Shown here piece by piece: positions 1 through 64,000 of a DNA stretch of 64,000 nucleotides. Source of the stretch: an uncultured virus (IMG/VR IMGVR_UViG_3300037488_001694) (lineage: Duplodnaviria > Heunggongvirae > Uroviricota > Caudoviricetes); IMG/VR virus record IMGVR_UViG_3300037488_001694, one strand, 5' to 3'. The notes below the pieces were generated by a model that was given only the letters and a program-made list of their open reading frames with translations, searched no databases and was not told the origin of the DNA. Position numbers and translations under genes: made by a program. The first letter of the stretch is position 1. Every line of letters begins with the position of its first letter.

Positions 1-33
1 CAACTAAAGCGGCAGATCATCACTGCCGTTAAT

Positions 34-105
34 GGTCCTATGGCCGAGAGATTTAGGCGCCGGTCTGCAAAACCGGTCAGATTGGTTTGATTCCAATTAG
101 GACCT
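34..105 (+). tRNA. tRNA-Cys(GCA)
   Basis: Acceptor GGTCCTA/TAGGACC, anticodon arm CCGGT-CTGCAAA-ACCGG, variant T loop TTTGATT; no encoded CCA. Confidence 0.85.
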
Positions 106-114
106 CAACAAAAT

Positions 115-188
115 GCCCTCATGGCGGAATAGGTATACGCGTGTGATTTAGGATCACAATTTTACAGGTTCGAGTCCTGTTGGGGGTA
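115..188 (+). tRNA. tRNA-Leu(TAG), short variable region
   Basis: Acceptor GCCCTCA/TGGGGGT, anticodon arm TGTGA-TTTAGGA-TCACA, T arm ACAGG-TTCGAGT-CCTGT. Confidence 0.85.
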
Positions 189-203
189 CAAATAAAGGTA
201 AAT

Positions 204-542
204 ATGTTAAGAGAATTTAAATTCTATAAAGACGAGGGGACGTGGTATGTGGATCTGCCCGAATGGGAAGGAAGTCGGGCAGATCTGGCAATGGTATCAG
301 GTGCCGATATAATGTTAGATATTGTATCTCAGGGTGAAAACGATATTAAAGTTTTATTGTCAACAGAAGATTTTGATGGATCCAATAGATTAGAATTTTT
401 AAGAGAAGCCCCTGAAGTTGGTGAAGGATCTTGGTATTTAATGAAAACATATAAGGGTATTGAATATAATTTGGAACTATGGTTATGTGATGTAACTATA
501 TTTGTATTTGGGGGATTTCCTAAAAATATTTACATATCATAA
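204..542 (+). CDS. hypothetical protein (DUF6717-like)
   Basis: Start moved to ATG 204 because the TTG start lies inside the tRNA; WYVDLPEW...LAMVSGADIMLD motif recalled from a phage/Bacteroidota family. Confidence 0.6.
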   Translation: MLREFKFYKDEGTWYVDLPEWEGSRADLAMVSGADIMLDIVSQGENDIKVLLSTEDFDGSNRLEFLREAPEVGEGSWYLMKTYKGIEYNLELWLCDVTIFVFGGFPKNIYIS

Positions 543-555
543 CATATTTATTGAT

Positions 556-1011
556 ATGAAAAAAATAGTTAGATTAACAGAATCAGATTTAATTCGTTTA
601 GTTAAACGAGTTGTTAAAGAAAATGAGGATGGATCCAAACCAGACATTTTAACTTACCTCAACGATAACTTCACACCAGACGGTGGATGGGATAATGAAA
701 AATTCCAAGATGGTTGGATGAATGGTGAACTTACCGCTTATTATGTAAATGGTAAATTAGCATTTATTTATAACACTGAATTTGATGACGATGGTGGAGA
801 GAGGGAATTTAATACATTAGTTGTTGGTCCTGAGGTATATGAAAAAATTAAGGAAATGTTTGGTAAAGGAGAATGGAAAGAAAGATTTACTAATTGGTTT
901 AAAGGAAATACTCGTTTAAACGTTGATGATGTTGAAATGGACGACTTTAAAGGTATCTTTTCTGACTATGTAGATCCTTCTTGGGCTGATGACGAAAATT
1001 GGGATTATTAA
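556..1011 (+). CDS. hypothetical acidic protein with MKKIVRLTESDL N-terminal peptide
   Basis: ATG 556 is preceded by TATTTAT (545-551). Confidence 0.75.
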   Translation: MKKIVRLTESDLIRLVKRVVKENEDGSKPDILTYLNDNFTPDGGWDNEKFQDGWMNGELTAYYVNGKLAFIYNTEFDDDGGEREFNTLVVGPEVYEKIKEMFGKGEWKERFTNWFKGNTRLNVDDVEMDDFKGIFSDYVDPSWADDENWDY

Positions 1012-1080
1012 AAATAAAATAAAAAACTTGACACTTTCAAAAAGTATCATATATTTATAACAAAACATTAAAAAACGCAA

Positions 1081-1149
1081 ATGAAAAATTTACACATATT
1101 ATTGATAGGCGCGGATTTAGCTGAGACAACCTTCAAGGAGATGGTGTAA
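1081..1149 (+). CDS. 22-aa putative leader peptide MKNLHILLIGADLAETTFKEMV
   Basis: Short ORF after TTGACA and TATTTAT motifs and an A-rich leader; its 3' end can pair with the downstream terminator stem. Confidence 0.45.
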   Translation: MKNLHILLIGADLAETTFKEMV

Positions 1150-1170
1150 ATTTTTGTATATATGAAATTT

Positions 1171-1201
1171 AAAACCCATCTCCAAAAGAGGTGGGTTTTT
1201 T
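1171..1201 (+). terminator. intrinsic terminator
   Basis: AAAACCCATCTC-CAAAA-GAGGTGGGTTTT followed by a T tract. Confidence 0.8.
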
Positions 1202-1262
1202 GATTTTATAAGTTTTTTTAAAAATATTTTACAAAGTGTTTGTCGGATTGAAAAATTCTACT

Positions 1263-1298
1263 TATCTTTGTGGAACAAAAGAAAAAGGTTCTTTGACA
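1263..1298 (+). promoter_or_regulatory. Bacteroidota-type -7 promoter element plus boxA-like element
   Basis: TATCTTTG at 1263-1270 and GTTCTTTGACA at 1288-1298, directly before the tRNA run. Confidence 0.6.
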
Positions 1299-1312
1299 TA
1301 ATGGTAAAAAAT

Positions 1313-1392
1313 GGTTCGGTGGTGAAATTGGTATACACGCTGCGTTTAAGCCGCAGTCCATACGGTTGTGGGTTCGAGTCCCACCCGGACTA
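1313..1392 (+). tRNA. tRNA-Leu(TAA)
   Basis: Acceptor GGTTCGG/CCGGACT, anticodon arm CTGCG-TTTAAGC-CGCAG, T arm GTGGG-TTCGAGT-CCCAC. Confidence 0.9.
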
Positions 1393-1401
1393 CAAATATA
1401 T

Positions 1402-1474
1402 AGCGGGATGTGGAAGATGGTTATCCGCTGGGTCTCATAAGCCTAGATCGCAGGTTCGAATCCTGCTCCCGCAA
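1402..1474 (+). tRNA. tRNA-Met(CAT), initiator-like
   Basis: Loop CTCATAA; 1:72 mismatch over a GCGGGA/TCCCGC acceptor, as in tRNA-fMet. Confidence 0.8.
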
Positions 1475-1505
1475 CTAAAGAGTAAAACTTTTTATTCTTA
1501 AAAAT

Positions 1506-1644
1506 TTGATAGTGGTTTTCCCCACTCAACGGATGTCGACAATCCAGAGTGGAATCGGAATTCAGCACCCTTTCTGCCGAGGCCTCGTAAAACTACGATT
1601 AAGCAGTTAAGATTGGAGCGAGACGGGTACTCCATCACTATCAA
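1506..1644 (+). ncRNA. unidentified structured RNA
   Basis: Closing stem TTGATAGTG/CACTATCAA; internal stems CCACTC/GAGTGG, CTGC/GCAG, TCGTA/TACGA, TGGAG/CTCCA; lies within the tRNA operon. Confidence 0.5.
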
Positions 1645-1653
1645 CAAAATTAT

Positions 1654-1734
1654 GCTGACGTACCAGTGGATGCTTATATCATCTATGCCTGTAGTGGTAA
1701 GTTTAAAACGTTGGTTCGAATCCAACCGTCAGTA
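1654..1734 (+). ncRNA. tRNA-like RNA with no canonical D arm
   Basis: Acceptor GCTGACG/CGTCAGT and perfect T arm GTTGG-TTCGAAT-CCAAC; non-canonical interior with hairpin loop CTTATAT. Confidence 0.6.
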
Positions 1735-1740
1735 CAATAA

Positions 1741-1813
1741 GCGGGAGTAGCTCAGTTGGTAGAGCTATAGCCTTCCAAGCTATAGGTCGCGAGTTCGAAT
1801 CTCGTCTCCCGCT
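1741..1813 (+). tRNA. tRNA-Gly(TCC)
   Basis: Canonical cloverleaf; anticodon arm ATAGC-CTTCCAA-GCTAT. Confidence 0.95.
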
Positions 1814-1815
1814 CT

Positions 1816-1936
1816 AAACAATTAGTCGTACAAGGGCAACGCGAATACAGATAAGGGATACTACTCCACCTAATGGAAGCGGCCGATACATCCATAGGTC
1901 TACGAAGCCGATCGTAGTTGAGCCTACTAATTGTTT
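1816..1936 (+). ncRNA. unidentified structured RNA
   Basis: 11-bp closing stem AAACAATTAGT/ACTAATTGTTT; inner hairpin CTACGA-AGCCGA-TCGTAG. Confidence 0.45.
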
Positions 1937-1941
1937 TTTAT

Positions 1942-2011
1942 GGGCCTGATGCCAACGGCAGGTCGACTGATTTGCAATCAGATCGTTTGGGTTCGATTCC
2001 CACAGTGTCCA
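1942..2011 (+). tRNA. tRNA-Ala(TGC), divergent
   Basis: Loop TTTGCAA, G3:U70 alanine identity pair, bulged acceptor stem, weak D arm. Confidence 0.65.
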
Positions 2012-2017
2012 CAATTT

Positions 2018-2089
2018 GGTCCGTTCGGCAAGGGGTTAAGCCGTCACCCTTTCACGGTGAAGTCACGGGTTCGATTCCCGTACGGACTA
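2018..2089 (+). tRNA. tRNA-Glu(TTC)
   Basis: Anticodon arm TCACC-CTTTCAC-GGTGA; canonical T arm. Confidence 0.92.
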
Positions 2090-2114
2090 CAACCCTGTCA
2101 AGGTAGAACAGGTT

Positions 2115-2198
2115 AGTCAGGAGTGTAATTAGACATCGGTGTCGATCCCTTCCGTTGAGGAAGGTTGCTCATTGTAGGTTCGAATCCTATCCTGACTA
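2115..2198 (+). ncRNA. tRNA-like RNA with aberrant D and anticodon arms
   Basis: Acceptor AGTCAGG/CCTGACT, T arm GTAGG-TTCGAAT-CCTAT; central hairpin CCTTCC-GTTGA-GGAAGG lacks a canonical anticodon loop. Confidence 0.6.
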
Positions 2199-2357
2199 CA
2201 CGTTTCGGTTCATCACCGAATAGTATGTCCAATACGATGAGAAATGAGTTGATTGCTCATATGGAACTTCTGATAGATAAAAGATCTATCCGGTTTGACT
2301 AACCGCGGGGAATATCAAAGAGAAGTAAAGAACAACGTACTCTCGTAAGTCAAAATT

Positions 2358-2432
2358 GGTCCATTGGTGTAGTGGCTAACATTCATCCCTGTCACGGATG
2401 AGCCGCGAGTTCGATTCTCGCATGGACCGCCA
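2358..2432 (+). tRNA. tRNA-Asp(GTC)
   Basis: Anticodon arm CATCC-CTGTCAC-GGATG; encoded CCA. Confidence 0.95.
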
Positions 2433-2499
2433 AAATTACCATTGTGAAACTATTGTGTTTAATAATACTTCACCTAATATTTATTAGATAAAGTATATA

Positions 2500-3849
2500 A
2501 TGGCACTAAAATCTTTAAGAATCACAAAAAAAGAACTCCAAACTTATTACACACCAAAAGTTTCTGATTATGAAATGATGGTTAATTCCATCAATTCTAA
2601 TATGGGATATGGTCAAATTATTCAAGCATATACTTCTACAGAAACTGGTGTTGAAGTAACCAACACGTATTATCATGTTTATAATGATATATATGGTGGT
2701 CCAGTTGTTATGGATAAAACTTCCGGAACAAACTCATCTGTTGCGGATGCCGGTCCTTCATTTTGGGGAGTTGGTTCAAACATAGGTATAGATTTTTTAA
2801 ATGGTGTTGCTGGTATATCAGGTCTCAGAAAATTAAAATATTGTGATGGATGTTCAGATGGTAATGGTCTTGATAAACCGGTCGTTGATAATTTTTCAAA
2901 AAGATTTAGAAAAGTAGAAGAATTAGTTTTAGGTAATAATCTTTTGGAAGGATTTCTTTTTTATGATCTTGAATTACCTAAATACTCTAATGTTTTTCCT
3001 GCAATCAAAAAAGATGATGGTGTTAATATTACTTATCAATTTAAAGATGTTAATACGGGAGCCGATTTAACGCCTGAAGATGTTGCCACAATTACGCAAA
3101 AACCAGTAATTGAAATTGAAGAATCCGTTGATACCGCCCCTATTATTAAACCACAAGAAGGTGAAAATACAGTTATTACTTCATGTTGTGATGAATCAAT
3201 TTCTTATGTGATTTCGGGGAAATACACTATAGGGGAGATTTTACAAATAGAAGGATTGACAGAATCAATTTGTTGGTTCATTGAATCATTAACTAATGAT
3301 TCACCAAATTTACCTTTTGGAACTTCAATTGTCGATAAACAAAGAAGTTGCGAGGCTTGTGTTAAATTAAATCCATGTCCCACATCTTGTGAAGATATTG
3401 ATTTATCTTATTCTGAGAATGCATTTGATGTTTGTTATATGGGTCGAAAACGCGGCACGTTCCAAGTTAATTGGAAAAGTGGTGAACTCTTTATTAATGG
3501 TGAGTGCGGTAATAAATATGCGGAAATTGGTTATTATTCTAACGGTAAAAATATTTATTATTGGGATCAAAAATCTTTTACAGAACAAGGTCCTTGTGGT
3601 GGTGGAAGTAATAATTACACCATTAGATATTGTTGTGATGAATTTGCGGAAACTGTTGATGCCGGACTTAAGGGTCTAACCCCTGGTACATTTGTTTATT
3701 TCTCGGCAGATGATAGTGACACTTATCCAGTACCTTGTTGGTATGTTGTTGGTCCATCACCTAAAAGTGTATCTATTACAGGTACATTCACGGGAGCCGT
3801 TTATGAAACTTGTAAAGATTGTACTAAACAAACTGGTAAATTTTGTTAA
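2500..3849 (+). CDS. Cys-rich hypothetical (likely virion) protein
   Basis: 449 aa; repeated CC...CW...CxxC modules in the C-terminal half; TATTTAT upstream. Confidence 0.7.
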   Translation: MALKSLRITKKELQTYYTPKVSDYEMMVNSINSNMGYGQIIQAYTSTETGVEVTNTYYHVYNDIYGGPVVMDKTSGTNSSVADAGPSFWGVGSNIGIDFLNGVAGISGLRKLKYCDGCSDGNGLDKPVVDNFSKRFRKVEELVLGNNLLEGFLFYDLELPKYSNVFPAIKKDDGVNITYQFKDVNTGADLTPEDVATITQKPVIEIEESVDTAPIIKPQEGENTVITSCCDESISYVISGKYTIGEILQIEGLTESICWFIESLTNDSPNLPFGTSIVDKQRSCEACVKLNPCPTSCEDIDLSYSENAFDVCYMGRKRGTFQVNWKSGELFINGECGNKYAEIGYYSNGKNIYYWDQKSFTEQGPCGGGSNNYTIRYCCDEFAETVDAGLKGLTPGTFVYFSADDSDTYPVPCWYVVGPSPKSVSITGTFTGAVYETCKDCTKQTGKFC

Positions 3850-3923
3850 GGTTAATTTAATTAAAACATTTGTCTAATTCAAAAATTATATCTATATTTG
3901 CATAGATAAATAAATTTACTGTT

Positions 3924-4196
3924 ATGAAAACATTTAAAGATTTAGAATTTGAACTAATTAATGATACTCCGTTTATGGTTGGTAAAAAATCCCGTATGCA
4001 TTTTGACAATGGGTTTGGTGTGTCTGTCGTATCACACACCTATTCATATGGGGGTCGTGATGGTCTTTATGAGGTTGCGGTTCTTGATAAAAATGGTGAA
4101 CTCACATATGATACTCCTGTAACAAATGACGTAATTGGTTACTTGAGGGAAAACGGAGTTACTAAAGTTATGGAAGAAGTACAGGAATTAAAATAA
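3924..4196 (+). CDS. hypothetical phage protein
   Basis: 90 aa; FDNGFGVSVV...SYGG..GLYEVAVL motif; TATATTTG promoter at 3893-3900. Confidence 0.75.
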   Translation: MKTFKDLEFELINDTPFMVGKKSRMHFDNGFGVSVVSHTYSYGGRDGLYEVAVLDKNGELTYDTPVTNDVIGYLRENGVTKVMEEVQELK

Positions 4197-4202
4197 TGGT
4201 AT

Positions 4203-4289
4203 AGTCAAGTGGCGGAATTGGTAGACGAGTCCCCCAAATATGGGATGGTAACAATAGTTATCGTGTAGGTTCGAATCCTACCTTGACTA
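4203..4289 (+). ncRNA. class II (Leu-like) tRNA-like RNA with 8-nt anticodon loop
   Basis: Acceptor AGTCAAG/CTTGACT, Leu-type D arm, long variable arm GGTAAC/GTTATC, perfect T arm; loop CCAAATAT lacks U33. Confidence 0.6.
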
Positions 4290-4294
4290 CTTTT

Positions 4295-4368
4295 GGTCTC
4301 TTAGCTCATTCGGTTAGAGCAACTGACTCATAATCAGTAGGTGGTTGGTTCGATTCCAACAGGGACCA
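4295..4368 (+). tRNA. tRNA-CAT (Ile2 or elongator Met)
   Basis: Canonical cloverleaf; ACTGA-CTCATAA-TCAGT. Confidence 0.9.
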
Positions 4369-4469
4369 CATAATAGATCTAATGCTAAAAAATAATAGAT
4401 CTACGCTAATTAACTGTTAATTGACTACACTTAAACACGTATATTTACGTTATTATATAAAAATAAGTT

Positions 4470-4559
4470 ATGGAAGGAGAAATAATTTTAGCGTTGGCAA
4501 TACCATTTTGTTTGGTTGTGTATGTGGTTTATAGTTACTTAACCCATAAAGAAAAATAA
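4470..4559 (+). CDS. 29-aa single-TM peptide
   Basis: MEGEIILALAIPFCLVVYVVYSYLTHKEK; below the ORF-track cutoff. Confidence 0.5.
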   Translation: MEGEIILALAIPFCLVVYVVYSYLTHKEK

Positions 4560-4617
4560 GAGTTTCATAATTTTTGTCGTATTTATAGATAACAATAAAC
4601 TATAAAAAACAAAAATT

Positions 4618-4791
4618 ATGAAACTAACTAAGGATCAAGTTTTGGGAATTACAAGACACGCATTGACATTTGTCGGTGGTATTTTAATCATGAAAGGTCT
4701 TGTTGATGAAGCTTTATTTACCGAGATTTCAGGTGGTGTTATGACATTAGTCGGTGCCGTTTGGTCTATCATTGCTAAAAAACAAGCTTAA
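4618..4791 (+). CDS. putative small holin (2 TM, 57 aa)
   Basis: MKLTKDQVLGITRHALTFVGGILIMKG...GAVWSIIAKKQA; two hydrophobic helices and a basic C-terminus; upstream of the lysozyme. Confidence 0.65.
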   Translation: MKLTKDQVLGITRHALTFVGGILIMKGLVDEALFTEISGGVMTLVGAVWSIIAKKQA

Positions 4792-4812
4792 TTATTAAAT
4801 AATCATTTATTT

Positions 4813-4840
4813 AAACCCACTCACAAGGTGGGTTTTTTTT
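4813..4840 (+). terminator. intrinsic terminator
   Basis: AAACCCAC-TCACAAG-GTGGGTTT followed by a T tract. Confidence 0.8.
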
Positions 4841-4864
4841 ATTTACGGAATATTTATTAGTTAT

Positions 4865-5725
4865 ATGAAAATTATTATAACAGAATCGCAGTTAAAATTA
4901 ATAACCGAAGATACTTTATCGGATGATGAAGGGTTTAAAGATCTCGTGAAAGGATGGGAAGGAAAAGTAATTGATCCTGTAACCAAAAAACATATAACAT
5001 ATGATGATGTTACAATGAAACCCGTTACATCTCCCAAACAAATTCAAGGAACCATGACGATTGGGTATGGAACCACTAGAGCTATTTATCCCCAAATGAA
5101 AGTTGGAGAACGAATTTCTGATGGTAGGGCAAATCAATTGTTGGAATTAGGGATCAAAAAAGTAGAAAATGAGGTTAGAAGATTAATACCAAAGTATGAT
5201 CAATTCCCAAGATATGTTAGAATGGCATTATTAAATGCCAAATATCGTGCAGATTTAGGTCCGGCAACAATAAAATTAATTAATCAAAACAAGTGGAGTA
5301 TTGTTTCTAAAGAATATTTAAACCACTCAAATTACAAAAATCCTGGTAAGTATCCTGGTGTTGTGAAAAGAATGAAATCAAATGCTGATGCTTTTGATAG
5401 ATATGCTAAAGAGTTAAAAGGCGTTAAAAGTCCAGTTGTTAAAAAACCTGTTGTTAAAACTTCGGAAACCGAAAAACAAAGGTGTTTGAGAATGCAACCA
5501 TTAGAGGCAGCAAAAAGACCTGAATGTGATAAGTACTTCAAAAGTAATTACCATATGAATTATGGTTATGATTTCTCAAAAGATTTTTATGTGGTTAAAT
5601 ATGGTGATACTCTTTCGGGTATTGCGGCAAAACATGGTAAAAATCTAACTGTGGATAAATTAAAAAAATTGAATAACCTTAAATCGGACACTATTAGGCC
5701 GGGACAAAAAATAAAATTGAGATAA
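4865..5725 (+). CDS. lysozyme (GH24/T4L-like) with C-terminal LysM domain
   Basis: WEG...YDD...TIGYG motif; LysM YVVKYGDTLSGIA...LKKLNNLKSDTIRPGQKIKL. Confidence 0.8.
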   Translation: MKIIITESQLKLITEDTLSDDEGFKDLVKGWEGKVIDPVTKKHITYDDVTMKPVTSPKQIQGTMTIGYGTTRAIYPQMKVGERISDGRANQLLELGIKKVENEVRRLIPKYDQFPRYVRMALLNAKYRADLGPATIKLINQNKWSIVSKEYLNHSNYKNPGKYPGVVKRMKSNADAFDRYAKELKGVKSPVVKKPVVKTSETEKQRCLRMQPLEAAKRPECDKYFKSNYHMNYGYDFSKDFYVVKYGDTLSGIAAKHGKNLTVDKLKKLNNLKSDTIRPGQKIKLR

Positions 5726-5788
5726 AAAATATAAAAACTCTATAATTTTTTATTAGATGTTTTATAATATAGTATATTTATAAATTAT

Positions 5789-6403
5789 ATGTTTGAAAAT
5801 TTAACAGGTATTGTAATTGCGTTCATCACAGGAGTTGTTGGTCCAATCCTTGTTCTTTATATCAAGAGCAAATTAGAGGGTAAAAAAGAAAAACCCGATA
5901 TGGTAAAAGAAACTCTTCGTGTAAGTGAGTTAGTGACTTCAAAAATAGAACATATAAAAGAAGAATTTGATGCCGATAGAGTTTGGGTTACTCAATTTCA
6001 CAATGGAGGTAATTTTTATCCAACAGGCAAATCAATGGCTAAATTCTCAATAATGTATGAAACGGTAAATCCTGGTGTTGGATCTGTCCAAGGAAATTTC
6101 CATAATATTCCCGTTAATTTGTTTTCAAAATCAATTAACGAATTATTAAGTAATGACGTAATTGAAATACCTGACTTTAAAGATGAAACTGTTGCAACGT
6201 ATGGTTTGAAATATATTGCGGAAGATACGGGTTGTAAATCAGGTTATTTATTTGCAATTAAATCAATTGACGATAAGTTTATTGGTACTTTAGGTTTAGA
6301 TTATACTAAACGTAAGAAAAAGTTGGATATGGAATCTATTAACCATCTCCAAGTACGCGCATCTTCTCTTGGTGGCGTATTAATGACTCACTTAGAACAA
6401 TAA
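5789..6403 (+). CDS. N-terminal TM plus GAF-like domain protein (possible T-type holin)
   Basis: Hydrophobic N-terminal helix; ADRVWVTQFHNG...FIGTLGLDY GAF-like pattern; next to the lysozyme. Confidence 0.55.
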   Translation: MFENLTGIVIAFITGVVGPILVLYIKSKLEGKKEKPDMVKETLRVSELVTSKIEHIKEEFDADRVWVTQFHNGGNFYPTGKSMAKFSIMYETVNPGVGSVQGNFHNIPVNLFSKSINELLSNDVIEIPDFKDETVATYGLKYIAEDTGCKSGYLFAIKSIDDKFIGTLGLDYTKRKKKLDMESINHLQVRASSLGGVLMTHLEQ

Positions 6404-6438
6404 TTTGGTAATTAGAAAAATATTTATATCTTTGTGGT

Positions 6439-6945
6439 ATGAATATATTTTTTTTAGATTACGACACGAAGAAATGTGCTGAATATCATTGTGATAAGCA
6501 CGTAGTAAAAATGATCCTTGAGACGGCTCAACTTTTATGTGGGGTTCATCATTTGACCCCCCAAGTCACCCCCCAAGTCACCCCCCAAGTCCCGTACAAA
6601 TTATCACATAAAAATCACCCATGTGCTATATGGACTCGTGAGAGTTTATCTAACTATTTATACCTCTGTGATCTTGGTTTAGAGTTATGTAAGGAATATA
6701 CCTATCGTTATGGTAAGCGTCATAAATCACAGGATGTAATTGAGTGGTGTTTATGTAATAAACCTATGATCGTTGATCTTGGTTTTACTACACCTCCTAT
6801 GGCAATGCCTGACGAATATAAGGTTATGGATGTCGTCCAATCTTACAGAAATTACTATATGGGAGCAAAAAAATCCTTCGCAGTTTGGAAAAATAGAGAA
6901 GTTCCTGAGTGGTTTTCAAATAATGAAGTATTTATGGAAATATGA
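6439..6945 (+). CDS. pyrimidine-dimer DNA glycosylase / endonuclease V-like protein
   Basis: MNIFFLD...HCDKHVVKMILETAQLL...HKNHPCAIW signature. Confidence 0.75.
   Translation: MNIFFLDYDTKKCAEYHCDKHVVKMILETAQLLCGVHHLTPQVTPQVTPQVPYKLSHKNHPCAIWTRESLSNYLYLCDLGLELCKEYTYRYGKRHKSQDVIEWCLCNKPMIVDLGFTTPPMAMPDEYKVMDVVQSYRNYYMGAKKSFAVWKNREVPEWFSNNEVFMEI
6556..6593 (+). repeat. 12-nt tandem repeat x3 encoding TPQV
   Basis: (ACCCCCCAAGTC)3 in frame. Confidence 0.85.
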
Positions 6946-8378
6946 AATTAACTTATCCATTATCAAGTAAGGGAACCAAAACATCTAGTTATGGATATAG
7001 AACACACCCAATAAAAGGAACTCAAGGTCATCATAATGGTGTTGATATTGGAGTTCCTGATGGTACTGATGTTTTTTCAGTTGCTGATGGTGAGGTTGTT
7101 AGATCCGATATGAAGGATCGTAAAGGTTATGGTAATTTTATAATCGTTAAACATAGTGAAGAAGGTGAAACATTTTACTCGGCTTATGCCCATTTAACCA
7201 AAAGGTTGGTTGATGTTGGGGATAAGGTTAATCAGGGGGATAAAATTGCCGAATCTGGTGGAGGTCAAGGACTTGACAATGGTGGTGGTTCATCCACAGG
7301 TCCACACTTACATTTTGAAATTAGAAAATCTGAAAATGGTGATTGGGTTAATCCTGAACCATATATTAGCGGAGCGGAAATAGTTAATGGGGATTTCAAT
7401 AAAAAAGATGAAACGTTACTTTTAAATAAATTAGTTGTTACGTATAATTTATCTGGTAGATCTAAAACTATTGTTGATACAGCAATATCATATTTAAAGA
7501 ACAAAGGAATTACAAATCCATATGCAATCATTGTGATATGTACGATACTATTGGAGAAATACGATATCATAAATGAGGAATCAACAAGTGAAAAGTTATT
7601 GGGCCCTAATTCTGTTACCATACCCTCCGATGGGGCTCATGCGGGACAGAGTGGGTGGCAAAGTGCAAACGCTTGGGATTTCAAAGCACCAATAGGAAGT
7701 CCTGTTTTTGCGGTCAATTCAGGTAAGTTAATAACTTGGTCTGATTATGGTCAGAGCGTTAAGAAAAGAGGTGGTAAAAAACTATATGGTGAAAGTTTTA
7801 CTGTCAAAACTGATAATGATCTACCAAGTGTTTATTATACTCACTTAAAAGATACCAAAGTTAGAAAAGGTGACCAGGTTGAATGTGGACAATTATTAGG
7901 GTATGTAATGGATTTCCCTAATAGTGATTATGATCACGTTCATATTGGTATTGAAAGTGGAAATATTAGACAATTTGTTAATAGTGATGGTACATTAAAA
8001 TGTAAATCATCCGGATCTCAGAAAATAGATCAAAATATTTTAACTTTAATAAAATCAGATATAGATCTACTTACCAAAGATAAAGATATTATAAATGACT
8101 TTAAATCATTGGATGGGGCAATCGAATACTATTCAAATGTTGAATTATCTGATGGGACAAAAATATCTAAAGAAAAATTAAAATCAGGATCCTCAAAGTT
8201 TGATGTTAAAATGGAATCAAAACAATCTGAAATAAAAGATATTGAAGGTTTTCTTAAAGCGTTATTAAAGATTCCTGAACTTGGTGCCAAGATTAGAAAA
8301 GAAAGAGGATTAGATGAAAACATTCAATTAACGGAAGAAATTAATAGAATGAAAGATTTAATTAAAAAAATACTATAA
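6942..8378 (+). CDS. tandem M23 peptidase-domain protein
   Basis: HNGVD...YAHL...STGPHLHFE and a second domain with AWDF...YTHL...DHVHIG. Confidence 0.85.
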   Translation: MKLTYPLSSKGTKTSSYGYRTHPIKGTQGHHNGVDIGVPDGTDVFSVADGEVVRSDMKDRKGYGNFIIVKHSEEGETFYSAYAHLTKRLVDVGDKVNQGDKIAESGGGQGLDNGGGSSTGPHLHFEIRKSENGDWVNPEPYISGAEIVNGDFNKKDETLLLNKLVVTYNLSGRSKTIVDTAISYLKNKGITNPYAIIVICTILLEKYDIINEESTSEKLLGPNSVTIPSDGAHAGQSGWQSANAWDFKAPIGSPVFAVNSGKLITWSDYGQSVKKRGGKKLYGESFTVKTDNDLPSVYYTHLKDTKVRKGDQVECGQLLGYVMDFPNSDYDHVHIGIESGNIRQFVNSDGTLKCKSSGSQKIDQNILTLIKSDIDLLTKDKDIINDFKSLDGAIEYYSNVELSDGTKISKEKLKSGSSKFDVKMESKQSEIKDIEGFLKALLKIPELGAKIRKERGLDENIQLTEEINRMKDLIKKIL

Positions 8379-8463
8379 CTTTCTTGTTTTATTGACATAT
8401 TTATATTATCTTTGTGTCATAATTAAACAGTTCATTAATTTATTAACCCTTAAAACTCTTATT

Positions 8464-8616
8464 ATGAGTGAAACAATTGTGATTGACAATGTCATATTTT
8501 CTTATATTGGATCCGATGGTAAAAGATATTATACTCCAAGTGCTGAGTTTGCTACGGCACAAGCGAGAAAATACGGTACCGAAGATATTTTTATAGAAAA
8601 ATACGAAAAAATTTAA
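8464..8616 (+). CDS. small hypothetical protein (50 aa)
   Basis: ATG 8464 downstream of a TATCTTTG promoter. Confidence 0.55.
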   Translation: MSETIVIDNVIFSYIGSDGKRYYTPSAEFATAQARKYGTEDIFIEKYEKI

Positions 8617-8647
8617 CAAAGTACTTGACAGATTGAAATAAATTACT

Positions 8648-8694
8648 TAACTTTGTAAAACAAATCAGGAAAAGTCCTGAAACGTTCTTTGAAA
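8648..8694 (+). promoter_or_regulatory. promoter with rrn-like boxB/boxA leader
   Basis: TAACTTTG (8648-8655), hairpin TCAGGA-AAAG-TCCTGA (8665-8680), GTTCTTTGAAA (8684-8694). Confidence 0.6.
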
Positions 8695-8696
8695 AA

Positions 8697-9562
8697 ATTA
8701 GATTATCCGTTCAGGAGTAAGTAATGAAACTGATAAAGATATTGGGCCGTGTATAGTCCATGAAATAAACTACGAAAGTAGGATAAAGTGAATCGGAAGT
8801 GTAACCGATTTGCGGTTTGAAAACCCGAAAGGGAATTCGAACTTGAGTACACAAGCGGGATACCGTTTAATCTTGAGTACCGAGGGCAACGCTGTAGGGA
8901 AACTGGTTAAGTGATTTGGCGATGTGGGTCGTCAAATTGAGATGGGAACATCAATAGGAATAACTCGTAGGGATATTGCAAAAAATGAAGTTATCCAATT
9001 TCATTATTGCGTGTTCCAATATAAGAGAGTACTTAAAACCGAAAGGTATGTTAATGTACGGGTGGTGCCGTTATTAACCTTGATAAACTTCTACCAAGGG
9101 GTTAATCTCGAAGTAATCTTAAAATATGGAAATGGGGACATTTCAAGGAGTAGTTGAGTATTCCGTTGTTCAAAAGATAACGGATCCCGCGACGGACCAC
9201 TACTTCTACAATCCACGACACAAAACTTTATTTTACATTGAAGAGTAAAATCATAGATATGACTTAAAGCAAAAGTGTTCGTCAGGTAACAGTGAAAGGT
9301 GACTACATAGTAATGAGCCGTTCATTGCATCGTTTAGACCGCAAGTTTAACGATATTCTTACCAAACACCTCTAGTCCCGCAAGGACAAACTGGGAAGGC
9401 ATTCTCGGAGAGAGTCGAGTAATAAGAGAGTAACTGTTATCTTAAGAAGTGATTGGTCTAACCAATCGTCACTGAGAAATACCATTCAAAAGATGGTGGA
9501 TAAGTAGGGAAACAATAATACTACTAAAGGTTCTCACAGAAAACTGTAATCTCAGGTTTTTA
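8697..9562 (+). ncRNA. large structured ncRNA, GOLLD-like candidate
   Basis: ~870 nt with no credible ORF, GC above the flanks, many hairpins with GAAA/GCAA loops; size and phage/tRNA context fit GOLLD; family not confirmed, ends approximate. Confidence 0.65.
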
Positions 9563-9643
9563 TTTTTTAGGTAAACTTATTAAGTTAAAAAAATTAATTA
9601 GGGACAATGTAAATTGATCCCTTTTTTTGTTTATATTTGTATC

Positions 9644-10078
9644 ATGAAAAAATCTGTAAACATAATCAACAAGAAGGCTAAATTTGAATATGAATTTATT
9701 CAGGTAGAGATTGCCGGTATAAAACTTTCAGGATCAGAAGTGAAAGCGATCCGAATGGGTAAAGCATCCATCTCTGAAGGGTATTGTTATTTTAACAATG
9801 GAGAGTTATATATCAAAGGTATGAACATAACTGACTATGGATATGGATCAACACATGAAACAATAAGAGATCGTAAACTCTTACTTAAGAATAGAGAATT
9901 ACGTAATTTGGAAAATCAGTTAATAAATGGTTTAACAATTATTCCTTATCGTTTATTCCTTAATGATAGGGATCTTATCAAAATTGAGATCGCTCTGGCT
10001 CGTGGTAAGAAACTTTACGATAAACGACAATCGATCAAATTAAGAGATATTGATCGTGATATTAAAAGAGGTAATTAA
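9644..10078 (+). CDS. smpB: SsrA-binding protein SmpB
   Basis: NKKAKFEY...AGIKLSGSEVKAIR...RKLLL...LARGKKLYDKR. Confidence 0.95.
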   Translation: MKKSVNIINKKAKFEYEFIQVEIAGIKLSGSEVKAIRMGKASISEGYCYFNNGELYIKGMNITDYGYGSTHETIRDRKLLLKNRELRNLENQLINGLTIIPYRLFLNDRDLIKIEIALARGKKLYDKRQSIKLRDIDRDIKRGN

Positions 10079-10091
10079 TACCTCTTTTTTT
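10064..10091 (+). terminator. smpB terminator
   Basis: AAAAGAGGTA-ATTAA-TACCTCTTTT followed by a T tract. Confidence 0.7.
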
Positions 10092-10142
10092 GTGCACTAA
10101 AATATAATAATCATACAACATTAATCTATAATTTTACCGCAT

Positions 10143-10170
10143 AAAAAAACCCCATCGTTAGATGAGGTTT
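10143..10170 (-). terminator. tmRNA terminator
   Basis: Minus strand AAACCTCATC-TAAC-GATGGGGTTT followed by a T tract. Confidence 0.7.
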
Positions 10171-10173
10171 AAT

Positions 10174-10571
10174 TGGTGGAGGTAGAGGGATTCGAACCCT
10201 CGTGTTGTCCATCTTGACTACTAAGGACTACACGCTTAGGACAACATTTGATCTAATGTTCCGAAATCTCACAATTCCCTTATTTTTAAAGTGGTTCGTT
10301 TTACTGAGAACTAATCCTCCACTTATTCCTTTTACGATAGAAACCACATCTTTGTAAGGACTTCTGTTCCTAGGTTGTATGTCCACCGACCCGATTGGTG
10401 TTTCCTAACTGTTAGGCTACTACCGCAGCGTCTTCACGGATAAGACCGATTGCCGCCATTTTGTCTAGAACGTTTCCGTCTAATTGTTGACTCCATAGAT
10501 TAAAGTGATAGGAACCCTCTCACTGCGTGCCCCGAATAACCAACTATGTCAGTCGATTCCAAGTTACCCCC
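10174..10571 (-). ncRNA. ssrA: tmRNA
   Basis: 5' GGGGGTA pairs with TACCTCC-A-CCA 3' (G3:U pair); GGAATCGAC 5' motif; T arm GAGGG-TTCGAAT-CCCTC; internal tag ORF 10477-10412; adjacent to smpB. Confidence 0.95.
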
Positions 10572-10650
10572 ATATGTTAAAGAACTAATTTATAAATACA
10601 AAGATAATACAAAAAAACAATATTCCAAGCATTTAGGATATTTATTTTAT

Positions 10651-12045
10651 ATGAATTACGGGAAATATAATCCATACGAATCTGGTGACGTAGAAATTGT
10701 TAGTGAAGACGAAAATTTAAAGATAGTAAAGGTATTATCTAAAGATGCCGCATTTTATTTTGGTGGGGATTTATATAGTCAAAATTGGGATGATAATTTC
10801 AGAGATGGTGATTTGTATTTTTTAATTAGTTCTGATCCTGACGTTCAAGTATTCTCTATACATAATAGAGACAATCAGGATGCAAGTGTTGTAAGATATG
10901 GATATGATAAAAATGGATTTACAAATACCGATGATCTAAAAAAATACTTCCCTAAATCAATTAAAGTTTTAAACCCAATAATAAGATTTGGTAAAACATA
11001 TGAATTCTTAAAAAGTGTTTATAATGGGTATGAACCAAGATGGAGTGAAGATGGTGGTGATAAGATCATAAGTGAAATCAAATTTAATCGTAGTAACCCA
11101 AATAATTCAATTGTTGTTATTGAGTTTAATGATGATGAAGATTTTTTAAATATTTTTGATCTTGACAGTGATGATATGTATGAATGGAGATATTATATGT
11201 CTGACTATTCAAATGTTGATTACGATACTTATAGATATACGGAAGATTGGGACGAAGGTGATTTTTTCCAGTATGCGTTTAATGATCAGAATAAAGAAAA
11301 ATTGATTAATATCGTTAGAACATTTTTTCCTTCTACTGACATTACTGACACAAAAAAAATATCAAAATTGGCAAATGAAATTGACTCCGATTTCGTTGAT
11401 AGGGTTGTGGATGAATATGCGTCAGAATGGGAAAACTGTATATACAATAATGCAAGGGATGAAATAAGATCTGAACTTGATAATCCATTTGTTAAATTTG
11501 GGATTAAACAAAAGTCATTAGCATATAAATATGAGTCAACCGTAGGGGTCCTTTTAACGTGGTATAAACAACTAAAATCTGAAGACGTTGATCTTGGTGG
11601 TCTATTAAAAGAATTGATAGATAAATTTGATAAAAGCTATAGAGGTAATTGGGGTGAACTAAGATATAATGGTGATTGTCCTGAATGGGATAATGAGGGG
11701 TATGAAGCTTATCAAACTTATGTTTCCGATAGGTTAGATAAAATTATTGAGAAATACGAAGAAGATGAAAGATTTGTTAATTATAATGAATTCATAGAAT
11801 TACAACAAAAGATTGATCAAGAATATGGGTTTGGTAAGTGGATACCAGTTAAAACAGATGAGAACACATATTTCAAAATAGATAAAATTGATCCTGAAAC
11901 AAATAAGATTATCATTACCCTTAGAAATAATACAAGTGATGACCGTGAACAAAAAAGATCTGTAGATTTTGAAGATCTAAAAAGAATTGAAACCCAATAC
12001 GAATTATTTGAACAAATCAAAAGAATAGTTGGTATATTGAAATAA
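10651..12045 (+). CDS. hypothetical acidic protein
   Basis: Start moved to ATG 10651 (TATTTAT at 10639; the upstream ATG overlaps the tmRNA). Confidence 0.75.
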   Translation: MNYGKYNPYESGDVEIVSEDENLKIVKVLSKDAAFYFGGDLYSQNWDDNFRDGDLYFLISSDPDVQVFSIHNRDNQDASVVRYGYDKNGFTNTDDLKKYFPKSIKVLNPIIRFGKTYEFLKSVYNGYEPRWSEDGGDKIISEIKFNRSNPNNSIVVIEFNDDEDFLNIFDLDSDDMYEWRYYMSDYSNVDYDTYRYTEDWDEGDFFQYAFNDQNKEKLINIVRTFFPSTDITDTKKISKLANEIDSDFVDRVVDEYASEWENCIYNNARDEIRSELDNPFVKFGIKQKSLAYKYESTVGVLLTWYKQLKSEDVDLGGLLKELIDKFDKSYRGNWGELRYNGDCPEWDNEGYEAYQTYVSDRLDKIIEKYEEDERFVNYNEFIELQQKIDQEYGFGKWIPVKTDENTYFKIDKIDPETNKIIITLRNNTSDDREQKRSVDFEDLKRIETQYELFEQIKRIVGILK

Positions 12046-12063
12046 TTTCCGTACATTTGTGCT

Positions 12064-12849
12064 ATGGAAAGAAACTATGAATTACTAAAAGAAGTATTGT
12101 CCGTACCAACAAAGACATATAAAGAGGATTTGATGATCCAATTTATTGCTGATTGGTTAACCGAAAACAATATTCCATTTTATGTTGATGAGATGTATAA
12201 CATCTACGCAACGAAACAAACCGATGAAGATATTGAATACTTCCCGTGTGTAATTGCTCACACTGATACGGTACATACGATTGACACAATTAATGTTGTT
12301 GAGGAAATGTTACCTAACGCTCAGGGAGAGATCAAATTATCTCTTAAAGCCTATAACGATGAGGGAAACCCAACTGGTATCGGTGGTGATGATAAATGTG
12401 GTGTGTACGGTTGTTTGGAATTGTTAAAAGAATTACCAAACCTGAAGGCATCATTTTTTGTATCTGAAGAGGTAGGTTGTATTGGATCAAGAAAGGCCGA
12501 TCCTGAGTTTTTTAAGAATGTAGGGTATGGTATCCAATTTGATGCCCCTGAGAACAATATGATTTCAGAGTTCCTTATGAATAGACAAATGTTTGATCGT
12601 GATAGTGAATTCTTTAGAGTTGGTGGTGAGTTAATTACAGAACACTTTCCATCAGATACAAAGTATCACAAACATCCATACACCGACATTTACATGGTTA
12701 ATCAATTATTTGATATCCCGTGTTTTAATATATCAATAGGGTATTATCGTTACCACACCGCAAATGAATACGTTGTGGTTGAGGATACATATAATGGAAT
12801 TAAGGTTGGTAAACTAATGATAGAGGGTCTTGGTTATACTAAACATTAA
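12064..12849 (+). CDS. Zn-dependent peptidase (M20/M28 clan)
   Basis: AHTDTVH, GGDDKCG, EEVGCIGS, YH metal-binding motifs. Confidence 0.8.
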   Translation: MERNYELLKEVLSVPTKTYKEDLMIQFIADWLTENNIPFYVDEMYNIYATKQTDEDIEYFPCVIAHTDTVHTIDTINVVEEMLPNAQGEIKLSLKAYNDEGNPTGIGGDDKCGVYGCLELLKELPNLKASFFVSEEVGCIGSRKADPEFFKNVGYGIQFDAPENNMISEFLMNRQMFDRDSEFFRVGGELITEHFPSDTKYHKHPYTDIYMVNQLFDIPCFNISIGYYRYHTANEYVVVEDTYNGIKVGKLMIEGLGYTKH

Positions 12850-12872
12850 TGTTTAATTTTCTATTTGTTTTT

Positions 12873-12934
12873 AGGGGGGTTTTTAATCCCCCTTTTTTAT
12901 TGGGCATAAAAAAAGGAAGATTTCTCTTCCTTTT
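12873..12934. terminator. back-to-back terminators between convergent genes
   Basis: AGGGGG/CCCCCT stem plus T tract on +; AAAAGGAAGA/TCTTCCTTTT stem serving the - strand. Confidence 0.7.
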
Positions 12935-12938
12935 AATT

Positions 12939-15002
12939 TTAGATTGAGGGTTGATCCTCTTTCTTCTTTCTACCACGTTTCTTTGGTTCTTGAACTGTAC
13001 GAGATTCAATTACTATCTCCTCACCGTCTTTTACTAATAACATATAATCAGTTCCCTCAACAACCTCATTAAGAAGTATTTTTTCTGAGATTAGATCCTC
13101 AACTTTATCTTGGATTGCTCTCTTTAATGGACGAGCCCCAAACGTTTCATCAAACCCAACTTTAGAGATCAAGTCAATAACCGTTGGTTCGTAAGTAAAG
13201 TTGTATTTCATTTTGGTTAATCGTTTCATTAAACGATCAATCTCTAACTTAACGATTTTATCAATGTTTTCTTTCTTCAAAGAATTGAAGATAATAACAT
13301 CGTCAATACGATTAAGGAATTCAGGTGCGAAAAACTTACCTAATTCTTTTTTGAGGATATCTCGTTTGTGCTCTTCTTTAACGATATCACTATTGGTTTT
13401 GAACCCAACACCAGCTCCGAAGTCCTGTAGTTTTTTAACCCCAATATTAGATGTCATAATGATTAGACAATTTTTGAAGTTAATTTTTCTACCTAAACCA
13501 TCAGTTAAGTGACCATCGTCCAACATCTGTAATAGTGTTGAGAAGATGTCTTTGTTTGCTTTCTCAATCTCATCAAACAAGATAACAGAGTAAGGTTTGT
13601 TTTTCACTTGTTCGGTAAGTTGTCCACCTTCTTCGTGACCTACATATCCTGGAGGAGAACCAATCAATCTTGAGATTGTATGTTTCTCTTGGTATTCAGA
13701 CATATCCACACGGATTAAGTTTTCTTCGTTACCAAAGATTTCTTTTGCCAATTGTTTAGCCAAGAATGTTTTACCAACACCTGTTGATCCTAAGAAAATA
13801 AACGATCCGATTGGACGATTTGGGTCCTTAATACCAACACGATTTCTACGAATAGATTTGGAGATTTTCATAACCGCTTCTTCCTGACCAATTACTGTGG
13901 AAGATAATGATGACTCCAAATTAACCAAAGTGTTCTTCTCATCCAAGTTTAATTTGGATACAGGAATTTTGGTCATGTTTGAAACTACCTCATAAATCAA
14001 TTCTTCAGGGATACCTCGTTTACTAACTCTAAGGTGTTCTTCAAATTTCTTCTTCTCCAACTCAAGGTTAGCCAATACGGTACGTTCTTTATCACGTAAC
14101 TCAGCCGCTTGTTCGTAATTTTGTTTTTTAATTACCTCAAGTTTTTCTTTCTTAATATCTTGAGCCTCAAGTTTAAGTTTTTCAATTACTTCAGGTAATT
14201 TGATGTCAATTTGCATTCTCGCACCAACCTCATCCAAAATATCAAATGCTTTGTCAGGGAATTCACGATCCGTAATGTAACGATCTGCCAATTCAACACA
14301 AACCAAAAGTGCCTCATCACTATAATTAACTTTATGGTGTTCCTCATACTTAGATTTACTTTGTTTAAGGATTTCAAAAGTTTCCTCTTTGGTTGAAGGA
14401 TCCACAACTACTTTTTGGAAACGTCTCTCTAATGCCCCATCTTTTTCAAAATGTCTTCGGTATTCATCCAAAGTTGTTGCTCCAACACATTGAATTTCTC
14501 CACGAGATAATGCTGGTTTGAAGATATTGGACGCATCTAAAGATCCTGAACTATTACCAGCACCAACCATTGTGTGAATCTCATCAATAAAGATAACAAT
14601 GTTTGGGTTTGATTGTAACTCCTCAATAATAACCTTCATACGCTCTTCAAATTGACCACGATATTTGGTACCTGCAACAATTGAATTAATATCCAAAGAT
14701 ACAATTCGTTTATCAACCAAATTTTTAGGACAATCTCCGTTGTAGATCATCATTGCTAATCCCTCAACAATAGCTGTTTTACCAGCTCCTGGTTCACCGA
14801 TAATAATAGGGTTGTTCTTTTTACGTCTTGATAAAACTTGAGCAATTCGTAGGATTTCTTTCTCACGACCAATAACGGGATCTAACTTCCCTTCTTCTGC
14901 CATTTTAATTAAATCCTTACTAAAGTTATCCAAAACCGGAGTTCCCCCACTACTTTCTGGTTTCTTTTTTCCTTTTTCGTTTTCGTCTTGAAATTCAATC
15001 AT
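12939..15002 (-). CDS. clpC: ClpC-type AAA+ unfoldase lacking the N-terminal repeat domain
   Basis: Two Walker A motifs ([16 protein letters not shown]), UVR-like [11 protein letters not shown], ClpP-docking VGF loop, FGARPLKR. Confidence 0.9.
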
Positions 15003-15096
15003 ATGTTATATTTTTTTGTAAAGGTAGTATTTTTTTTTAATAAAGTATATAACCTGTATTTTTATTTTTTTGAAAATATATTTAAAAGAAAAGATT

Positions 15097-15342
15097 ATGG
15101 GAATTATTAAAGAAGAAATCAGAGGGACAAAAATCTTAAATGAGATTGAGTCAACTAATATCGTAAGAACAGAATACGATACCGCAACTAAGAAAATGAT
15201 TGTTGAGTTTAAACATGGGTTGAAGTATGAATATGATGATGTACCTCACCTTACATATACTCAATTTAGATCGGCAAAATCTCAGGGTAGTTTTTTCAGT
15301 AAAGAAATATCAAAGACGTTTAAATTTACAAAATTGACGTAA
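15097..15342 (+). CDS. KTSC domain protein
   Basis: STNI...YD...MIVEFKHG..YEYDDVP...AKSQGSFF pattern. Confidence 0.8.
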   Translation: MGIIKEEIRGTKILNEIESTNIVRTEYDTATKKMIVEFKHGLKYEYDDVPHLTYTQFRSAKSQGSFFSKEISKTFKFTKLT

Positions 15343-15368
15343 TTTGAAAACCATTGTATTTATAGGTA

Positions 15369-16103
15369 ATGGATAATAATGAAATTTTAAAAAGTTTTGA
15401 ACCAAAGAAAGAGTTAAATCCTAAAGTATGGGATTTAAGTGGTGGTGTTGCAACTATGAAACCTGAAGTTAGAGAAAGGTTATTGGAGATTGCATATGAG
15501 TTTATAGATTTTTTAGATATTGATATTGTTGTTACTGATATAATATTAACAGGATCATTATCTAATTACAATTGGTCAAAATATTCTGATTTTGATTTAC
15601 ACATTGTTGCTAATTTCTCACAGTATCCTGAAAACCAAATAGAACTATATGAGAAGTTATTTAATTTGAAAAAAATAATTTTTAACAAAAATCACGACAT
15701 TACTATCTTTGGGTATGAAGTTGAGTTATACGTACAAAATGAAGTTGAAACTCATTTTAGTAGTGGGGTATATTCGGTACTTTTTGATGAATGGTCTAAT
15801 GAACCTGAAAAAGAAGAATTTGTTGTTGATAAGGATCTATTAAAAGAAAAGTCCAGACAATGGATGAATATAATTGACGGTGTTATTGAAAATATTGAAG
15901 ATGAGGATTTGGACACCGCGAAAGAATTGGTTGATAAGTATAAGAAAAAACTTAAGAAGTATAGAACCTGTGGTTTAGAAAAAGATGGGGAATATTCAAC
16001 CGAAAATTTAGTGTTTAAGATTTTAAGACGTAATGGGTATATTGAAAAATTACATAACCTATCTACAGAAATATTAGATAAAAACCTTTCAATGAAGCAA
16101 TAA
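15369..16103 (+). CDS. nucleotidyltransferase (Pol beta superfamily)
   Basis: LTGSLSNYNWSKYSDFDLH (GS...DxD) with a probable third carboxylate in VELY. Confidence 0.75.
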   Translation: MDNNEILKSFEPKKELNPKVWDLSGGVATMKPEVRERLLEIAYEFIDFLDIDIVVTDIILTGSLSNYNWSKYSDFDLHIVANFSQYPENQIELYEKLFNLKKIIFNKNHDITIFGYEVELYVQNEVETHFSSGVYSVLFDEWSNEPEKEEFVVDKDLLKEKSRQWMNIIDGVIENIEDEDLDTAKELVDKYKKKLKKYRTCGLEKDGEYSTENLVFKILRRNGYIEKLHNLSTEILDKNLSMKQ

Positions 16104-16177
16104 TTTAATAAAACAATAAATAAACATAAGTATTAATATATTTATAATTAAAATAATATTTTTAAAAAAACAAAAAA

Positions 16178-17545
16178 ATGGGAAACTTAAGACCAATTGG
16201 TAGTGAAAAACTACAGGGAATGGATAAAATTAGACGAATTATTGAAATTTCTCGTTACAACGAAAATACACCAAATCCTGTTAATGAATCTAAAACTACA
16301 GAATATTCTATTGATTTAGCGGATGGTAATAGATACCAAATTGTTAAAGAAAGAGCGGGTTACATTATAAAGAAAACTATTAATGAATCTGAAAACGATT
16401 ATATTGCACCTATGCAAAATAGACATTATTATCCATCATATTCTCAGGCATTCAAAAGAATGAATTTAATGGCTAAAGAAATGAATACATTATTTGAGAA
16501 TGAAGAAGGTACATCTTTGTTTAATGAGAATAAAAAATATATCCTTAAAAGAAAATCAACAAACGAGGAAATGACTAACGATATTGAACTTGACGAGCAA
16601 GCAGCACCTGCTCCGGCACCCGCACCTGCACCTGCTCCCGCACCTGCTCCCGCTCAAGTACCATCTCCGGCACCTGAGGCATTACCCGCACCAGCACCTG
16701 AGGAAGAAGAACTTCCTAATTTTGATGAAATGGGGTCTGATGAAGAGGATGATAATGATGATGAACCTGTAACAATGAAAGTTATTCAAAAACTAACAGG
16801 TAAATTGTCACAAAAAATTAGAAATTTTAACAATGAAGATGAAGAAATGATTGGTGATGATGTTAAATACGTTATTAATTCAATCTTATCGGCATTAGAT
16901 TTAACAACTTTAAATGATGATGATATTGATGAAATTATTGATCGTTTAGAAGGTGTTGAGGAAGATGATCAAGGAATGGGTGAAGAACCTGAAATGGGTG
17001 GAGAAGAACCATCTATGGGTGAAGAACCTGAAATGGGTGGAGAAGAATTACCCACACCTTTTGAAGGAGGTGAAATGAAAGAAGTTATGAGTTTAGAAGA
17101 TGCTCTTAATGAAAAAATCCCATCTGCATTTGCGGGAAATATGAAACAAGAATTAAATATGGGTGATGATATGTTTGACTTTGATGGTGAGGATGAAGAT
17201 TACCCAAGACATGGAGCGAAATTAAAACAAAGATCTTACCCACATTTAACTCACGGTACTTTTGGTGAATCTAAAATTGATAAAATCATTTCAAAATATT
17301 TTAATATCAATGAAGAAGATGAATTGAGAAAGGAGTCAAATAAAAAAATGTTACGTGAAATGAAAGAATTTGATAAATCAGAAGTTAAAAGATTATCAGA
17401 AACTATCAGACAAGAAAGATCGGCTTTAAGCTTCATGGAGAAAAATCCAAACTCTTCTTTAGTTGGTATCACAAACAAAAAGAATTTAATTTTTAAAGAC
17501 GGTATTACCGAAACTAAAATTACACCAAACGGATCTATTCTGTGA
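16178..17545 (+). CDS. acidic low-complexity hypothetical protein (PA and GEEPEMG repeats)
   Basis: 455-aa ORF; TATTTAT upstream. Confidence 0.75.
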   Translation: MGNLRPIGSEKLQGMDKIRRIIEISRYNENTPNPVNESKTTEYSIDLADGNRYQIVKERAGYIIKKTINESENDYIAPMQNRHYYPSYSQAFKRMNLMAKEMNTLFENEEGTSLFNENKKYILKRKSTNEEMTNDIELDEQAAPAPAPAPAPAPAPAPAQVPSPAPEALPAPAPEEEELPNFDEMGSDEEDDNDDEPVTMKVIQKLTGKLSQKIRNFNNEDEEMIGDDVKYVINSILSALDLTTLNDDDIDEIIDRLEGVEEDDQGMGEEPEMGGEEPSMGEEPEMGGEELPTPFEGGEMKEVMSLEDALNEKIPSAFAGNMKQELNMGDDMFDFDGEDEDYPRHGAKLKQRSYPHLTHGTFGESKIDKIISKYFNINEEDELRKESNKKMLREMKEFDKSEVKRLSETIRQERSALSFMEKNPNSSLVGITNKKNLIFKDGITETKITPNGSIL

Positions 17546-17949
17546 ATAAATTAATTTACATAAATGGAATGGGACCCAATTATAAGGGAGACAACATTTA
17601 TGAATTTATTTTCTCAGACACATTAGAAGTTTGGGGGGATAATTGGGAATCAAAACCTGCGAACGGATACCCAACTCCTCCGGATGTTGAATATATTAAA
17701 AAAGTAGGTATATTGACAAATGGAGAAATAGGGTTGGACTTAGTTCAAGATTCGGATGTGTTCTCAATGTTAGATTCAATGGATGGTGTGTTATCGTTAG
17801 GTTGGGAAAAAGAAAATGATGAACTTGATTTTTCCGTTATAAAACGACTTGTTTTTAAGTTCGGTGAATCAGAACAGGAAGTAAAAGATAAATTATACGA
17901 ACGAGACATTGTTCTTGAGTTTGAAAAAAAAGTAGTATATGAGAACTAA
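17542..17949 (+). CDS. hypothetical protein
   Basis: GTG start overlapping the upstream stop. Confidence 0.75.
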   Translation: MNKLIYINGMGPNYKGDNIYEFIFSDTLEVWGDNWESKPANGYPTPPDVEYIKKVGILTNGEIGLDLVQDSDVFSMLDSMDGVLSLGWEKENDELDFSVIKRLVFKFGESEQEVKDKLYERDIVLEFEKKVVYEN

Positions 17950-19057
17950 AAAAGACATACAAATGTTATTAGAAAGCGGACTATCATCCGCTTTTGTTGC
18001 TAAATTAAATGACTCACAAATGAAGTCATTAATTGATAGATTTAGTAAGAATGTTATTGAAGAACAATCAATACCTCAAAACACAACGGTGGTATCAAAA
18101 CCAATGCAACAATCATATCAAGTTAATCCAAATTCTAAAACTATGGTTAACGGTGTTGAGGTGGACACAACTGGAGGTAAAACTGTTGTAACCCCATTAA
18201 AAGAAACCGGTGAAATGAGTGAGAAATTTGAATCAAAAGCACAACAAGGATTCTTTTGGGCAAAATGTAACACAAGTAAAGGCGTAAAGAAAAAGAAATG
18301 GTGTGAATTAGCAAGAGAGTTTTCTGATAAAACCACTAAAAAAGATTATGAAAATATGCCAGATCAAGTATCTGAAGGTTTTTATGATTTATTTAGAAAA
18401 AAAACACCCAATCAAATTGGTGATTCTAAATTAAAGAGTGAGTTTAAAAATTTCATTGTTAAATATTCAAAAATAAAAGATATTGAATCAGGTATTGAAG
18501 ATTGGTCTGACAAAGAAATGATAAATCAGATTAAGGGATATGCTGATATGTCAAAACATGGAAGTACTCATAATAAAAGAGCCAAAGAACTTTTTAGTAA
18601 ATTGTTTGAAAAGAAAAAAGAAAAAACTAATGAAGAATTTGAGAAACTTTTGGAAGATCGTATTGTTGGAATGATTGAAAAACGAATTGAACCTAAAATG
18701 ACAAAGGCTGACATTCTAAAAACAATTTCAGAAAAAATGGAAAAAAATAACTCAATGATTTTGAAAAATCCAAAAAAAATGAGTATGTTTGCTGACGAAT
18801 CAGGAATTGAAAGTAAAAGAATGAAAAAACCAACTCAAATGATGCCAATTATGGGAACAATGGAAGAAAACGAAACTAAAGAAAAAGAAAGAACTAAGGA
18901 GAAGGACGCACCTACTAAACCAGGTACTACACCTAAGAGAAGAGGAAATCCTTTTAAAAATCCTAATCCTGGAGTTAAAGAAGACCCAAGAGGTGAAAAG
19001 AAAAATAAGGAAAAAATGAAACAAGATTTCATTGGATTAATTAACCGAGCATTTTAA
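17939..19057 (+). CDS. hypothetical protein
   Basis: 372-aa ORF in operon. Confidence 0.75.
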   Translation: MRTKKDIQMLLESGLSSAFVAKLNDSQMKSLIDRFSKNVIEEQSIPQNTTVVSKPMQQSYQVNPNSKTMVNGVEVDTTGGKTVVTPLKETGEMSEKFESKAQQGFFWAKCNTSKGVKKKKWCELAREFSDKTTKKDYENMPDQVSEGFYDLFRKKTPNQIGDSKLKSEFKNFIVKYSKIKDIESGIEDWSDKEMINQIKGYADMSKHGSTHNKRAKELFSKLFEKKKEKTNEEFEKLLEDRIVGMIEKRIEPKMTKADILKTISEKMEKNNSMILKNPKKMSMFADESGIESKRMKKPTQMMPIMGTMEENETKEKERTKEKDAPTKPGTTPKRRGNPFKNPNPGVKEDPRGEKKNKEKMKQDFIGLINRAF

Positions 19058-19062
19058 TAACG

Positions 19063-20433
19063 ATGGGAAATAAAGATTTAGAAAGATTAATTAGAAAAAT
19101 CGTAAAGGAAGCTCCTGTTGATTACGGGGATTATCCTGAAAGGATGGACCCAAGATCTCAAGCAAAAATTGAGGATCCTGAAGGTTTATATGCAAAAAAT
19201 AGAGCATTTAGAAAAGGGGCAAGTGATGTAGAAAGAATTGCAGGAACACGATTTAAAGAAATTGTTGATTATGTAAAAAGATATTACGGTACTGAAGGTA
19301 ATATTACTGAACCGTCAGTAAAAAGAGCCATTCAAATGGAACAAATGAATGCCGTAAGACAAGCGATGTCAATTGAACCTGCTCACAGAGAAGAGTTAAG
19401 GGATTTGGCGGTTGAGATTGCATCTAAAGAATCAGGATGGATGTCACCTGATATGACCATGGAAGAAGCGTTAGAAAATGGAACGATTACTAAAAGAGAA
19501 GGTGAAAATGGTGGAGTAATATACGAGTATGATTTTTTTAATCTTTTGACTTTTTTAGGTGAACAACCAATTGATCCAAATGTATTTAGAATGCAACCGA
19601 AAGAAATGAAAAAATTAGAATTACCCCCAAATTTTTCATTTGACGTTGATGAATTAACTCCCGATGAAATTAGACAACTTGAAATTGAAAAAAGAAACGT
19701 TATTAATGCGTTAATTCAAGGAACAGGGAAAAGAATTCAGTTTGCATATCAAATTGAAGAATTTAGAAATAGATTAGATCAAATTGACCCAAGATTATAT
19801 TCAATCTATAATAAGATTATGTCGGCAAACGATTTAATGTATTTTACCGATGAACAATTGATTGAAATGTTAGGTGGGAATGCGGCAGGAGAATCAGGGC
19901 AATCTTACGGTGATGATGATGACGAAGAAGAAGGTGAAGATCAGAATAATGAAGAAGATTCTGTTGACACTTTTTATGTTAATGGTTTGATATTTCCAAT
20001 TTTTCTACATGAATTAAAAATATTTGAAATGATTCCATCAAGAGAACAATGGAGAAACGTGGATCCATCTATTGCTCAAGATGTTATGGGTCAAACCGAT
20101 GTATTTTCAAATGAGCCGATGCAATTTAGAGTTGGTGGTGAATTAGTGAGAAAATTAAGATCTCTTTTACCTGATGAGTTAACAATTGATGAGTATGGTA
20201 AAAAATATAAACCTTATTTTTCAAAAATACTTTATGGTATTCCAGCTGAAGAATTTTTAAAAGACATTATGGCAAATGTTGTTTCTGAAGATAATGCTGA
20301 TAATGACAAAGCAAGACGTAGATTTCAGGAAATTTTACAACAAGCAAAACGAGAATACGATAAAATTAATAATGGTGATGACGAGGAAGATGAAGAAGAG
20401 GATGATGATATCCTTTCACGATTAGGTCTTTAA
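19063..20433 (+). CDS. hypothetical protein
   Basis: 456-aa ORF upstream of terminase. Confidence 0.75.
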   Translation: MGNKDLERLIRKIVKEAPVDYGDYPERMDPRSQAKIEDPEGLYAKNRAFRKGASDVERIAGTRFKEIVDYVKRYYGTEGNITEPSVKRAIQMEQMNAVRQAMSIEPAHREELRDLAVEIASKESGWMSPDMTMEEALENGTITKREGENGGVIYEYDFFNLLTFLGEQPIDPNVFRMQPKEMKKLELPPNFSFDVDELTPDEIRQLEIEKRNVINALIQGTGKRIQFAYQIEEFRNRLDQIDPRLYSIYNKIMSANDLMYFTDEQLIEMLGGNAAGESGQSYGDDDDEEEGEDQNNEEDSVDTFYVNGLIFPIFLHELKIFEMIPSREQWRNVDPSIAQDVMGQTDVFSNEPMQFRVGGELVRKLRSLLPDELTIDEYGKKYKPYFSKILYGIPAEEFLKDIMANVVSEDNADNDKARRRFQEILQQAKREYDKINNGDDEEDEEEDDDILSRLGL

Positions 20434-20509
20434 GAAATCATTAAAATAACTAAAAACCCCCTTTTATGAAAATAACTGGGGGTTTCTATATTTATAGATA
20501 AATACTTTT

Positions 20510-22273
20510 ATGGGTTTATCTAAAGAACAAGTAATGCTTGAGTATGTGAAGTGTATGAAGGACACAACTTACGCATTAAAAACTTATTTACAGACATATG
20601 ATAACACGGTTTCACAATATGTTCCGTTAGAGTTATTTCCCGATCAAATATCTTTATTACAAGATTACGAAAATTTTAATGAGAATATTGCATTAAAATA
20701 TCGTCAGGCGGGTGTATCTACGGTTACCGCGGCTTGGGCATCAAAACGATTAGCATTTGCTAAGAAAAACAAACCTGAAAAAATCCTTATTATTGCCAAC
20801 AAACTTGATACATCATTAGAGATGGCCAATAAGGTAAAGGCATTTATCGGTCAATGGCCTAAATGGGTTGGTGTAGATTTTTCAGCGGAAAAGAACTCAC
20901 AAAAACACTACAAATTAAATAATGGATCTGAGGTTAAAGCGGTGGCAACATCAAAAGATGCCTTACGTGGATTTACCCCCACAATACTTATATTTGATGA
21001 GGCCGCGTTTATTGAGGCCGACAGTGATTTCTGGGCGGCTTGTATGGCATCCTTATCCACAGGGGGTAAGGTAATTGTGGTTTCAACACCAAATGGTTAT
21101 GATCCAATTTATTATGAGATATATGATCAAGCATTAAGAAATATGAATGACTTCAAAATTTCTGAAATGTATTGGTTTAGAGATCCAAGATATACCAAAG
21201 ATTTATATTTAGTTAAAACACAGGATATTATTCATTATTTGTTAAATAAAGAGGAATATACTGATGATGATATATTAAGTTGGGAGGGCATTCCATTCGC
21301 CGAAAGAAATTATGATGACCTTAAAGCAATTATGGATACAGGTTATAAGGCTTGTTCTATTTGGTTTGAAGGGATGGTAAAAAAACTTAAATACGATAAG
21401 AGAAAAGTATCACAAGAGTTGGAGTGTAACTTCTTAGGATCGGGGGATAATGTCTTTGATTCAAATATGTTACAAAAAATTCGTGAGAATATGTTAAAAG
21501 AACCCCAAAATAAAATGATGGGTAATTCCTTATGGATATGGAAAGAGCCGGAAGTGGGTCACAAATACATTATGGGTGTTGACGTTTCTCGTGGGGATAG
21601 TGAGGACTTTAGTACAATCCAAGTTGTTGATTTTGACACGAGAGAACAGGTATTAGAATATATTGGTAAAATTCCACCTGACACATTGGCTGAGGTTGCC
21701 TTTAAATGGGCAAATATGTATTCGGCGTTTGTTGTTGTGGATATTACCGGTGGTATGGGTATTACCACAGTTCGTAAACTACAAGAATTTGATTATAAGA
21801 ATTTATATATTGATGGTGTAGACCAAAATAACATTTGGAGATCGGCATCAAGAACAGTAGATAAAATACCGGGAATTAACTTTAACGCTAAACGTGTTCA
21901 AATCATTGCGGCGTTTGAGGAAGGTCTGAGACACGGATTTAGAATGTATAGTTCAAGGTTATATAACGAGATGAATACATTCGTTTATATAAACGGTAGG
22001 CCCGATCACCAAAAAGGTCATCACGATGACTTAATTATGTCTATTGCCATGGCATTATACGTGGGAGAATCATCTTTCTCAAGTTTAGAGAAAGTTACGG
22101 AACATACCAAATCAATGATTGAATCTTGGACTGTGACTAATAATGAATCGGTAAAAGATATAATTAACTTTAATCCTACAATGCCAAATCTTAGTTATGA
22201 TTCAAGAAGAGATAGTAGTGCTCCAAGTAGAGCCGATTATGAAAAATACGGATGGTTATTTGGGGGAAGATAA
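20510..22273 (+). CDS. terminase large subunit (T4 gp17-like)
   Basis: KYRQAGVST Walker A-like, LIFDEAAF Walker B, VSTPNG, nuclease GVDVSRG and HDDLIMS. Confidence 0.92.
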   Translation: MGLSKEQVMLEYVKCMKDTTYALKTYLQTYDNTVSQYVPLELFPDQISLLQDYENFNENIALKYRQAGVSTVTAAWASKRLAFAKKNKPEKILIIANKLDTSLEMANKVKAFIGQWPKWVGVDFSAEKNSQKHYKLNNGSEVKAVATSKDALRGFTPTILIFDEAAFIEADSDFWAACMASLSTGGKVIVVSTPNGYDPIYYEIYDQALRNMNDFKISEMYWFRDPRYTKDLYLVKTQDIIHYLLNKEEYTDDDILSWEGIPFAERNYDDLKAIMDTGYKACSIWFEGMVKKLKYDKRKVSQELECNFLGSGDNVFDSNMLQKIRENMLKEPQNKMMGNSLWIWKEPEVGHKYIMGVDVSRGDSEDFSTIQVVDFDTREQVLEYIGKIPPDTLAEVAFKWANMYSAFVVVDITGGMGITTVRKLQEFDYKNLYIDGVDQNNIWRSASRTVDKIPGINFNAKRVQIIAAFEEGLRHGFRMYSSRLYNEMNTFVYINGRPDHQKGHHDDLIMSIAMALYVGESSFSSLEKVTEHTKSMIESWTVTNNESVKDIINFNPTMPNLSYDSRRDSSAPSRADYEKYGWLFGGR

Positions 22274-22292
22274 TATTTATTATTAAAATAAA

Positions 22293-22625
22293 ATGGGATT
22301 AAGTTTAAGGAAAAGATCAGGGAAAATATTGGGTGGTTCAAGATTAATAGTTGAGGGTCAGCAAATTCTAACTGCAAAAGTATTTGATCCAAATTTTGAT
22401 GGAAAAATAGGTTCTTTACCTAACGATCATAGAGAATCCCCAACTACAACAACCACTACAACAATCCCACCTACACCAACTAATACTCCAACTCCGAGTA
22501 TTACACCAACGTTAACACCTACAATAACTCCAACTAAAACATTAACCCCTACCCCAACAATATCTATAGAACCGAACCCGTCTAACACACCTACACCAAC
22601 TGTAACCCCTACGAATACTAAATAG
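22293..22625 (+). CDS. small Thr/Pro-rich protein
   Basis: C-terminal (PT)n mucin-like tail; TATTTAT upstream. Confidence 0.65.
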   Translation: MGLSLRKRSGKILGGSRLIVEGQQILTAKVFDPNFDGKIGSLPNDHRESPTTTTTTTIPPTPTNTPTPSITPTLTPTITPTKTLTPTPTISIEPNPSNTPTPTVTPTNTK

Positions 22626-22664
22626 AACTATTTAGATATTTATCATTATACTTAAAATTGTAAT

Positions 22665-24569
22665 ATGGAAAATACTAATCAAAATCTAACAATTTGGCAA
22701 AGGTTATCAAAAACATTTGGACCTAATTCCTTATTGGGTCAAGATTTACCTACATACTCATTAGATAAAAAAGAGTTACTTAAAACTACAAATAAACAAG
22801 AATACGAAAGAGAAAAATTACAGGCTCAACAGTCCATGTATTTATCGGGACAATGGGCCAAAATTGAAAACAATCTTTATACTCAAGCGATTTATTATGA
22901 ACCAACTAGGTTGGCGGCATTTTATGATTACGAATCAATGGAGTTTACTCCTGAGATCTCAACGGCATTAGACATCTATGCCGAAGAATCCACAACACCA
23001 AATCAGGATGGTTATATTTTACAAATTTATTCTGAATCAAAACGTGTTAAAGGTATATTAACGGACTTATTTAACAATGTACTTGATATAAACACCAATT
23101 TACAGATGTGGACAAGAAATACCTGTAAATATGGTGACAATTTTGTATATCTAAAATTAGATTCAGAAAAAGGTATTGTTGGTTGTATGCAATTACCAAA
23201 CATTGAGATTGAACGATTGGAGAGAGGTATGGCAGCAAGATCAGTTAATGCCGAAGTTGACCCAAAAGAAAAAGGATTAAGATTCAATTGGAAAGTTAAA
23301 GATATGGAGTTTAATAGTTGGGAAGTTGCTCACTTTAGATTACTTGGTGATGATAGAAAATTACCTTACGGAACTTCCATGTTGGAGAAAGCAAGAAGAA
23401 TTTGGAAACAATTATTATTATCGGAAGATGCGATGTTAATTTACAGAACTTCAAGAGCACCTGAAAGAAGGGTGTTTAAAGTATTCGTAGGTAATATGGA
23501 CGATAAAGATGTGGAAGCATATGTACAACGTGTAGCAAACAAATTTAAACGTGATCAAATTGTAGATAATAAAACAGGTAATGTTGATTTACGTTTCAAT
23601 CAAATGGCGGTGGATCAAGATTATTTCGTACCCGTACGAGATGTTTCACAAACAATGCCGATTGAGACATTAGCAGGAGCACAGAACTTATCTGAAATTG
23701 CGGATATTGAATATATCCAAAAGAAATTGGTAACCGCATTACGTGTACCAAAAGCATACTTAGGATTTGAGGAAGTGGTTGGCGATGGTAAGAACTTATC
23801 ATTACAAGATATTCGTTTTGCGAGAACTATTAATAAAATACAAAAAGCAATGATTGCAGAAATGAATAAAATCGCAATCATTCACTTATTTATTTTAGGT
23901 TTTGAGGATGATCTACAAAACTTTACATTAGGGTTAACTAATCCGTCAAAACAAGCGGATTTATTAATGATTGACGTATGGAAAGAAAAAGTATTATTAT
24001 ATAAAGATTTAGTATCTGAAATACCTAATACTTTGGCGCCAACATCAGCAACTTGGGCTAAGAAACATATCTTTGGTTTCTCAGATGAGGATATTAAATT
24101 AGATACACAACAACAAAGATTAGAAAGAGCGGTTGCCGCTGAATTAGCAAATACCGCAACTGTTATTACACATACGGGTATGTTTGATGTTGTAGATAGA
24201 TTATATAAATCTAAATCAGGTTCTACTGAAAATCCACCAGCAGGTGGGGAAGCACCGGCAGGTGGTGGAGGTGGAGGATCTTTCGGAGGAGGAGGATCAT
24301 TACCTGACTTCGGTGGAGGGGGAGAAACTTCACCTGAACCGGCATTACCACCATTAGGGGGTGAAGAAGCGGGCGGAGCACCTGAAGCACCAGCACCGGG
24401 AGCACCACCAGAAGAGGAAGAAACTTTACCTGAAGGAAAGAAAAATGACAACTTAAATATCTTACTAGAAAGTGACGATATTCATGGTGACAAGTACATT
24501 GATTTATCAAAAGGTAGAAATTCTTTAGGTTCAATTGAAAACGAACTGAGCAAATTATTAAGAGATTGA
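22665..24569 (+). CDS. portal protein (T4 gp20-like)
   Basis: LLSEDAMLIYRTSRAPERRVFKV...QDYFVP...LRVPKAYL; Gly/Pro-rich C-terminal tail. Confidence 0.92.
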   Translation: MENTNQNLTIWQRLSKTFGPNSLLGQDLPTYSLDKKELLKTTNKQEYEREKLQAQQSMYLSGQWAKIENNLYTQAIYYEPTRLAAFYDYESMEFTPEISTALDIYAEESTTPNQDGYILQIYSESKRVKGILTDLFNNVLDINTNLQMWTRNTCKYGDNFVYLKLDSEKGIVGCMQLPNIEIERLERGMAARSVNAEVDPKEKGLRFNWKVKDMEFNSWEVAHFRLLGDDRKLPYGTSMLEKARRIWKQLLLSEDAMLIYRTSRAPERRVFKVFVGNMDDKDVEAYVQRVANKFKRDQIVDNKTGNVDLRFNQMAVDQDYFVPVRDVSQTMPIETLAGAQNLSEIADIEYIQKKLVTALRVPKAYLGFEEVVGDGKNLSLQDIRFARTINKIQKAMIAEMNKIAIIHLFILGFEDDLQNFTLGLTNPSKQADLLMIDVWKEKVLLYKDLVSEIPNTLAPTSATWAKKHIFGFSDEDIKLDTQQQRLERAVAAELANTATVITHTGMFDVVDRLYKSKSGSTENPPAGGEAPAGGGGGGSFGGGGSLPDFGGGGETSPEPALPPLGGEEAGGAPEAPAPGAPPEEEETLPEGKKNDNLNILLESDDIHGDKYIDLSKGRNSLGSIENELSKLLRD

Positions 24570-24589
24570 TATTTATAATAAAAAAGATT

Positions 24590-25306
24590 ATGAAATTCGG
24601 TAAATTAAAATCAAAAATAGAAAACAAATTAGTTGAATCATACAAGAATGGTACAATTAAATCTGATATGTCTAAATTTAACTCATTAGTGTTAAAGAAT
24701 AAAAATGTATCTAAACTTTTCTACTTATACGATGAGTTAACATCAAATAGAGGTTTGAATGAATCTATTGCAAACGAATATATTAATCAAAGTATTACAT
24801 TTTATGAAAATACAATTAATAAAATTAACCCTAACGATCTAAAAGATTTAAACGCTTGGTTAGAGGGAACAGAATACAATAATGAGTATGATGTGGTTGA
24901 TGAGTTATTTTCAACAGGGATTACAAAATTGGAAGAAAAAATTACAAGTAAAAAAACAATTTTAGAAACAATTACAAAATCTCCAAAAGAGGAAAAAGAA
25001 GTTGTTAATATACCTTTAAAAACTATGGTGGGAATAGCAAACAAAACTATAAGAGATTACGTAAGTAATCTAAGTGAATCCGATCAGAAGAAAATAAAAA
25101 CTATTTTGTCTTCTAATGAAGATGAATTAAAAGAAAAATATAACTCCTTAAAAGAGAGTGTAATCTCCAAGTTAGAGAAAATCCAAGAAAGTGAGCAAGA
25201 TAAAGAAGTAGGAAATACGATCAATGAAACAATTGAAAAAGTTAGTTCTGAATCATTTGATAAGTTGACTTATTTAAAACTACAAGAATTAAATAATAAT
25301 CTTTAA
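24590..25306 (+). CDS. hypothetical head-region protein
   Basis: ATG 24590 after TATTTAT at 24570. Confidence 0.7.
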   Translation: MKFGKLKSKIENKLVESYKNGTIKSDMSKFNSLVLKNKNVSKLFYLYDELTSNRGLNESIANEYINQSITFYENTINKINPNDLKDLNAWLEGTEYNNEYDVVDELFSTGITKLEEKITSKKTILETITKSPKEEKEVVNIPLKTMVGIANKTIRDYVSNLSESDQKKIKTILSSNEDELKEKYNSLKESVISKLEKIQESEQDKEVGNTINETIEKVSSESFDKLTYLKLQELNNNL

Positions 25307-25491
25307 TCGTTACTTTTAATTTTTTGACGATAAATAGCCTTATTAAGGATTTCTCTATTTTTAACAGACCTTTTAGTAAACTCTTTCCTATCATTTAGGT
25401 GAGAGTTTTGTCTTGTTTTAATCACCTTACTTTTCAGCTCTTTAAGGGCTCTTTCAATCCCCCCATTTTTGGTTACGTGTACTATTAGCAT
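25303..25491 (-). CDS. rpsU: ribosomal protein bS21
   Basis: 62 aa, basic; IERALKELKSKV.KT....L.DRKEFTKRSV..R....KAIY matches the Bacteroidota bS21 pattern. Confidence 0.85.
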   Translation of the reverse strand: MLIVHVTKNGGIERALKELKSKVIKTRQNSHLNDRKEFTKRSVKNREILNKAIYRQKIKSND

Positions 25492-25582
25492 AATATATTT
25501 TAAGATTTTATTTTATATTTGATATATATCACAAAATTAACTATTTTTTCATAAAATAAACATTGTATTATGGAAATATCAA

Positions 25583-26050
25583 ATGAAAAAAGGGAAAACC
25601 TCAAAACTGAGCGGGTTTAGAAACTCCAAAATTACCTACGGGACAGTAGATTCAAAAAATTTCAAGTCGTTATACTTGAACCTCCAAACATGGGCGGAAC
25701 CAAAAATAGAAGTAGAGAACTGGACAAGGCTCGTATTAAATATGAACCGATCAATTAAACACTCAGTATTCAACCACATAGATAAACAAATGTTTGACGA
25801 TAAGTTTATTGTGGACATGGATCTAAGAACAAGTGGATTATCACTAAAAAAGAAATCATTTATGAATTTAGAAATTAATCTCTATCTTATTGATGAGGTA
25901 GATTTCAAAGATTTAAAACTCAAACGTAAATTAAAGGAAATTGTTAAGGGATTATATAATGACGTATTACATAAGAACGATAATTTCAAGTTTTACCTAA
26001 CAAAAAATGGGAATGTTAAACCAATTAAAGTAAAAACCGAAAAAGTTTAG
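25583..26050 (+). CDS. hypothetical protein
   Basis: 155-aa ORF divergent from rpsU. Confidence 0.7.
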   Translation: MKKGKTSKLSGFRNSKITYGTVDSKNFKSLYLNLQTWAEPKIEVENWTRLVLNMNRSIKHSVFNHIDKQMFDDKFIVDMDLRTSGLSLKKKSFMNLEINLYLIDEVDFKDLKLKRKLKEIVKGLYNDVLHKNDNFKFYLTKNGNVKPIKVKTEKV

Positions 26051-26071
26051 TATTTATAATAAAAAAATACT

Positions 26072-26809
26072 ATGAGCGGTTATAAAATTTTAGGACCCCA
26101 AGATTCGGGTAAAGGTATTCTTATTGAATATGATGCGGGATATATTAATCCTAACGAGGGTCGTAATTTAGATATATTAAAAGAGTCAAGAAATATGCTT
26201 GACCACTCTAAACCATTTGAATTTTATGCGGTATTACAGAAATATAATACCCCTAATAGAAATGGTAGAGTTTATCCTGAGAAAATATTAAAGAGAGAGT
26301 CGGAAAACTACAAAAAGATGATTGAAAAGGGAACCGCTCTCTCTGAATTAAATCACCCTGAATCATCATTGATTGATTTGGATCGTGTTTCTCACATTAT
26401 CACAGAAGTGTGGTGGGATGGTAATGTATTGTTAGGTAAAATAAAATTACTTACAAGTCCTGGTTTCCATGAAAGTGGTATTGTTTCCACAAAGGGGGAT
26501 TTAGCCGCAAACTATTTACGACAAGGAGTTACTTTAGGTATTTCTTCTCGTGGGGTAGGATCACTTAAAAAAGTGGGGGACCAAAATGAAGTACAAGATG
26601 ACTTTGAATTAATTTGTTTTGACCTTGTATCTTCACCATCTACACCGGGGGCTTATTTATTCTTAGATAAAAATGATAGATTGAAGTATGAAGAAAATCT
26701 TGATGAAGAAAAAAAGATGAATATAGAAAGAGCAACAGGAATGGAATCTTCGTCCGTTGAAAAAACAAAAAGTTTAATGGATAAATTAAGTTCATTTCTT
26801 GACAAATAA
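26072..26809 (+). CDS. prohead core protease (T4 gp21-like)
   Basis: NRNGRVYP, ELNHP, GISSRGVGSL, FDLVSSPS motifs. Confidence 0.92.
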   Translation: MSGYKILGPQDSGKGILIEYDAGYINPNEGRNLDILKESRNMLDHSKPFEFYAVLQKYNTPNRNGRVYPEKILKRESENYKKMIEKGTALSELNHPESSLIDLDRVSHIITEVWWDGNVLLGKIKLLTSPGFHESGIVSTKGDLAANYLRQGVTLGISSRGVGSLKKVGDQNEVQDDFELICFDLVSSPSTPGAYLFLDKNDRLKYEENLDEEKKMNIERATGMESSSVEKTKSLMDKLSSFLDK

Positions 26810-26846
26810 AAAAATAAGTTCTATGATTAAATAAAAATAATAAATT

Positions 26847-27062
26847 ATGGAACAAGGAGAAAAGTATTTTGTGGCTAAAATCACATCAGATTTGTTAGAC
26901 AGCGAATCAGGAAAGGTTAGAAAAGTTAGAGAAGAGAAATTAGTTATGGGATATACCCCTACTGATGTTGAGGCTAAAGTAACCAAAGTATATGAACATT
27001 ACACAATGGATTGGAGAATTACATCAATCACAGAAAGTAAAATTGATGAGGTTATTGACTAA
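26847..27062 (+). CDS. hypothetical protein (DUF4494-like)
   Basis: GKVRKVREEKLV...TDVEAKV...ITESKIDEV resembles a Bacteroidota family (from recall). Confidence 0.55.
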   Translation: MEQGEKYFVAKITSDLLDSESGKVRKVREEKLVMGYTPTDVEAKVTKVYEHYTMDWRITSITESKIDEVID

Positions 27063-27086
27063 TTTTTAATTAAATTACATTTTATT

Positions 27087-27123
27087 GAAATGGAGGTATT
27101 TTTTAATATCTCCATTTTTTTTT
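27087..27123 (+). terminator. intrinsic terminator
   Basis: AAATGGAGGTATT/AATATCTCCATTT stem followed by a long T tract. Confidence 0.7.
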
Positions 27124-27195
27124 GTCTCAATGTTATAAAAATGTGAATTTTTTCAAATAGCATACTATTTATATTGTAAAAACAACAAAACTATA

Positions 27196-28638
27196 ATGAG
27201 CGAAAAAAAATCATTGGTTGAAGATACTTTCTTACAAATGAAAAATTTGGAAGAAGTTATTAACGAAAACGCAAAAGGAATACTTGCTTCTACAATGAAG
27301 GAAGAAATCAGATCATTAGTAAAAGAGTCCCTTAACGAGCAAGACGACGAAGAGGAGATTGATGTAGATGCTGATTTTGAAGATACTGACGTATCTGATG
27401 ATGAGGTTGATAATTTCGGCGACGAAGACGAAGATGAGTTATCTATTGATGCTGACTTTGACGACGAAGACGAGGACGACACAATTGACCTAACAGGTGC
27501 ATCGGCTGAAGACGTATTAAAAGTTTTCAAAGCAATGGGTCCTGAAGATGGTGTAATTGTTAAAAAAGAAGATGGTATGATACATTTATCTGATGATAAT
27601 AACGATGTTGACTATTTTATCCAATTAAGTGAATCCGAACAAGAAGATGACGAAAAAGAAATGTTGAAAAACGATGAACTCGAAGAAAATTGGATGGATG
27701 AAGAAGATGAAACTACCGAAACTATTTACGAAATTGAGTTAGATTACGTAGATGGTGATGAGGGTGATGAATATTCTAAACACTTAGGTGGTGAAATGGA
27801 AGAACGTTATCACATGGATCGCAGACACCATGACGACGACGAAGATGAGGAAGATCTTGATTTTGAAACAAATTGGGAAGAATTAGAGGAAGAGGAAGAT
27901 GGTGACCATGAATTCGTAGTTGAATCAAAATCTAATTTCAAAGCTAAAGGAGTTGGAATGGGTAACGCATCAAAATTCAAATACGACAAAAAACCAAATC
28001 AAGGACAAGGTTTCAAAACAAAAATGAAACAAGGAACCAGAGGAGTTGGTATGGGTAAAGCGAAATTTGAATATAAGGAAGGTGAAAACATGGAGAAAGG
28101 TAAAAACACAACCGTTAAGAAAATGGAAACCAAAGAAGCGGCTCGTACGTTAGGAAATGGTTCTAATTTTAGAAAAGGTGGTTTACCTAAACCAAGAGCA
28201 CATTCAAAAGCAAACACGGCAATTAAAAAAGAAAGTGTTGACAATAGAGAATTACAAGTTCTTAGAGAAAAAAATGAAGAGTACAGAAATGCATTAAATG
28301 TATTTAGAGATAAATTGAATGAAGTTGCAGTATTCAATTCAAACTTGGCTTACGCTACACGTTTGTTTACAGAACACTCAACTACAAAACAAGAAAAAAT
28401 CAATATCTTAAAAAGATTTGATAGTGTTGAAACTCTTAAAGAATCTAAAAATTTGTATAGATCAATAAAAGACGAACTTTCAGACGTAGGTACTAAAGAT
28501 AATACGTTAACAGAATCATTTGAAAGAACTGTTGAAAAAACTCCAACATCTGGATCAGCAGTTAATTTAATTGAATCTAAAACTTATGAGAATCCTCAGT
28601 TCTTAAGAATGAAAGATTTAATGTCAAAATTAAAATAA
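27196..28638 (+). CDS. prohead scaffold/core protein
   Basis: Very acidic with a coiled-coil C-terminus; lies between the protease and major capsid genes. Confidence 0.7.
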   Translation: MSEKKSLVEDTFLQMKNLEEVINENAKGILASTMKEEIRSLVKESLNEQDDEEEIDVDADFEDTDVSDDEVDNFGDEDEDELSIDADFDDEDEDDTIDLTGASAEDVLKVFKAMGPEDGVIVKKEDGMIHLSDDNNDVDYFIQLSESEQEDDEKEMLKNDELEENWMDEEDETTETIYEIELDYVDGDEGDEYSKHLGGEMEERYHMDRRHHDDDEDEEDLDFETNWEELEEEEDGDHEFVVESKSNFKAKGVGMGNASKFKYDKKPNQGQGFKTKMKQGTRGVGMGKAKFEYKEGENMEKGKNTTVKKMETKEAARTLGNGSNFRKGGLPKPRAHSKANTAIKKESVDNRELQVLREKNEEYRNALNVFRDKLNEVAVFNSNLAYATRLFTEHSTTKQEKINILKRFDSVETLKESKNLYRSIKDELSDVGTKDNTLTESFERTVEKTPTSGSAVNLIESKTYENPQFLRMKDLMSKLK

Positions 28639-28669
28639 AATAAACAAACAAAAATAAAAAACCAAAAAA

Positions 28670-30517
28670 ATGGGAGCATTATTAGAATCAGGTCTTGTTG
28701 GTAACATCGGTTTAAAACACCTTAAAGTTATCAAAGAAGATACAATTAACAAATGGGATAAATTAGGATTCCTTGAAGGTCTTAAAGGCCACCTAAAAGA
28801 AAACGTAGCACAGTTGTATGAAAACCAAGCTTCTTTCTTGATTAACGAAGCAACTTCTGAAGGTTCTAACGGAGCATTCGAAACAGTTGTTTTCCCTATC
28901 GTAAGAAGAGTTTTCTCTAAATTGTTGGCTAACGATATCGTATCTGTACAAGCAATGAACTTACCTATCGGTAAATTGTTCTACTTTGTACCTCGTATCC
29001 AAGGATATAATGGTGGTACTGCAAACGCATCAGGTGACCACTACGCACCAATCGGAGCACCTAACGGACCTACAGCAGGTGGTACAGGTAACTCAGGACC
29101 AGGAGCAGGATATCCTGACAATGCAGGAGCATTCGGAAAAAATCTTTACGATTTATTCTATGAAGGAGCTGAAGCAGGTTTAGATCCTCCAGGATTATTT
29201 GACTACTCTAAAGGTCGTTGGTCAGCTGTTACAGCTTCAACTGCTATCCAAGTATGGTCAAATGGTACATTAATTGATTCTGCGGCACCTACAGGTAACC
29301 AAAGAAAATTAATCATCAAAATGTGTGGTTTTGCTGATACAGGAGCAGGTAAATTAATCGGTCCTGATGGAAATGAAATGGATTCAGAATCTTTCCTTTC
29401 TGACCTTAAAATCTTCACTAACTTGACAACATTCTCTTCATCTACAACTCCTTGTGATGTTGTTGGAGCAGGATCAGGTGTGGCTGTTCCATTGTTGTTT
29501 AGAGTTGTAACTCAACAATATGGTAAAGGTATCGTTTCATACGGTAACACAGTAACAACAACTTGGCCAGCAGATGGTAACGGTGGTTCATTCAAAAATA
29601 TCTGTTCTGCAGATGGATGTATCTATTTAGAAGTTGATTTATCTTGTCCAATATGTGCTACTTGTGACTCAACATCATTAGATGGTTACACAGGTACTAC
29701 TATCTATTCAGGAGCTTCAGGTACTTCTTTCGTAGCGGTATTTAGAAGATACGAAGAAATGGAATTTGAAGACAAAATCGGAGAGGTATCTTTTGATTTG
29801 GATTCAGTAACTGTTTCCGTAACTGAAAGAAAATTAAGAGCACAATGGTCTCCTGAGTTAGCTCAAGACGTTGCAGCATTCCATAACATCGACGCTGAGG
29901 CTGAGTTAACAGCATTGTTATCTGAGCAAGTAGCAGCAGAGATTGACCGTGAGATCTTACGTGACTTGAGAAAAGGAGCGGCTTGGAACTTACGTTGGGA
30001 CTACAACGGATGGAGAAGAATTTCTCAAACTACATCTTACACTCAAAAAGATTGGAACCAAACTTTGATTACAGCAATCAACCAATTGTCAGCACAAATC
30101 CACAAATCTACATTGAGAGGTGGAGCTAACTGGATCGTTGTATCTTCTGAGGTTTCAGCAATCTTTGATGACTTAGAATACTTCCACGTATCTAACGCAT
30201 CTCCTGAGCAAGATCAGTATAACATGGGTATCGAAAGAGTTGGTACTTTAGCAGGACGTTACCAAGTGTACCGTGATCCTTACTTCCCACCAAACCAAGT
30301 TTTGATTGGACACAAAGGAACATCATTGTTAGACACAGGTTACATCTACGCACCGTACGTACCTCTACAATTGACACCTACAATGTACAATCCATTCAAC
30401 TTTACACCTATCAAAGGTATTATGACAAGATACGCTAAGAAAATGGTTAATAACCGTTTCTACGGACGTATCACAGTTGATGGAGTTAGAACATTTGACT
30501 TGAGAGAATTGAGATAA
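28670..30517 (+). CDS. major capsid protein (T4 gp23-like)
   Basis: VSVQAMNLP, RKLRAQWSPELAQD...HNIDAEAEL...EIDREI, YAPYVPL, PIKGIMTRY. Confidence 0.95.
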   Translation: MGALLESGLVGNIGLKHLKVIKEDTINKWDKLGFLEGLKGHLKENVAQLYENQASFLINEATSEGSNGAFETVVFPIVRRVFSKLLANDIVSVQAMNLPIGKLFYFVPRIQGYNGGTANASGDHYAPIGAPNGPTAGGTGNSGPGAGYPDNAGAFGKNLYDLFYEGAEAGLDPPGLFDYSKGRWSAVTASTAIQVWSNGTLIDSAAPTGNQRKLIIKMCGFADTGAGKLIGPDGNEMDSESFLSDLKIFTNLTTFSSSTTPCDVVGAGSGVAVPLLFRVVTQQYGKGIVSYGNTVTTTWPADGNGGSFKNICSADGCIYLEVDLSCPICATCDSTSLDGYTGTTIYSGASGTSFVAVFRRYEEMEFEDKIGEVSFDLDSVTVSVTERKLRAQWSPELAQDVAAFHNIDAEAELTALLSEQVAAEIDREILRDLRKGAAWNLRWDYNGWRRISQTTSYTQKDWNQTLITAINQLSAQIHKSTLRGGANWIVVSSEVSAIFDDLEYFHVSNASPEQDQYNMGIERVGTLAGRYQVYRDPYFPPNQVLIGHKGTSLLDTGYIYAPYVPLQLTPTMYNPFNFTPIKGIMTRYAKKMVNNRFYGRITVDGVRTFDLRELR

Positions 30518-30537
30518 TCAATTAAACCGAATAAGAG

Positions 30538-30567
30538 AAAGGAGACAAGAAATTGTCTCCTTTTTTT
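30538..30567 (+). terminator. terminator after major capsid gene
   Basis: AAAGGAGACAA-GAAA-TTGTCTCCTTT followed by a T tract. Confidence 0.85.
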
Positions 30568-30569
30568 GT

Positions 30570-30788
30570 TTACTCACTTTTTGATAAAGTTCTTATTGCT
30601 TTAGAAATAACTTCAGATTCACCTATAGTAAAAGCACCTCTTTGATGTGCAGATTTTACTGCTTCTACTAAATAATGAACTGAATGATCTTTATCCATTG
30701 TCATTAGAATTGCATCTAAATGACTTTCATTTAATAAATCTATGGAACCAAATAAATTACCATAGATTACACCATCTTTTTGTTCCAT
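30570..30788 (-). CDS. hypothetical protein
   Basis: 72-aa ORF. Confidence 0.65.
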   Translation of the reverse strand: MEQKDGVIYGNLFGSIDLLNESHLDAILMTMDKDHSVHYLVEAVKSAHQRGAFTIGESEVISKAIRTLSKSE

Positions 30789-30817
30789 TTTAGTTATTGT
30801 TGATATTTATAATAATA

Positions 30818-31489
30818 ATGATAAGTGATCAAAAAATAAAAGAAATAATAAAGGAAGCCACTTCTACAAGTGGTAGCCGAGGATCATATGTTGGACCTTT
30901 ACAAATTGGTATTCGTTTATTTGAAAAAAATAAATTAGGTCCATTTACAATACCTGTGTCAGATTATGATAGTCCAGAATTAGAATATGATAGTTATGAT
31001 GGTAAAATGGATACACCAAAGAAAAAGATAAAACCATTAGAAAAAAAAGCTAAAAAAATATCAAATTATATGAAAAACCATCCGGAATTAACATCAAGTG
31101 ATGAAGATGGAAATGTAATAAATCCATTCCCAAGTAAATTAAATGAGGATCTAGCCGTTTGGTTTGGTACTAAAAAGAAACCAAAAGGGTCTAAACAACC
31201 TAAAGGTCCATGGGTTGATATTTGTCGTAAGGTTGATGGTAAACATCCTCCTTGTGGTAGAAGTGATGCCGATAAAGGTTCTTATCCTAAATGTAGGGCC
31301 TCTGGTGTTGCGGGTAAAATGAGTGACTCAGAAAAAAAATCTGCGTGTCAACAAAAAAGAAAGGCCGAAAAAAATGATCCTCAGTCAGGTAAAGGTCAAA
31401 AACCCGTAATGACTTCACATAAAACAAAAAAGGAATCCGTAGATTCCTTAGTTGATAAAATTTTATTTGAAATTAGAAATACGTTCTAA
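30818..31489 (+). CDS. hypothetical protein with basic Cys-containing domain
   Basis: ATG 30818 after TATTTAT; WVDIC...PCGRS...YPKCR motif. Confidence 0.7.
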   Translation: MISDQKIKEIIKEATSTSGSRGSYVGPLQIGIRLFEKNKLGPFTIPVSDYDSPELEYDSYDGKMDTPKKKIKPLEKKAKKISNYMKNHPELTSSDEDGNVINPFPSKLNEDLAVWFGTKKKPKGSKQPKGPWVDICRKVDGKHPPCGRSDADKGSYPKCRASGVAGKMSDSEKKSACQQKRKAEKNDPQSGKGQKPVMTSHKTKKESVDSLVDKILFEIRNTF

Positions 31490-31879
31490 TACCGTATATA
31501 ATGAATTTTTAATCTGTGAGTTAACCTCTTGTTCCATCTCTGTACGTCTCTTTTCCGTTTCCGTATCAAAAATGTATACAATTCTTTGCCAATCTCTTTG
31601 TGATAATCTAATATTATAATTAAATACATGATTAGTTATCTCAATTCTACCAAAATCCATTGTAACAAACATTTGAAATTTTTCATTTCTAATGTATCTT
31701 TTTTCAGACATCGGAGCAATCATGAATTCTGAATCGGGATTTGATATTAATTTCAAACATATTTTAAAACAAGCTTTCTCATAACTTGCTACTTCTTCTT
31801 GATATGTTTTTAATAATCTGGTTTTTGTATGCCACAAAAACAATTTTAATTTAATTCTTTTAAATAATCTAGTTATCAT
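31463..31879 (-). CDS. hypothetical protein
   Basis: 138-aa ORF; TATATTTG promoter upstream on the minus strand. Confidence 0.7.
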   Translation of the reverse strand: MITRLFKRIKLKLFLWHTKTRLLKTYQEEVASYEKACFKICLKLISNPDSEFMIAPMSEKRYIRNEKFQMFVTMDFGRIEITNHVFNYNIRLSQRDWQRIVYIFDTETEKRRTEMEQEVNSQIKNSLYTVLERISNFK

Positions 31880-31943
31880 ATTTTTTGTTTATGGTACAAA
31901 TATAGATAAAAAAATAAATAAAAAAAAATTTCCAGAAAAATTT

Positions 31944-32432
31944 TTAACAATAACTTCCTGAACAGTGTTTTTTACCGTCCAAACCTTTTATCTTACCTTT
32001 ACAAACTTGAACGGCATATCCGTTAGCATATGCGGATGGATAAACATCAAATTTTGATTTTGCTGCGGATTTACCTCTAGCACAAAGTGGTGTTCCTGTT
32101 TTCTTACGACCTTCCATCATGACCATATCTTTATCATCAATATTCATTGATAATTCCATACCGTCTTTTTTTGTTTCATTCATTAAGAAATCAAACACTT
32201 GGTCCATATTATTTTTTGCCTCAGAAATATGATCTTGAGCCCAATCGTGACCATTCTCTAAAATAGATTCAACCATTTCAGGATCTAAATCTAACAATAG
32301 GTCACATTGTCTTCTCATTTGTTCTAAATTAGAAAAGAACATATATCTATTACCACGATCCTCATTTTCTTTAAGGATTTTTTTAATGATCAAATTAAGA
32401 TCAGATTCTTTTAATTTAATTACTTTTTTCAT
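31944..32432 (-). CDS. hypothetical protein with MKKVIKLKESDL leader and PSAYANG motif (DUF5872-like)
   Basis: AKSKFDVYPSAYANGYAVQ motif. Confidence 0.65.
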   Translation of the reverse strand: MKKVIKLKESDLNLIIKKILKENEDRGNRYMFFSNLEQMRRQCDLLLDLDPEMVESILENGHDWAQDHISEAKNNMDQVFDFLMNETKKDGMELSMNIDDKDMVMMEGRKKTGTPLCARGKSAAKSKFDVYPSAYANGYAVQVCKGKIKGLDGKKHCSGSYC

Positions 32433-32435
32433 AGT

Positions 32436-32630
32436 TTAACCATTTAATCCGTTACCCCCAATGAGTACCATGTTTAATTGTACCACATCACCACCATCTT
32501 GACTACTCCAAGTTGGATGAGGTGGGTTTACAGATACTACAGTAGAACCAGTTGCTCCCGTAGTACATATTTGAACACAAACCGTTGAAAGTGTGTTTGC
32601 GCTTGTTGTTGTTAATTCTCCGTCTCCCAT
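32436..32630 (-). CDS. small hypothetical protein
   Basis: 64-aa ORF in operon. Confidence 0.6.
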   Translation of the reverse strand: MGDGELTTTSANTLSTVCVQICTTGATGSTVVSVNPPHPTWSSQDGGDVVQLNMVLIGGNGLNG

Positions 32631-32645
32631 GACTTTTGTTTTTTA

Positions 32646-34103
32646 TTATTTTTTATTTACGATTTGAAACTTAATCTGTTTCTTATAAGTATTAACCTCA
32701 CCACTACTTAACACTTTTATGTCAATAAAATATTCGTTAGGTATTTTATCTCTTGTATCAAATATAAAGTAATATTCATTAGGGGTTCTATTAATTTTGG
32801 TCCAATCTTGTACTTGTACTTCAGTAGAACCTTCTTTCACATAAACTCTATAAGAAGCATCTACTTTAAGTAAAAGTTGATTAGTCGTATATGCCTTTTT
32901 AATAACCACACCTACTTTACGAACATCGGTATTTAATATTTTTTCGTCTTGTTTAATACCATAGAAATCAAATCCGTAAATTGATGGTTCCTGTGATAAT
33001 GTACCAATCTGTAAAGATTTCTGTAATGGGTATATTGCAAACTCATTAGTAACATTTGGTAATGGGAATCCATTCAAATAAAGGTTACTCCAAACATCAT
33101 TAAATAAACAAGGTGTTTTATATCCAATCAGTGGGGGAATAACAACTTCATATATACCTTTTGCTCTACGACAAGTCGTTAAACCTGTTAACCCTGGTAT
33201 GGCAGTACAAGAGGTATCTCTAATTTCCACAACAGGATCAAAATCCAAATTTTGGAAGTCACCATCTTCATAAACATAAAGATATAATTTGTTAACTTTA
33301 CCTAACACAAATAAATTTCTATCATCTTCAATTAGGTCATCATAGTTTGTTTGTAAGAATGGTTCGTAGAATGTTTGGGTATGTCTTGTGAAAAATCCCA
33401 CAGAATACGTTCCGGTGGTCCCTGAGATGTTTTCTACTTGTGGTAGATAAGCAATACCCCAACCAACAGGATCAGGGATAGAACCATCTAATATTGAGTT
33501 AATTTCATTTGTCATGTTAAACTCAATATTTTCATCCCCAAATTCAAAGTGTTGGGTATCCACAATTTGTAGTTGATTATAATTAAACAACCCATTATTA
33601 GTATTACTATAAACACCAGGTTCTTGCCAAGTATCTATTGTTGTGGTTGCCGACCAATTTGATGGTCTATCTGAATAATTTTTATCTTCAAATATTACGG
33701 TACTTGTTGGGATATAATCATACCCCACACCTTCATCCCAATTTTGTGAAGTTCCCGATACGGAATTAAGTGGTATTCTAAATAAGAATAAATCAAATGA
33801 TGTTGCTCTATATCTTCCTTGTGATGTTGATGTATTTAAGAAGTCCTTATCAAAATATGATGTGTTAGTCATATTTAATGTGTGTGTCATTGCTGACGTA
33901 CATCCTGTTGATATGGTACCATCATTAATTTTTTGAGTTAGTAAACTTAGATCAATATCAAAAATAAATCTGCTAAACCCTCTTGGGTTAACAATACCAT
34001 CCTCACCATAATATAATTCCATTACAGGGTTTCTACCTGTATTTGTTAGATTATTATATATTATAGTGTTATTCCTACTAAAATATGAATTATTAATTGA
34101 CAT
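32646..34103 (-). CDS. hypothetical structural protein
   Basis: 485 aa, beta-rich; TATTTAT upstream (34117-34123, minus). Confidence 0.7.
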   Translation of the reverse strand: MSINNSYFSRNNTIIYNNLTNTGRNPVMELYYGEDGIVNPRGFSRFIFDIDLSLLTQKINDGTISTGCTSAMTHTLNMTNTSYFDKDFLNTSTSQGRYRATSFDLFLFRIPLNSVSGTSQNWDEGVGYDYIPTSTVIFEDKNYSDRPSNWSATTTIDTWQEPGVYSNTNNGLFNYNQLQIVDTQHFEFGDENIEFNMTNEINSILDGSIPDPVGWGIAYLPQVENISGTTGTYSVGFFTRHTQTFYEPFLQTNYDDLIEDDRNLFVLGKVNKLYLYVYEDGDFQNLDFDPVVEIRDTSCTAIPGLTGLTTCRRAKGIYEVVIPPLIGYKTPCLFNDVWSNLYLNGFPLPNVTNEFAIYPLQKSLQIGTLSQEPSIYGFDFYGIKQDEKILNTDVRKVGVVIKKAYTTNQLLLKVDASYRVYVKEGSTEVQVQDWTKINRTPNEYYFIFDTRDKIPNEYFIDIKVLSSGEVNTYKKQIKFQIVNKK

Positions 34104-34123
34104 TATACTTTTTTATATAAATA

Positions 34124-35662
34124 TCAATTAATTCGGATATTTTGATTTAGAATGTTATTTTCAGCGTTATTAATAGTTTCTTGAATTTTTCTACCTGAAA
34201 CTCCGGCATTAGGGTATTCTTTAATTGGTGGTAAACCAGGGAAAGCGTGTACGTGTGTTAACATGAAGTCAACTATCTGATTTAATAAAACCATAAGTTC
34301 TTCACCCCTAACCATAGAGTTTGTTCTATTGTATATATCTATCGCTAGTTTAGATTGGGGGATACCATACAGAGTATCCTTTAAATCTATTTGGAATTTA
34401 TTCTTAGATTTATTTGTTAATAAATATAGTTTGTCTCCACCCAATACTGAGTAAGTCACGGGTTGTACTAAGTAATCACGTTTTTCTATCTCAACACTTT
34501 TAAGTTCTGGTAATATACCTAATTTCTCAGGGGATCTTTTCCAAACTAAACCAAAACCTCTTTCATCATATGCATAACTTAAAGAAACTTTGTTATTTAA
34601 TAACATAACTTTACTTGATTGTAATATATTGGATGTCGCATTTGCTAATGATGCAAACCCTGTTACAATGTATTCATAGGTTGTTTGATCAGGACCATAA
34701 AAGAACGGAAACTGATTACTAATTGTTTGATTTGGATACCCTAAAGATGGGTCCCAAGAAATTTCACCTTCATTTACACCTCTTATCAATTCATTAATAA
34801 TGGTGGAAGCATCACTTAACGATTTACCCGTAAATGTAATTTCATAAATGGGACTTATTGTTTGACCAGCAAGTAAATCAATACTTTGATTAATAACGGA
34901 TACTTTGTAATTATCATTATTACCCGGTAATGAATACACACTTACTTTACCATCATATGTTGCTGAAACCGAATTTAAGTTAGTGACAGACCACTGAACA
35001 TATGTTTTTGTTGAGATATCCTCAAATGTCTCTGAAGTAACTGTTTCAGTTCCGTTATTAACGTTTTCTAATTCAAAACTTGAGATCTGTAAGAAACTTC
35101 TTAAATCATTTCTAACAACAGGTATGTTATTATTCCCTGAAGATAATGTTTTACCTGCTCGTATTAAAACTTCATTTTCTTTAACCACAACATCGGCAGT
35201 ACCTCTACCTAAAACGGCATTATCTCCTGGTAATGGATAAACACCAGTTAAAGATACGTTAACTTTACCTGTTGTTGGATCTATAGGAGAAAATGCTTGT
35301 TGTAGTTTTTCACCACTTGCCAACACTGATTGGGCATTATTATAATCTTCTTTTTTATTATTCCACGGACGACTTATTGGTCCTTGAATATAAAATTTGT
35401 TTGCATCAATAGGTTCTGCCTTATTGGAATAGAATATGTGAACATATTCACCAACTTGAGGAATTTGATTAAAGTAGTAAGGTATTAATGGGGTAAAAAT
35501 TAACGGGTCATTTTCTTTCCATTTATCTGTTTTTGGATTGAAGTTTTCGGGATAAATATATGCCTGTACTTCGTCCTTAGGTTCGACCCTAATACGACCA
35601 ATTAATAAAGGATCATCAATATCTGTGACCCTACCAAAAAATATAATTTTATTATTTTCCAT
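34124..35662 (-). CDS. baseplate hub/spike protein (gp5/VgrG-like)
   Basis: N-terminal GRVTDIDDPLLIGRIRV OB-fold motif; C-terminal HVH metal-binding tip motif. Confidence 0.7.
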   Translation of the reverse strand: MENNKIIFFGRVTDIDDPLLIGRIRVEPKDEVQAYIYPENFNPKTDKWKENDPLIFTPLIPYYFNQIPQVGEYVHIFYSNKAEPIDANKFYIQGPISRPWNNKKEDYNNAQSVLASGEKLQQAFSPIDPTTGKVNVSLTGVYPLPGDNAVLGRGTADVVVKENEVLIRAGKTLSSGNNNIPVVRNDLRSFLQISSFELENVNNGTETVTSETFEDISTKTYVQWSVTNLNSVSATYDGKVSVYSLPGNNDNYKVSVINQSIDLLAGQTISPIYEITFTGKSLSDASTIINELIRGVNEGEISWDPSLGYPNQTISNQFPFFYGPDQTTYEYIVTGFASLANATSNILQSSKVMLLNNKVSLSYAYDERGFGLVWKRSPEKLGILPELKSVEIEKRDYLVQPVTYSVLGGDKLYLLTNKSKNKFQIDLKDTLYGIPQSKLAIDIYNRTNSMVRGEELMVLLNQIVDFMLTHVHAFPGLPPIKEYPNAGVSGRKIQETINNAENNILNQNIRIN

Positions 35663-35879
35663 TTCTTGACTTATACTCCTTTAATATTGTATTATACGCA
35701 ACTTCTAATTTATCTAAATGATCGGTCATTTTAATTAAACTTTCTTTAGTTAATTCAAAATCCTTTTTAACAAATTCCAACGCAACTACCAAATCTTTAT
35801 TTGACCTTGTTTTATGTTCTCTAATGATTTCAGATATTTCATTAGCCGTAACTTTAATATTTTCACTATTATATTCCAT
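35652..35879 (-). CDS. small coiled-coil protein
   Basis: 75-aa ORF. Confidence 0.65.
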   Translation of the reverse strand: MEYNSENIKVTANEISEIIREHKTRSNKDLVVALEFVKKDFELTKESLIKMTDHLDKLEVAYNTILKEYKSRNGK

Positions 35880-35882
35880 AAT

Positions 35883-37814
35883 TTATAATTTTTTTCCGTA
35901 AACTACTTGAGGTATTGTTGTACCAATAGGTAGAACACTTAATGGGTCCACCGCAATTTGCACCTGACCATTTTTTGTTTCTTCTTCATCAATCGCCCCA
36001 ATTATTGCATCTGCCGCGGCTAAAAATAAATTCGGACTTCCATCGGGCATAGGACCTGTAGGTAACCCTAATTCATCAAACCTCTCAATGACCTTTAACA
36101 TTGTTCTTGTTTTTGAAAACCCTGTTAAAACTCTACTTGCAACCAATAAAGGATATGGTAAAGGTTTCTTTTGCGCCTTCATCGCCTTTTCAACTAGACT
36201 TAAAACAGACAATAAATCATCTATAACACTTTTACACTGTCTAAAATCCGTCACCAATTTTGTTATTAATGCAACTAAAGACAAAACTAATAATGATTTC
36301 TTTACAACGGATTCATTCTTTATATCCGCCAATATTGATTGTGTTAAAGCAATAATGTCCGCTTTTATAATATCAAATAATATCTTCACAAAAAGAGCCA
36401 TTACCTTAGACGCTAATTGAACTATATAAGTTTTAAATTGTTTCGCAAAATCCATCAAAGAATTAACCGAGTCTACGGTATCTTGACCTAATGATTTGGA
36501 CATAACCATTATTGGGAGAATTGTTTTTGGAGATAATATTGTCATTAATAATGCTCTTGGATACTCTTTTAGAAAATTAAGATCTATGTTAAGACCTCTT
36601 CTTTCAAATGGTTTTGTAATATTCTCAGCGGCATTATTGATCTCATTATTATTATTTGATCCGGGAGTAAATGTCAAACTTTCTAAAGTATCTAATACCG
36701 CATTCACATCAATTGGTAATTTAACGGTACCACAATCCTCAAATTCAACAACACCTAATTTAATATCCGATATGACAGAATCTATATATCTTAAATCAAC
36801 CTCATTAAATTCAAAAAAAGCATCATCAACAACATCGGTTTGAGATATTTTTGCAACACCAGAAACATCAATCTCTTTAGTTTCATCAAAACACATACCA
36901 AAGATACGTTTCATTATCATTAAAAATTTGGTAAAATCAATTAATTTTTTATCTCCATCTTTTTTTTCAATTGAGATGGCTCCGGTTAATTGATTTATTA
37001 AATTTGTGAATAAGTATTGATAGTCAATTAAATCTATTGAGGAATAATAATCTTTGAAAAATTCCGATACTTTGTTAGTGTTATTTGATCTTGGTTTTAG
37101 ATCCACTTTAAAAAAATTACCAATAACTAAATTACCACCAATGGCAGTGTAATTTTCCACATATGTAATATCAAATAAATCTTGGGTGGACGGACCTTTA
37201 TAATCAACACCAGCAAAAGATGGTGACGAATATGGAACATTAATGTTTTGTATTCTATTATATAACTCCTTATTCATTGAAAATGGGATAGAGTTATAAT
37301 TTATTGGATTTTTTTCGTAAGATATTTTACCAACAGCCTCATTTGGATCTTCCTTTAAGAGACCAAGAAAATCGATAGCACCTACCTTTATATAAACCGT
37401 TGTATTAGCAGGAAATTCTTGTTCTGATTCACACCCAACGGCTTTTACACCCAATTCTGATATGATATCAAAAATTTGAGGTTTTATTTGTTCTATTGCG
37501 GTAACAAATGTTTTTTTTAAATATTTTGCGGTTTTTTTATCTCCATTTTTTTGAGTTAGAAATTTAATTTCTAACATTTGATCAAATTGAGTTTTAAAAT
37601 CTTTTTGAAATTTTTGTTTTGCCTTTTCCGCAGATGATAATTGTTTGTTAGCAAATTTACCAAATTTACTTTCTAAACCACCACCCCAATCTTCAAATGA
37701 GTCACCGGCTTTTTTCTCAAGTTGTTTTATATCTTTTTTAACTTGATTATATTTTTGTTTTGTGGTAACTTCTTTCTTAATTTTTTTATATCCGTCATCT
37801 ATATCTAATGGCAT
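35883..37814 (-). CDS. hypothetical protein
   Basis: 643-aa ORF. Confidence 0.75.
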   Translation of the reverse strand: MPLDIDDGYKKIKKEVTTKQKYNQVKKDIKQLEKKAGDSFEDWGGGLESKFGKFANKQLSSAEKAKQKFQKDFKTQFDQMLEIKFLTQKNGDKKTAKYLKKTFVTAIEQIKPQIFDIISELGVKAVGCESEQEFPANTTVYIKVGAIDFLGLLKEDPNEAVGKISYEKNPINYNSIPFSMNKELYNRIQNINVPYSSPSFAGVDYKGPSTQDLFDITYVENYTAIGGNLVIGNFFKVDLKPRSNNTNKVSEFFKDYYSSIDLIDYQYLFTNLINQLTGAISIEKKDGDKKLIDFTKFLMIMKRIFGMCFDETKEIDVSGVAKISQTDVVDDAFFEFNEVDLRYIDSVISDIKLGVVEFEDCGTVKLPIDVNAVLDTLESLTFTPGSNNNNEINNAAENITKPFERRGLNIDLNFLKEYPRALLMTILSPKTILPIMVMSKSLGQDTVDSVNSLMDFAKQFKTYIVQLASKVMALFVKILFDIIKADIIALTQSILADIKNESVVKKSLLVLSLVALITKLVTDFRQCKSVIDDLLSVLSLVEKAMKAQKKPLPYPLLVASRVLTGFSKTRTMLKVIERFDELGLPTGPMPDGSPNLFLAAADAIIGAIDEEETKNGQVQIAVDPLSVLPIGTTIPQVVYGKKL

Positions 37815-37816
37815 AA

Positions 37817-38185
37817 TTATTTCATTTTATAATTTTTATCATCAGAAATATCTTTATGTATTAAATTTTGGATTGTTTCGTCATCAAGATCCATATCGGA
37901 TAAAGTAAAATCATCTTCTTTTTCCGTTGATTTTTGCCAAATTTGAGCCTGTAATTTTGATAATGATAATTTTTTCTCAACACAATCATTAATAATTTTT
38001 TGTTGTTTTTCAATAACAGGTCCAATAAGAGTCATATCTTCAGGTTCTTTCATCATTGTCAACATCTTGTTTTGAATTCTAATTGCAGTGTTTCTTTGTT
38101 CTACTAATTCATTGTAGATTTCCTGCATTAAGGATAACATTGAATCCTTAGTTAAATTAATCGTTTTTTTACTCGGTCTTGGCAT
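37817..38185 (-). CDS. hypothetical coiled-coil protein
   Basis: 122-aa ORF; TATTTAT upstream. Confidence 0.7.
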   Translation of the reverse strand: MPRPSKKTINLTKDSMLSLMQEIYNELVEQRNTAIRIQNKMLTMMKEPEDMTLIGPVIEKQQKIINDCVEKKLSLSKLQAQIWQKSTEKEDDFTLSDMDLDDETIQNLIHKDISDDKNYKMK

Positions 38186-38205
38186 ACTTATAAATATTGG
38201 TTTTT

Positions 38206-38952
38206 TTATTTTAACAATTCCTGAACCAATTGAAAGTAAACTTTCTTATATCTTTTGATTGAAGTTCTAATTTCTTTTGTACTTAAATTTGTCATTTCTC
38301 TTAATTCAAAAAGGATAACATTTTTGTTAAATTTATTATTACTTGTGTCTAAAAATATATCATTATAATTTTCAAATATATCATACAGGGCTTGACCTAA
38401 TTTAACTTCTTGTTCTGTGATTGCCTTTTCCCCCATTGAATCTTTCAGTTTTAACAAAAACTTTTTAATAATTTCTTCGGTTGTAAGACTATCATCATCA
38501 ATATGGTATATCATATCAGGACTATGTTGTAAATCAGCAGATATGTCCTCATAAGATATTTTTCTGTTAGTTTCTTTTTGATCTTTCATTATTTGACCCA
38601 TCAAATAATTTTTACAAATAGTACCAAAATAAGAATAAGCCTTCTTCTCTTTTGCCGGTTTAAACTTATCAATTTTTGTCATTAAAAATGAATGTGTATC
38701 TATATGAATCTCTTCAAAATTCATATCTTTTCTGTATAACTTATATCGTCTTATAATTGACGATATCATCTTGTCTAAGGGTATTTTCAAATAATTGTTA
38801 TATATTCTATTCTTCTCATCCATTGTGGTTGCGGTTAGATATTCTCTAACCGCATTTTCCTCAACTTCATCAAAATAATTATTTGATTTTGGTTTTCTAC
38901 CCTTCTTTTTCGATCCATCAATATTATCTAATGTGTTTTCATCTTCGGACAT
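38206..38952 (-). CDS. sigma-factor-like protein (T4 gp55-like late sigma)
   Basis: Region-2-like KIDKFKPAKEKKAYSYFGTICKNYL; N-terminal NYF motif. Confidence 0.65.
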   Translation of the reverse strand: MSEDENTLDNIDGSKKKGRKPKSNNYFDEVEENAVREYLTATTMDEKNRIYNNYLKIPLDKMISSIIRRYKLYRKDMNFEEIHIDTHSFLMTKIDKFKPAKEKKAYSYFGTICKNYLMGQIMKDQKETNRKISYEDISADLQHSPDMIYHIDDDSLTTEEIIKKFLLKLKDSMGEKAITEQEVKLGQALYDIFENYNDIFLDTSNNKFNKNVILFELREMTNLSTKEIRTSIKRYKKVYFQLVQELLK

Positions 38953-39758
38953 TAAATTTCTTGGGGTTCGTAATTTATTTCTCTTTGAGTGTTAAAGAAA
39001 TACTCTTTTTTTGCCGAGTCAATCCAAAACTTAACCTCATCTTCACTAAGACGATCATCCCCATTTTTATAATTCCAAAAGATAGACCCTTCACGTAAGT
39101 TACTATGCTTGTAACCAATTTTTGGTATGGTCATAAACTTAACTGAATTTTGTGTCATTCTTAATAGGAACTCATATCCAAACGTTAATTTAAAGTTACT
39201 TTTAATCATCCCGTTTTCAACAAAAAGATCTTTTCTAATAACCATTCCTGCAATTTGGAAATTTTGATAAGTATGTAATGTTTCGTTTGTTAATACTCCC
39301 ATTTCTTCAGAGATATTTGCTGCGAAAGTTGCTTCATTTGTAAACCCAACAAATACACCTTTATCATCAACATCAACAACGATAGGTAAAAACGCTCCGA
39401 CATTTGGATAGATGTCCATATAGTTTTTAACATTTTTAACCCAAATATTCGCATATTCATCATCAAATTCAAAAATAGAAACCCAATTAGATGTTGCTAA
39501 ACTAACTCCGTGATTAACTTGATCTGCAAAATTTGCTTCTTTTGTCCAAGATTCCAATTTAACATTTAAGTCGCCGAAGTCAAAATCTTTTAAAACTTTA
39601 GTTAATAAATTTTCATCTGTGTGTACGATAATTAATTCATCAAATTGTTCTTTTTGTACTTTAATAGATTCAATTGCTTTATTTAAATATTCCTCAAAGA
39701 AACCAGACACCGCCGATTTAATTGGTAAAATTACTGAGATTGTGTTCTTATTTTTCAT
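38952..39758 (-). CDS. glycosyltransferase family 2-like
   Basis: ISVILPI...AIESIKVQ...FEFDD GT-A pattern. Confidence 0.75.
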   Translation of the reverse strand: MKNKNTISVILPIKSAVSGFFEEYLNKAIESIKVQKEQFDELIIVHTDENLLTKVLKDFDFGDLNVKLESWTKEANFADQVNHGVSLATSNWVSIFEFDDEYANIWVKNVKNYMDIYPNVGAFLPIVVDVDDKGVFVGFTNEATFAANISEEMGVLTNETLHTYQNFQIAGMVIRKDLFVENGMIKSNFKLTFGYEFLLRMTQNSVKFMTIPKIGYKHSNLREGSIFWNYKNGDDRLSEDEVKFWIDSAKKEYFFNTQREINYEPQEI

Positions 39759-39759
39759 A

Positions 39760-40821
39760 TTATTCTATTGTTATAAATTTAGATAATTGGTCTTCAAAAT
39801 TTTCAAGACGAGTGTTTATCATGTCACTAAACGTTTTAATAACTTCTTCGTTAAACTTTGTTAAGTCAGTATAGTTAGAAATTGTTTTTTCCATTTCGGT
39901 ATATAATGCCGGATTTAAATTATCTTCTAACCAATTTTGGACAACGTCCGCAATAACATCAGTCAACATATTAGGGTTATTAATCCAAATTCCATTATCT
40001 TCGTTCATCCATTCCGGTACTAAATTAGGAACTAAACCAATTACAGGGATTCCCATTTTCATCGATTCCAATGGATATGTACCAAATCCACTTGTTGGAT
40101 CTACCCAAACCGACACAAAACTTTCATTCATTGCGTTTGCAAATTCACTTTCAGATAAACCTCTCATATCACGGAATGTAATCCATCTATATTGTGGGAA
40201 TTTTGAGTAAAATGTTTTAATTAAGTTAACGGTGTCTCTGTGTTCTCTGGTGTGAATTGAGATAATTGTTTTTGGTGGAAATTCTTGTTTTTTAAATACG
40301 TCTGAAATAACAGGTGCAATTACGCTAGATGAGATATTTCTCATAGCCGACCCAACATATTCTTTTTGTTTTTCAGAAGTTGTAATACATTTGTGGAAAC
40401 CTAATTGTGACCATGTTTGACCAGGTTGTAATGTTTCAAATATGTGATCATAAGCCTGACACAAAACAACTTTACCACAAGGTAATTTAGTAATTTGATC
40501 CATAACGAAACCAAAAATTTCAGGAATAACAATTAAGTCATCTGGCGAAATTTCTAAGTTACTTCCCTCAATTGCTTTATGTGGTAATTCTGTCATATAA
40601 GTGTCCCCTAACCAATCTGATACACCAAAATACTCAGGTTTCTCATGTAAAATAATCGGGTTGTATCCGTCTGATTTAAGAGCCATTGCCATTTGGTAAA
40701 TGTATCTAATGGATGCTTTCGCATTACCTTTGGTATCCTGTACCACAAAATAAATTCTTGAGGTTTTATCCTTCATATTTTGGATTGACCTCTCTAACTT
40801 TGTTATTTGTTCTTGATTCAT
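39760..40821 (-). CDS. glycosyltransferase (GT-B fold)
   Basis: GFGTYPLESMKMGIPVIG motif. Confidence 0.7.
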   Translation of the reverse strand: MNQEQITKLERSIQNMKDKTSRIYFVVQDTKGNAKASIRYIYQMAMALKSDGYNPIILHEKPEYFGVSDWLGDTYMTELPHKAIEGSNLEISPDDLIVIPEIFGFVMDQITKLPCGKVVLCQAYDHIFETLQPGQTWSQLGFHKCITTSEKQKEYVGSAMRNISSSVIAPVISDVFKKQEFPPKTIISIHTREHRDTVNLIKTFYSKFPQYRWITFRDMRGLSESEFANAMNESFVSVWVDPTSGFGTYPLESMKMGIPVIGLVPNLVPEWMNEDNGIWINNPNMLTDVIADVVQNWLEDNLNPALYTEMEKTISNYTDLTKFNEEVIKTFSDMINTRLENFEDQLSKFITIE

Positions 40822-40825
40822 GTGT

Positions 40826-41101
40826 TTATAATTTATTTATTATTTTTTTGAAAAGTAGTGTATTAAACGCAATTTTAAATGGTAAAGATGCTTCTGTTGA
40901 GTTCATACCTAATTTTTCATCTATCGTTTCATCTTCTGTCATTATGGTCTCAATTAAAAATTTAATTGTTTCATACTTAACAATATGGATGTGATTTTCA
41001 GTTTCACCCGTTGCCGTCACATCAGGGACAATTTTAGTATATTCTTCTATTACATCTAAATCAAGGTAATAGTGTTCTCCAAATACTTTAAACATTTTCA
41101 A
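40826..41101 (-). CDS. hypothetical protein
   Basis: 91-aa ORF. Confidence 0.65.
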   Translation of the reverse strand: MKMFKVFGEHYYLDLDVIEEYTKIVPDVTATGETENHIHIVKYETIKFLIETIMTEDETIDEKLGMNSTEASLPFKIAFNTLLFKKIINKL

Positions 41102-41741
41102 TAATTTTTGTTAATTTATCTTCAAATTCTGATAATGATTTAATTGTATATTCGGATTCAATATTTTTATTAAATTCTGTTTCGTATTTTATCACTATCT
41201 TATTAGAAGGTTTATTTAATAATAGGTCAGGATTAGCGGTAAGTAAAATGTCCACACTATTCCACATATCATTTTTTGTTACTTCACTATAAAAAAATAC
41301 TTTTTCAAGTAAACAACCAAATTTAGATAAGAAAAATAATGAAGATGGTTTTGATCTACCTATTTCGTCCGACACAATCATTAAATCGTACTTATCTCTT
41401 AGGTTGTGATAAATATCATTTAAAATATTAAAAGTCATCATTTCTGTAGATGGTGCGTGACCAAAAAGTTCCATTGTATATTCTTCATACATAAAACTAT
41501 ATAACTCATCTTTAGATGGAAAGGAAAAATGATCTAACAAATTTAACGATGTAACATCACTTAATTTTTCATATTTAAATGGATCGTCTAATAGTGCAAC
41601 CTCAGTATTGCCAGAAAGATCCATTAAGTACGTTGGGTTATTAGATTCAATTTCATCAATTAAATGTTTTTCGTAAAGTTGTGTGAACTTACCAATGGTA
41701 TCTCTTAACACACCATTAATCTCAATCCCTATTCTCATCAT
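41088..41741 (-). CDS. HAD/5'(3')-nucleotidase-like protein with degenerate motif I
   Basis: RIGIEINGVLRD in place of IDIDGVL. Confidence 0.55.
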   Translation of the reverse strand: MMRIGIEINGVLRDTIGKFTQLYEKHLIDEIESNNPTYLMDLSGNTEVALLDDPFKYEKLSDVTSLNLLDHFSFPSKDELYSFMYEEYTMELFGHAPSTEMMTFNILNDIYHNLRDKYDLMIVSDEIGRSKPSSLFFLSKFGCLLEKVFFYSEVTKNDMWNSVDILLTANPDLLLNKPSNKIVIKYETEFNKNIESEYTIKSLSEFEDKLTKIIENV

Positions 41742-42459
41742 ACTTACTAAGGATTTTACTAATTAATGGATTTCTTACGTTTTTGGCATCTCTAAAATCA
41801 TACACACCAATATCTCTAACATCTTTAAATCTTTGGATTGCATCATAAAGACCTGATTGTTTTTTGTCTTTATATCTATCAGTTTGTTCAAGGTCACCTG
41901 AGATAAAGAATTTACTGTTAAATCCAATTCTTGTTAACAAAAGTTTCATTTGATTGGGGGTTGAATTCTGAGCCTCCTCAAAAACTAATATTGAATTATC
42001 AATATTCATCCCTCTCATAAATGCTAATGCAAATACTTCAATAACTTCGGATTCTTTTAATTTTTCTCTAGCGTCTTTACCAATAATTTTATTTAATAAG
42101 TAATACGATGGAAAAATATAGGGGTCCAATTTTTCTTCAAGGTTACCGGGTAAAGAACCTAATTTTTCTTCGGCTTCAACTGCAGGACGTACAATGATAA
42201 TTTTCTCATATGAGTTATTTGGGTCCATAAGTAAATCCACCGCCGCTTTCATTGCAATATAACTTTTACCAACACCCGCAGGTCCTGATGCCACGGTTAT
42301 TTGATTATTTTTTAAAATGTTATAATACTCTTCTTGATGTTCAGATAAAAATTTATTTCTTTGTTTTTTCTTAATGACTGAATTAATGAAATCCTTTCTT
42401 GAAACCAATGGATTTGTTGTTTCTTCAGTTGTTGGTTGTGTTTTTTTTCTAACCGCCAT
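41722..42459 (-). CDS. phoH: PhoH-like ATPase
   Basis: GPAGVGKSY, RPAVEAEEKLGSLPG, MRGMN, EEAQN, GDLEQTD. Confidence 0.92.
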   Translation of the reverse strand: MAVRKKTQPTTEETTNPLVSRKDFINSVIKKKQRNKFLSEHQEEYYNILKNNQITVASGPAGVGKSYIAMKAAVDLLMDPNNSYEKIIIVRPAVEAEEKLGSLPGNLEEKLDPYIFPSYYLLNKIIGKDAREKLKESEVIEVFALAFMRGMNIDNSILVFEEAQNSTPNQMKLLLTRIGFNSKFFISGDLEQTDRYKDKKQSGLYDAIQRFKDVRDIGVYDFRDAKNVRNPLISKILSKYDENRD

Positions 42460-42552
42460 TTATTAGTTGTTAACTTGTTTAGTTTATTATAAGTTTAATA
42501 TTAATATTTATAATAAAAATATCAATATTACCCAATTAAAGGGTAATATAGT

Positions 42553-43473
42553 TTAATTGTGGTTTTTTCTTAATGATTGGTAATTAGATTCAAAATACTC
42601 AATAGTTTCTTTTAACCCTTCGTATATGGGGGTGAATTTAAAATTTGGTAAATAACTTTTTATTTTTGAATTATCACTTGGTTTTCTAAATTGGCCATCT
42701 GGTTTATTAGAATCAAAAATAACGTTACCTTTAAAATTCATTAATTCAGTAATCATACCGACAACATCTTTTATTGCAATTTCTTCCGATGTGGACAATA
42801 TTATTGGTTCACTTTCATTGTAATTATCTAAAACCCATTCTGTTAATTTAGCAACATCCTTACTAAAAATAAATTCCCTTAGAGGGTTACCTGAACCCCA
42901 TATTGTTAAATCCGTTTTATTTTCTCTTGCTAAAAAACATTTATGTATTAATGAAGGTAAAACATGACCATTAATTATATCATAGTTATCATTTGGTCCA
43001 TAAATATTTGATGGGATGACGGATTTATAATTAAGTCCATATTGTTCTCTATATGATCTAATTTGAATATCTGACATTCTTTTTGCATATGCGTAGGCAT
43101 CATTTGAGAAATGAGGTGGTCCCATATGTATTTTTTTTTCGGTTAATGGATACTCCACTTGATCTGGAAAAATACAAGTTGATAAAAATGCAACTAAATT
43201 TTTTACTCCTGATAATCTTGCCCCCTCGATGACATTTGTATTTATCATGATATTATCATAAAAGAATTCACCTTTATAATTCATATTACCACCAACACCA
43301 CCTACCTTTGCGGCACAATGAATGACATTATCAAAACCCTTTAACATTAATCCGTAAGTTTGATCTTTTTCCCTTAGGTCGTAATCTTTCGATGTCGGTT
43401 TAAAATAGTGATCACCTTTAAATTCTGATCCGACTAATCCATTACCTCCCGTAACTAATATTTTATTTTTCAT
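42553..43473 (-). CDS. fcl: GDP-L-fucose synthase
   Basis: TGGNGLVG, AAKVGGVGGN, YAYAKR, NIYGPNDN, KPDGQFRK. Confidence 0.92.
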   Translation of the reverse strand: MKNKILVTGGNGLVGSEFKGDHYFKPTSKDYDLREKDQTYGLMLKGFDNVIHCAAKVGGVGGNMNYKGEFFYDNIMINTNVIEGARLSGVKNLVAFLSTCIFPDQVEYPLTEKKIHMGPPHFSNDAYAYAKRMSDIQIRSYREQYGLNYKSVIPSNIYGPNDNYDIINGHVLPSLIHKCFLARENKTDLTIWGSGNPLREFIFSKDVAKLTEWVLDNYNESEPIILSTSEEIAIKDVVGMITELMNFKGNVIFDSNKPDGQFRKPSDNSKIKSYLPNFKFTPIYEGLKETIEYFESNYQSLRKNHN

Positions 43474-44330
43474 AAATTTTCCTTTATTATTTCGATTAAT
43501 TGATTTGCCCTATTTTTATAGGTGTGATTATTTAAAACATTATTATATCCATTTTCCGCAATTCTAAAAATTTCTGATTCGTTATTTTTTAAAAATTCTA
43601 ATTTTTCATATAACTCATCATCATTCTTATAAATTACAATATCCTCCATATCTGTGAAGAACTTACTAATATTTTCTGTGTCATTAGTTATTAACATGGT
43701 TTTGGTTCCCATAGTTTCAAATACCCTATAATTAATATCATTTTTTAATGTTTTATTGAAGTGTATTTTATATGTGTTTATTGCCTCCACCATACTTCTT
43801 CCTAATTTCCAAATGTCTGTACGTAAGTCAAATTTACTTTCTAACTTATGTAAATAATTTGTTCTATTAAGTAATGACCCACAAAACCCGATAAAATGTT
43901 CTTTAGGTATTTCTGGTATTGGGTAAATTAATTCTGATGGATATGCGTTTGGAAAATAATAAGTTTTAACATTTTTGAAATGTATTTGATCCGATTCAAT
44001 TGCATTTAAAACGATATTAACTCCGTATTTTGAAACATTCCGTTTGTGCTGTTCTAAAATCATATGTGAGTCAATACTCCAAAACAGTTTTAATTTATTA
44101 ATATGTGATAAGTTTGGTACCCACCCTATTTGATCATAATTTTCTAAAATTAATATTGCATCCGAATTATTTATAATGTTGTTTATATCTTCATTAAAAT
44201 TATCGTGACCTAATCCCCACACCACACATTCGTGACCTAATGAAATTAATCCTCGTTGAATATTATAACACTCCCTAAAATCTCTATTTTCATCGTGCCT
44301 ACCGTTTTCTTGTATTACTAATATTTTCAT
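43470..44330 (-). CDS. glycosyltransferase (CgeB-like GT-B)
   Basis: NYRVFETMG...IAENGY..VLNNHTYKNRA. Confidence 0.75.
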   Translation of the reverse strand: MKILVIQENGRHDENRDFRECYNIQRGLISLGHECVVWGLGHDNFNEDINNIINNSDAILILENYDQIGWVPNLSHINKLKLFWSIDSHMILEQHKRNVSKYGVNIVLNAIESDQIHFKNVKTYYFPNAYPSELIYPIPEIPKEHFIGFCGSLLNRTNYLHKLESKFDLRTDIWKLGRSMVEAINTYKIHFNKTLKNDINYRVFETMGTKTMLITNDTENISKFFTDMEDIVIYKNDDELYEKLEFLKNNESEIFRIAENGYNNVLNNHTYKNRANQLIEIIKENL

Positions 44331-44332
44331 TT

Positions 44333-45310
44333 TTATTTTTTATAATAATTTATCCAATACTCTATCATCTCATCTAACATAGATTCAAAAGTATATTTTG
44401 GGTCCCAATTTAAACTTACTTTTAATTTTGTTGAATCCCCTTTTAAATTTTCTAATTCTTCAGGTCTAAAATGTTTTTCATCAACTACAACATAATCCAA
44501 ATAATTTAATCCCAATGAATTAAATGTATAATTACAAAGGTCCTTAACTGAATGTGAAACTCCGGTAGAACATACATAATCTTCAGGATTATCCGTTTGT
44601 AACATTAACCACATTGCATAAACATAATCTTTAGCGTGTCCCCAATCTCTGGTTGCTGATAAATTACCAATATGTATTTTGTCTTGTAACCCTAAACTAA
44701 TTCTAACTGCAGCCTTAACAACTTTATTAGTAACAAAATTTGTCCCACGTCTTGGTGATTCATGATTAAATAAGATTCCGTTCCATATTTTCATACCATA
44801 GGCATTTCTATAATTTCTACAAATATTATATGAAAATACTTTTGCGCATCCATAAGGAGAAACCGGATTCATTGGTGTGGACTCTCTTTGGTACCCATCT
44901 TCATCAATTGAATTACCGAACATTTCAGATGATGATGCTTGATATACTTTAGAATGTGGGGATACCATTCTTACTGCCTCTAACAGGTTTAAGGTACCTA
45001 CCCCCGTTACATTTGCGGTATAAATTGGTTGATCAAAACTAATTCTAACGTGTGATTGTGCTGCTAAATTATAAACCTCATCAGGTTGTATTTTAGATAA
45101 TACTCTTACTAATGATGCCATATCTGTTAAATCAGCGTATTCTAAATTTATCAAATCTTTATCTCGTAAATGATCTATACGAGTCGTCTGAGTTTCAGAA
45201 ACAGAATTTCTTTTCACAATCCCCCAAACTTCATATCCTTTCTCTACCAATAGTTCAGATAAATATGAACCATCTTGTCCGTTAATTCCTGTTATAAGTG
45301 CTTTTTTCAT
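44333..45310 (-). CDS. gmd: GDP-mannose 4,6-dehydratase
   Basis: ITGINGQDGSYL, NLAAQSHV, QASSSEMFG, SPYGCAK, FNHESPRRG. Confidence 0.95.
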   Translation of the reverse strand: MKKALITGINGQDGSYLSELLVEKGYEVWGIVKRNSVSETQTTRIDHLRDKDLINLEYADLTDMASLVRVLSKIQPDEVYNLAAQSHVRISFDQPIYTANVTGVGTLNLLEAVRMVSPHSKVYQASSSEMFGNSIDEDGYQRESTPMNPVSPYGCAKVFSYNICRNYRNAYGMKIWNGILFNHESPRRGTNFVTNKVVKAAVRISLGLQDKIHIGNLSATRDWGHAKDYVYAMWLMLQTDNPEDYVCSTGVSHSVKDLCNYTFNSLGLNYLDYVVVDEKHFRPEELENLKGDSTKLKVSLNWDPKYTFESMLDEMIEYWINYYKK

Positions 45311-45873
45311 AAAATTGAATGTAATTTTTTTAATAGTGGTATTCTTTCCATTTTATCTTCGTCTTGGAAAACGATTTCTATGTTATGTTTTTTAAAAAGG
45401 TCCATATCTAAATAATTTTTACCACTAATACCTGAGACATATTTTGTTCCACCGTTTATTTTACATAACTCTACTAATCTTTCTGTGGACGTATAATTTG
45501 TTGGGGTATCCATTATAATCTCACAATTAATTTTTAGTAATTCCGCCGATTTCTTTATTATTTTAAAATTGGTATCGGTTAAATCTTCAGAAATACAATC
45601 ATCAAAATAAGATAAAATATCTTTATAATTACTTAAATTGGATTTTAGTTTAGACCAATCATTAAAAGGTTTAACATATTTTTTTTCATTAATATTAACT
45701 AACCCTTTAAACGTACTCATCGTGTACCAATTACTATCAAGATTAAATCTATTTTGAAACCCATTCTTTTCAAATTGACAATTACTTAAAATAATAAACT
45801 TATCCGACATTTCCATTTTTTGGAAGAACGGATACCAAGGAAAAAAATTTGGTTGATGTATCGATACTATCAT
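45307..45873 (-). CDS. WbqC-like protein
   Basis: IHQPNFFPW...QNR...YVSGISGKNYL. Confidence 0.8.
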   Translation of the reverse strand: MIVSIHQPNFFPWYPFFQKMEMSDKFIILSNCQFEKNGFQNRFNLDSNWYTMSTFKGLVNINEKKYVKPFNDWSKLKSNLSNYKDILSYFDDCISEDLTDTNFKIIKKSAELLKINCEIIMDTPTNYTSTERLVELCKINGGTKYVSGISGKNYLDMDLFKKHNIEIVFQDEDKMERIPLLKKLHSIL

Positions 45874-45885
45874 AATTTATTAATT

Positions 45886-46446
45886 TTAATCAAACCACTT
45901 TTTAAAATTATCGAATGTAAATTCCCTTGCGTGTAAATACCATCTGTCATGAGATTCGTTAAATTTATTATGTTCCATACTTAACCATCCATCTTCAAAT
46001 TTTATTAATTCAATGCCATGTTCTTTACATATTTCATCAGTGTCTTTATTCCACTTATTAAATGGTGGAATAAATATTTTTGATTTCACTAACGACGCAC
46101 TTATTAGAATACTCATTTCTTGCGCAGGTTTTGGTAGTAATCTATGATCAACGTGTACCAATCCGTGAGCAGCTAACGTTGCTCTTGTGTTGAGATCCGG
46201 AACTCCTGCTAAATCAACATCATAATATTTACGATAATCTGAATGTGCGTTTAGAATTTTTGGGAATATCCTTTGTCTTGTTACCTCATTCTTTTCTTCA
46301 CTCATATCATGAACTAAAGGGGAAACCCCCCATAAAACAACACAAGTAGGAAAACGATCAAATAAAAAATTTGTCATATCGTTTATTAAGTTCATGTCTG
46401 CGTTAATACAGACATCGTCAAATCTAAAAATTTTTTTAATTTTCAT
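45886..46446 (-). CDS. polysaccharide deacetylase-like protein
   Basis: FRFDD, HGLVH, FIPPFN motifs. Confidence 0.6.
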   Translation of the reverse strand: MKIKKIFRFDDVCINADMNLINDMTNFLFDRFPTCVVLWGVSPLVHDMSEEKNEVTRQRIFPKILNAHSDYRKYYDVDLAGVPDLNTRATLAAHGLVHVDHRLLPKPAQEMSILISASLVKSKIFIPPFNKWNKDTDEICKEHGIELIKFEDGWLSMEHNKFNESHDRWYLHAREFTFDNFKKWFD

Positions 46447-47782
46447 ATAATTCTTTTTTTATTAAAAATACTTTAGCCCTTACGGGTATTTCCTCATAAT
46501 GTAATATAATATAATCATTATTTGTAGTCAAAAATTCATCAATTGCTAATGGGACTTGAGATTCCTTAGTATTTCTTGTGAAATCATCAACACAAATAAT
46601 ATTACAATTAAGTTTTTTCATTAAATTTAAATCGGATATTACCGCATCTTTATATTGTAACCCATCAACAAATGAAAAAGATATTGGAAGATGATTAATT
46701 AAATCATCATATATATCATCGTCCATTGATGATTTTTTCACTAATTTTAAATTGTTATAATTTTTAACTTTATCATTAAAAATTTTATATGGGTAGGGTT
46801 TACCGTATGTTTCAGGCATATCATCCCAACCATCCTCAAAAGGATCAATTACAATAACGTCATGACCATAACTTTTTGTTATTTCTAAAAACTCTTTGGT
46901 GGAATCTCCATTACCTGCACCAATTTCAATAATATTACCTTTAAAGAAATTTAAACATTCGTTTGCGATTGAAAACATATCTTTTTTTTTGGTGGAGAAT
47001 TTTTTAGTGGATATTGAGTTTAAAAACATTTCAATTTCATGTATTTTATCTTTATAGGTGTTATATGGTCTTAATAAATTTGCTTCAATATAATTAAAAG
47101 AATAAAGACGATCTTTATCTATACCCCACCAACTTCTATCAATCCATTGTTCTTTTATATTAATGTTTCTTAGGTGATTTTGTCTCTCCACATTATTTCT
47201 TTCAAATAAAACTCTTATTAAAGATTCATCCGAAAAGTTATTACTTAATAATGATTCTTTATTATCATATACGTTATTTATATTAGAAAGATCAGTAATT
47301 AAATCTCCATATGAAAGATTATTTGGGTTAAATAATTTTTTAAATAATTTACCTTCAGATGTAATATGATGTGCAGGAAATTTACCACTATGAGGAGTTC
47401 CATAGTATACTTCAGACCCAACGCAAAGAATTTTATTTAATTCTCTATTTGATGTAATAAAATTTAAATATTCAGATTGTAATGGAATTGTATCCATATC
47501 AGTTATTACACACACCTCATCTTTAAATTCTGAAGCGCAGATATATCTCAATACTTTCGCCTGATTTCCTTCAGGAATATTAGGGATTGGTTTATATAAT
47601 CTGACATCAATTCCATGACTTTTCATTTCAAGAATTAATTCGTCATTTTCGTCTCTATCCGTTAAAAAGGCAATTGTTAGAATTTTATCGGGGAAAAAAA
47701 TTCTATGTGACATTATTTGGATTTTCCAAAAATCTAAATATGTACTATCTTCATTTGTACTTGTAATTATTCTATTAAACAT
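46436..47782 (-). CDS. glycosyltransferase-like / SAM methyltransferase fusion
   Basis: N-terminal TDMD (DxD); C-terminal IIEIGAGNG...IDPF...FVDG...VDD. Confidence 0.65.
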   Translation of the reverse strand: MFNRIITSTNEDSTYLDFWKIQIMSHRIFFPDKILTIAFLTDRDENDELILEMKSHGIDVRLYKPIPNIPEGNQAKVLRYICASEFKDEVCVITDMDTIPLQSEYLNFITSNRELNKILCVGSEVYYGTPHSGKFPAHHITSEGKLFKKLFNPNNLSYGDLITDLSNINNVYDNKESLLSNNFSDESLIRVLFERNNVERQNHLRNINIKEQWIDRSWWGIDKDRLYSFNYIEANLLRPYNTYKDKIHEIEMFLNSISTKKFSTKKKDMFSIANECLNFFKGNIIEIGAGNGDSTKEFLEITKSYGHDVIVIDPFEDGWDDMPETYGKPYPYKIFNDKVKNYNNLKLVKKSSMDDDIYDDLINHLPISFSFVDGLQYKDAVISDLNLMKKLNCNIICVDDFTRNTKESQVPLAIDEFLTTNNDYIILHYEEIPVRAKVFLIKKELYEN

Positions 47783-47786
47783 TTTT

Positions 47787-48437
47787 TTATTTTAATAAGT
47801 TTATATGTTCTGGATGTAAAAATTCATCATCTTTATTAAATGCTTGACCAACAAATAAGTTAGATGGTCGTTTATTTGGGAATGGATTACGTTCAAAAAA
47901 TTCATCATGTACGAAAGAATTATTTTTAACTATTGGGTAAATCATATCTTTTAAAAAATTCTGATCCACTTGCCAAAAGTTACCTTTTACATAATCATTA
48001 ATCATTTTTTTTATATCCCCAACAGTTCCTTTTTTTGAACCCCACATACCACCTAGTATTGCTGTATTATGCCAAGGGTGATCTCTCATTATATGAAAAC
48101 CTTTATCCGAATTTAACCATTCATCAACCGCATCTTTTTCTCTTTGATTTAATCTTGAATCACAATCTCTTACAATAACAACATCAATATCGTTTTCACC
48201 AGCAGGATAGAATCTCCAAAACATACCGGTCCAGTCCCCATCAACACCCATGTTAATAACTTCAACATTATCAAATGAAATTAATTTATCTATAATGCTT
48301 TGAGGTGTTGATGTACCAATATAATATCTACAAATCCAATCTGGGTATATTTCTTTCGATAATTCCGCGTTTCTAATTGCTCCTTGAGTATATGTGGGGT
48401 TATCTCCCCATAAACTAAATGATATTAACTTTTTCAT
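47787..48437 (-). CDS. glycosyltransferase-like protein
   Basis: SFSLWG...MFWRF...RDCDSR...MRDHP...GGMWG...DQNFL. Confidence 0.6.
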   Translation of the reverse strand: MKKLISFSLWGDNPTYTQGAIRNAELSKEIYPDWICRYYIGTSTPQSIIDKLISFDNVEVINMGVDGDWTGMFWRFYPAGENDIDVVIVRDCDSRLNQREKDAVDEWLNSDKGFHIMRDHPWHNTAILGGMWGSKKGTVGDIKKMINDYVKGNFWQVDQNFLKDMIYPIVKNNSFVHDEFFERNPFPNKRPSNLFVGQAFNKDDEFLHPEHINLLK

Positions 48438-49093
48438 AAATCAAAATTTTTAGATTTACGAGTTAAAAATATATTTTTATCGTGATTATTAAATGTGGAA
48501 TTTAAACTATATAAATGATCCCTACCACCAAACCCCCAATCAGGGTGTTCGTGATGAATAATAACTTGATCAATAAATGTTTGCTTTTTGAGGATATTAC
48601 CAACTTGCGTAAATTCGTTATCACACCAAAAAGATTTATAACTAGGGTGATAAATATAACCAAATCTATCGTAGTATTTTTTACCCATGATTGTCAATGT
48701 ATTTAAATCTTTTCTATTACCATCGTGAAACCATAGGATACCATCGGTGTCCGGATATAATTCCTCCATTTTATTTCTTATTATGTCATCATAACCTTTA
48801 ACCTTTGGTATCATGTCATCTGATGCAACAATTAATATATCCCAATCTGAGTTCGGGACATTTCTATTTATTGCGTGTATTTTATTTTCACTCATCCCCA
48901 TATCAACTATAATATTTTTATATGTTTTAAGTTTTTCTAACACATCATGATTATTCATGAATAAATCGTCCTCATCGATTGTTATTTGAAACTTAATATT
49001 ATTAACATCGTTACATAGGTTATAATAAAGGTCTAATACTTTAAAAAATTTTTCTCTTCTCCCTTTGGTTGGGAATTTAATTAGTATATTCAT
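48434..49093 (-). CDS. GT-A glycosyltransferase
   Basis: PTKGR, ASDDM, YKSFWCDNE, HEHP. Confidence 0.7.
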   Translation of the reverse strand: MNILIKFPTKGRREKFFKVLDLYYNLCNDVNNIKFQITIDEDDLFMNNHDVLEKLKTYKNIIVDMGMSENKIHAINRNVPNSDWDILIVASDDMIPKVKGYDDIIRNKMEELYPDTDGILWFHDGNRKDLNTLTIMGKKYYDRFGYIYHPSYKSFWCDNEFTQVGNILKKQTFIDQVIIHHEHPDWGFGGRDHLYSLNSTFNNHDKNIFLTRKSKNFDL

Positions 49094-49095
49094 AT

Positions 49096-49656
49096 TTAAT
49101 GTCTTACGTTATAATACACCTCAGGTGTAATAATCCAATTATCAGTTAAAGATTCTAATTTTTTAACAAAATCAAAATCTTCACCATCTCTATTTTTATC
49201 AAAAAAAAGATCTTTAAATTTATTTTTATAACAAAATGATATCCCTACTCTTGCAAAGACCAAATCTTTTCTTTCTGGTTCTGGAATAATTAACCCATTT
49301 TGATATTTCATTCTCCATACAATAAAATCATAGTCAACATATTTTTTTTCTAAAGTTTCAACATAATTAGGATTAATAGTATCGTCATCATCTAAAAAAC
49401 CAATCCATTCGGTATCAACTAGTTTGATACCTTCATTTCTAACTAAACCTGACTGACCATTATGTGGACCAACTAAACCGGTTTTATTTATTTTTATTAT
49501 TTTAATTCGCTCATCATTAAACTCAGTACCATCTACACCATCATATATAATAATACATTTCCAATTTGGATTAGTTTGGTTTATTAAAGAATCAATTGTT
49601 CTTACAATGGTAAATCTGTTTAATGAAGGGATTATAAAAGTTATTATTGGTTTCAT
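49096..49656 (-). CDS. glycosyltransferase family 2
   Basis: IIPSLNR...NQTNPNW...RNEGI...FLDDDD...GEDFDF. Confidence 0.85.
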   Translation of the reverse strand: MKPIITFIIPSLNRFTIVRTIDSLINQTNPNWKCIIIYDGVDGTEFNDERIKIIKINKTGLVGPHNGQSGLVRNEGIKLVDTEWIGFLDDDDTINPNYVETLEKKYVDYDFIVWRMKYQNGLIIPEPERKDLVFARVGISFCYKNKFKDLFFDKNRDGEDFDFVKKLESLTDNWIITPEVYYNVRH

Positions 49657-49657
49657 T

Positions 49658-51163
49658 TTACGTATAATAAATATTATTTTTTAATTTATCAAAATTTTCC
49701 TTTATAAAAGGTAATAAAATTTCACTATATTGTTTTGTGATGAGTTTATTTTCGGTATCAATATCTCTTGTTTTTGATTCATAGTGATACGCAACACAAT
49801 TACCATTTATAAGATTATCAAAACCGGATAATTTAATTCGTATATTAAGATCAACATCTTCCCAACAGTAATCATATATTTCGGTAAACATACCTAATTT
49901 GATAAACATATCTTTTCTTATCATCATTAATGCCGCGGTATTTCCAATTACCGAAGAAATTTCTTTATTGTAATTGTAATAAGAATGAAGATTTCTATGG
50001 GTTACCTCTATTGATCTTTTGGATTGGTCTAAAAATATAAAAATACCATCATGTTGTATTGTATTATCTTCATAATGTAATCTCGCACCTACGGTACCAA
50101 CTTTATTATTATTCTTAAATGTTCTTACCATTTCATACACAACATTATTTAATAACTTAATATCGTTATTAGAAAAAAGTATAAATTCATATTCTTTACC
50201 TATATTGTTTTTAACTACATCGTTATTAATTTTTGCAAAATGATAGTAATCATATTCAATCAAATTCACGTTCCTATTTGAATATCTTTCTCTAATTTTG
50301 TTTTTTTCGTCATCTGATGACCCGGTGTCGGCAATAAAAATATCAAACACACTATCATCACAATATTCATAAAATGAATCAATACATCTAAATAACATTT
50401 CAAGATTACTTTTAGTTGGTATAATAACCGCAACCTTACCAATATTTTTTATTGGTTTAACTTTTATTGTTGGGACATATGGTAATTCTGGTCTTAAATC
50501 TAAAGGTAAATTAGATCCCCACTTCTCAATAAATTTTTCCTTACTCTCCCAAAATTCTTGATTTGGTTGACCCACAGATTCATGAGTAATTTCAAATGAA
50601 GATGTAACTCCAATTTTAATACCGTCTAAATAATTTGGAACACAAAATAAATGATCGTAGAAGTGGAACTTTCCGATCGTTTCATCAAACGTATGTTTTA
50701 TTTTTGTTTTATCAAATGATATGAATAATCCATCTATGGTGACGACCGGTATTAGAAAAGGTAATTTTGGGGAGTATCTGTTAATCCATTTTTTCTGACC
50801 TTCTGGATGATGATAAACTTGACCTACCATAGTTAAGTTCATTCTTTCCCAATAAACACCTGACTCAGGAAAATAACAAGATCCTGCTTTTCCAATTATA
50901 CCGAATTCGGGATTATTAGAGAAATCCTCTAATAATTTTTTACCCCAATTCTTTTCAAGTTTAATGTCGTTATGACAACAAACCACAATATCATAAATTG
51001 ATTCTGTTATTCCAGAGTTATAAACATTAGATAATGAATATTGATTATGATTTTCGTATTCTATTATTTGAGGATTCTTCACCCCTATGGTTTCCAATAA
51101 ATGTTTTTTAAATTTATTGTTATACTCCTTATCTTTATGTGTTGAATAAATTACTGTAATCAT
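49658..51163 (-). CDS. two-domain glycosyltransferase (GT-A x2)
   Basis: CHNDI...FHFYD domain plus GT2 VIIPTK...NNDI...EDVDL...HYESKTR. Confidence 0.8.
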   Translation of the reverse strand: MITVIYSTHKDKEYNNKFKKHLLETIGVKNPQIIEYENHNQYSLSNVYNSGITESIYDIVVCCHNDIKLEKNWGKKLLEDFSNNPEFGIIGKAGSCYFPESGVYWERMNLTMVGQVYHHPEGQKKWINRYSPKLPFLIPVVTIDGLFISFDKTKIKHTFDETIGKFHFYDHLFCVPNYLDGIKIGVTSSFEITHESVGQPNQEFWESKEKFIEKWGSNLPLDLRPELPYVPTIKVKPIKNIGKVAVIIPTKSNLEMLFRCIDSFYEYCDDSVFDIFIADTGSSDDEKNKIRERYSNRNVNLIEYDYYHFAKINNDVVKNNIGKEYEFILFSNNDIKLLNNVVYEMVRTFKNNNKVGTVGARLHYEDNTIQHDGIFIFLDQSKRSIEVTHRNLHSYYNYNKEISSVIGNTAALMMIRKDMFIKLGMFTEIYDYCWEDVDLNIRIKLSGFDNLINGNCVAYHYESKTRDIDTENKLITKQYSEILLPFIKENFDKLKNNIYYT

Positions 51164-51768
51164 ATTCCTGTACTTCCAAATCCTTTATCCTCCCTATCTT
51201 TTGAGGTAACGTTATCCACTTCAGTTAATTCAATCCATTTACCACAAACAACAGGTGTCATAACCGCTTGTGCGATTTTCTGACCTTGTTTAATTTCTAC
51301 GGGATTACTAGTTGTGTTAAACATTATAACTTTTATTTCACCAGTATATCCTTGATCTACAGTGCCGGGAGAATTTAAAACCATCAATCCTTGATTTAAC
51401 GCTAAACCACTTTTTGATCTAACTTGTATTTCATAATTTTCAGGTATATCAAAATGTATTCCCGTTGGGATCAAACCTCTACCAAAAGGTTTTAATGTAA
51501 TTGATTCGGTAGAAAATAAGTCCATTCCTGAATCTGTTGGGTATGCGTATGATGGAGATGTTGCATCTGAATTAGATTTACTATAATGTAATTTAATTGT
51601 AGGTTGCATGGATTCCATTGCTCTTTCCAATTCCTCAACATCTAAACCAAATTCTTGGATTATAGAATCATAATCAATTTCTATTTCACCATCGTCTTCC
51701 AACGCCGCTTCAAGAGTACTAACTCGTTTGAGCATTTCCTCAAACTCATCAACTTTATTATCGTTCAT
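51160..51768 (-). CDS. dut: dUTPase with acidic N-terminal extension
   Basis: SGMDL, RSKSGLA, GTVDQGYTGE, GFGSTG motifs. Confidence 0.92.
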   Translation of the reverse strand: MNDNKVDEFEEMLKRVSTLEAALEDDGEIEIDYDSIIQEFGLDVEELERAMESMQPTIKLHYSKSNSDATSPSYAYPTDSGMDLFSTESITLKPFGRGLIPTGIHFDIPENYEIQVRSKSGLALNQGLMVLNSPGTVDQGYTGEIKVIMFNTTSNPVEIKQGQKIAQAVMTPVVCGKWIELTEVDNVTSKDREDKGFGSTGI

Positions 51769-52487
51769 TATTTTAATTGTTTTAATTTTATGATTGCATC
51801 AATCAGAACTTCAACATCTCGTTCACAGTATTCTCCAATTTCTTTTAACATACCTTTGTTCCAATAACAATCATGAACTTTATCTCCTGTTACTTCACCA
51901 CCTTTTGGTGTTGGAATATCTAATGCCGAACACATTAAGTCCAATGATCCAATTGCGGTATACGCACCATATTGCCAAACATCTTTAGTGTCAATTGCTT
52001 TAATCTCCCAAGGTTTAGTATCATATGATGGTAAAATTGATGATGGTTTTAATCCATTAATAATCATACGTTTGGCAATCATAGGAATATCAAAATTCTT
52101 TAAGTTATGTCCACATAAATGGAAATCTAATTTACCACAACGATTTAACAATGTTTGAAGTTCACTTAAAAGTGTTTCTTCATTATCGTTTGAGAATGTT
52201 TGTTTTTTAACTTCATTCTTATCTGTTACGAAAGCAACGCTCACACAAACAATTTTAGCAAATTCAGGGACCAATGCGGTTCTTGTTGAGAAGATTAGGT
52301 TCTTTCTTTCGTTTTCATTCTTACCGATCAATTGATCTTCAGGAAATCTTTTTAAGAACCAATCAAAGTATTTGTCAAATTGTTCTGACAATCTTGGGTA
52401 ATCTTTAACACAAGTATCATAATCTTTTGATATTCCTACTGTTTCAATATCAAGGAATAAAATTTTTGTAATTGGGATGTTAATCAT
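51768..52487 (-). CDS. DnaQ-like 3'-5' exonuclease (PolB exonuclease-like)
   Basis: FLDIET, GHNLKNFDIP, YCERDV (DEDDy). Confidence 0.85.
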   Translation of the reverse strand: MINIPITKILFLDIETVGISKDYDTCVKDYPRLSEQFDKYFDWFLKRFPEDQLIGKNENERKNLIFSTRTALVPEFAKIVCVSVAFVTDKNEVKKQTFSNDNEETLLSELQTLLNRCGKLDFHLCGHNLKNFDIPMIAKRMIINGLKPSSILPSYDTKPWEIKAIDTKDVWQYGAYTAIGSLDLMCSALDIPTPKGGEVTGDKVHDCYWNKGMLKEIGEYCERDVEVLIDAIIKLKQLK

Positions 52488-52490
52488 TTT

Positions 52491-53705
52491 TTATTTAATT
52501 AAGGATTTGTAAAATTCTGCTCTTTCTTTTGTTACGTTGTTAAGATCGTATCTGTCTTTAACTGTTTCATATAATCGTTCACCTAAGTCAACAATCATAT
52601 TTGGGTTCTCTACTAATTTCTTAATATTTTTCGCCCAATCACTGTGGTTGTTTGATTCATTAACTAACAGGGCGTTACCATCGGTAAATTGTCCTTTATC
52701 TAATGCGTGTTTCAAATCAATCGTATATGGACCTACATTAGATGCAATTAATGCTTTCTTATAGAATCCGGCCTCAATAACTTTTAATTGAGATTTCATT
52801 CTATTGAATATATGATTCTGAATTGGGGCCAACGAAATATCAAATTTTGAATAGTTTTTAGCATAAGTTGTAACAGGTCGTGTCCATACTCTTACGTAGT
52901 TTTCATTCTCCCATCCAAAAAATTCTTTTTCCTCAAACTTACTTAAGAATTCTTTATATTTTGGAGTAACAATTTTATAGTTATCCGTAAAGATTTCTTC
53001 ATATCTTGCCCAAACAGTTTCCTCAGGTTTAATTGCTCTTTGTGTCTGTTGACCTGTTTCCTTATTAATTTCCGTAACCGTACCTCTTGTATCAAATCCA
53101 CAAACATAATATTGTAGTTTATCTTGTAATGGAGATAACTTAGAAACAAATCCACTCATTAACTTTAAGTCGTGAAGGTGAGATGATCCACCTAGCCAAC
53201 CAACTCTAATTTTATCGGACGGAAGTGTTTCTTCATTAAATTGTGGATCTTTTGGATTAATGGCATTGGCAAATACCTCAACATTTTTATTATATTTTCT
53301 AATCTCATCCGCAAATAATTTAGTTGTGGTTGTAACATATGATGCAACCTTTAAATTATTCATAATTTTTTCGTGTATTTTATTCTGAATAATTAATTGG
53401 TGGATTGGGTGTTCTTTTGTTGGTAACCAATAGTCATCAATGTCAACAATGACTATGATACCGTTTAATTTTAACCATTCAATAAGGTTTGGAGTTTCTT
53501 CATATGTTTGTCCAATATTTCTATGTACGTGTACAATTTGGTATTTTTTCCAATAGTTTTGATCCATAACTTTTGGTTCGTAGTCAATATCTATATGGAA
53601 ATCATCGGGATACATATTTTGTAACATAACATGGGGGTCAACTGACCTGAACTTTCCTACGCCGGATTTGTCACTTGGGAGAACTAATACATTAATTTTT
53701 GTCAT
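52491..53705 (-). CDS. glycosyltransferase (GT-B)
   Basis: VDIDDYW, GWLGGSSHLHDL, FNRMKSQLKVIEAG; ATG 53705. Confidence 0.75.
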   Translation of the reverse strand: MTKINVLVLPSDKSGVGKFRSVDPHVMLQNMYPDDFHIDIDYEPKVMDQNYWKKYQIVHVHRNIGQTYEETPNLIEWLKLNGIIVIVDIDDYWLPTKEHPIHQLIIQNKIHEKIMNNLKVASYVTTTTKLFADEIRKYNKNVEVFANAINPKDPQFNEETLPSDKIRVGWLGGSSHLHDLKLMSGFVSKLSPLQDKLQYYVCGFDTRGTVTEINKETGQQTQRAIKPEETVWARYEEIFTDNYKIVTPKYKEFLSKFEEKEFFGWENENYVRVWTRPVTTYAKNYSKFDISLAPIQNHIFNRMKSQLKVIEAGFYKKALIASNVGPYTIDLKHALDKGQFTDGNALLVNESNNHSDWAKNIKKLVENPNMIVDLGERLYETVKDRYDLNNVTKERAEFYKSLIK

Positions 53706-53818
53706 AATAAAATATAAATTTATTAGAAATATAATCAATTAATCAATTAATATCAACCCCAAAAACAAAAAACCCCAAACTCAAAGAGAATGGGGAATAA
53801 ATTAAATTATGAATTGTG

Positions 53819-54415
53819 TTATTTGGAAACTTTTTTAACTCTAACGATTTTTCCTTCAAATATATGGTCTCCCACTCTGAATTTAAAAAGGTCATTACTT
53901 TTTGATTCTGACTCAACAAGTAGACCATTCTCCTTTAAAACTTCTTCCATTGTTTCTCTAATAATACTTTTTAAATTATTATTGTTTGGAATACTTTCGT
54001 TAATTTGTTGTTGTGGTTTACGTGGTTGTTGTATTAAATCTCCTTTAGCATTTGTATTCATTAATCTTGATGCCTTCTCAACTAATTCATTAGATAAAAC
54101 AGATCCTGTGGAAACTCCCATGTTTGGTTGTTGTATTGGGTGTTCCATCATTAATTTTTTAATTTCATCAGGTAATCTTGAATTAAGAATTCTATCCGAT
54201 GTTGGTAATTCTGTGTTAACTTTAGTTGGGGTTGCACTTGCTTCTGATAACAAATCAGAAGGTAAATTATAATTGGCTTGTACCGGTGAATACTCTTCTA
54301 CCATAGGTGAAGATAACACATTACCTTGCATTTGATTTCTATTCATTCCATTATGTTTATCCATAATTTGTTTAGAAATCATTAATTTTTGTATTAAATC
54401 TTGTTCTGCTCCCAT
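53819..54415 (-). CDS. hypothetical protein
   Basis: 198-aa ORF in operon. Confidence 0.7.
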   Translation of the reverse strand: MGAEQDLIQKLMISKQIMDKHNGMNRNQMQGNVLSSPMVEEYSPVQANYNLPSDLLSEASATPTKVNTELPTSDRILNSRLPDEIKKLMMEHPIQQPNMGVSTGSVLSNELVEKASRLMNTNAKGDLIQQPRKPQQQINESIPNNNNLKSIIRETMEEVLKENGLLVESESKSNDLFKFRVGDHIFEGKIVRVKKVSK

Positions 54416-54418
54416 TTT

Positions 54419-55072
54419 TTATTTTATATTATTTATTACTAAATCTTGTGACTGACGAATTAAATCTTGTATTTGACTTCTGAAGTTATCTTTATCTTCA
54501 GGTGTTAATTTTCTATTTAATCTTCTTTCTAATTCTTGATAAATTTGTCTATAAGACTCTGCCGCCTTAGATAGATCAACATTTACCAAATATTCTTCAC
54601 CTTCTTTTTGAATAATGTCGTTTATCATTGAATTAACAACAGTTGCAACAATATCATTTATTGAGCTTTCTATTGTTGGTTCTGCTCCTTCATCAAAAAC
54701 AGCGTTAATAATAACTCTGTTCATACTTCTGTCGCCTCTTGGGTTATATCCGGGTCTTGGTGAATCAAAACTTTCACCTGATGGTTTATAAGTTAATATC
54801 TTATCTAACCTAAATAATCTCCATCCCGGTAAAGGTTGTTCTCCTTTATATGCGGTGTGAGATGCTCCTTCTAAATCCCAAGCCCTTAAAACAGGGTTAT
54901 CGGCTTTACTATACCCAAAACATACAGGTTCAATTAAACGCAAACCTTTACCTCCTGGTTCATCACCATCATAGTACACCACAATTTTTTGTTTCTTTTT
55001 AATTGTGTCTGTAACTGAATTAACGGCAACTACCTCAAGGATAATATCTTTTAAAGTATTGTAAAGTTTCAT
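54419..55072 (-). CDS. WYL-domain protein
   Basis: IVVYY...RLIEPVCFG...LRAW...WRLFRLDKI pattern. Confidence 0.7.
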   Translation of the reverse strand: MKLYNTLKDIILEVVAVNSVTDTIKKKQKIVVYYDGDEPGGKGLRLIEPVCFGYSKADNPVLRAWDLEGASHTAYKGEQPLPGWRLFRLDKILTYKPSGESFDSPRPGYNPRGDRSMNRVIINAVFDEGAEPTIESSINDIVATVVNSMINDIIQKEGEEYLVNVDLSKAAESYRQIYQELERRLNRKLTPEDKDNFRSQIQDLIRQSQDLVINNIK

Positions 55073-55359
55073 TACGCCGAAGGAGTTGTGTATGGTTTGT
55101 TAGCTTGATACTCATTTACTTTAATACCATTTTTTCTCTCAAGGGCATCTATTGAAGATCCTCCATTAACGGTATCTAAAAATACTCCAGTACCTTTTCC
55201 TAATTCATCACCATCGGCAATTGCATCAGGGTTAGTTGAAGAGTATTTATTCGTATCTTTATAATCATTCTTTGGGAATAATTTTGATCTCTGTTGTACG
55301 GCAATTTGAGACAACTCATTATCCGGTTGACTAAAATTAAGTGGTTCTGTAACTGGCAT
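55072..55359 (-). CDS. hypothetical protein
   Basis: 95-aa ORF. Confidence 0.7.
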   Translation of the reverse strand: MPVTEPLNFSQPDNELSQIAVQQRSKLFPKNDYKDTNKYSSTNPDAIADGDELGKGTGVFLDTVNGGSSIDALERKNGIKVNEYQANKPYTTPSA

Positions 55360-55360
55360 A

Positions 55361-55828
55361 TTAAATTATTTTTTTCATTATGTCGTTTATCCTTCTTAAG
55401 GCTTCTGTGATTTTTATATCATCATTCACATCTTTATGTGATTTCACATCTCTATTCATATTTGATAACCATCCCATGTCATCAATAAGATCGTCATTAA
55501 CATCGTCGGGCATAACATCATTTGTTATTTCGGGAGTTGTTGTTCCTCTTCTTAAACCATCTATTGTTTGAGTTACCCAACTTCTCATATAATCACCACC
55601 ATTTAAAATATATGGTGCCGATTCTTTTTCACCGTCGTAATAGTTAAACCAATTCTCAATTCTTTCTAATTGTTGAAATGTTGCTTGCTGTCTATCTCTT
55701 AAAAATTCATTTCTTTTATGTCCTTCTACTGAAGCATCAGAATTAGGTACCTGATCAAAACATTGTCCTAGATATTCTAAAAGTTCTTTAGGTAGTGGTA
55801 TCATTTTACCGTATAATTCCTTATTCAC
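55361..55828 (-). CDS. hypothetical protein
   Basis: 155-aa ORF. Confidence 0.7.
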   Translation of the reverse strand: MNKELYGKMIPLPKELLEYLGQCFDQVPNSDASVEGHKRNEFLRDRQQATFQQLERIENWFNYYDGEKESAPYILNGGDYMRSWVTQTIDGLRRGTTTPEITNDVMPDDVNDDLIDDMGWLSNMNRDVKSHKDVNDDIKITEALRRINDIMKKII

Positions 55829-56780
55829 TTTGTTTAAAATGTTTTAATAGTTTATTCAATGATATACCTTCTTTTTCTGCAATTTTTTTAATTGATTCAA
55901 TGTTTCTCATTAATATTTTACTAATTGGAGATTTATCTTCATCCTCTTCTTCTTTTGTTTTTTTTACAAAATCATTATCGTTACTTTTTTTACCAACTAT
56001 TATTTCATCAATCATTTTGGTCATCTTTTGTTTTTCTAATTCCGATAATCTTCTTTTAGTAAAACAATTTTTACATTCTCCTCTTTTCTTTTCTTGTTTT
56101 AATTGTTTGTCTAAGTTGGGATCAAACCCTAAAACTTCCAATCTTTCATGTCTTTCACAATCATCTTCTATCCCTAAATCAATTAATACTTCATCTGCTT
56201 CGTCATATGTTGAAACATTTTCTGTTTCATCATAAGCAAACGTAGGCTTCAAATCATACTCGTCTAACATTTTTTCATCACCCTTTTCTTCAGATTCACC
56301 GTAGTAAACTCTATAACCTCTAACAACAGGGTTATTTGTTTGTCTTGTGGCGATAACCGTTTGGTCCATTGTTTTTCTTGGGTGCATACCTAAATCTAAC
56401 ATTGGTGTTGATTTTCCAATCATAGACCCATCAGAATTTACTAACTCATCAATCTCACCTCCCGATTTTTTTTCTTTGTGTTTTTCAGGAATTTTACTAT
56501 TTAATTTAATTCCTAATTTTTTACTTAGTTCAACAATAAATGGTGTAGCGATTGTAGAACCAGGTAAAATTTGAATAACGATTAACGGAATTAATTTTAA
56601 AAGATCTTGTGATTGGTCTTTTATAAATTGTATATCCTCATCGTCTAATTTAAACTTTTTATCCTTTTTATACTCTTTCGCTGCCGACATCAATATCTTA
56701 ACCAACAACCTAGTTTCTTTCGCCTCACTAGTTGCTGCGTTTTTGTATTTTTTAAGTTCGTCAGTAATTTTACTCATCAT
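55821..56780 (-). CDS. hypothetical protein with LETM1-like N-terminal region
   Basis: DQSQDLLKLIPLIVIQILPG hydrophobic segment. Confidence 0.5.
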   Translation of the reverse strand: MMSKITDELKKYKNAATSEAKETRLLVKILMSAAKEYKKDKKFKLDDEDIQFIKDQSQDLLKLIPLIVIQILPGSTIATPFIVELSKKLGIKLNSKIPEKHKEKKSGGEIDELVNSDGSMIGKSTPMLDLGMHPRKTMDQTVIATRQTNNPVVRGYRVYYGESEEKGDEKMLDEYDLKPTFAYDETENVSTYDEADEVLIDLGIEDDCERHERLEVLGFDPNLDKQLKQEKKRGECKNCFTKRRLSELEKQKMTKMIDEIIVGKKSNDNDFVKKTKEEEDEDKSPISKILMRNIESIKKIAEKEGISLNKLLKHFKQSE

Positions 56781-56830
56781 AAGTATTTTTTACAATAAAT
56801 ACTTCGTTTGCTGTATTTATTAAAAAAAAG

Positions 56831-59674
56831 ATGGCACAACAGAACATTAATCAATATGTGTATCCGAAACTAAAAATAAGTTTCGCTTTAGATACTTCAG
56901 ATATGTCCTTATCGTCTGATGAGGTGGATTACAACCAAGAGGTTGTGTTCTCACCATATCTTATTGCCCAAACATATGGAAATAGATTACCTGTTTACTA
57001 TGACCTTAATAGTTCGAACACCACACAAAATTTAACACTTACATATGGTCAATATGATTTTAGAAATTTAGTTGTTTCTGAAAATTATTATAATCCCGAT
57101 AATTTGGATTTAACTTGTTTTAGTGCTCAAAGTGCTTGTGATATAGGTTTAGTCGGAATGGACAATGGTTTGGTAACATCTTTAGTCGGTCAAACAATTA
57201 CATTTACTAATGGATTATTTAATCAAACGGAAAAATTCCAAAGAACATATTTTGATAGAAGAATGAAGATGTTCCAAGTTACGGGATATACTTCACAATA
57301 TAATAGATTTTCAGGTATTCCAAAAAATACTTTATATGAAATTGAAAGTACTGTAGAACCTAACGTTGGTAAATACCATAAGTTATATGGTGGTTTTTAC
57401 CAAGGTTTCTATAAATTATTTGGTTATGATTATGAAGCGTTACCGGAAAGAACCAATAAAGGTTGGTCGGTAGAGATGTTATTAAAACCAAGAATTATAA
57501 ATGATAGGATACCAGGATCAGGTGATACAACATTAAATGAAATTTATCCTGATAATAAAAATACATTCTTTTATTTAGGGACACGAGCTGAAAATAAATT
57601 TTATCACCACGCAGATGGTCATCCAAAATGTTTTACGGGTTATACAAGAGTAACATCAGGATTAACGGATTGTTTAGTTACTTGTGCTTGTTGTAATACA
57701 GGAGTAACAAATAGTAGATGTATTTTTGTTTACCCTCCAAGATCTGTTGATGGAATTCACGATTACCATGTTAATTATGGGTGTGATGTTTGTAGGGAAC
57801 AAAAACGTTATTGTGGTTGTGATTGCGGTGAGGAACCTTGTGGTACTTGTGGTTGGGAATGTAAAACTCACCCATGTGCATTAATAACGGGGGTTACCCC
57901 AACGCCAATGCCAATTGTACCTCTAATATGTAAACCATGTGTACCAACCCCTACTCCAACTCCTACTCCATCACCAACACCTATTTATTGTGAAGTAGTA
58001 CCTCCTTGTGAACACCCTTGTCCTGATTGTGAAACCTGTGACGAATGTGTTGATTGTATTACCTGTGCAACCACAGGATATACATCAATAGAAGATACTT
58101 GTGAGAAAGATCCATTATGGGATTCATTGTCTAATGCGTTTTCCGTTAAATTTTCAGGAGACCCAAGAAACCCAAGAATATGTGTGAAAGCATTAAGATT
58201 TACCGGTGACTGTGTCACAACAGGAAGTTGTTCAACAACAGGAATAACTCAAATGACAGGTTATACGATTGATACGTATTGTTCTCCAAATGGAATATAT
58301 GATTATTGTATTAATAAATGCGATACATTTTTTGATTTAGAAAAGTGGGCGTTAATTGATGTTGTATGGCGAAGATACACTTGGCTTGATACTTGTGATT
58401 TACAATGGAGGGGTGGGTTAGGTGATATAACGGAAGTAAAATATTTAGATTCGTTAGTAAACGATACAACTAAATTAATAAAACCACCATATACTCACGA
58501 AAATTGTAGTATTGATCCTGAAACAATAGAATTAGTTAGGCTTAACCAAAAATGGTTAAATGATTTAGAATTTAGAATGGGTAGATTAAAAATCTATGTT
58601 AATGGAAAACCATTCTTTACTATTGAGAATTTTGAAGAAATTATTCCAAGACCTTTGGATACCGATAAAGAAAGACAAATTGGAGTTCCGTTTAATATGT
58701 CTTGGGGTGGGGGAACACAAGGATTACGTGAGAATTTAATTTTCTCTTCTTGTACTTTACCTTATACAGATTATATCCAAGACCCGGAATTATTCCCTGA
58801 GAATGTTCTTAGTGGAACAACATTTGCAGGAATGAGAACAAATATTTTATTGGAACAAAATTTTGGTGGAACATTTGAGGGAGGTATTTCTCAATTTAGA
58901 ATGTATGTTGACCCATTGACGGCACCTGAAATAAAACATAACTTTAAAATATTAAAGGACAGATTTAGTATGTTTGATCCTGACTGCCCTGATTGTGATC
59001 CTGTGGTATGTGAGGTAAATGATTTTGAGTATGATGTTGTTGGAGAAACACCAACACCAACGCCAACTATAACATCAACCCCAAGACCAACTCCAACACC
59101 AACACAAACATTATTACCATTAGATTGTGAAAATTGTAATACTCAAGCTGTTTTACCATTACCAGGAAATAATATTACGTATTCAAGTGGTATTAGTATT
59201 TCTGCCATTGGAACAGGAAGTGTTACACCATACACATTCCCAACGGGAACAGAAAACTATTGTGGATTTACTGGTTTACAAAATACGGTTTGGTTGGGTC
59301 AATCAGGATCGTTTACATATACCTTAAACTTTAGTCAACCAATTAATAATTTTAATTTTACTTTACTTGGATATGAAATTACAGGAGGGAATCCAGAATC
59401 TTTTACTATAACAACAAACACAGGAAATAACACACCTGAAATTATTTTATGTTCAGGATGTTGTGCATCAATTTCGGGGAATGTTATAACCGCAAGTAAT
59501 ATAAATAATGATTGTGATCCGATTTGTGGTAATGGTTGTGGAGCGGGACAATTCACGATAAACAACTCAGTATCTTTCACGTCTTTAACAATTGCAGGTA
59601 GTGGAGGTAATGCGGGATCCGTAATGTCAATTTGTGATTCCATACCATCGGTAACTCCGACACCAACGCAGTAA
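56831..59674 (+). CDS. large Cys-rich, PT-repeat virion protein
   Basis: 947 aa; Cys clusters, PT linkers, LamG-like elements (LKIYVNG, GGISQFRMY). Confidence 0.7.
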   Translation: MAQQNINQYVYPKLKISFALDTSDMSLSSDEVDYNQEVVFSPYLIAQTYGNRLPVYYDLNSSNTTQNLTLTYGQYDFRNLVVSENYYNPDNLDLTCFSAQSACDIGLVGMDNGLVTSLVGQTITFTNGLFNQTEKFQRTYFDRRMKMFQVTGYTSQYNRFSGIPKNTLYEIESTVEPNVGKYHKLYGGFYQGFYKLFGYDYEALPERTNKGWSVEMLLKPRIINDRIPGSGDTTLNEIYPDNKNTFFYLGTRAENKFYHHADGHPKCFTGYTRVTSGLTDCLVTCACCNTGVTNSRCIFVYPPRSVDGIHDYHVNYGCDVCREQKRYCGCDCGEEPCGTCGWECKTHPCALITGVTPTPMPIVPLICKPCVPTPTPTPTPSPTPIYCEVVPPCEHPCPDCETCDECVDCITCATTGYTSIEDTCEKDPLWDSLSNAFSVKFSGDPRNPRICVKALRFTGDCVTTGSCSTTGITQMTGYTIDTYCSPNGIYDYCINKCDTFFDLEKWALIDVVWRRYTWLDTCDLQWRGGLGDITEVKYLDSLVNDTTKLIKPPYTHENCSIDPETIELVRLNQKWLNDLEFRMGRLKIYVNGKPFFTIENFEEIIPRPLDTDKERQIGVPFNMSWGGGTQGLRENLIFSSCTLPYTDYIQDPELFPENVLSGTTFAGMRTNILLEQNFGGTFEGGISQFRMYVDPLTAPEIKHNFKILKDRFSMFDPDCPDCDPVVCEVNDFEYDVVGETPTPTPTITSTPRPTPTPTQTLLPLDCENCNTQAVLPLPGNNITYSSGISISAIGTGSVTPYTFPTGTENYCGFTGLQNTVWLGQSGSFTYTLNFSQPINNFNFTLLGYEITGGNPESFTITTNTGNNTPEIILCSGCCASISGNVITASNINNDCDPICGNGCGAGQFTINNSVSFTSLTIAGSGGNAGSVMSICDSIPSVTPTPTQ

Positions 59675-59860
59675 GGACAGATGTGAATGACCCAAGAAGT
59701 TTTGACATATATGTTGGGAATTATTTAAATAGTCCAACAAGTTTCCCAAGTTCAATTGCGGTTTTAATTTATCGTCAAGTAGGTACAAACCCACCAATTA
59801 TTTATGACCCGAATTATTTTGTATAAAATAATTTGGTATTGTATTTATAGGTAAACAAAG

Positions 59861-61369
59861 ATGAGTCAAACTATATTAATAGGGAGTATTAATTATAACG
59901 GTGAAATTGCAACCGTATTATTTAAACCAGATAATGCAAATGTTGTTATCAATTTAGGTAATGTTGTCTTGCCGTATTTATTTGACCCATCTTTATTAAA
60001 CCCACCAAGAGAAATTTATGGTACTTATACAATTTTAGTTTTAGGGGATGATGGAAATTGCAAGACAGATTGTCCAAACATACTACAAGTACCAAGACCG
60101 ACTCCAACGCCAACCCCAACACTAACACCAACAAGAACATTAACACCGACCCCAACTCCTACGATTACTCCAACCCCAACCTTTGATCCTTGTAAGGTTC
60201 CAACACCTACACCAACAACAACATCAACACCAACGATTACACCTACCAATACTCCAACACCAAGTGCGACTTGTACAAATCCATGTGGTTGTCCTGAACC
60301 AAGTAGAACTCCAAGACCAACAAGAAGTCCAAAACCAACACCAAGTGCAACAAGTGGGTATTGTTATCCAACACCAACACCAACTCCAACTAATACACCA
60401 ACCCCAACATCAACTTTAACGCCCACAGTTATACCAACAAACACAGTTACGCCAACGAATACGGTAACACCAACTAATACGACTACACCAACTAATACGA
60501 CTACACCTACGGTAACTGAAACCCCAACTAACACACCTACCCCTACAATAACTGAAACTCCAACTAATACGCCAACAAACACAATCACACCAACAAATAC
60601 CATCACATCAACCCCTACAACAACACCCACAGTAACTAATACACCAACTTTAACAACAACACCAACTAATACCCCAACATTAACATCAACACCAAACTTG
60701 GTCATATCCGGATTAATTATACGATTAGATGCGTATGATGAGTTAAGTTATTCGGGTTCAGGAACGAACGTTCTTAACTTACAAACACCAGGAACGTATG
60801 ATCACACATTAACAGGTGCAGATTATGTAGTTCTTAATGGTATAAAATGTTTTGATTGTACGACAGGAACTGACAGAGTCGTTGTAAATGGTGATGGACC
60901 TACATTACCAACATCAGGTTATACATATATTACTTGGGCAAGATTGATATCCAGTACCGCAGCATTTAGAACATTACTTTATACAAATGGTTCTACTAAA
61001 ATCACACCAATTACAATCCCTGATGGTACAAATACTTTAGGATATTGGGACACCGCATTTAGAAGTTCGGGATATGATTTATCAGGTCAAACTAGTGTTT
61101 GGGTTCAATATGCAGTTGTTGGAACAAATTCATCTCAAAAATTTTATATAAATGGTTCTGAAGTTGGAAGTGAAATTGCTTTTGGTTCAGGTGGAAACAC
61201 ACATTGGGGATGGGGTAATAATCAGGGACCAAGTCAACCATTTGGATATGTTGCCAATATGTATTTCTATAATAGACAATTATCACTTTCTGAAATAACA
61301 CAACAATATAACTTCTTGGCCCCAAGATTTATTGAAGTAACACCTACTCCTACACCAACAGGAATATAA
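59861..61369 (+). CDS. PT-repeat stalk plus LamG/concanavalin-like domain protein
   Basis: ~200 aa of (PT/TN)n, then YTYITW...FYING...[15 protein letters not shown]. Confidence 0.75.
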
Positions 61370-61400
61370 TTTATTTTTTTATTTCAACTATTTATAGGAT

Positions 61401-61709
61401 ATGACACAAATACAAATAAATTCCATAACGGGATCAGCATATCCTTATACTCTTTACGCTTGTGATGTTTATGGTAATCAGTGTCTTTTAATTGCAACAA
61501 TTCCATCCACAGCAACATTTCCTTTAATTATAACATTACCACCACAATTCAATGGTGCTCCCGCAGTTGGGTTGAAAATGATAGATATTTTAGGTTGTGA
61601 ATTATTTGGAGTTATCTATTGTCAAGGTGTTAATAAAGGTAAATTATTTGAGGATGGGGAGATATTCTTATTTATGGACGCAGAGATTTACATTTTCCAA
61701 GACCAATAA
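61401..61709 (+). CDS. hypothetical protein
   Basis: 102-aa ORF; TATTTAT upstream. Confidence 0.7.
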   Translation: MTQIQINSITGSAYPYTLYACDVYGNQCLLIATIPSTATFPLIITLPPQFNGAPAVGLKMIDILGCELFGVIYCQGVNKGKLFEDGEIFLFMDAEIYIFQDQ

Positions 61710-61742
61710 TCATTTTTACAATATTTATTAATAAAAATAATA

Positions 61743-64000
61743 ATGGGATTTCAAAGACTTACGGATAGGACAATTGCCACAGGTGTATCACTTAATGATT
61801 TAATACATATCGTTATTACCGGCGACACGTCCCAAAATCCGGCAGGATCTTCATATAAAGCAACAATTGCACAAGTAGGTGCGGCAATCACAAGTGTTGG
61901 TACTTCAGGTACAGACGGTACTTCAGGTACAGATGGAACAAGCGGAATTAATGGAACTTCAGGGACAAACGGAACTTCAGGTACAAATGGATCTTCAGGT
62001 ACAGATGGTACATCTGGAAGTAACGGAACAGATGGTACTTCCGGTACTAATGGGACTAACGGATCTTCGGGCACAAATGGAACCAATGGATCTTCAGGAA
62101 CAGATGGTACTAATGGGTCTTCAGGTACAGATGGTACTTCAGGAACAAACGGATCTTCAGGAACAAATGGCACTTCAGGTACAGACGGCACTTCAGGAAC
62201 GAATGGTACAGACGGCACATCAGGAACAAATGGAACTGATGGAAGTTCTGGAACAGATGGAACAAATGGAAGTTCGGGTACAGATGGAACTAATGGAAGT
62301 TCAGGAACAGATGGTACTTCAGGATCTGATGGTACCTCAGGTACGGACGGAACTTCAGGTACGGACGGAACTTCAGGTACGGACGGTACAAGTGGAATAT
62401 CAGGAGTAAACGGAACAAGCGGAACTAACGGAACAAATGGTTCTTCAGGAACAGATGGAACAAATGGTAGTTCGGGAACAGATGGTACTAGTGGTACAGA
62501 TGGAACTAATGGAAGTTCGGGTACGGACGGTACTTCAGGAACGGACGGAACTAATGGGTCTTCAGGGACTGATGGTACGAACGGTACTTCAGGTACTGAT
62601 GGTACGAACGGTACTTCAGGTACTGATGGTACTAGCGGAACGGATGGAACTAATGGAAGTTCAGGTACGGATGGTACTAGCGGAACAGATGGAACAAATG
62701 GTAGTTCAGGAACAGACGGAACAAATGGTTCAAGTGGGACGGATGGAACAAACGGATCAAGTGGTACAGATGGTACTTCAGGAACAGACGGATCTAGCGG
62801 AACAAATGGTACTGACGGAACTAGCGGAACAAATGGTACTGACGGATCTAGTGGGACAAATGGTACGGATGGATCTAGTGGGACAAATGGTACGGATGGT
62901 TCTAGTGGGACAAATGGTACGGATGGAACAAGCGGTACAGATGGAACAAATGGATCAAGTGGGACTGATGGAACAAATGGATCTTCAGGTACTGATGGAA
63001 CTAGTGGTACAGACGGAACTAATGGTTCAAGTGGTACGGATGGTACTTCAGGAACAGACGGAACTAATGGAACTTCAGGAACAGATGGAACTAATGGGTC
63101 TTCAGGTACGGACGGAACAAATGGTTCAAGTGGAACCGATGGAACTTCAGGTACGGATGGAACTTCAGGTACGGATGGGACTAATGGATCTTCAGGAACA
63201 GACGGTACGAGCGGAACCGATGGAACTAATGGTAGTTCAGGTACAGATGGTACTAATGGATCTAGCGGAACTGATGGAACTAATGGTTCAAGTGGAACTG
63301 ATGGTACTAATGGATCTTCAGGTACAGATGGTACTAGTGGAACTGATGGTACAAACGGATCTTCAGGAACAGACGGTACGAGCGGAACCGATGGAACAAA
63401 TGGTTCAAGTGGAACTGATGGTACAAACGGGTCATCAGGTACAGATGGAACCAGCGGTACAGACGGAACAAATGGTAGTTCAGGAACAGACGGAACAAAT
63501 GGTTCTTCAGGAACAAATGGTACTGATGGAACTAGCGGAACAGATGGAACTAGCGGAACCGATGGAACAAGTGGTACAGATGGTACTAATGGATCTAGTG
63601 GCACTGATGGAACAAATGGCTCTTCAGGTACGGATGGTACTAGCGGAACAGATGGAACAAATGGAAGTTCGGGTACGGATGGAACAAATGGAAGTTCAGG
63701 TACAGACGGAACTAGCGGAACAGATGGTACGAATGGGACTAGCGGTCTTTCAGGTGTAGATGGTACGGATGGTACTTCAGGTACTGACGGAACCTCAGGA
63801 ACTGACGGAACAAATGGTTCTTCAGGTACTAATGGTACCGATGGGACTTCAGGAACAGACGGAACAAATGGTTCAAGTGGAACAGATGGAACTTCAGGTA
63901 CGGATGGTACTAATGGAACTAGCGGAACAGATGGAACAAATGGTAGTTCAGGTACAAATGGTACTAACGGAACGTCGGGAACTAATGGTACGAATGGAAC
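61743..64000 (+). CDS. Gly-X-Y repeat (collagen-like) fibre protein, 3'-truncated by the window
   Basis: MGFQRLTDRTIATG... then GTS/GTD/GTN/GSS triplets from 61899 to the window end; absent from the ORF track because no stop is in the window; TATTTAT at 61722. Confidence 0.85.
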   Translation, partial: MGFQRLTDRTIATGVSLNDLIHIVITGDTSQNPAGSSYKATIAQVGAAITSVGTSGTDGTSGTDGTSGINGTSGTNGTSGTNGSSGTDGTSGSNGTDGTSGTNGTNGSSGTNGTNGSSGTDGTNGSSGTDGTSGTNGSSGTNGTSGTDGTSGTNGTDGTSGTNGTDGSSGTDGTNGSSGTDGTNGSSGTDGTSGSDGTSGTDGTSGTDGTSGTDGTSGISGVNGTSGTNGTNGSSGTDGTNGSSGTDGTSGTDGTNGSSGTDGTSGTDGTNGSSGTDGTNGTSGTDGTNGTSGTDGTSGTDGTNGSSGTDGTSGTDGTNGSSGTDGTNGSSGTDGTNGSSGTDGTSGTDGSSGTNGTDGTSGTNGTDGSSGTNGTDGSSGTNGTDGSSGTNGTDGTSGTDGTNGSSGTDGTNGSSGTDGTSGTDGTNGSSGTDGTSGTDGTNGTSGTDGTNGSSGTDGTNGSSGTDGTSGTDGTSGTDGTNGSSGTDGTSGTDGTNGSSGTDGTNGSSGTDGTNGSSGTDGTNGSSGTDGTSGTDGTNGSSGTDGTSGTDGTNGSSGTDGTNGSSGTDGTSGTDGTNGSSGTDGTNGSSGTNGTDGTSGTDGTSGTDGTSGTDGTNGSSGTDGTNGSSGTDGTSGTDGTNGSSGTDGTNGSSGTDGTSGTDGTNGTSGLSGVDGTDGTSGTDGTSGTDGTNGSSGTNGTDGTSGTDGTNGSSGTDGTSGTDGTNGTSGTDGTNGSSGTNGTNGTSGTNGTNG
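61899..64000 (+). repeat. 9-nt-period coding repeat (G-T/S-S/D/N)n
   Basis: Degenerate GGNACNTCA/GAY/AAY units with mixed synonymous codons. Confidence 0.9.

Follow-up and report, generated by a model that had tools for sequence, protein, structure and literature searches.

GOLLD RNAs are among the largest bacterial non-coding RNAs; the structure of their cage has been solved, and little is known about how they are expressed. The family, which reportedly goes back to Weinberg and colleagues in 2009, combines a conserved 3' domain with a more variable 5' domain over more than 800 nt, contains an A/U-rich linker and is carried by phages near tRNA genes, all of which holds for the RNA described here. 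In the available part of Kretsch et al. (2025), the two domains of a GOLLD example are given as residues 421-833 and 1-420, the genes are placed in a tRNA-island context, and another GOLLD (env-38) forms a homo-oligomeric RNA-only nanocage, a 14-mer by cryo-EM. ROOL, like GOLLD, is a large ornate RNA of phages and prophages that lies near tRNA islands and forms RNA-only cages; as far as the available descriptions go, it differs from GOLLD in sequence and fold.

Another family of untranslated transcripts bears on the expression of these RNAs. Ribosomal RNA operons (rrn) are transcribed through boxB-boxA leaders in which a hairpin close to the promoter comes before a U-rich motif of the boxA type. 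Classically, boxA in E. coli and other bacteria is found in the leader as well as in the 16S-23S spacer, and the E. coli complex that antiterminates transcription is also reported to aid rRNA folding. The nut sites of phage lambda carry boxA first and boxB second. Literature searches, which included the available parts of PMC6582537 and PMC12990946, found no published work that connects GOLLD with boxA, with antitermination or with synteny to SmpB or tmRNA; outside their scope lay the 2009 discovery paper and bioRxiv supplements, which may bear on the matter.

The locus lies in a window of 64,000 nucleotides, the whole stretch of DNA that was analysed, from an uncultured virus of the Caudoviricetes (IMG/VR IMGVR_UViG_3300037488_001694). 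The window contains a T4-like phage region with Terminase_6N at 20510-22273 and Portal_T4 at 22665-24569 (Pfam), and also encodes a lysozyme-LysM protein, an M23 peptidase, a ClpB/ClpA-like AAA+ protein and SmpB; nine tRNAs lie at 34-4369. The closest bacterial relatives of this SmpB, at 45-61% identity, come from Bacteroidota (Pontibacter, Cytophagales, Flavobacteriaceae, Bacteroidales and others). The host is probably a Bacteroidota bacterium, which fits the TAnnTTTG promoter boxes found in the window. Its only named phage relatives are two huge-phage records, unannotated and about 65% identical. Fourteen DNA runs contain half or more of the sampled words; their labels read lake water, sediment or plain metagenome, and one of the 14 may be the source sample.

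An initial annotation had proposed a GOLLD-like giant RNA beginning at 8648. The conserved RNA body is made up of two features:

8742-9145, plus strand: GOLLD 5' domain with about 20 helices (60 near-full-length homologues; RNAalifold)
9146-9558, plus strand: GOLLD 3' domain (RF02032), including an A/U-rich unstructured linker at about 9205-9283

The 3' domain matches the Rfam GOLLD family RF02032 at 326.5 bits (cut-off 150, E = 9.1e-93) over positions 1-416 of 416, in a model that spans the conserved 3' domain only. The Rfam scan was taken over the whole window and returned GOLLD, a tmRNA and nine tRNA rows. Within 8648-9562 there was no match to ROOL, OLE, group I/II introns or RNase P, and since GOLLD is the sole Rfam family matched there, these classes are excluded at gathering thresholds; nor does the window as a whole contain a ROOL match at those thresholds.

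Support for the 5' domain comes from covariation. With window positions 8740-9145 as query, nhmmer retrieved 60 near-full-length homologues from the fetched loci, and 36 of them were kept after near-duplicates (more than 90% alike) had been dropped. RNAalifold on these 36 sequences gave 104 pairs in 20 helices, 83 of which are compensatory, with both sides changed. Pairing holds in 97.5% of cells, versus 38-41% when partners are slid by one to three columns, and the 83 compensatory pairs compare with 25-39 under the same displacement; none of 500 shuffles attains any observed measure. The structure was taken from the same alignment it was scored on and is thereby somewhat favoured, and the margin is very large. 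Together, the covariation of the 5' domain and the Rfam match of the 3' domain point to a genuine two-domain GOLLD at 8742-9558 (817 nt), almost certainly a new member of the known family, so that the earlier "GOLLD-like" can be sharpened to full GOLLD. The hairpins named at the outset are all in place: CTAC-GAAA-GTAG at 8771-8782, CCC-GAAA-GGG at 8825-8834, GATTTGGCGAT/GTCGTCAAATT at 8913-8938, ACC-GAAA-GGT at 9039-9048, and two TCAAAAGA-loop stems inside the 3' domain, at 9163-9183 and 9480-9498. The absence of a credible ORF was also borne out, the longest within 8648-9562 being a 77-aa frame with a GTG start. This frame, at 8924-9157, was rejected as coding because it overlaps helices with compensatory changes. 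The claimed extent needs correction: the non-coding stretch is real, but 8648 is the -7 box of a promoter, and the body begins at 8742.

The GOLLD group of the window differs from known GOLLD in having its own promoter, an rRNA-type hairpin-boxA leader and an adjoining phage tmRNA, with SmpB in the window's clade. Its members belong to freshwater T4-like phages with probable Bacteroidota hosts, and their linker has no embedded tRNA. Upstream of the body, the promoter and leader comprise:

8625-8655, plus strand: promoter, with TTGACA at 8625-8630, a 17-nt spacer and TAACTTTG at 8648-8655
8665-8680, plus strand: boxB-like leader hairpin TCAGGA-AAAG-TCCTGA, whose stem covaries in the clade
8684-8694, plus strand: boxA-like motif GTTCTTTGAAA, whose GTTCTT core is invariant in 16 leaders
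8698-8708, plus strand: clade-conserved TTAGATTATCC, read from the leader alignment

The TAACTTTG box is of what we take to be the Bacteroidota -7 promoter type. In the alignment of close-clade leaders the TAnCTTTG box is invariant (16/16), and TTGAC is found in nine of the 13 rows that reach its position. A sigma-70 promoter/terminator scan left both this promoter and a hairpin at 9600-9629 unflagged, its consensus being unfit for Bacteroidota-type promoters. The stem of the leader hairpin varies between relatives and keeps its pairing, as CAGG/CCTG, CGG/CCG, TAGG/CCTA, GAGG/CCTC or AAGG/CCTT, and GTTCTTTGAAA follows at a position 28 nt past the TAACTTTG box and 47 nt ahead of the conserved body. 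Read from sequence, the GOLLD leader is very probably a functional, conserved element. A three-way MAFFT alignment in which the leader appeared unconserved proved to be an artefact for LR745206, whose leader has both the hairpin and GTTCTTTGAAA. A candidate pairing between leader AGATTA and the conserved final loop GTAATCTCA was dropped, since the loop is invariant and covariation there is uninformative.

The boxA-like motif recurs ahead of other RNA genes. The window has four copies of GTTCTTWRAMA, a number reached in two of 100 shuffles, where 0.86 would be expected. Three of the four copies lie 14-47 nt ahead of GOLLD, tRNA-Leu and tmRNA, each past a TAnCTTTG box; the two outside GOLLD belong to these features:

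1263-1298, plus strand: tRNA-Leu/Met unit, with -7 box TATCTTTG at 1263-1270 and boxA-like GTTCTTTGACA at 1288-1298
10575-10606, minus strand: tmRNA promoter region, with -7 box TATCTTTG at 10606-10599 and boxA-like GTTCTTTAACA at 10585-10575

The GTTCTTTGACA copy lies 15 nt ahead of tRNA-Leu, which starts at 1313, and the distance from motif to mature 5' end in tmRNA and tRNA units is 14-18 nt. In 1.13 Mb of loci the motif occurs 110 times, and 69 of these copies lie no more than 150 nt ahead of an RNA gene on the same strand (46 before a GOLLD 5' domain, 14 before tmRNA and nine before tRNA), compared with about 2-2.3% expected by area; these counts overstate independence because the loci are phylogenetically related. 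For 87 GOLLD loci the upstream sequence was long enough for anchoring on the 3' domain, and among the loci listed 56 of these 87 have the motif upstream of that domain, at a distance of 412-647 nt and mostly of 412-526. The 56 include the huge phage LR745206, about 65% identical, in which an upstream tRNA is separated from GOLLD by a stretch with a hairpin of 7-8 bp and GTTCTTTGAAA. At the remaining 31 of 87 loci, which include LR756502 and several with tRNAs directly upstream, the motif is absent from the expected position, so GOLLD can do without it; four close relatives among the 31 (L138-L141) have the variant GTTCTTTGAGA. The hairpin has a narrower distribution. Defined as an MFE of -4 kcal/mol or lower in the 34 nt upstream of the motif, a stable hairpin is found in 25 of 33 unique GOLLD leaders (76%), versus 125 of 400 random phage 34-mers (31%), and it is rare elsewhere, in one of 11 tmRNA leaders and two of eight tRNA leaders. 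As a rule, tRNA and tmRNA leaders have the motif and lack the hairpin.

Comparison with rRNA operons drew on a sample of 61 genomes from the phylum of a Chitinophagaceae genome, of which 34 had a 16S match, yielding 30 loci, 29 of them orientable. In these 29 rrn loci GTTCTTWRA[ACT]A, that is GTTCTTTGA(A/C/T)A, has 34 matches on the rRNA strand and two on the opposite strand. Of the rRNA-strand matches, 14 belong to the leader, where 12 are 78-383 nt ahead of 16S, and 20 to the spacer, 297-658 nt after 16S; none lies inside 16S in the 29 oriented Bacteroidota loci. At least one match is present in 22 of the 29 loci, several leaders being cut by contig ends. The spacer form GTTCTTTGACAtattgg and the phage tRNA leader GTTCTTTGACAtaatgg are nearly identical. 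In eight of 11 rrn leaders (73%) and 10 of 14 rrn spacers (71%) the motif comes after a stable hairpin; both figures are inflated because bacterial DNA is higher in G+C. From its rrn position here, together with what is known of E. coli, we take the Bacteroidota motif to be a boxA; a literature search on boxA, antitermination and rRNA found no description of one in this phylum. With the motif restricted to rrn leader and spacer and the hairpin covarying, calling the leader rRNA-style is justified as far as its sequence, its position and its conservation go. The order of hairpin and then boxA in the GOLLD leader is that of rrn, in contrast to lambda nut. The two kinds of leader serve different products: those of rrn drive rRNA, whereas the phage leaders drive a cage-family RNA, tRNAs and tmRNA.

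Could the leader at 8660-8740 instead be the first helices of the mature GOLLD, its resemblance to boxA a coincidence? By reading of the alignment, the ATTATC of TTAGATTATCC is able to pair with GATAA(T) 40-100 nt downstream, just ahead of the conserved body, enclosing a variable hairpin, and one RNA-library contig aligns from 8701. However, the same motif stands ahead of tRNA and tmRNA genes in the window phage and its relatives, it is position-specific in rRNA operons, and the 11-mer recurs in unrelated contexts beyond chance, all of which makes a structural role of this kind highly improbable.

As to what the leader does, the favoured reading of its sequence is Nus-type antitermination, which is rather likely. 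The main competitor accepts that hairpin and GTTCTTTGAAA are conserved and functional and gives them a part in the processing or maturation of stable RNAs, for example as a nuclease or chaperone site that rRNA precursors have too; in another version a transcription regulator of phage or host origin binds there and sets the timing of stable-RNA synthesis. The motif stands ahead of three kinds of RNA (tRNA, tmRNA and GOLLD) whose 5' leaders are removed or possibly removed, in the tmRNA and tRNA units it is only 14-18 nt from the mature 5' end with no hairpin, and short, highly structured RNAs would seem to gain little from antitermination. Nevertheless, occurrence in both rrn leader and rrn spacer is what is expected of boxA, and the E. 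coli complex is reported to act in antitermination as well as in rRNA folding. Taken jointly, the processing and regulator versions are possible and on the unlikely side. Processing and antitermination also need not be mutually exclusive, given that the E. coli complex is reported in both roles.

Two features mark the likely end of the transcript:

9559-9571, plus strand: U-run TTTTTATTTTTT, directly after the last GOLLD helix and the probable 3' end
9600-9629, plus strand: terminator-like hairpin GGGACAAUG...UUGAUCCC followed by U7, identified by its fold, preceding the SmpB promoter

A T-run is likewise found in LR745206 and LR756502. Metatranscriptome contigs from four runs and three studies cover about 8701/8735-9568 at a summed word depth of up to about 36,000, and the tmRNA (10183-10545) is also present in such contigs at a depth of 7-1,137; the contigs are assemblies of mixed relatives, 90-100% alike, and speak to presence, not to strand, ends or level. 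Contigs of two studies stop inside the U-run, at 9566 and 9568, a weak hint of the 3' end. Gaps in the contigs at 8300-8560, 9605-10126 (SmpB) and 10649-10900 are no sign of silence or of transcript ends, and low cover over 8648-8734 is no sign of leader removal.

These elements can be assembled into a model of GOLLD expression under Nus-type antitermination. We infer that host RNA polymerase would start near 8660, at the strong Bacteroidota-type promoter TTGACA-17-TAACTTTG, and make a primary transcript of roughly 900 nt. The first 40 nt or so would contain the hairpin and then GTTCTTTGAAA, matching the form of rrn leader and spacer. By analogy with established work in other bacteria, the leader would recruit a host antitermination complex of the NusB/NusE type, and an untranslated RNA of about 0.9 kb would be made quickly, escaping Rho-type or premature termination. 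This RNA would end at about 9566-9629, and its body at 8742-9558 would fold into the two GOLLD domains. By virtue of family membership it should then assemble into a nanocage, as seen for another GOLLD, and the best guess is that the cage would hold or shield translation-related cargo during infection. The whole chain, from a start near 8660 through protection of the transcript by a Nus-type leader to an RNA that ends at about 9566-9629 and folds as GOLLD, is reasonably probable. Having the same motif, the tRNA-Leu/Met unit, tmRNA and GOLLD would form one stable-RNA expression class.

Downstream of GOLLD lie two genes connected with ribosome rescue:

9644-10078, plus strand: SmpB gene (Pfam PF01668, E = 1.6e-44)
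10174-10571, minus strand: phage tmRNA (Rfam RF00023, 75.5 bits, cut-off 47), convergent with GOLLD and SmpB

These matches uphold the claim that the RNA lies next to smpB and tmRNA, the latter about 0.6 kb downstream of GOLLD. SmpB probably starts at ATG 9644, behind a TATATTTG box at 9632-9639; the ORF list has TTG 9614, and relatives align from about residue 11. The predicted tmRNA tag is GNVLDKMAAIGLIREDAAVVA*, a 21-aa frame proposed by homology with ARAGORN-called tags in relatives, and a terminator-like hairpin lies past the gene at 10170-10147. ARAGORN misses the window tmRNA and those of most relatives, and tmRNAs were for this reason searched with nhmmer profiles checked against Rfam. 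Phage tmRNAs of the window type thus escape a standard finder.

How far is this neighbourhood conserved? Among 58 viral-contig loci with SmpB relatives, the 22 closest (67-92% identity) make up the window clade. GOLLD lies upstream on the same strand in 21 of these 22, the last having only 278 nt of upstream sequence, and tmRNA lies downstream on the opposite strand in 20, the other two running out of contig, which establishes the smpB/ssrA synteny in homologues. The 36 more distant SmpB loci are without GOLLD, and mostly have smpB and then tmRNA on the same strand. A broad GOLLD sample, obtained by a scan for the 3' motif, comprised at least 119 loci; flanks of 4 kb were present for 80, and 70 of the 80 were GOLLD by iterated profile. 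Among the matches listed, a tmRNA lies within 4 kb in 22 of these 70, always downstream and in 17 cases convergent, with a GOLLD-tmRNA gap of 117-149 nt in seven; in the other 48 no tmRNA was found within 4 kb. At short GOLLD loci, a tmRNA end occurs within 300 nt in four of 31 among the matches listed. SmpB was found in none of the 55 first-pass-positive GOLLD loci of the broad sample, again among the matches listed. Rfam recovered GOLLD at all of 18 tested loci and tmRNA at 17, the tmRNA of the 18th being split by a group I intron. The two huge GOLLD phages have no tmRNA above cut-off across genomes of 634-642 kb. A reverse scan anchored on tmRNA gave at least 115 loci, of which 80 had flanks. 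These 80 are mostly at contig ends, often with a host-like smpB (33-45% identity) alongside, and GOLLD lies within 4.5 kb of five of 21 contig-internal phage tmRNAs among the matches listed.

Clustering of flanking ORFs at 30 loci revealed a main backbone, which runs c3, c6, M23 peptidase, GOLLD, a variable slot, tmRNA, c0, an M20-like peptidase and a ClpB-like protein; SmpB is one among several inserts in the slot. A second backbone, at five loci, has different neighbours and a tmRNA on the same strand. Since one gene order is common to most linked loci, inheritance explains most of the linkage counts. The adjacency of GOLLD and tmRNA is real and old, and for the most part it has been passed down as gene order within about two phage lineages.

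This bears on a reading in which GOLLD works directly with tmRNA-SmpB, its cage storing, delivering or regulating tmRNA-SmpB or stalled ribosomes, a role that would be compatible with Nus-type expression. The synteny of the window clade, the 22 of 70 flanked GOLLD loci with a tmRNA within 4 kb and the five of 21 contig-internal tmRNAs with a nearby GOLLD (both among the matches listed) speak for it, as does the recurrence of proximity in two backbones; a ribosome pull-down of GOLLD is also mentioned in the available part of Kretsch et al. (2025). Against this, most linked loci share one gene order with SmpB as an optional insert, tmRNA is not nearby in 48 of 70 flanked loci, SmpB is present in 0 of 55 broad-sample loci among the matches listed, the two huge phages have no tmRNA, and the GOLLDs of Lactobacillales and mycobacteria are described as lying beside tRNAs, not tmRNA, in the available parts of Kretsch et al., PMC6582537 and PMC12990946. 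Direct coupling is distinctly unlikely. The suggestion of a translation role, drawn from the place of the RNA next to smpB/ssrA, survives in part: the synteny is conserved, but it is inherited and missing in most GOLLD loci, and adjacency of this origin is only a modest hint of functional coupling.

A still bolder model would join the two themes, with GOLLD, tRNAs and tmRNA forming a stable-RNA regulon run through Nus-hijacking boxA leaders and the cage serving during infection as a ribosome-rescue scaffold or store together with tmRNA-SmpB, and perhaps the nearby Clp-type ATPase. This is a long shot; were it true, GOLLD would for the first time have a concrete function. With the GOLLD-tmRNA(-SmpB) neighbourhood recurring as it does, the machinery of translation rescue becomes the narrower field in which to look for cargo or partners. 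If the leader does act as an antiterminator, it would explain a high RNA yield from an untranslated gene, and its 11 bases offer a simple mutational handle. Should the leader work as its sequence suggests, these phages would make GOLLD, tRNAs and tmRNA in the way that cells make rRNA.

The giant phage RNA GOLLD is accompanied by tRNA genes also in two uncultured huge phages, LR745206 and LR756502 (634-642 kb), where tRNAs flank it directly and a scan of the entire genomes found no tmRNA above the Rfam cut-off:

LR745206 (locus L001), 5835-6852: GOLLD
LR756502 (locus L002), 6422-6910: GOLLD

Over-long tRNAs of 88-94 nt were called by ARAGORN in the window at 4203-4290 and upstream of GOLLD in relatives (loci L126, L129, L130, L132-L135, L137, L142 and L143). 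The window includes one whose anticodon has four bases (aaat); those of the relatives, of about 92 nt, were called as 'tRNA-???', Pro or Thr. All of these may contain introns or be unusual tRNAs. Amid the called tRNAs lie extra T-arm-like stretches (window 1690-1740, 1960-2015 and 2140-2200), in which GGTTCGAATCC or GGTTCGATTCC is accompanied by flanking stems. Neither ARAGORN nor Rfam made a call there; the stretches could represent fragments of tRNAs, or else tRNAs of an unconventional kind.

A fourth match to the boxA-like motif has no detected RNA gene adjoining it in the window:

52349-52359 (-): GTTCTTAAAAA match

Downstream of GOLLD, the likely SmpB start (ATG 9644; window 9632-9644) lies just 4 nt after a -7 box, TATATTTG, and this spacing suggests a leaderless or near-leaderless SmpB mRNA. 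The ORF listing places the start at an upstream TTG (9614), in a frame that crosses a terminator-like hairpin. Beyond SmpB come:

10174-10571 (-): phage tmRNA, predicted tag GNVLDKMAAIGLIREDAAVVA*
10546-12045 (+): 499-aa ORF (flanking-ORF cluster c0), no Pfam match
12939-15002 (-): ClpB/ClpA-like double-AAA+ protein (cluster c5)

Of the 30 clustered loci, 24 have the c0 ORF next after the promoter region of the tmRNA. In the window, its true start is probably further downstream than annotated, since the annotated one overlaps the tmRNA 5' end.

ARAGORN left the window tmRNA and most of its relatives uncalled. The tag, predicted by homology to those of the relatives, would be long, with 21 residues and a C-terminal VVA; the tags of relatives are similar and end in TVA, VVA, VAA or VGA. 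Two GOLLD-adjoining phage tmRNA genes carry Rfam group I intron matches near the tmRNA 3' part, and in L043 the tmRNA homology falls into two pieces on either side of the match:

L040, 5014-5237: group I intron match
L043, 5765-5981: group I intron match

The ClpB/ClpA-like protein is encoded 2.4 kb from the tmRNA and belongs to the conserved backbone of gene order, and proteins bearing the unusual tag might be substrates of this phage Clp-type ATPase beside the phage tmRNA.
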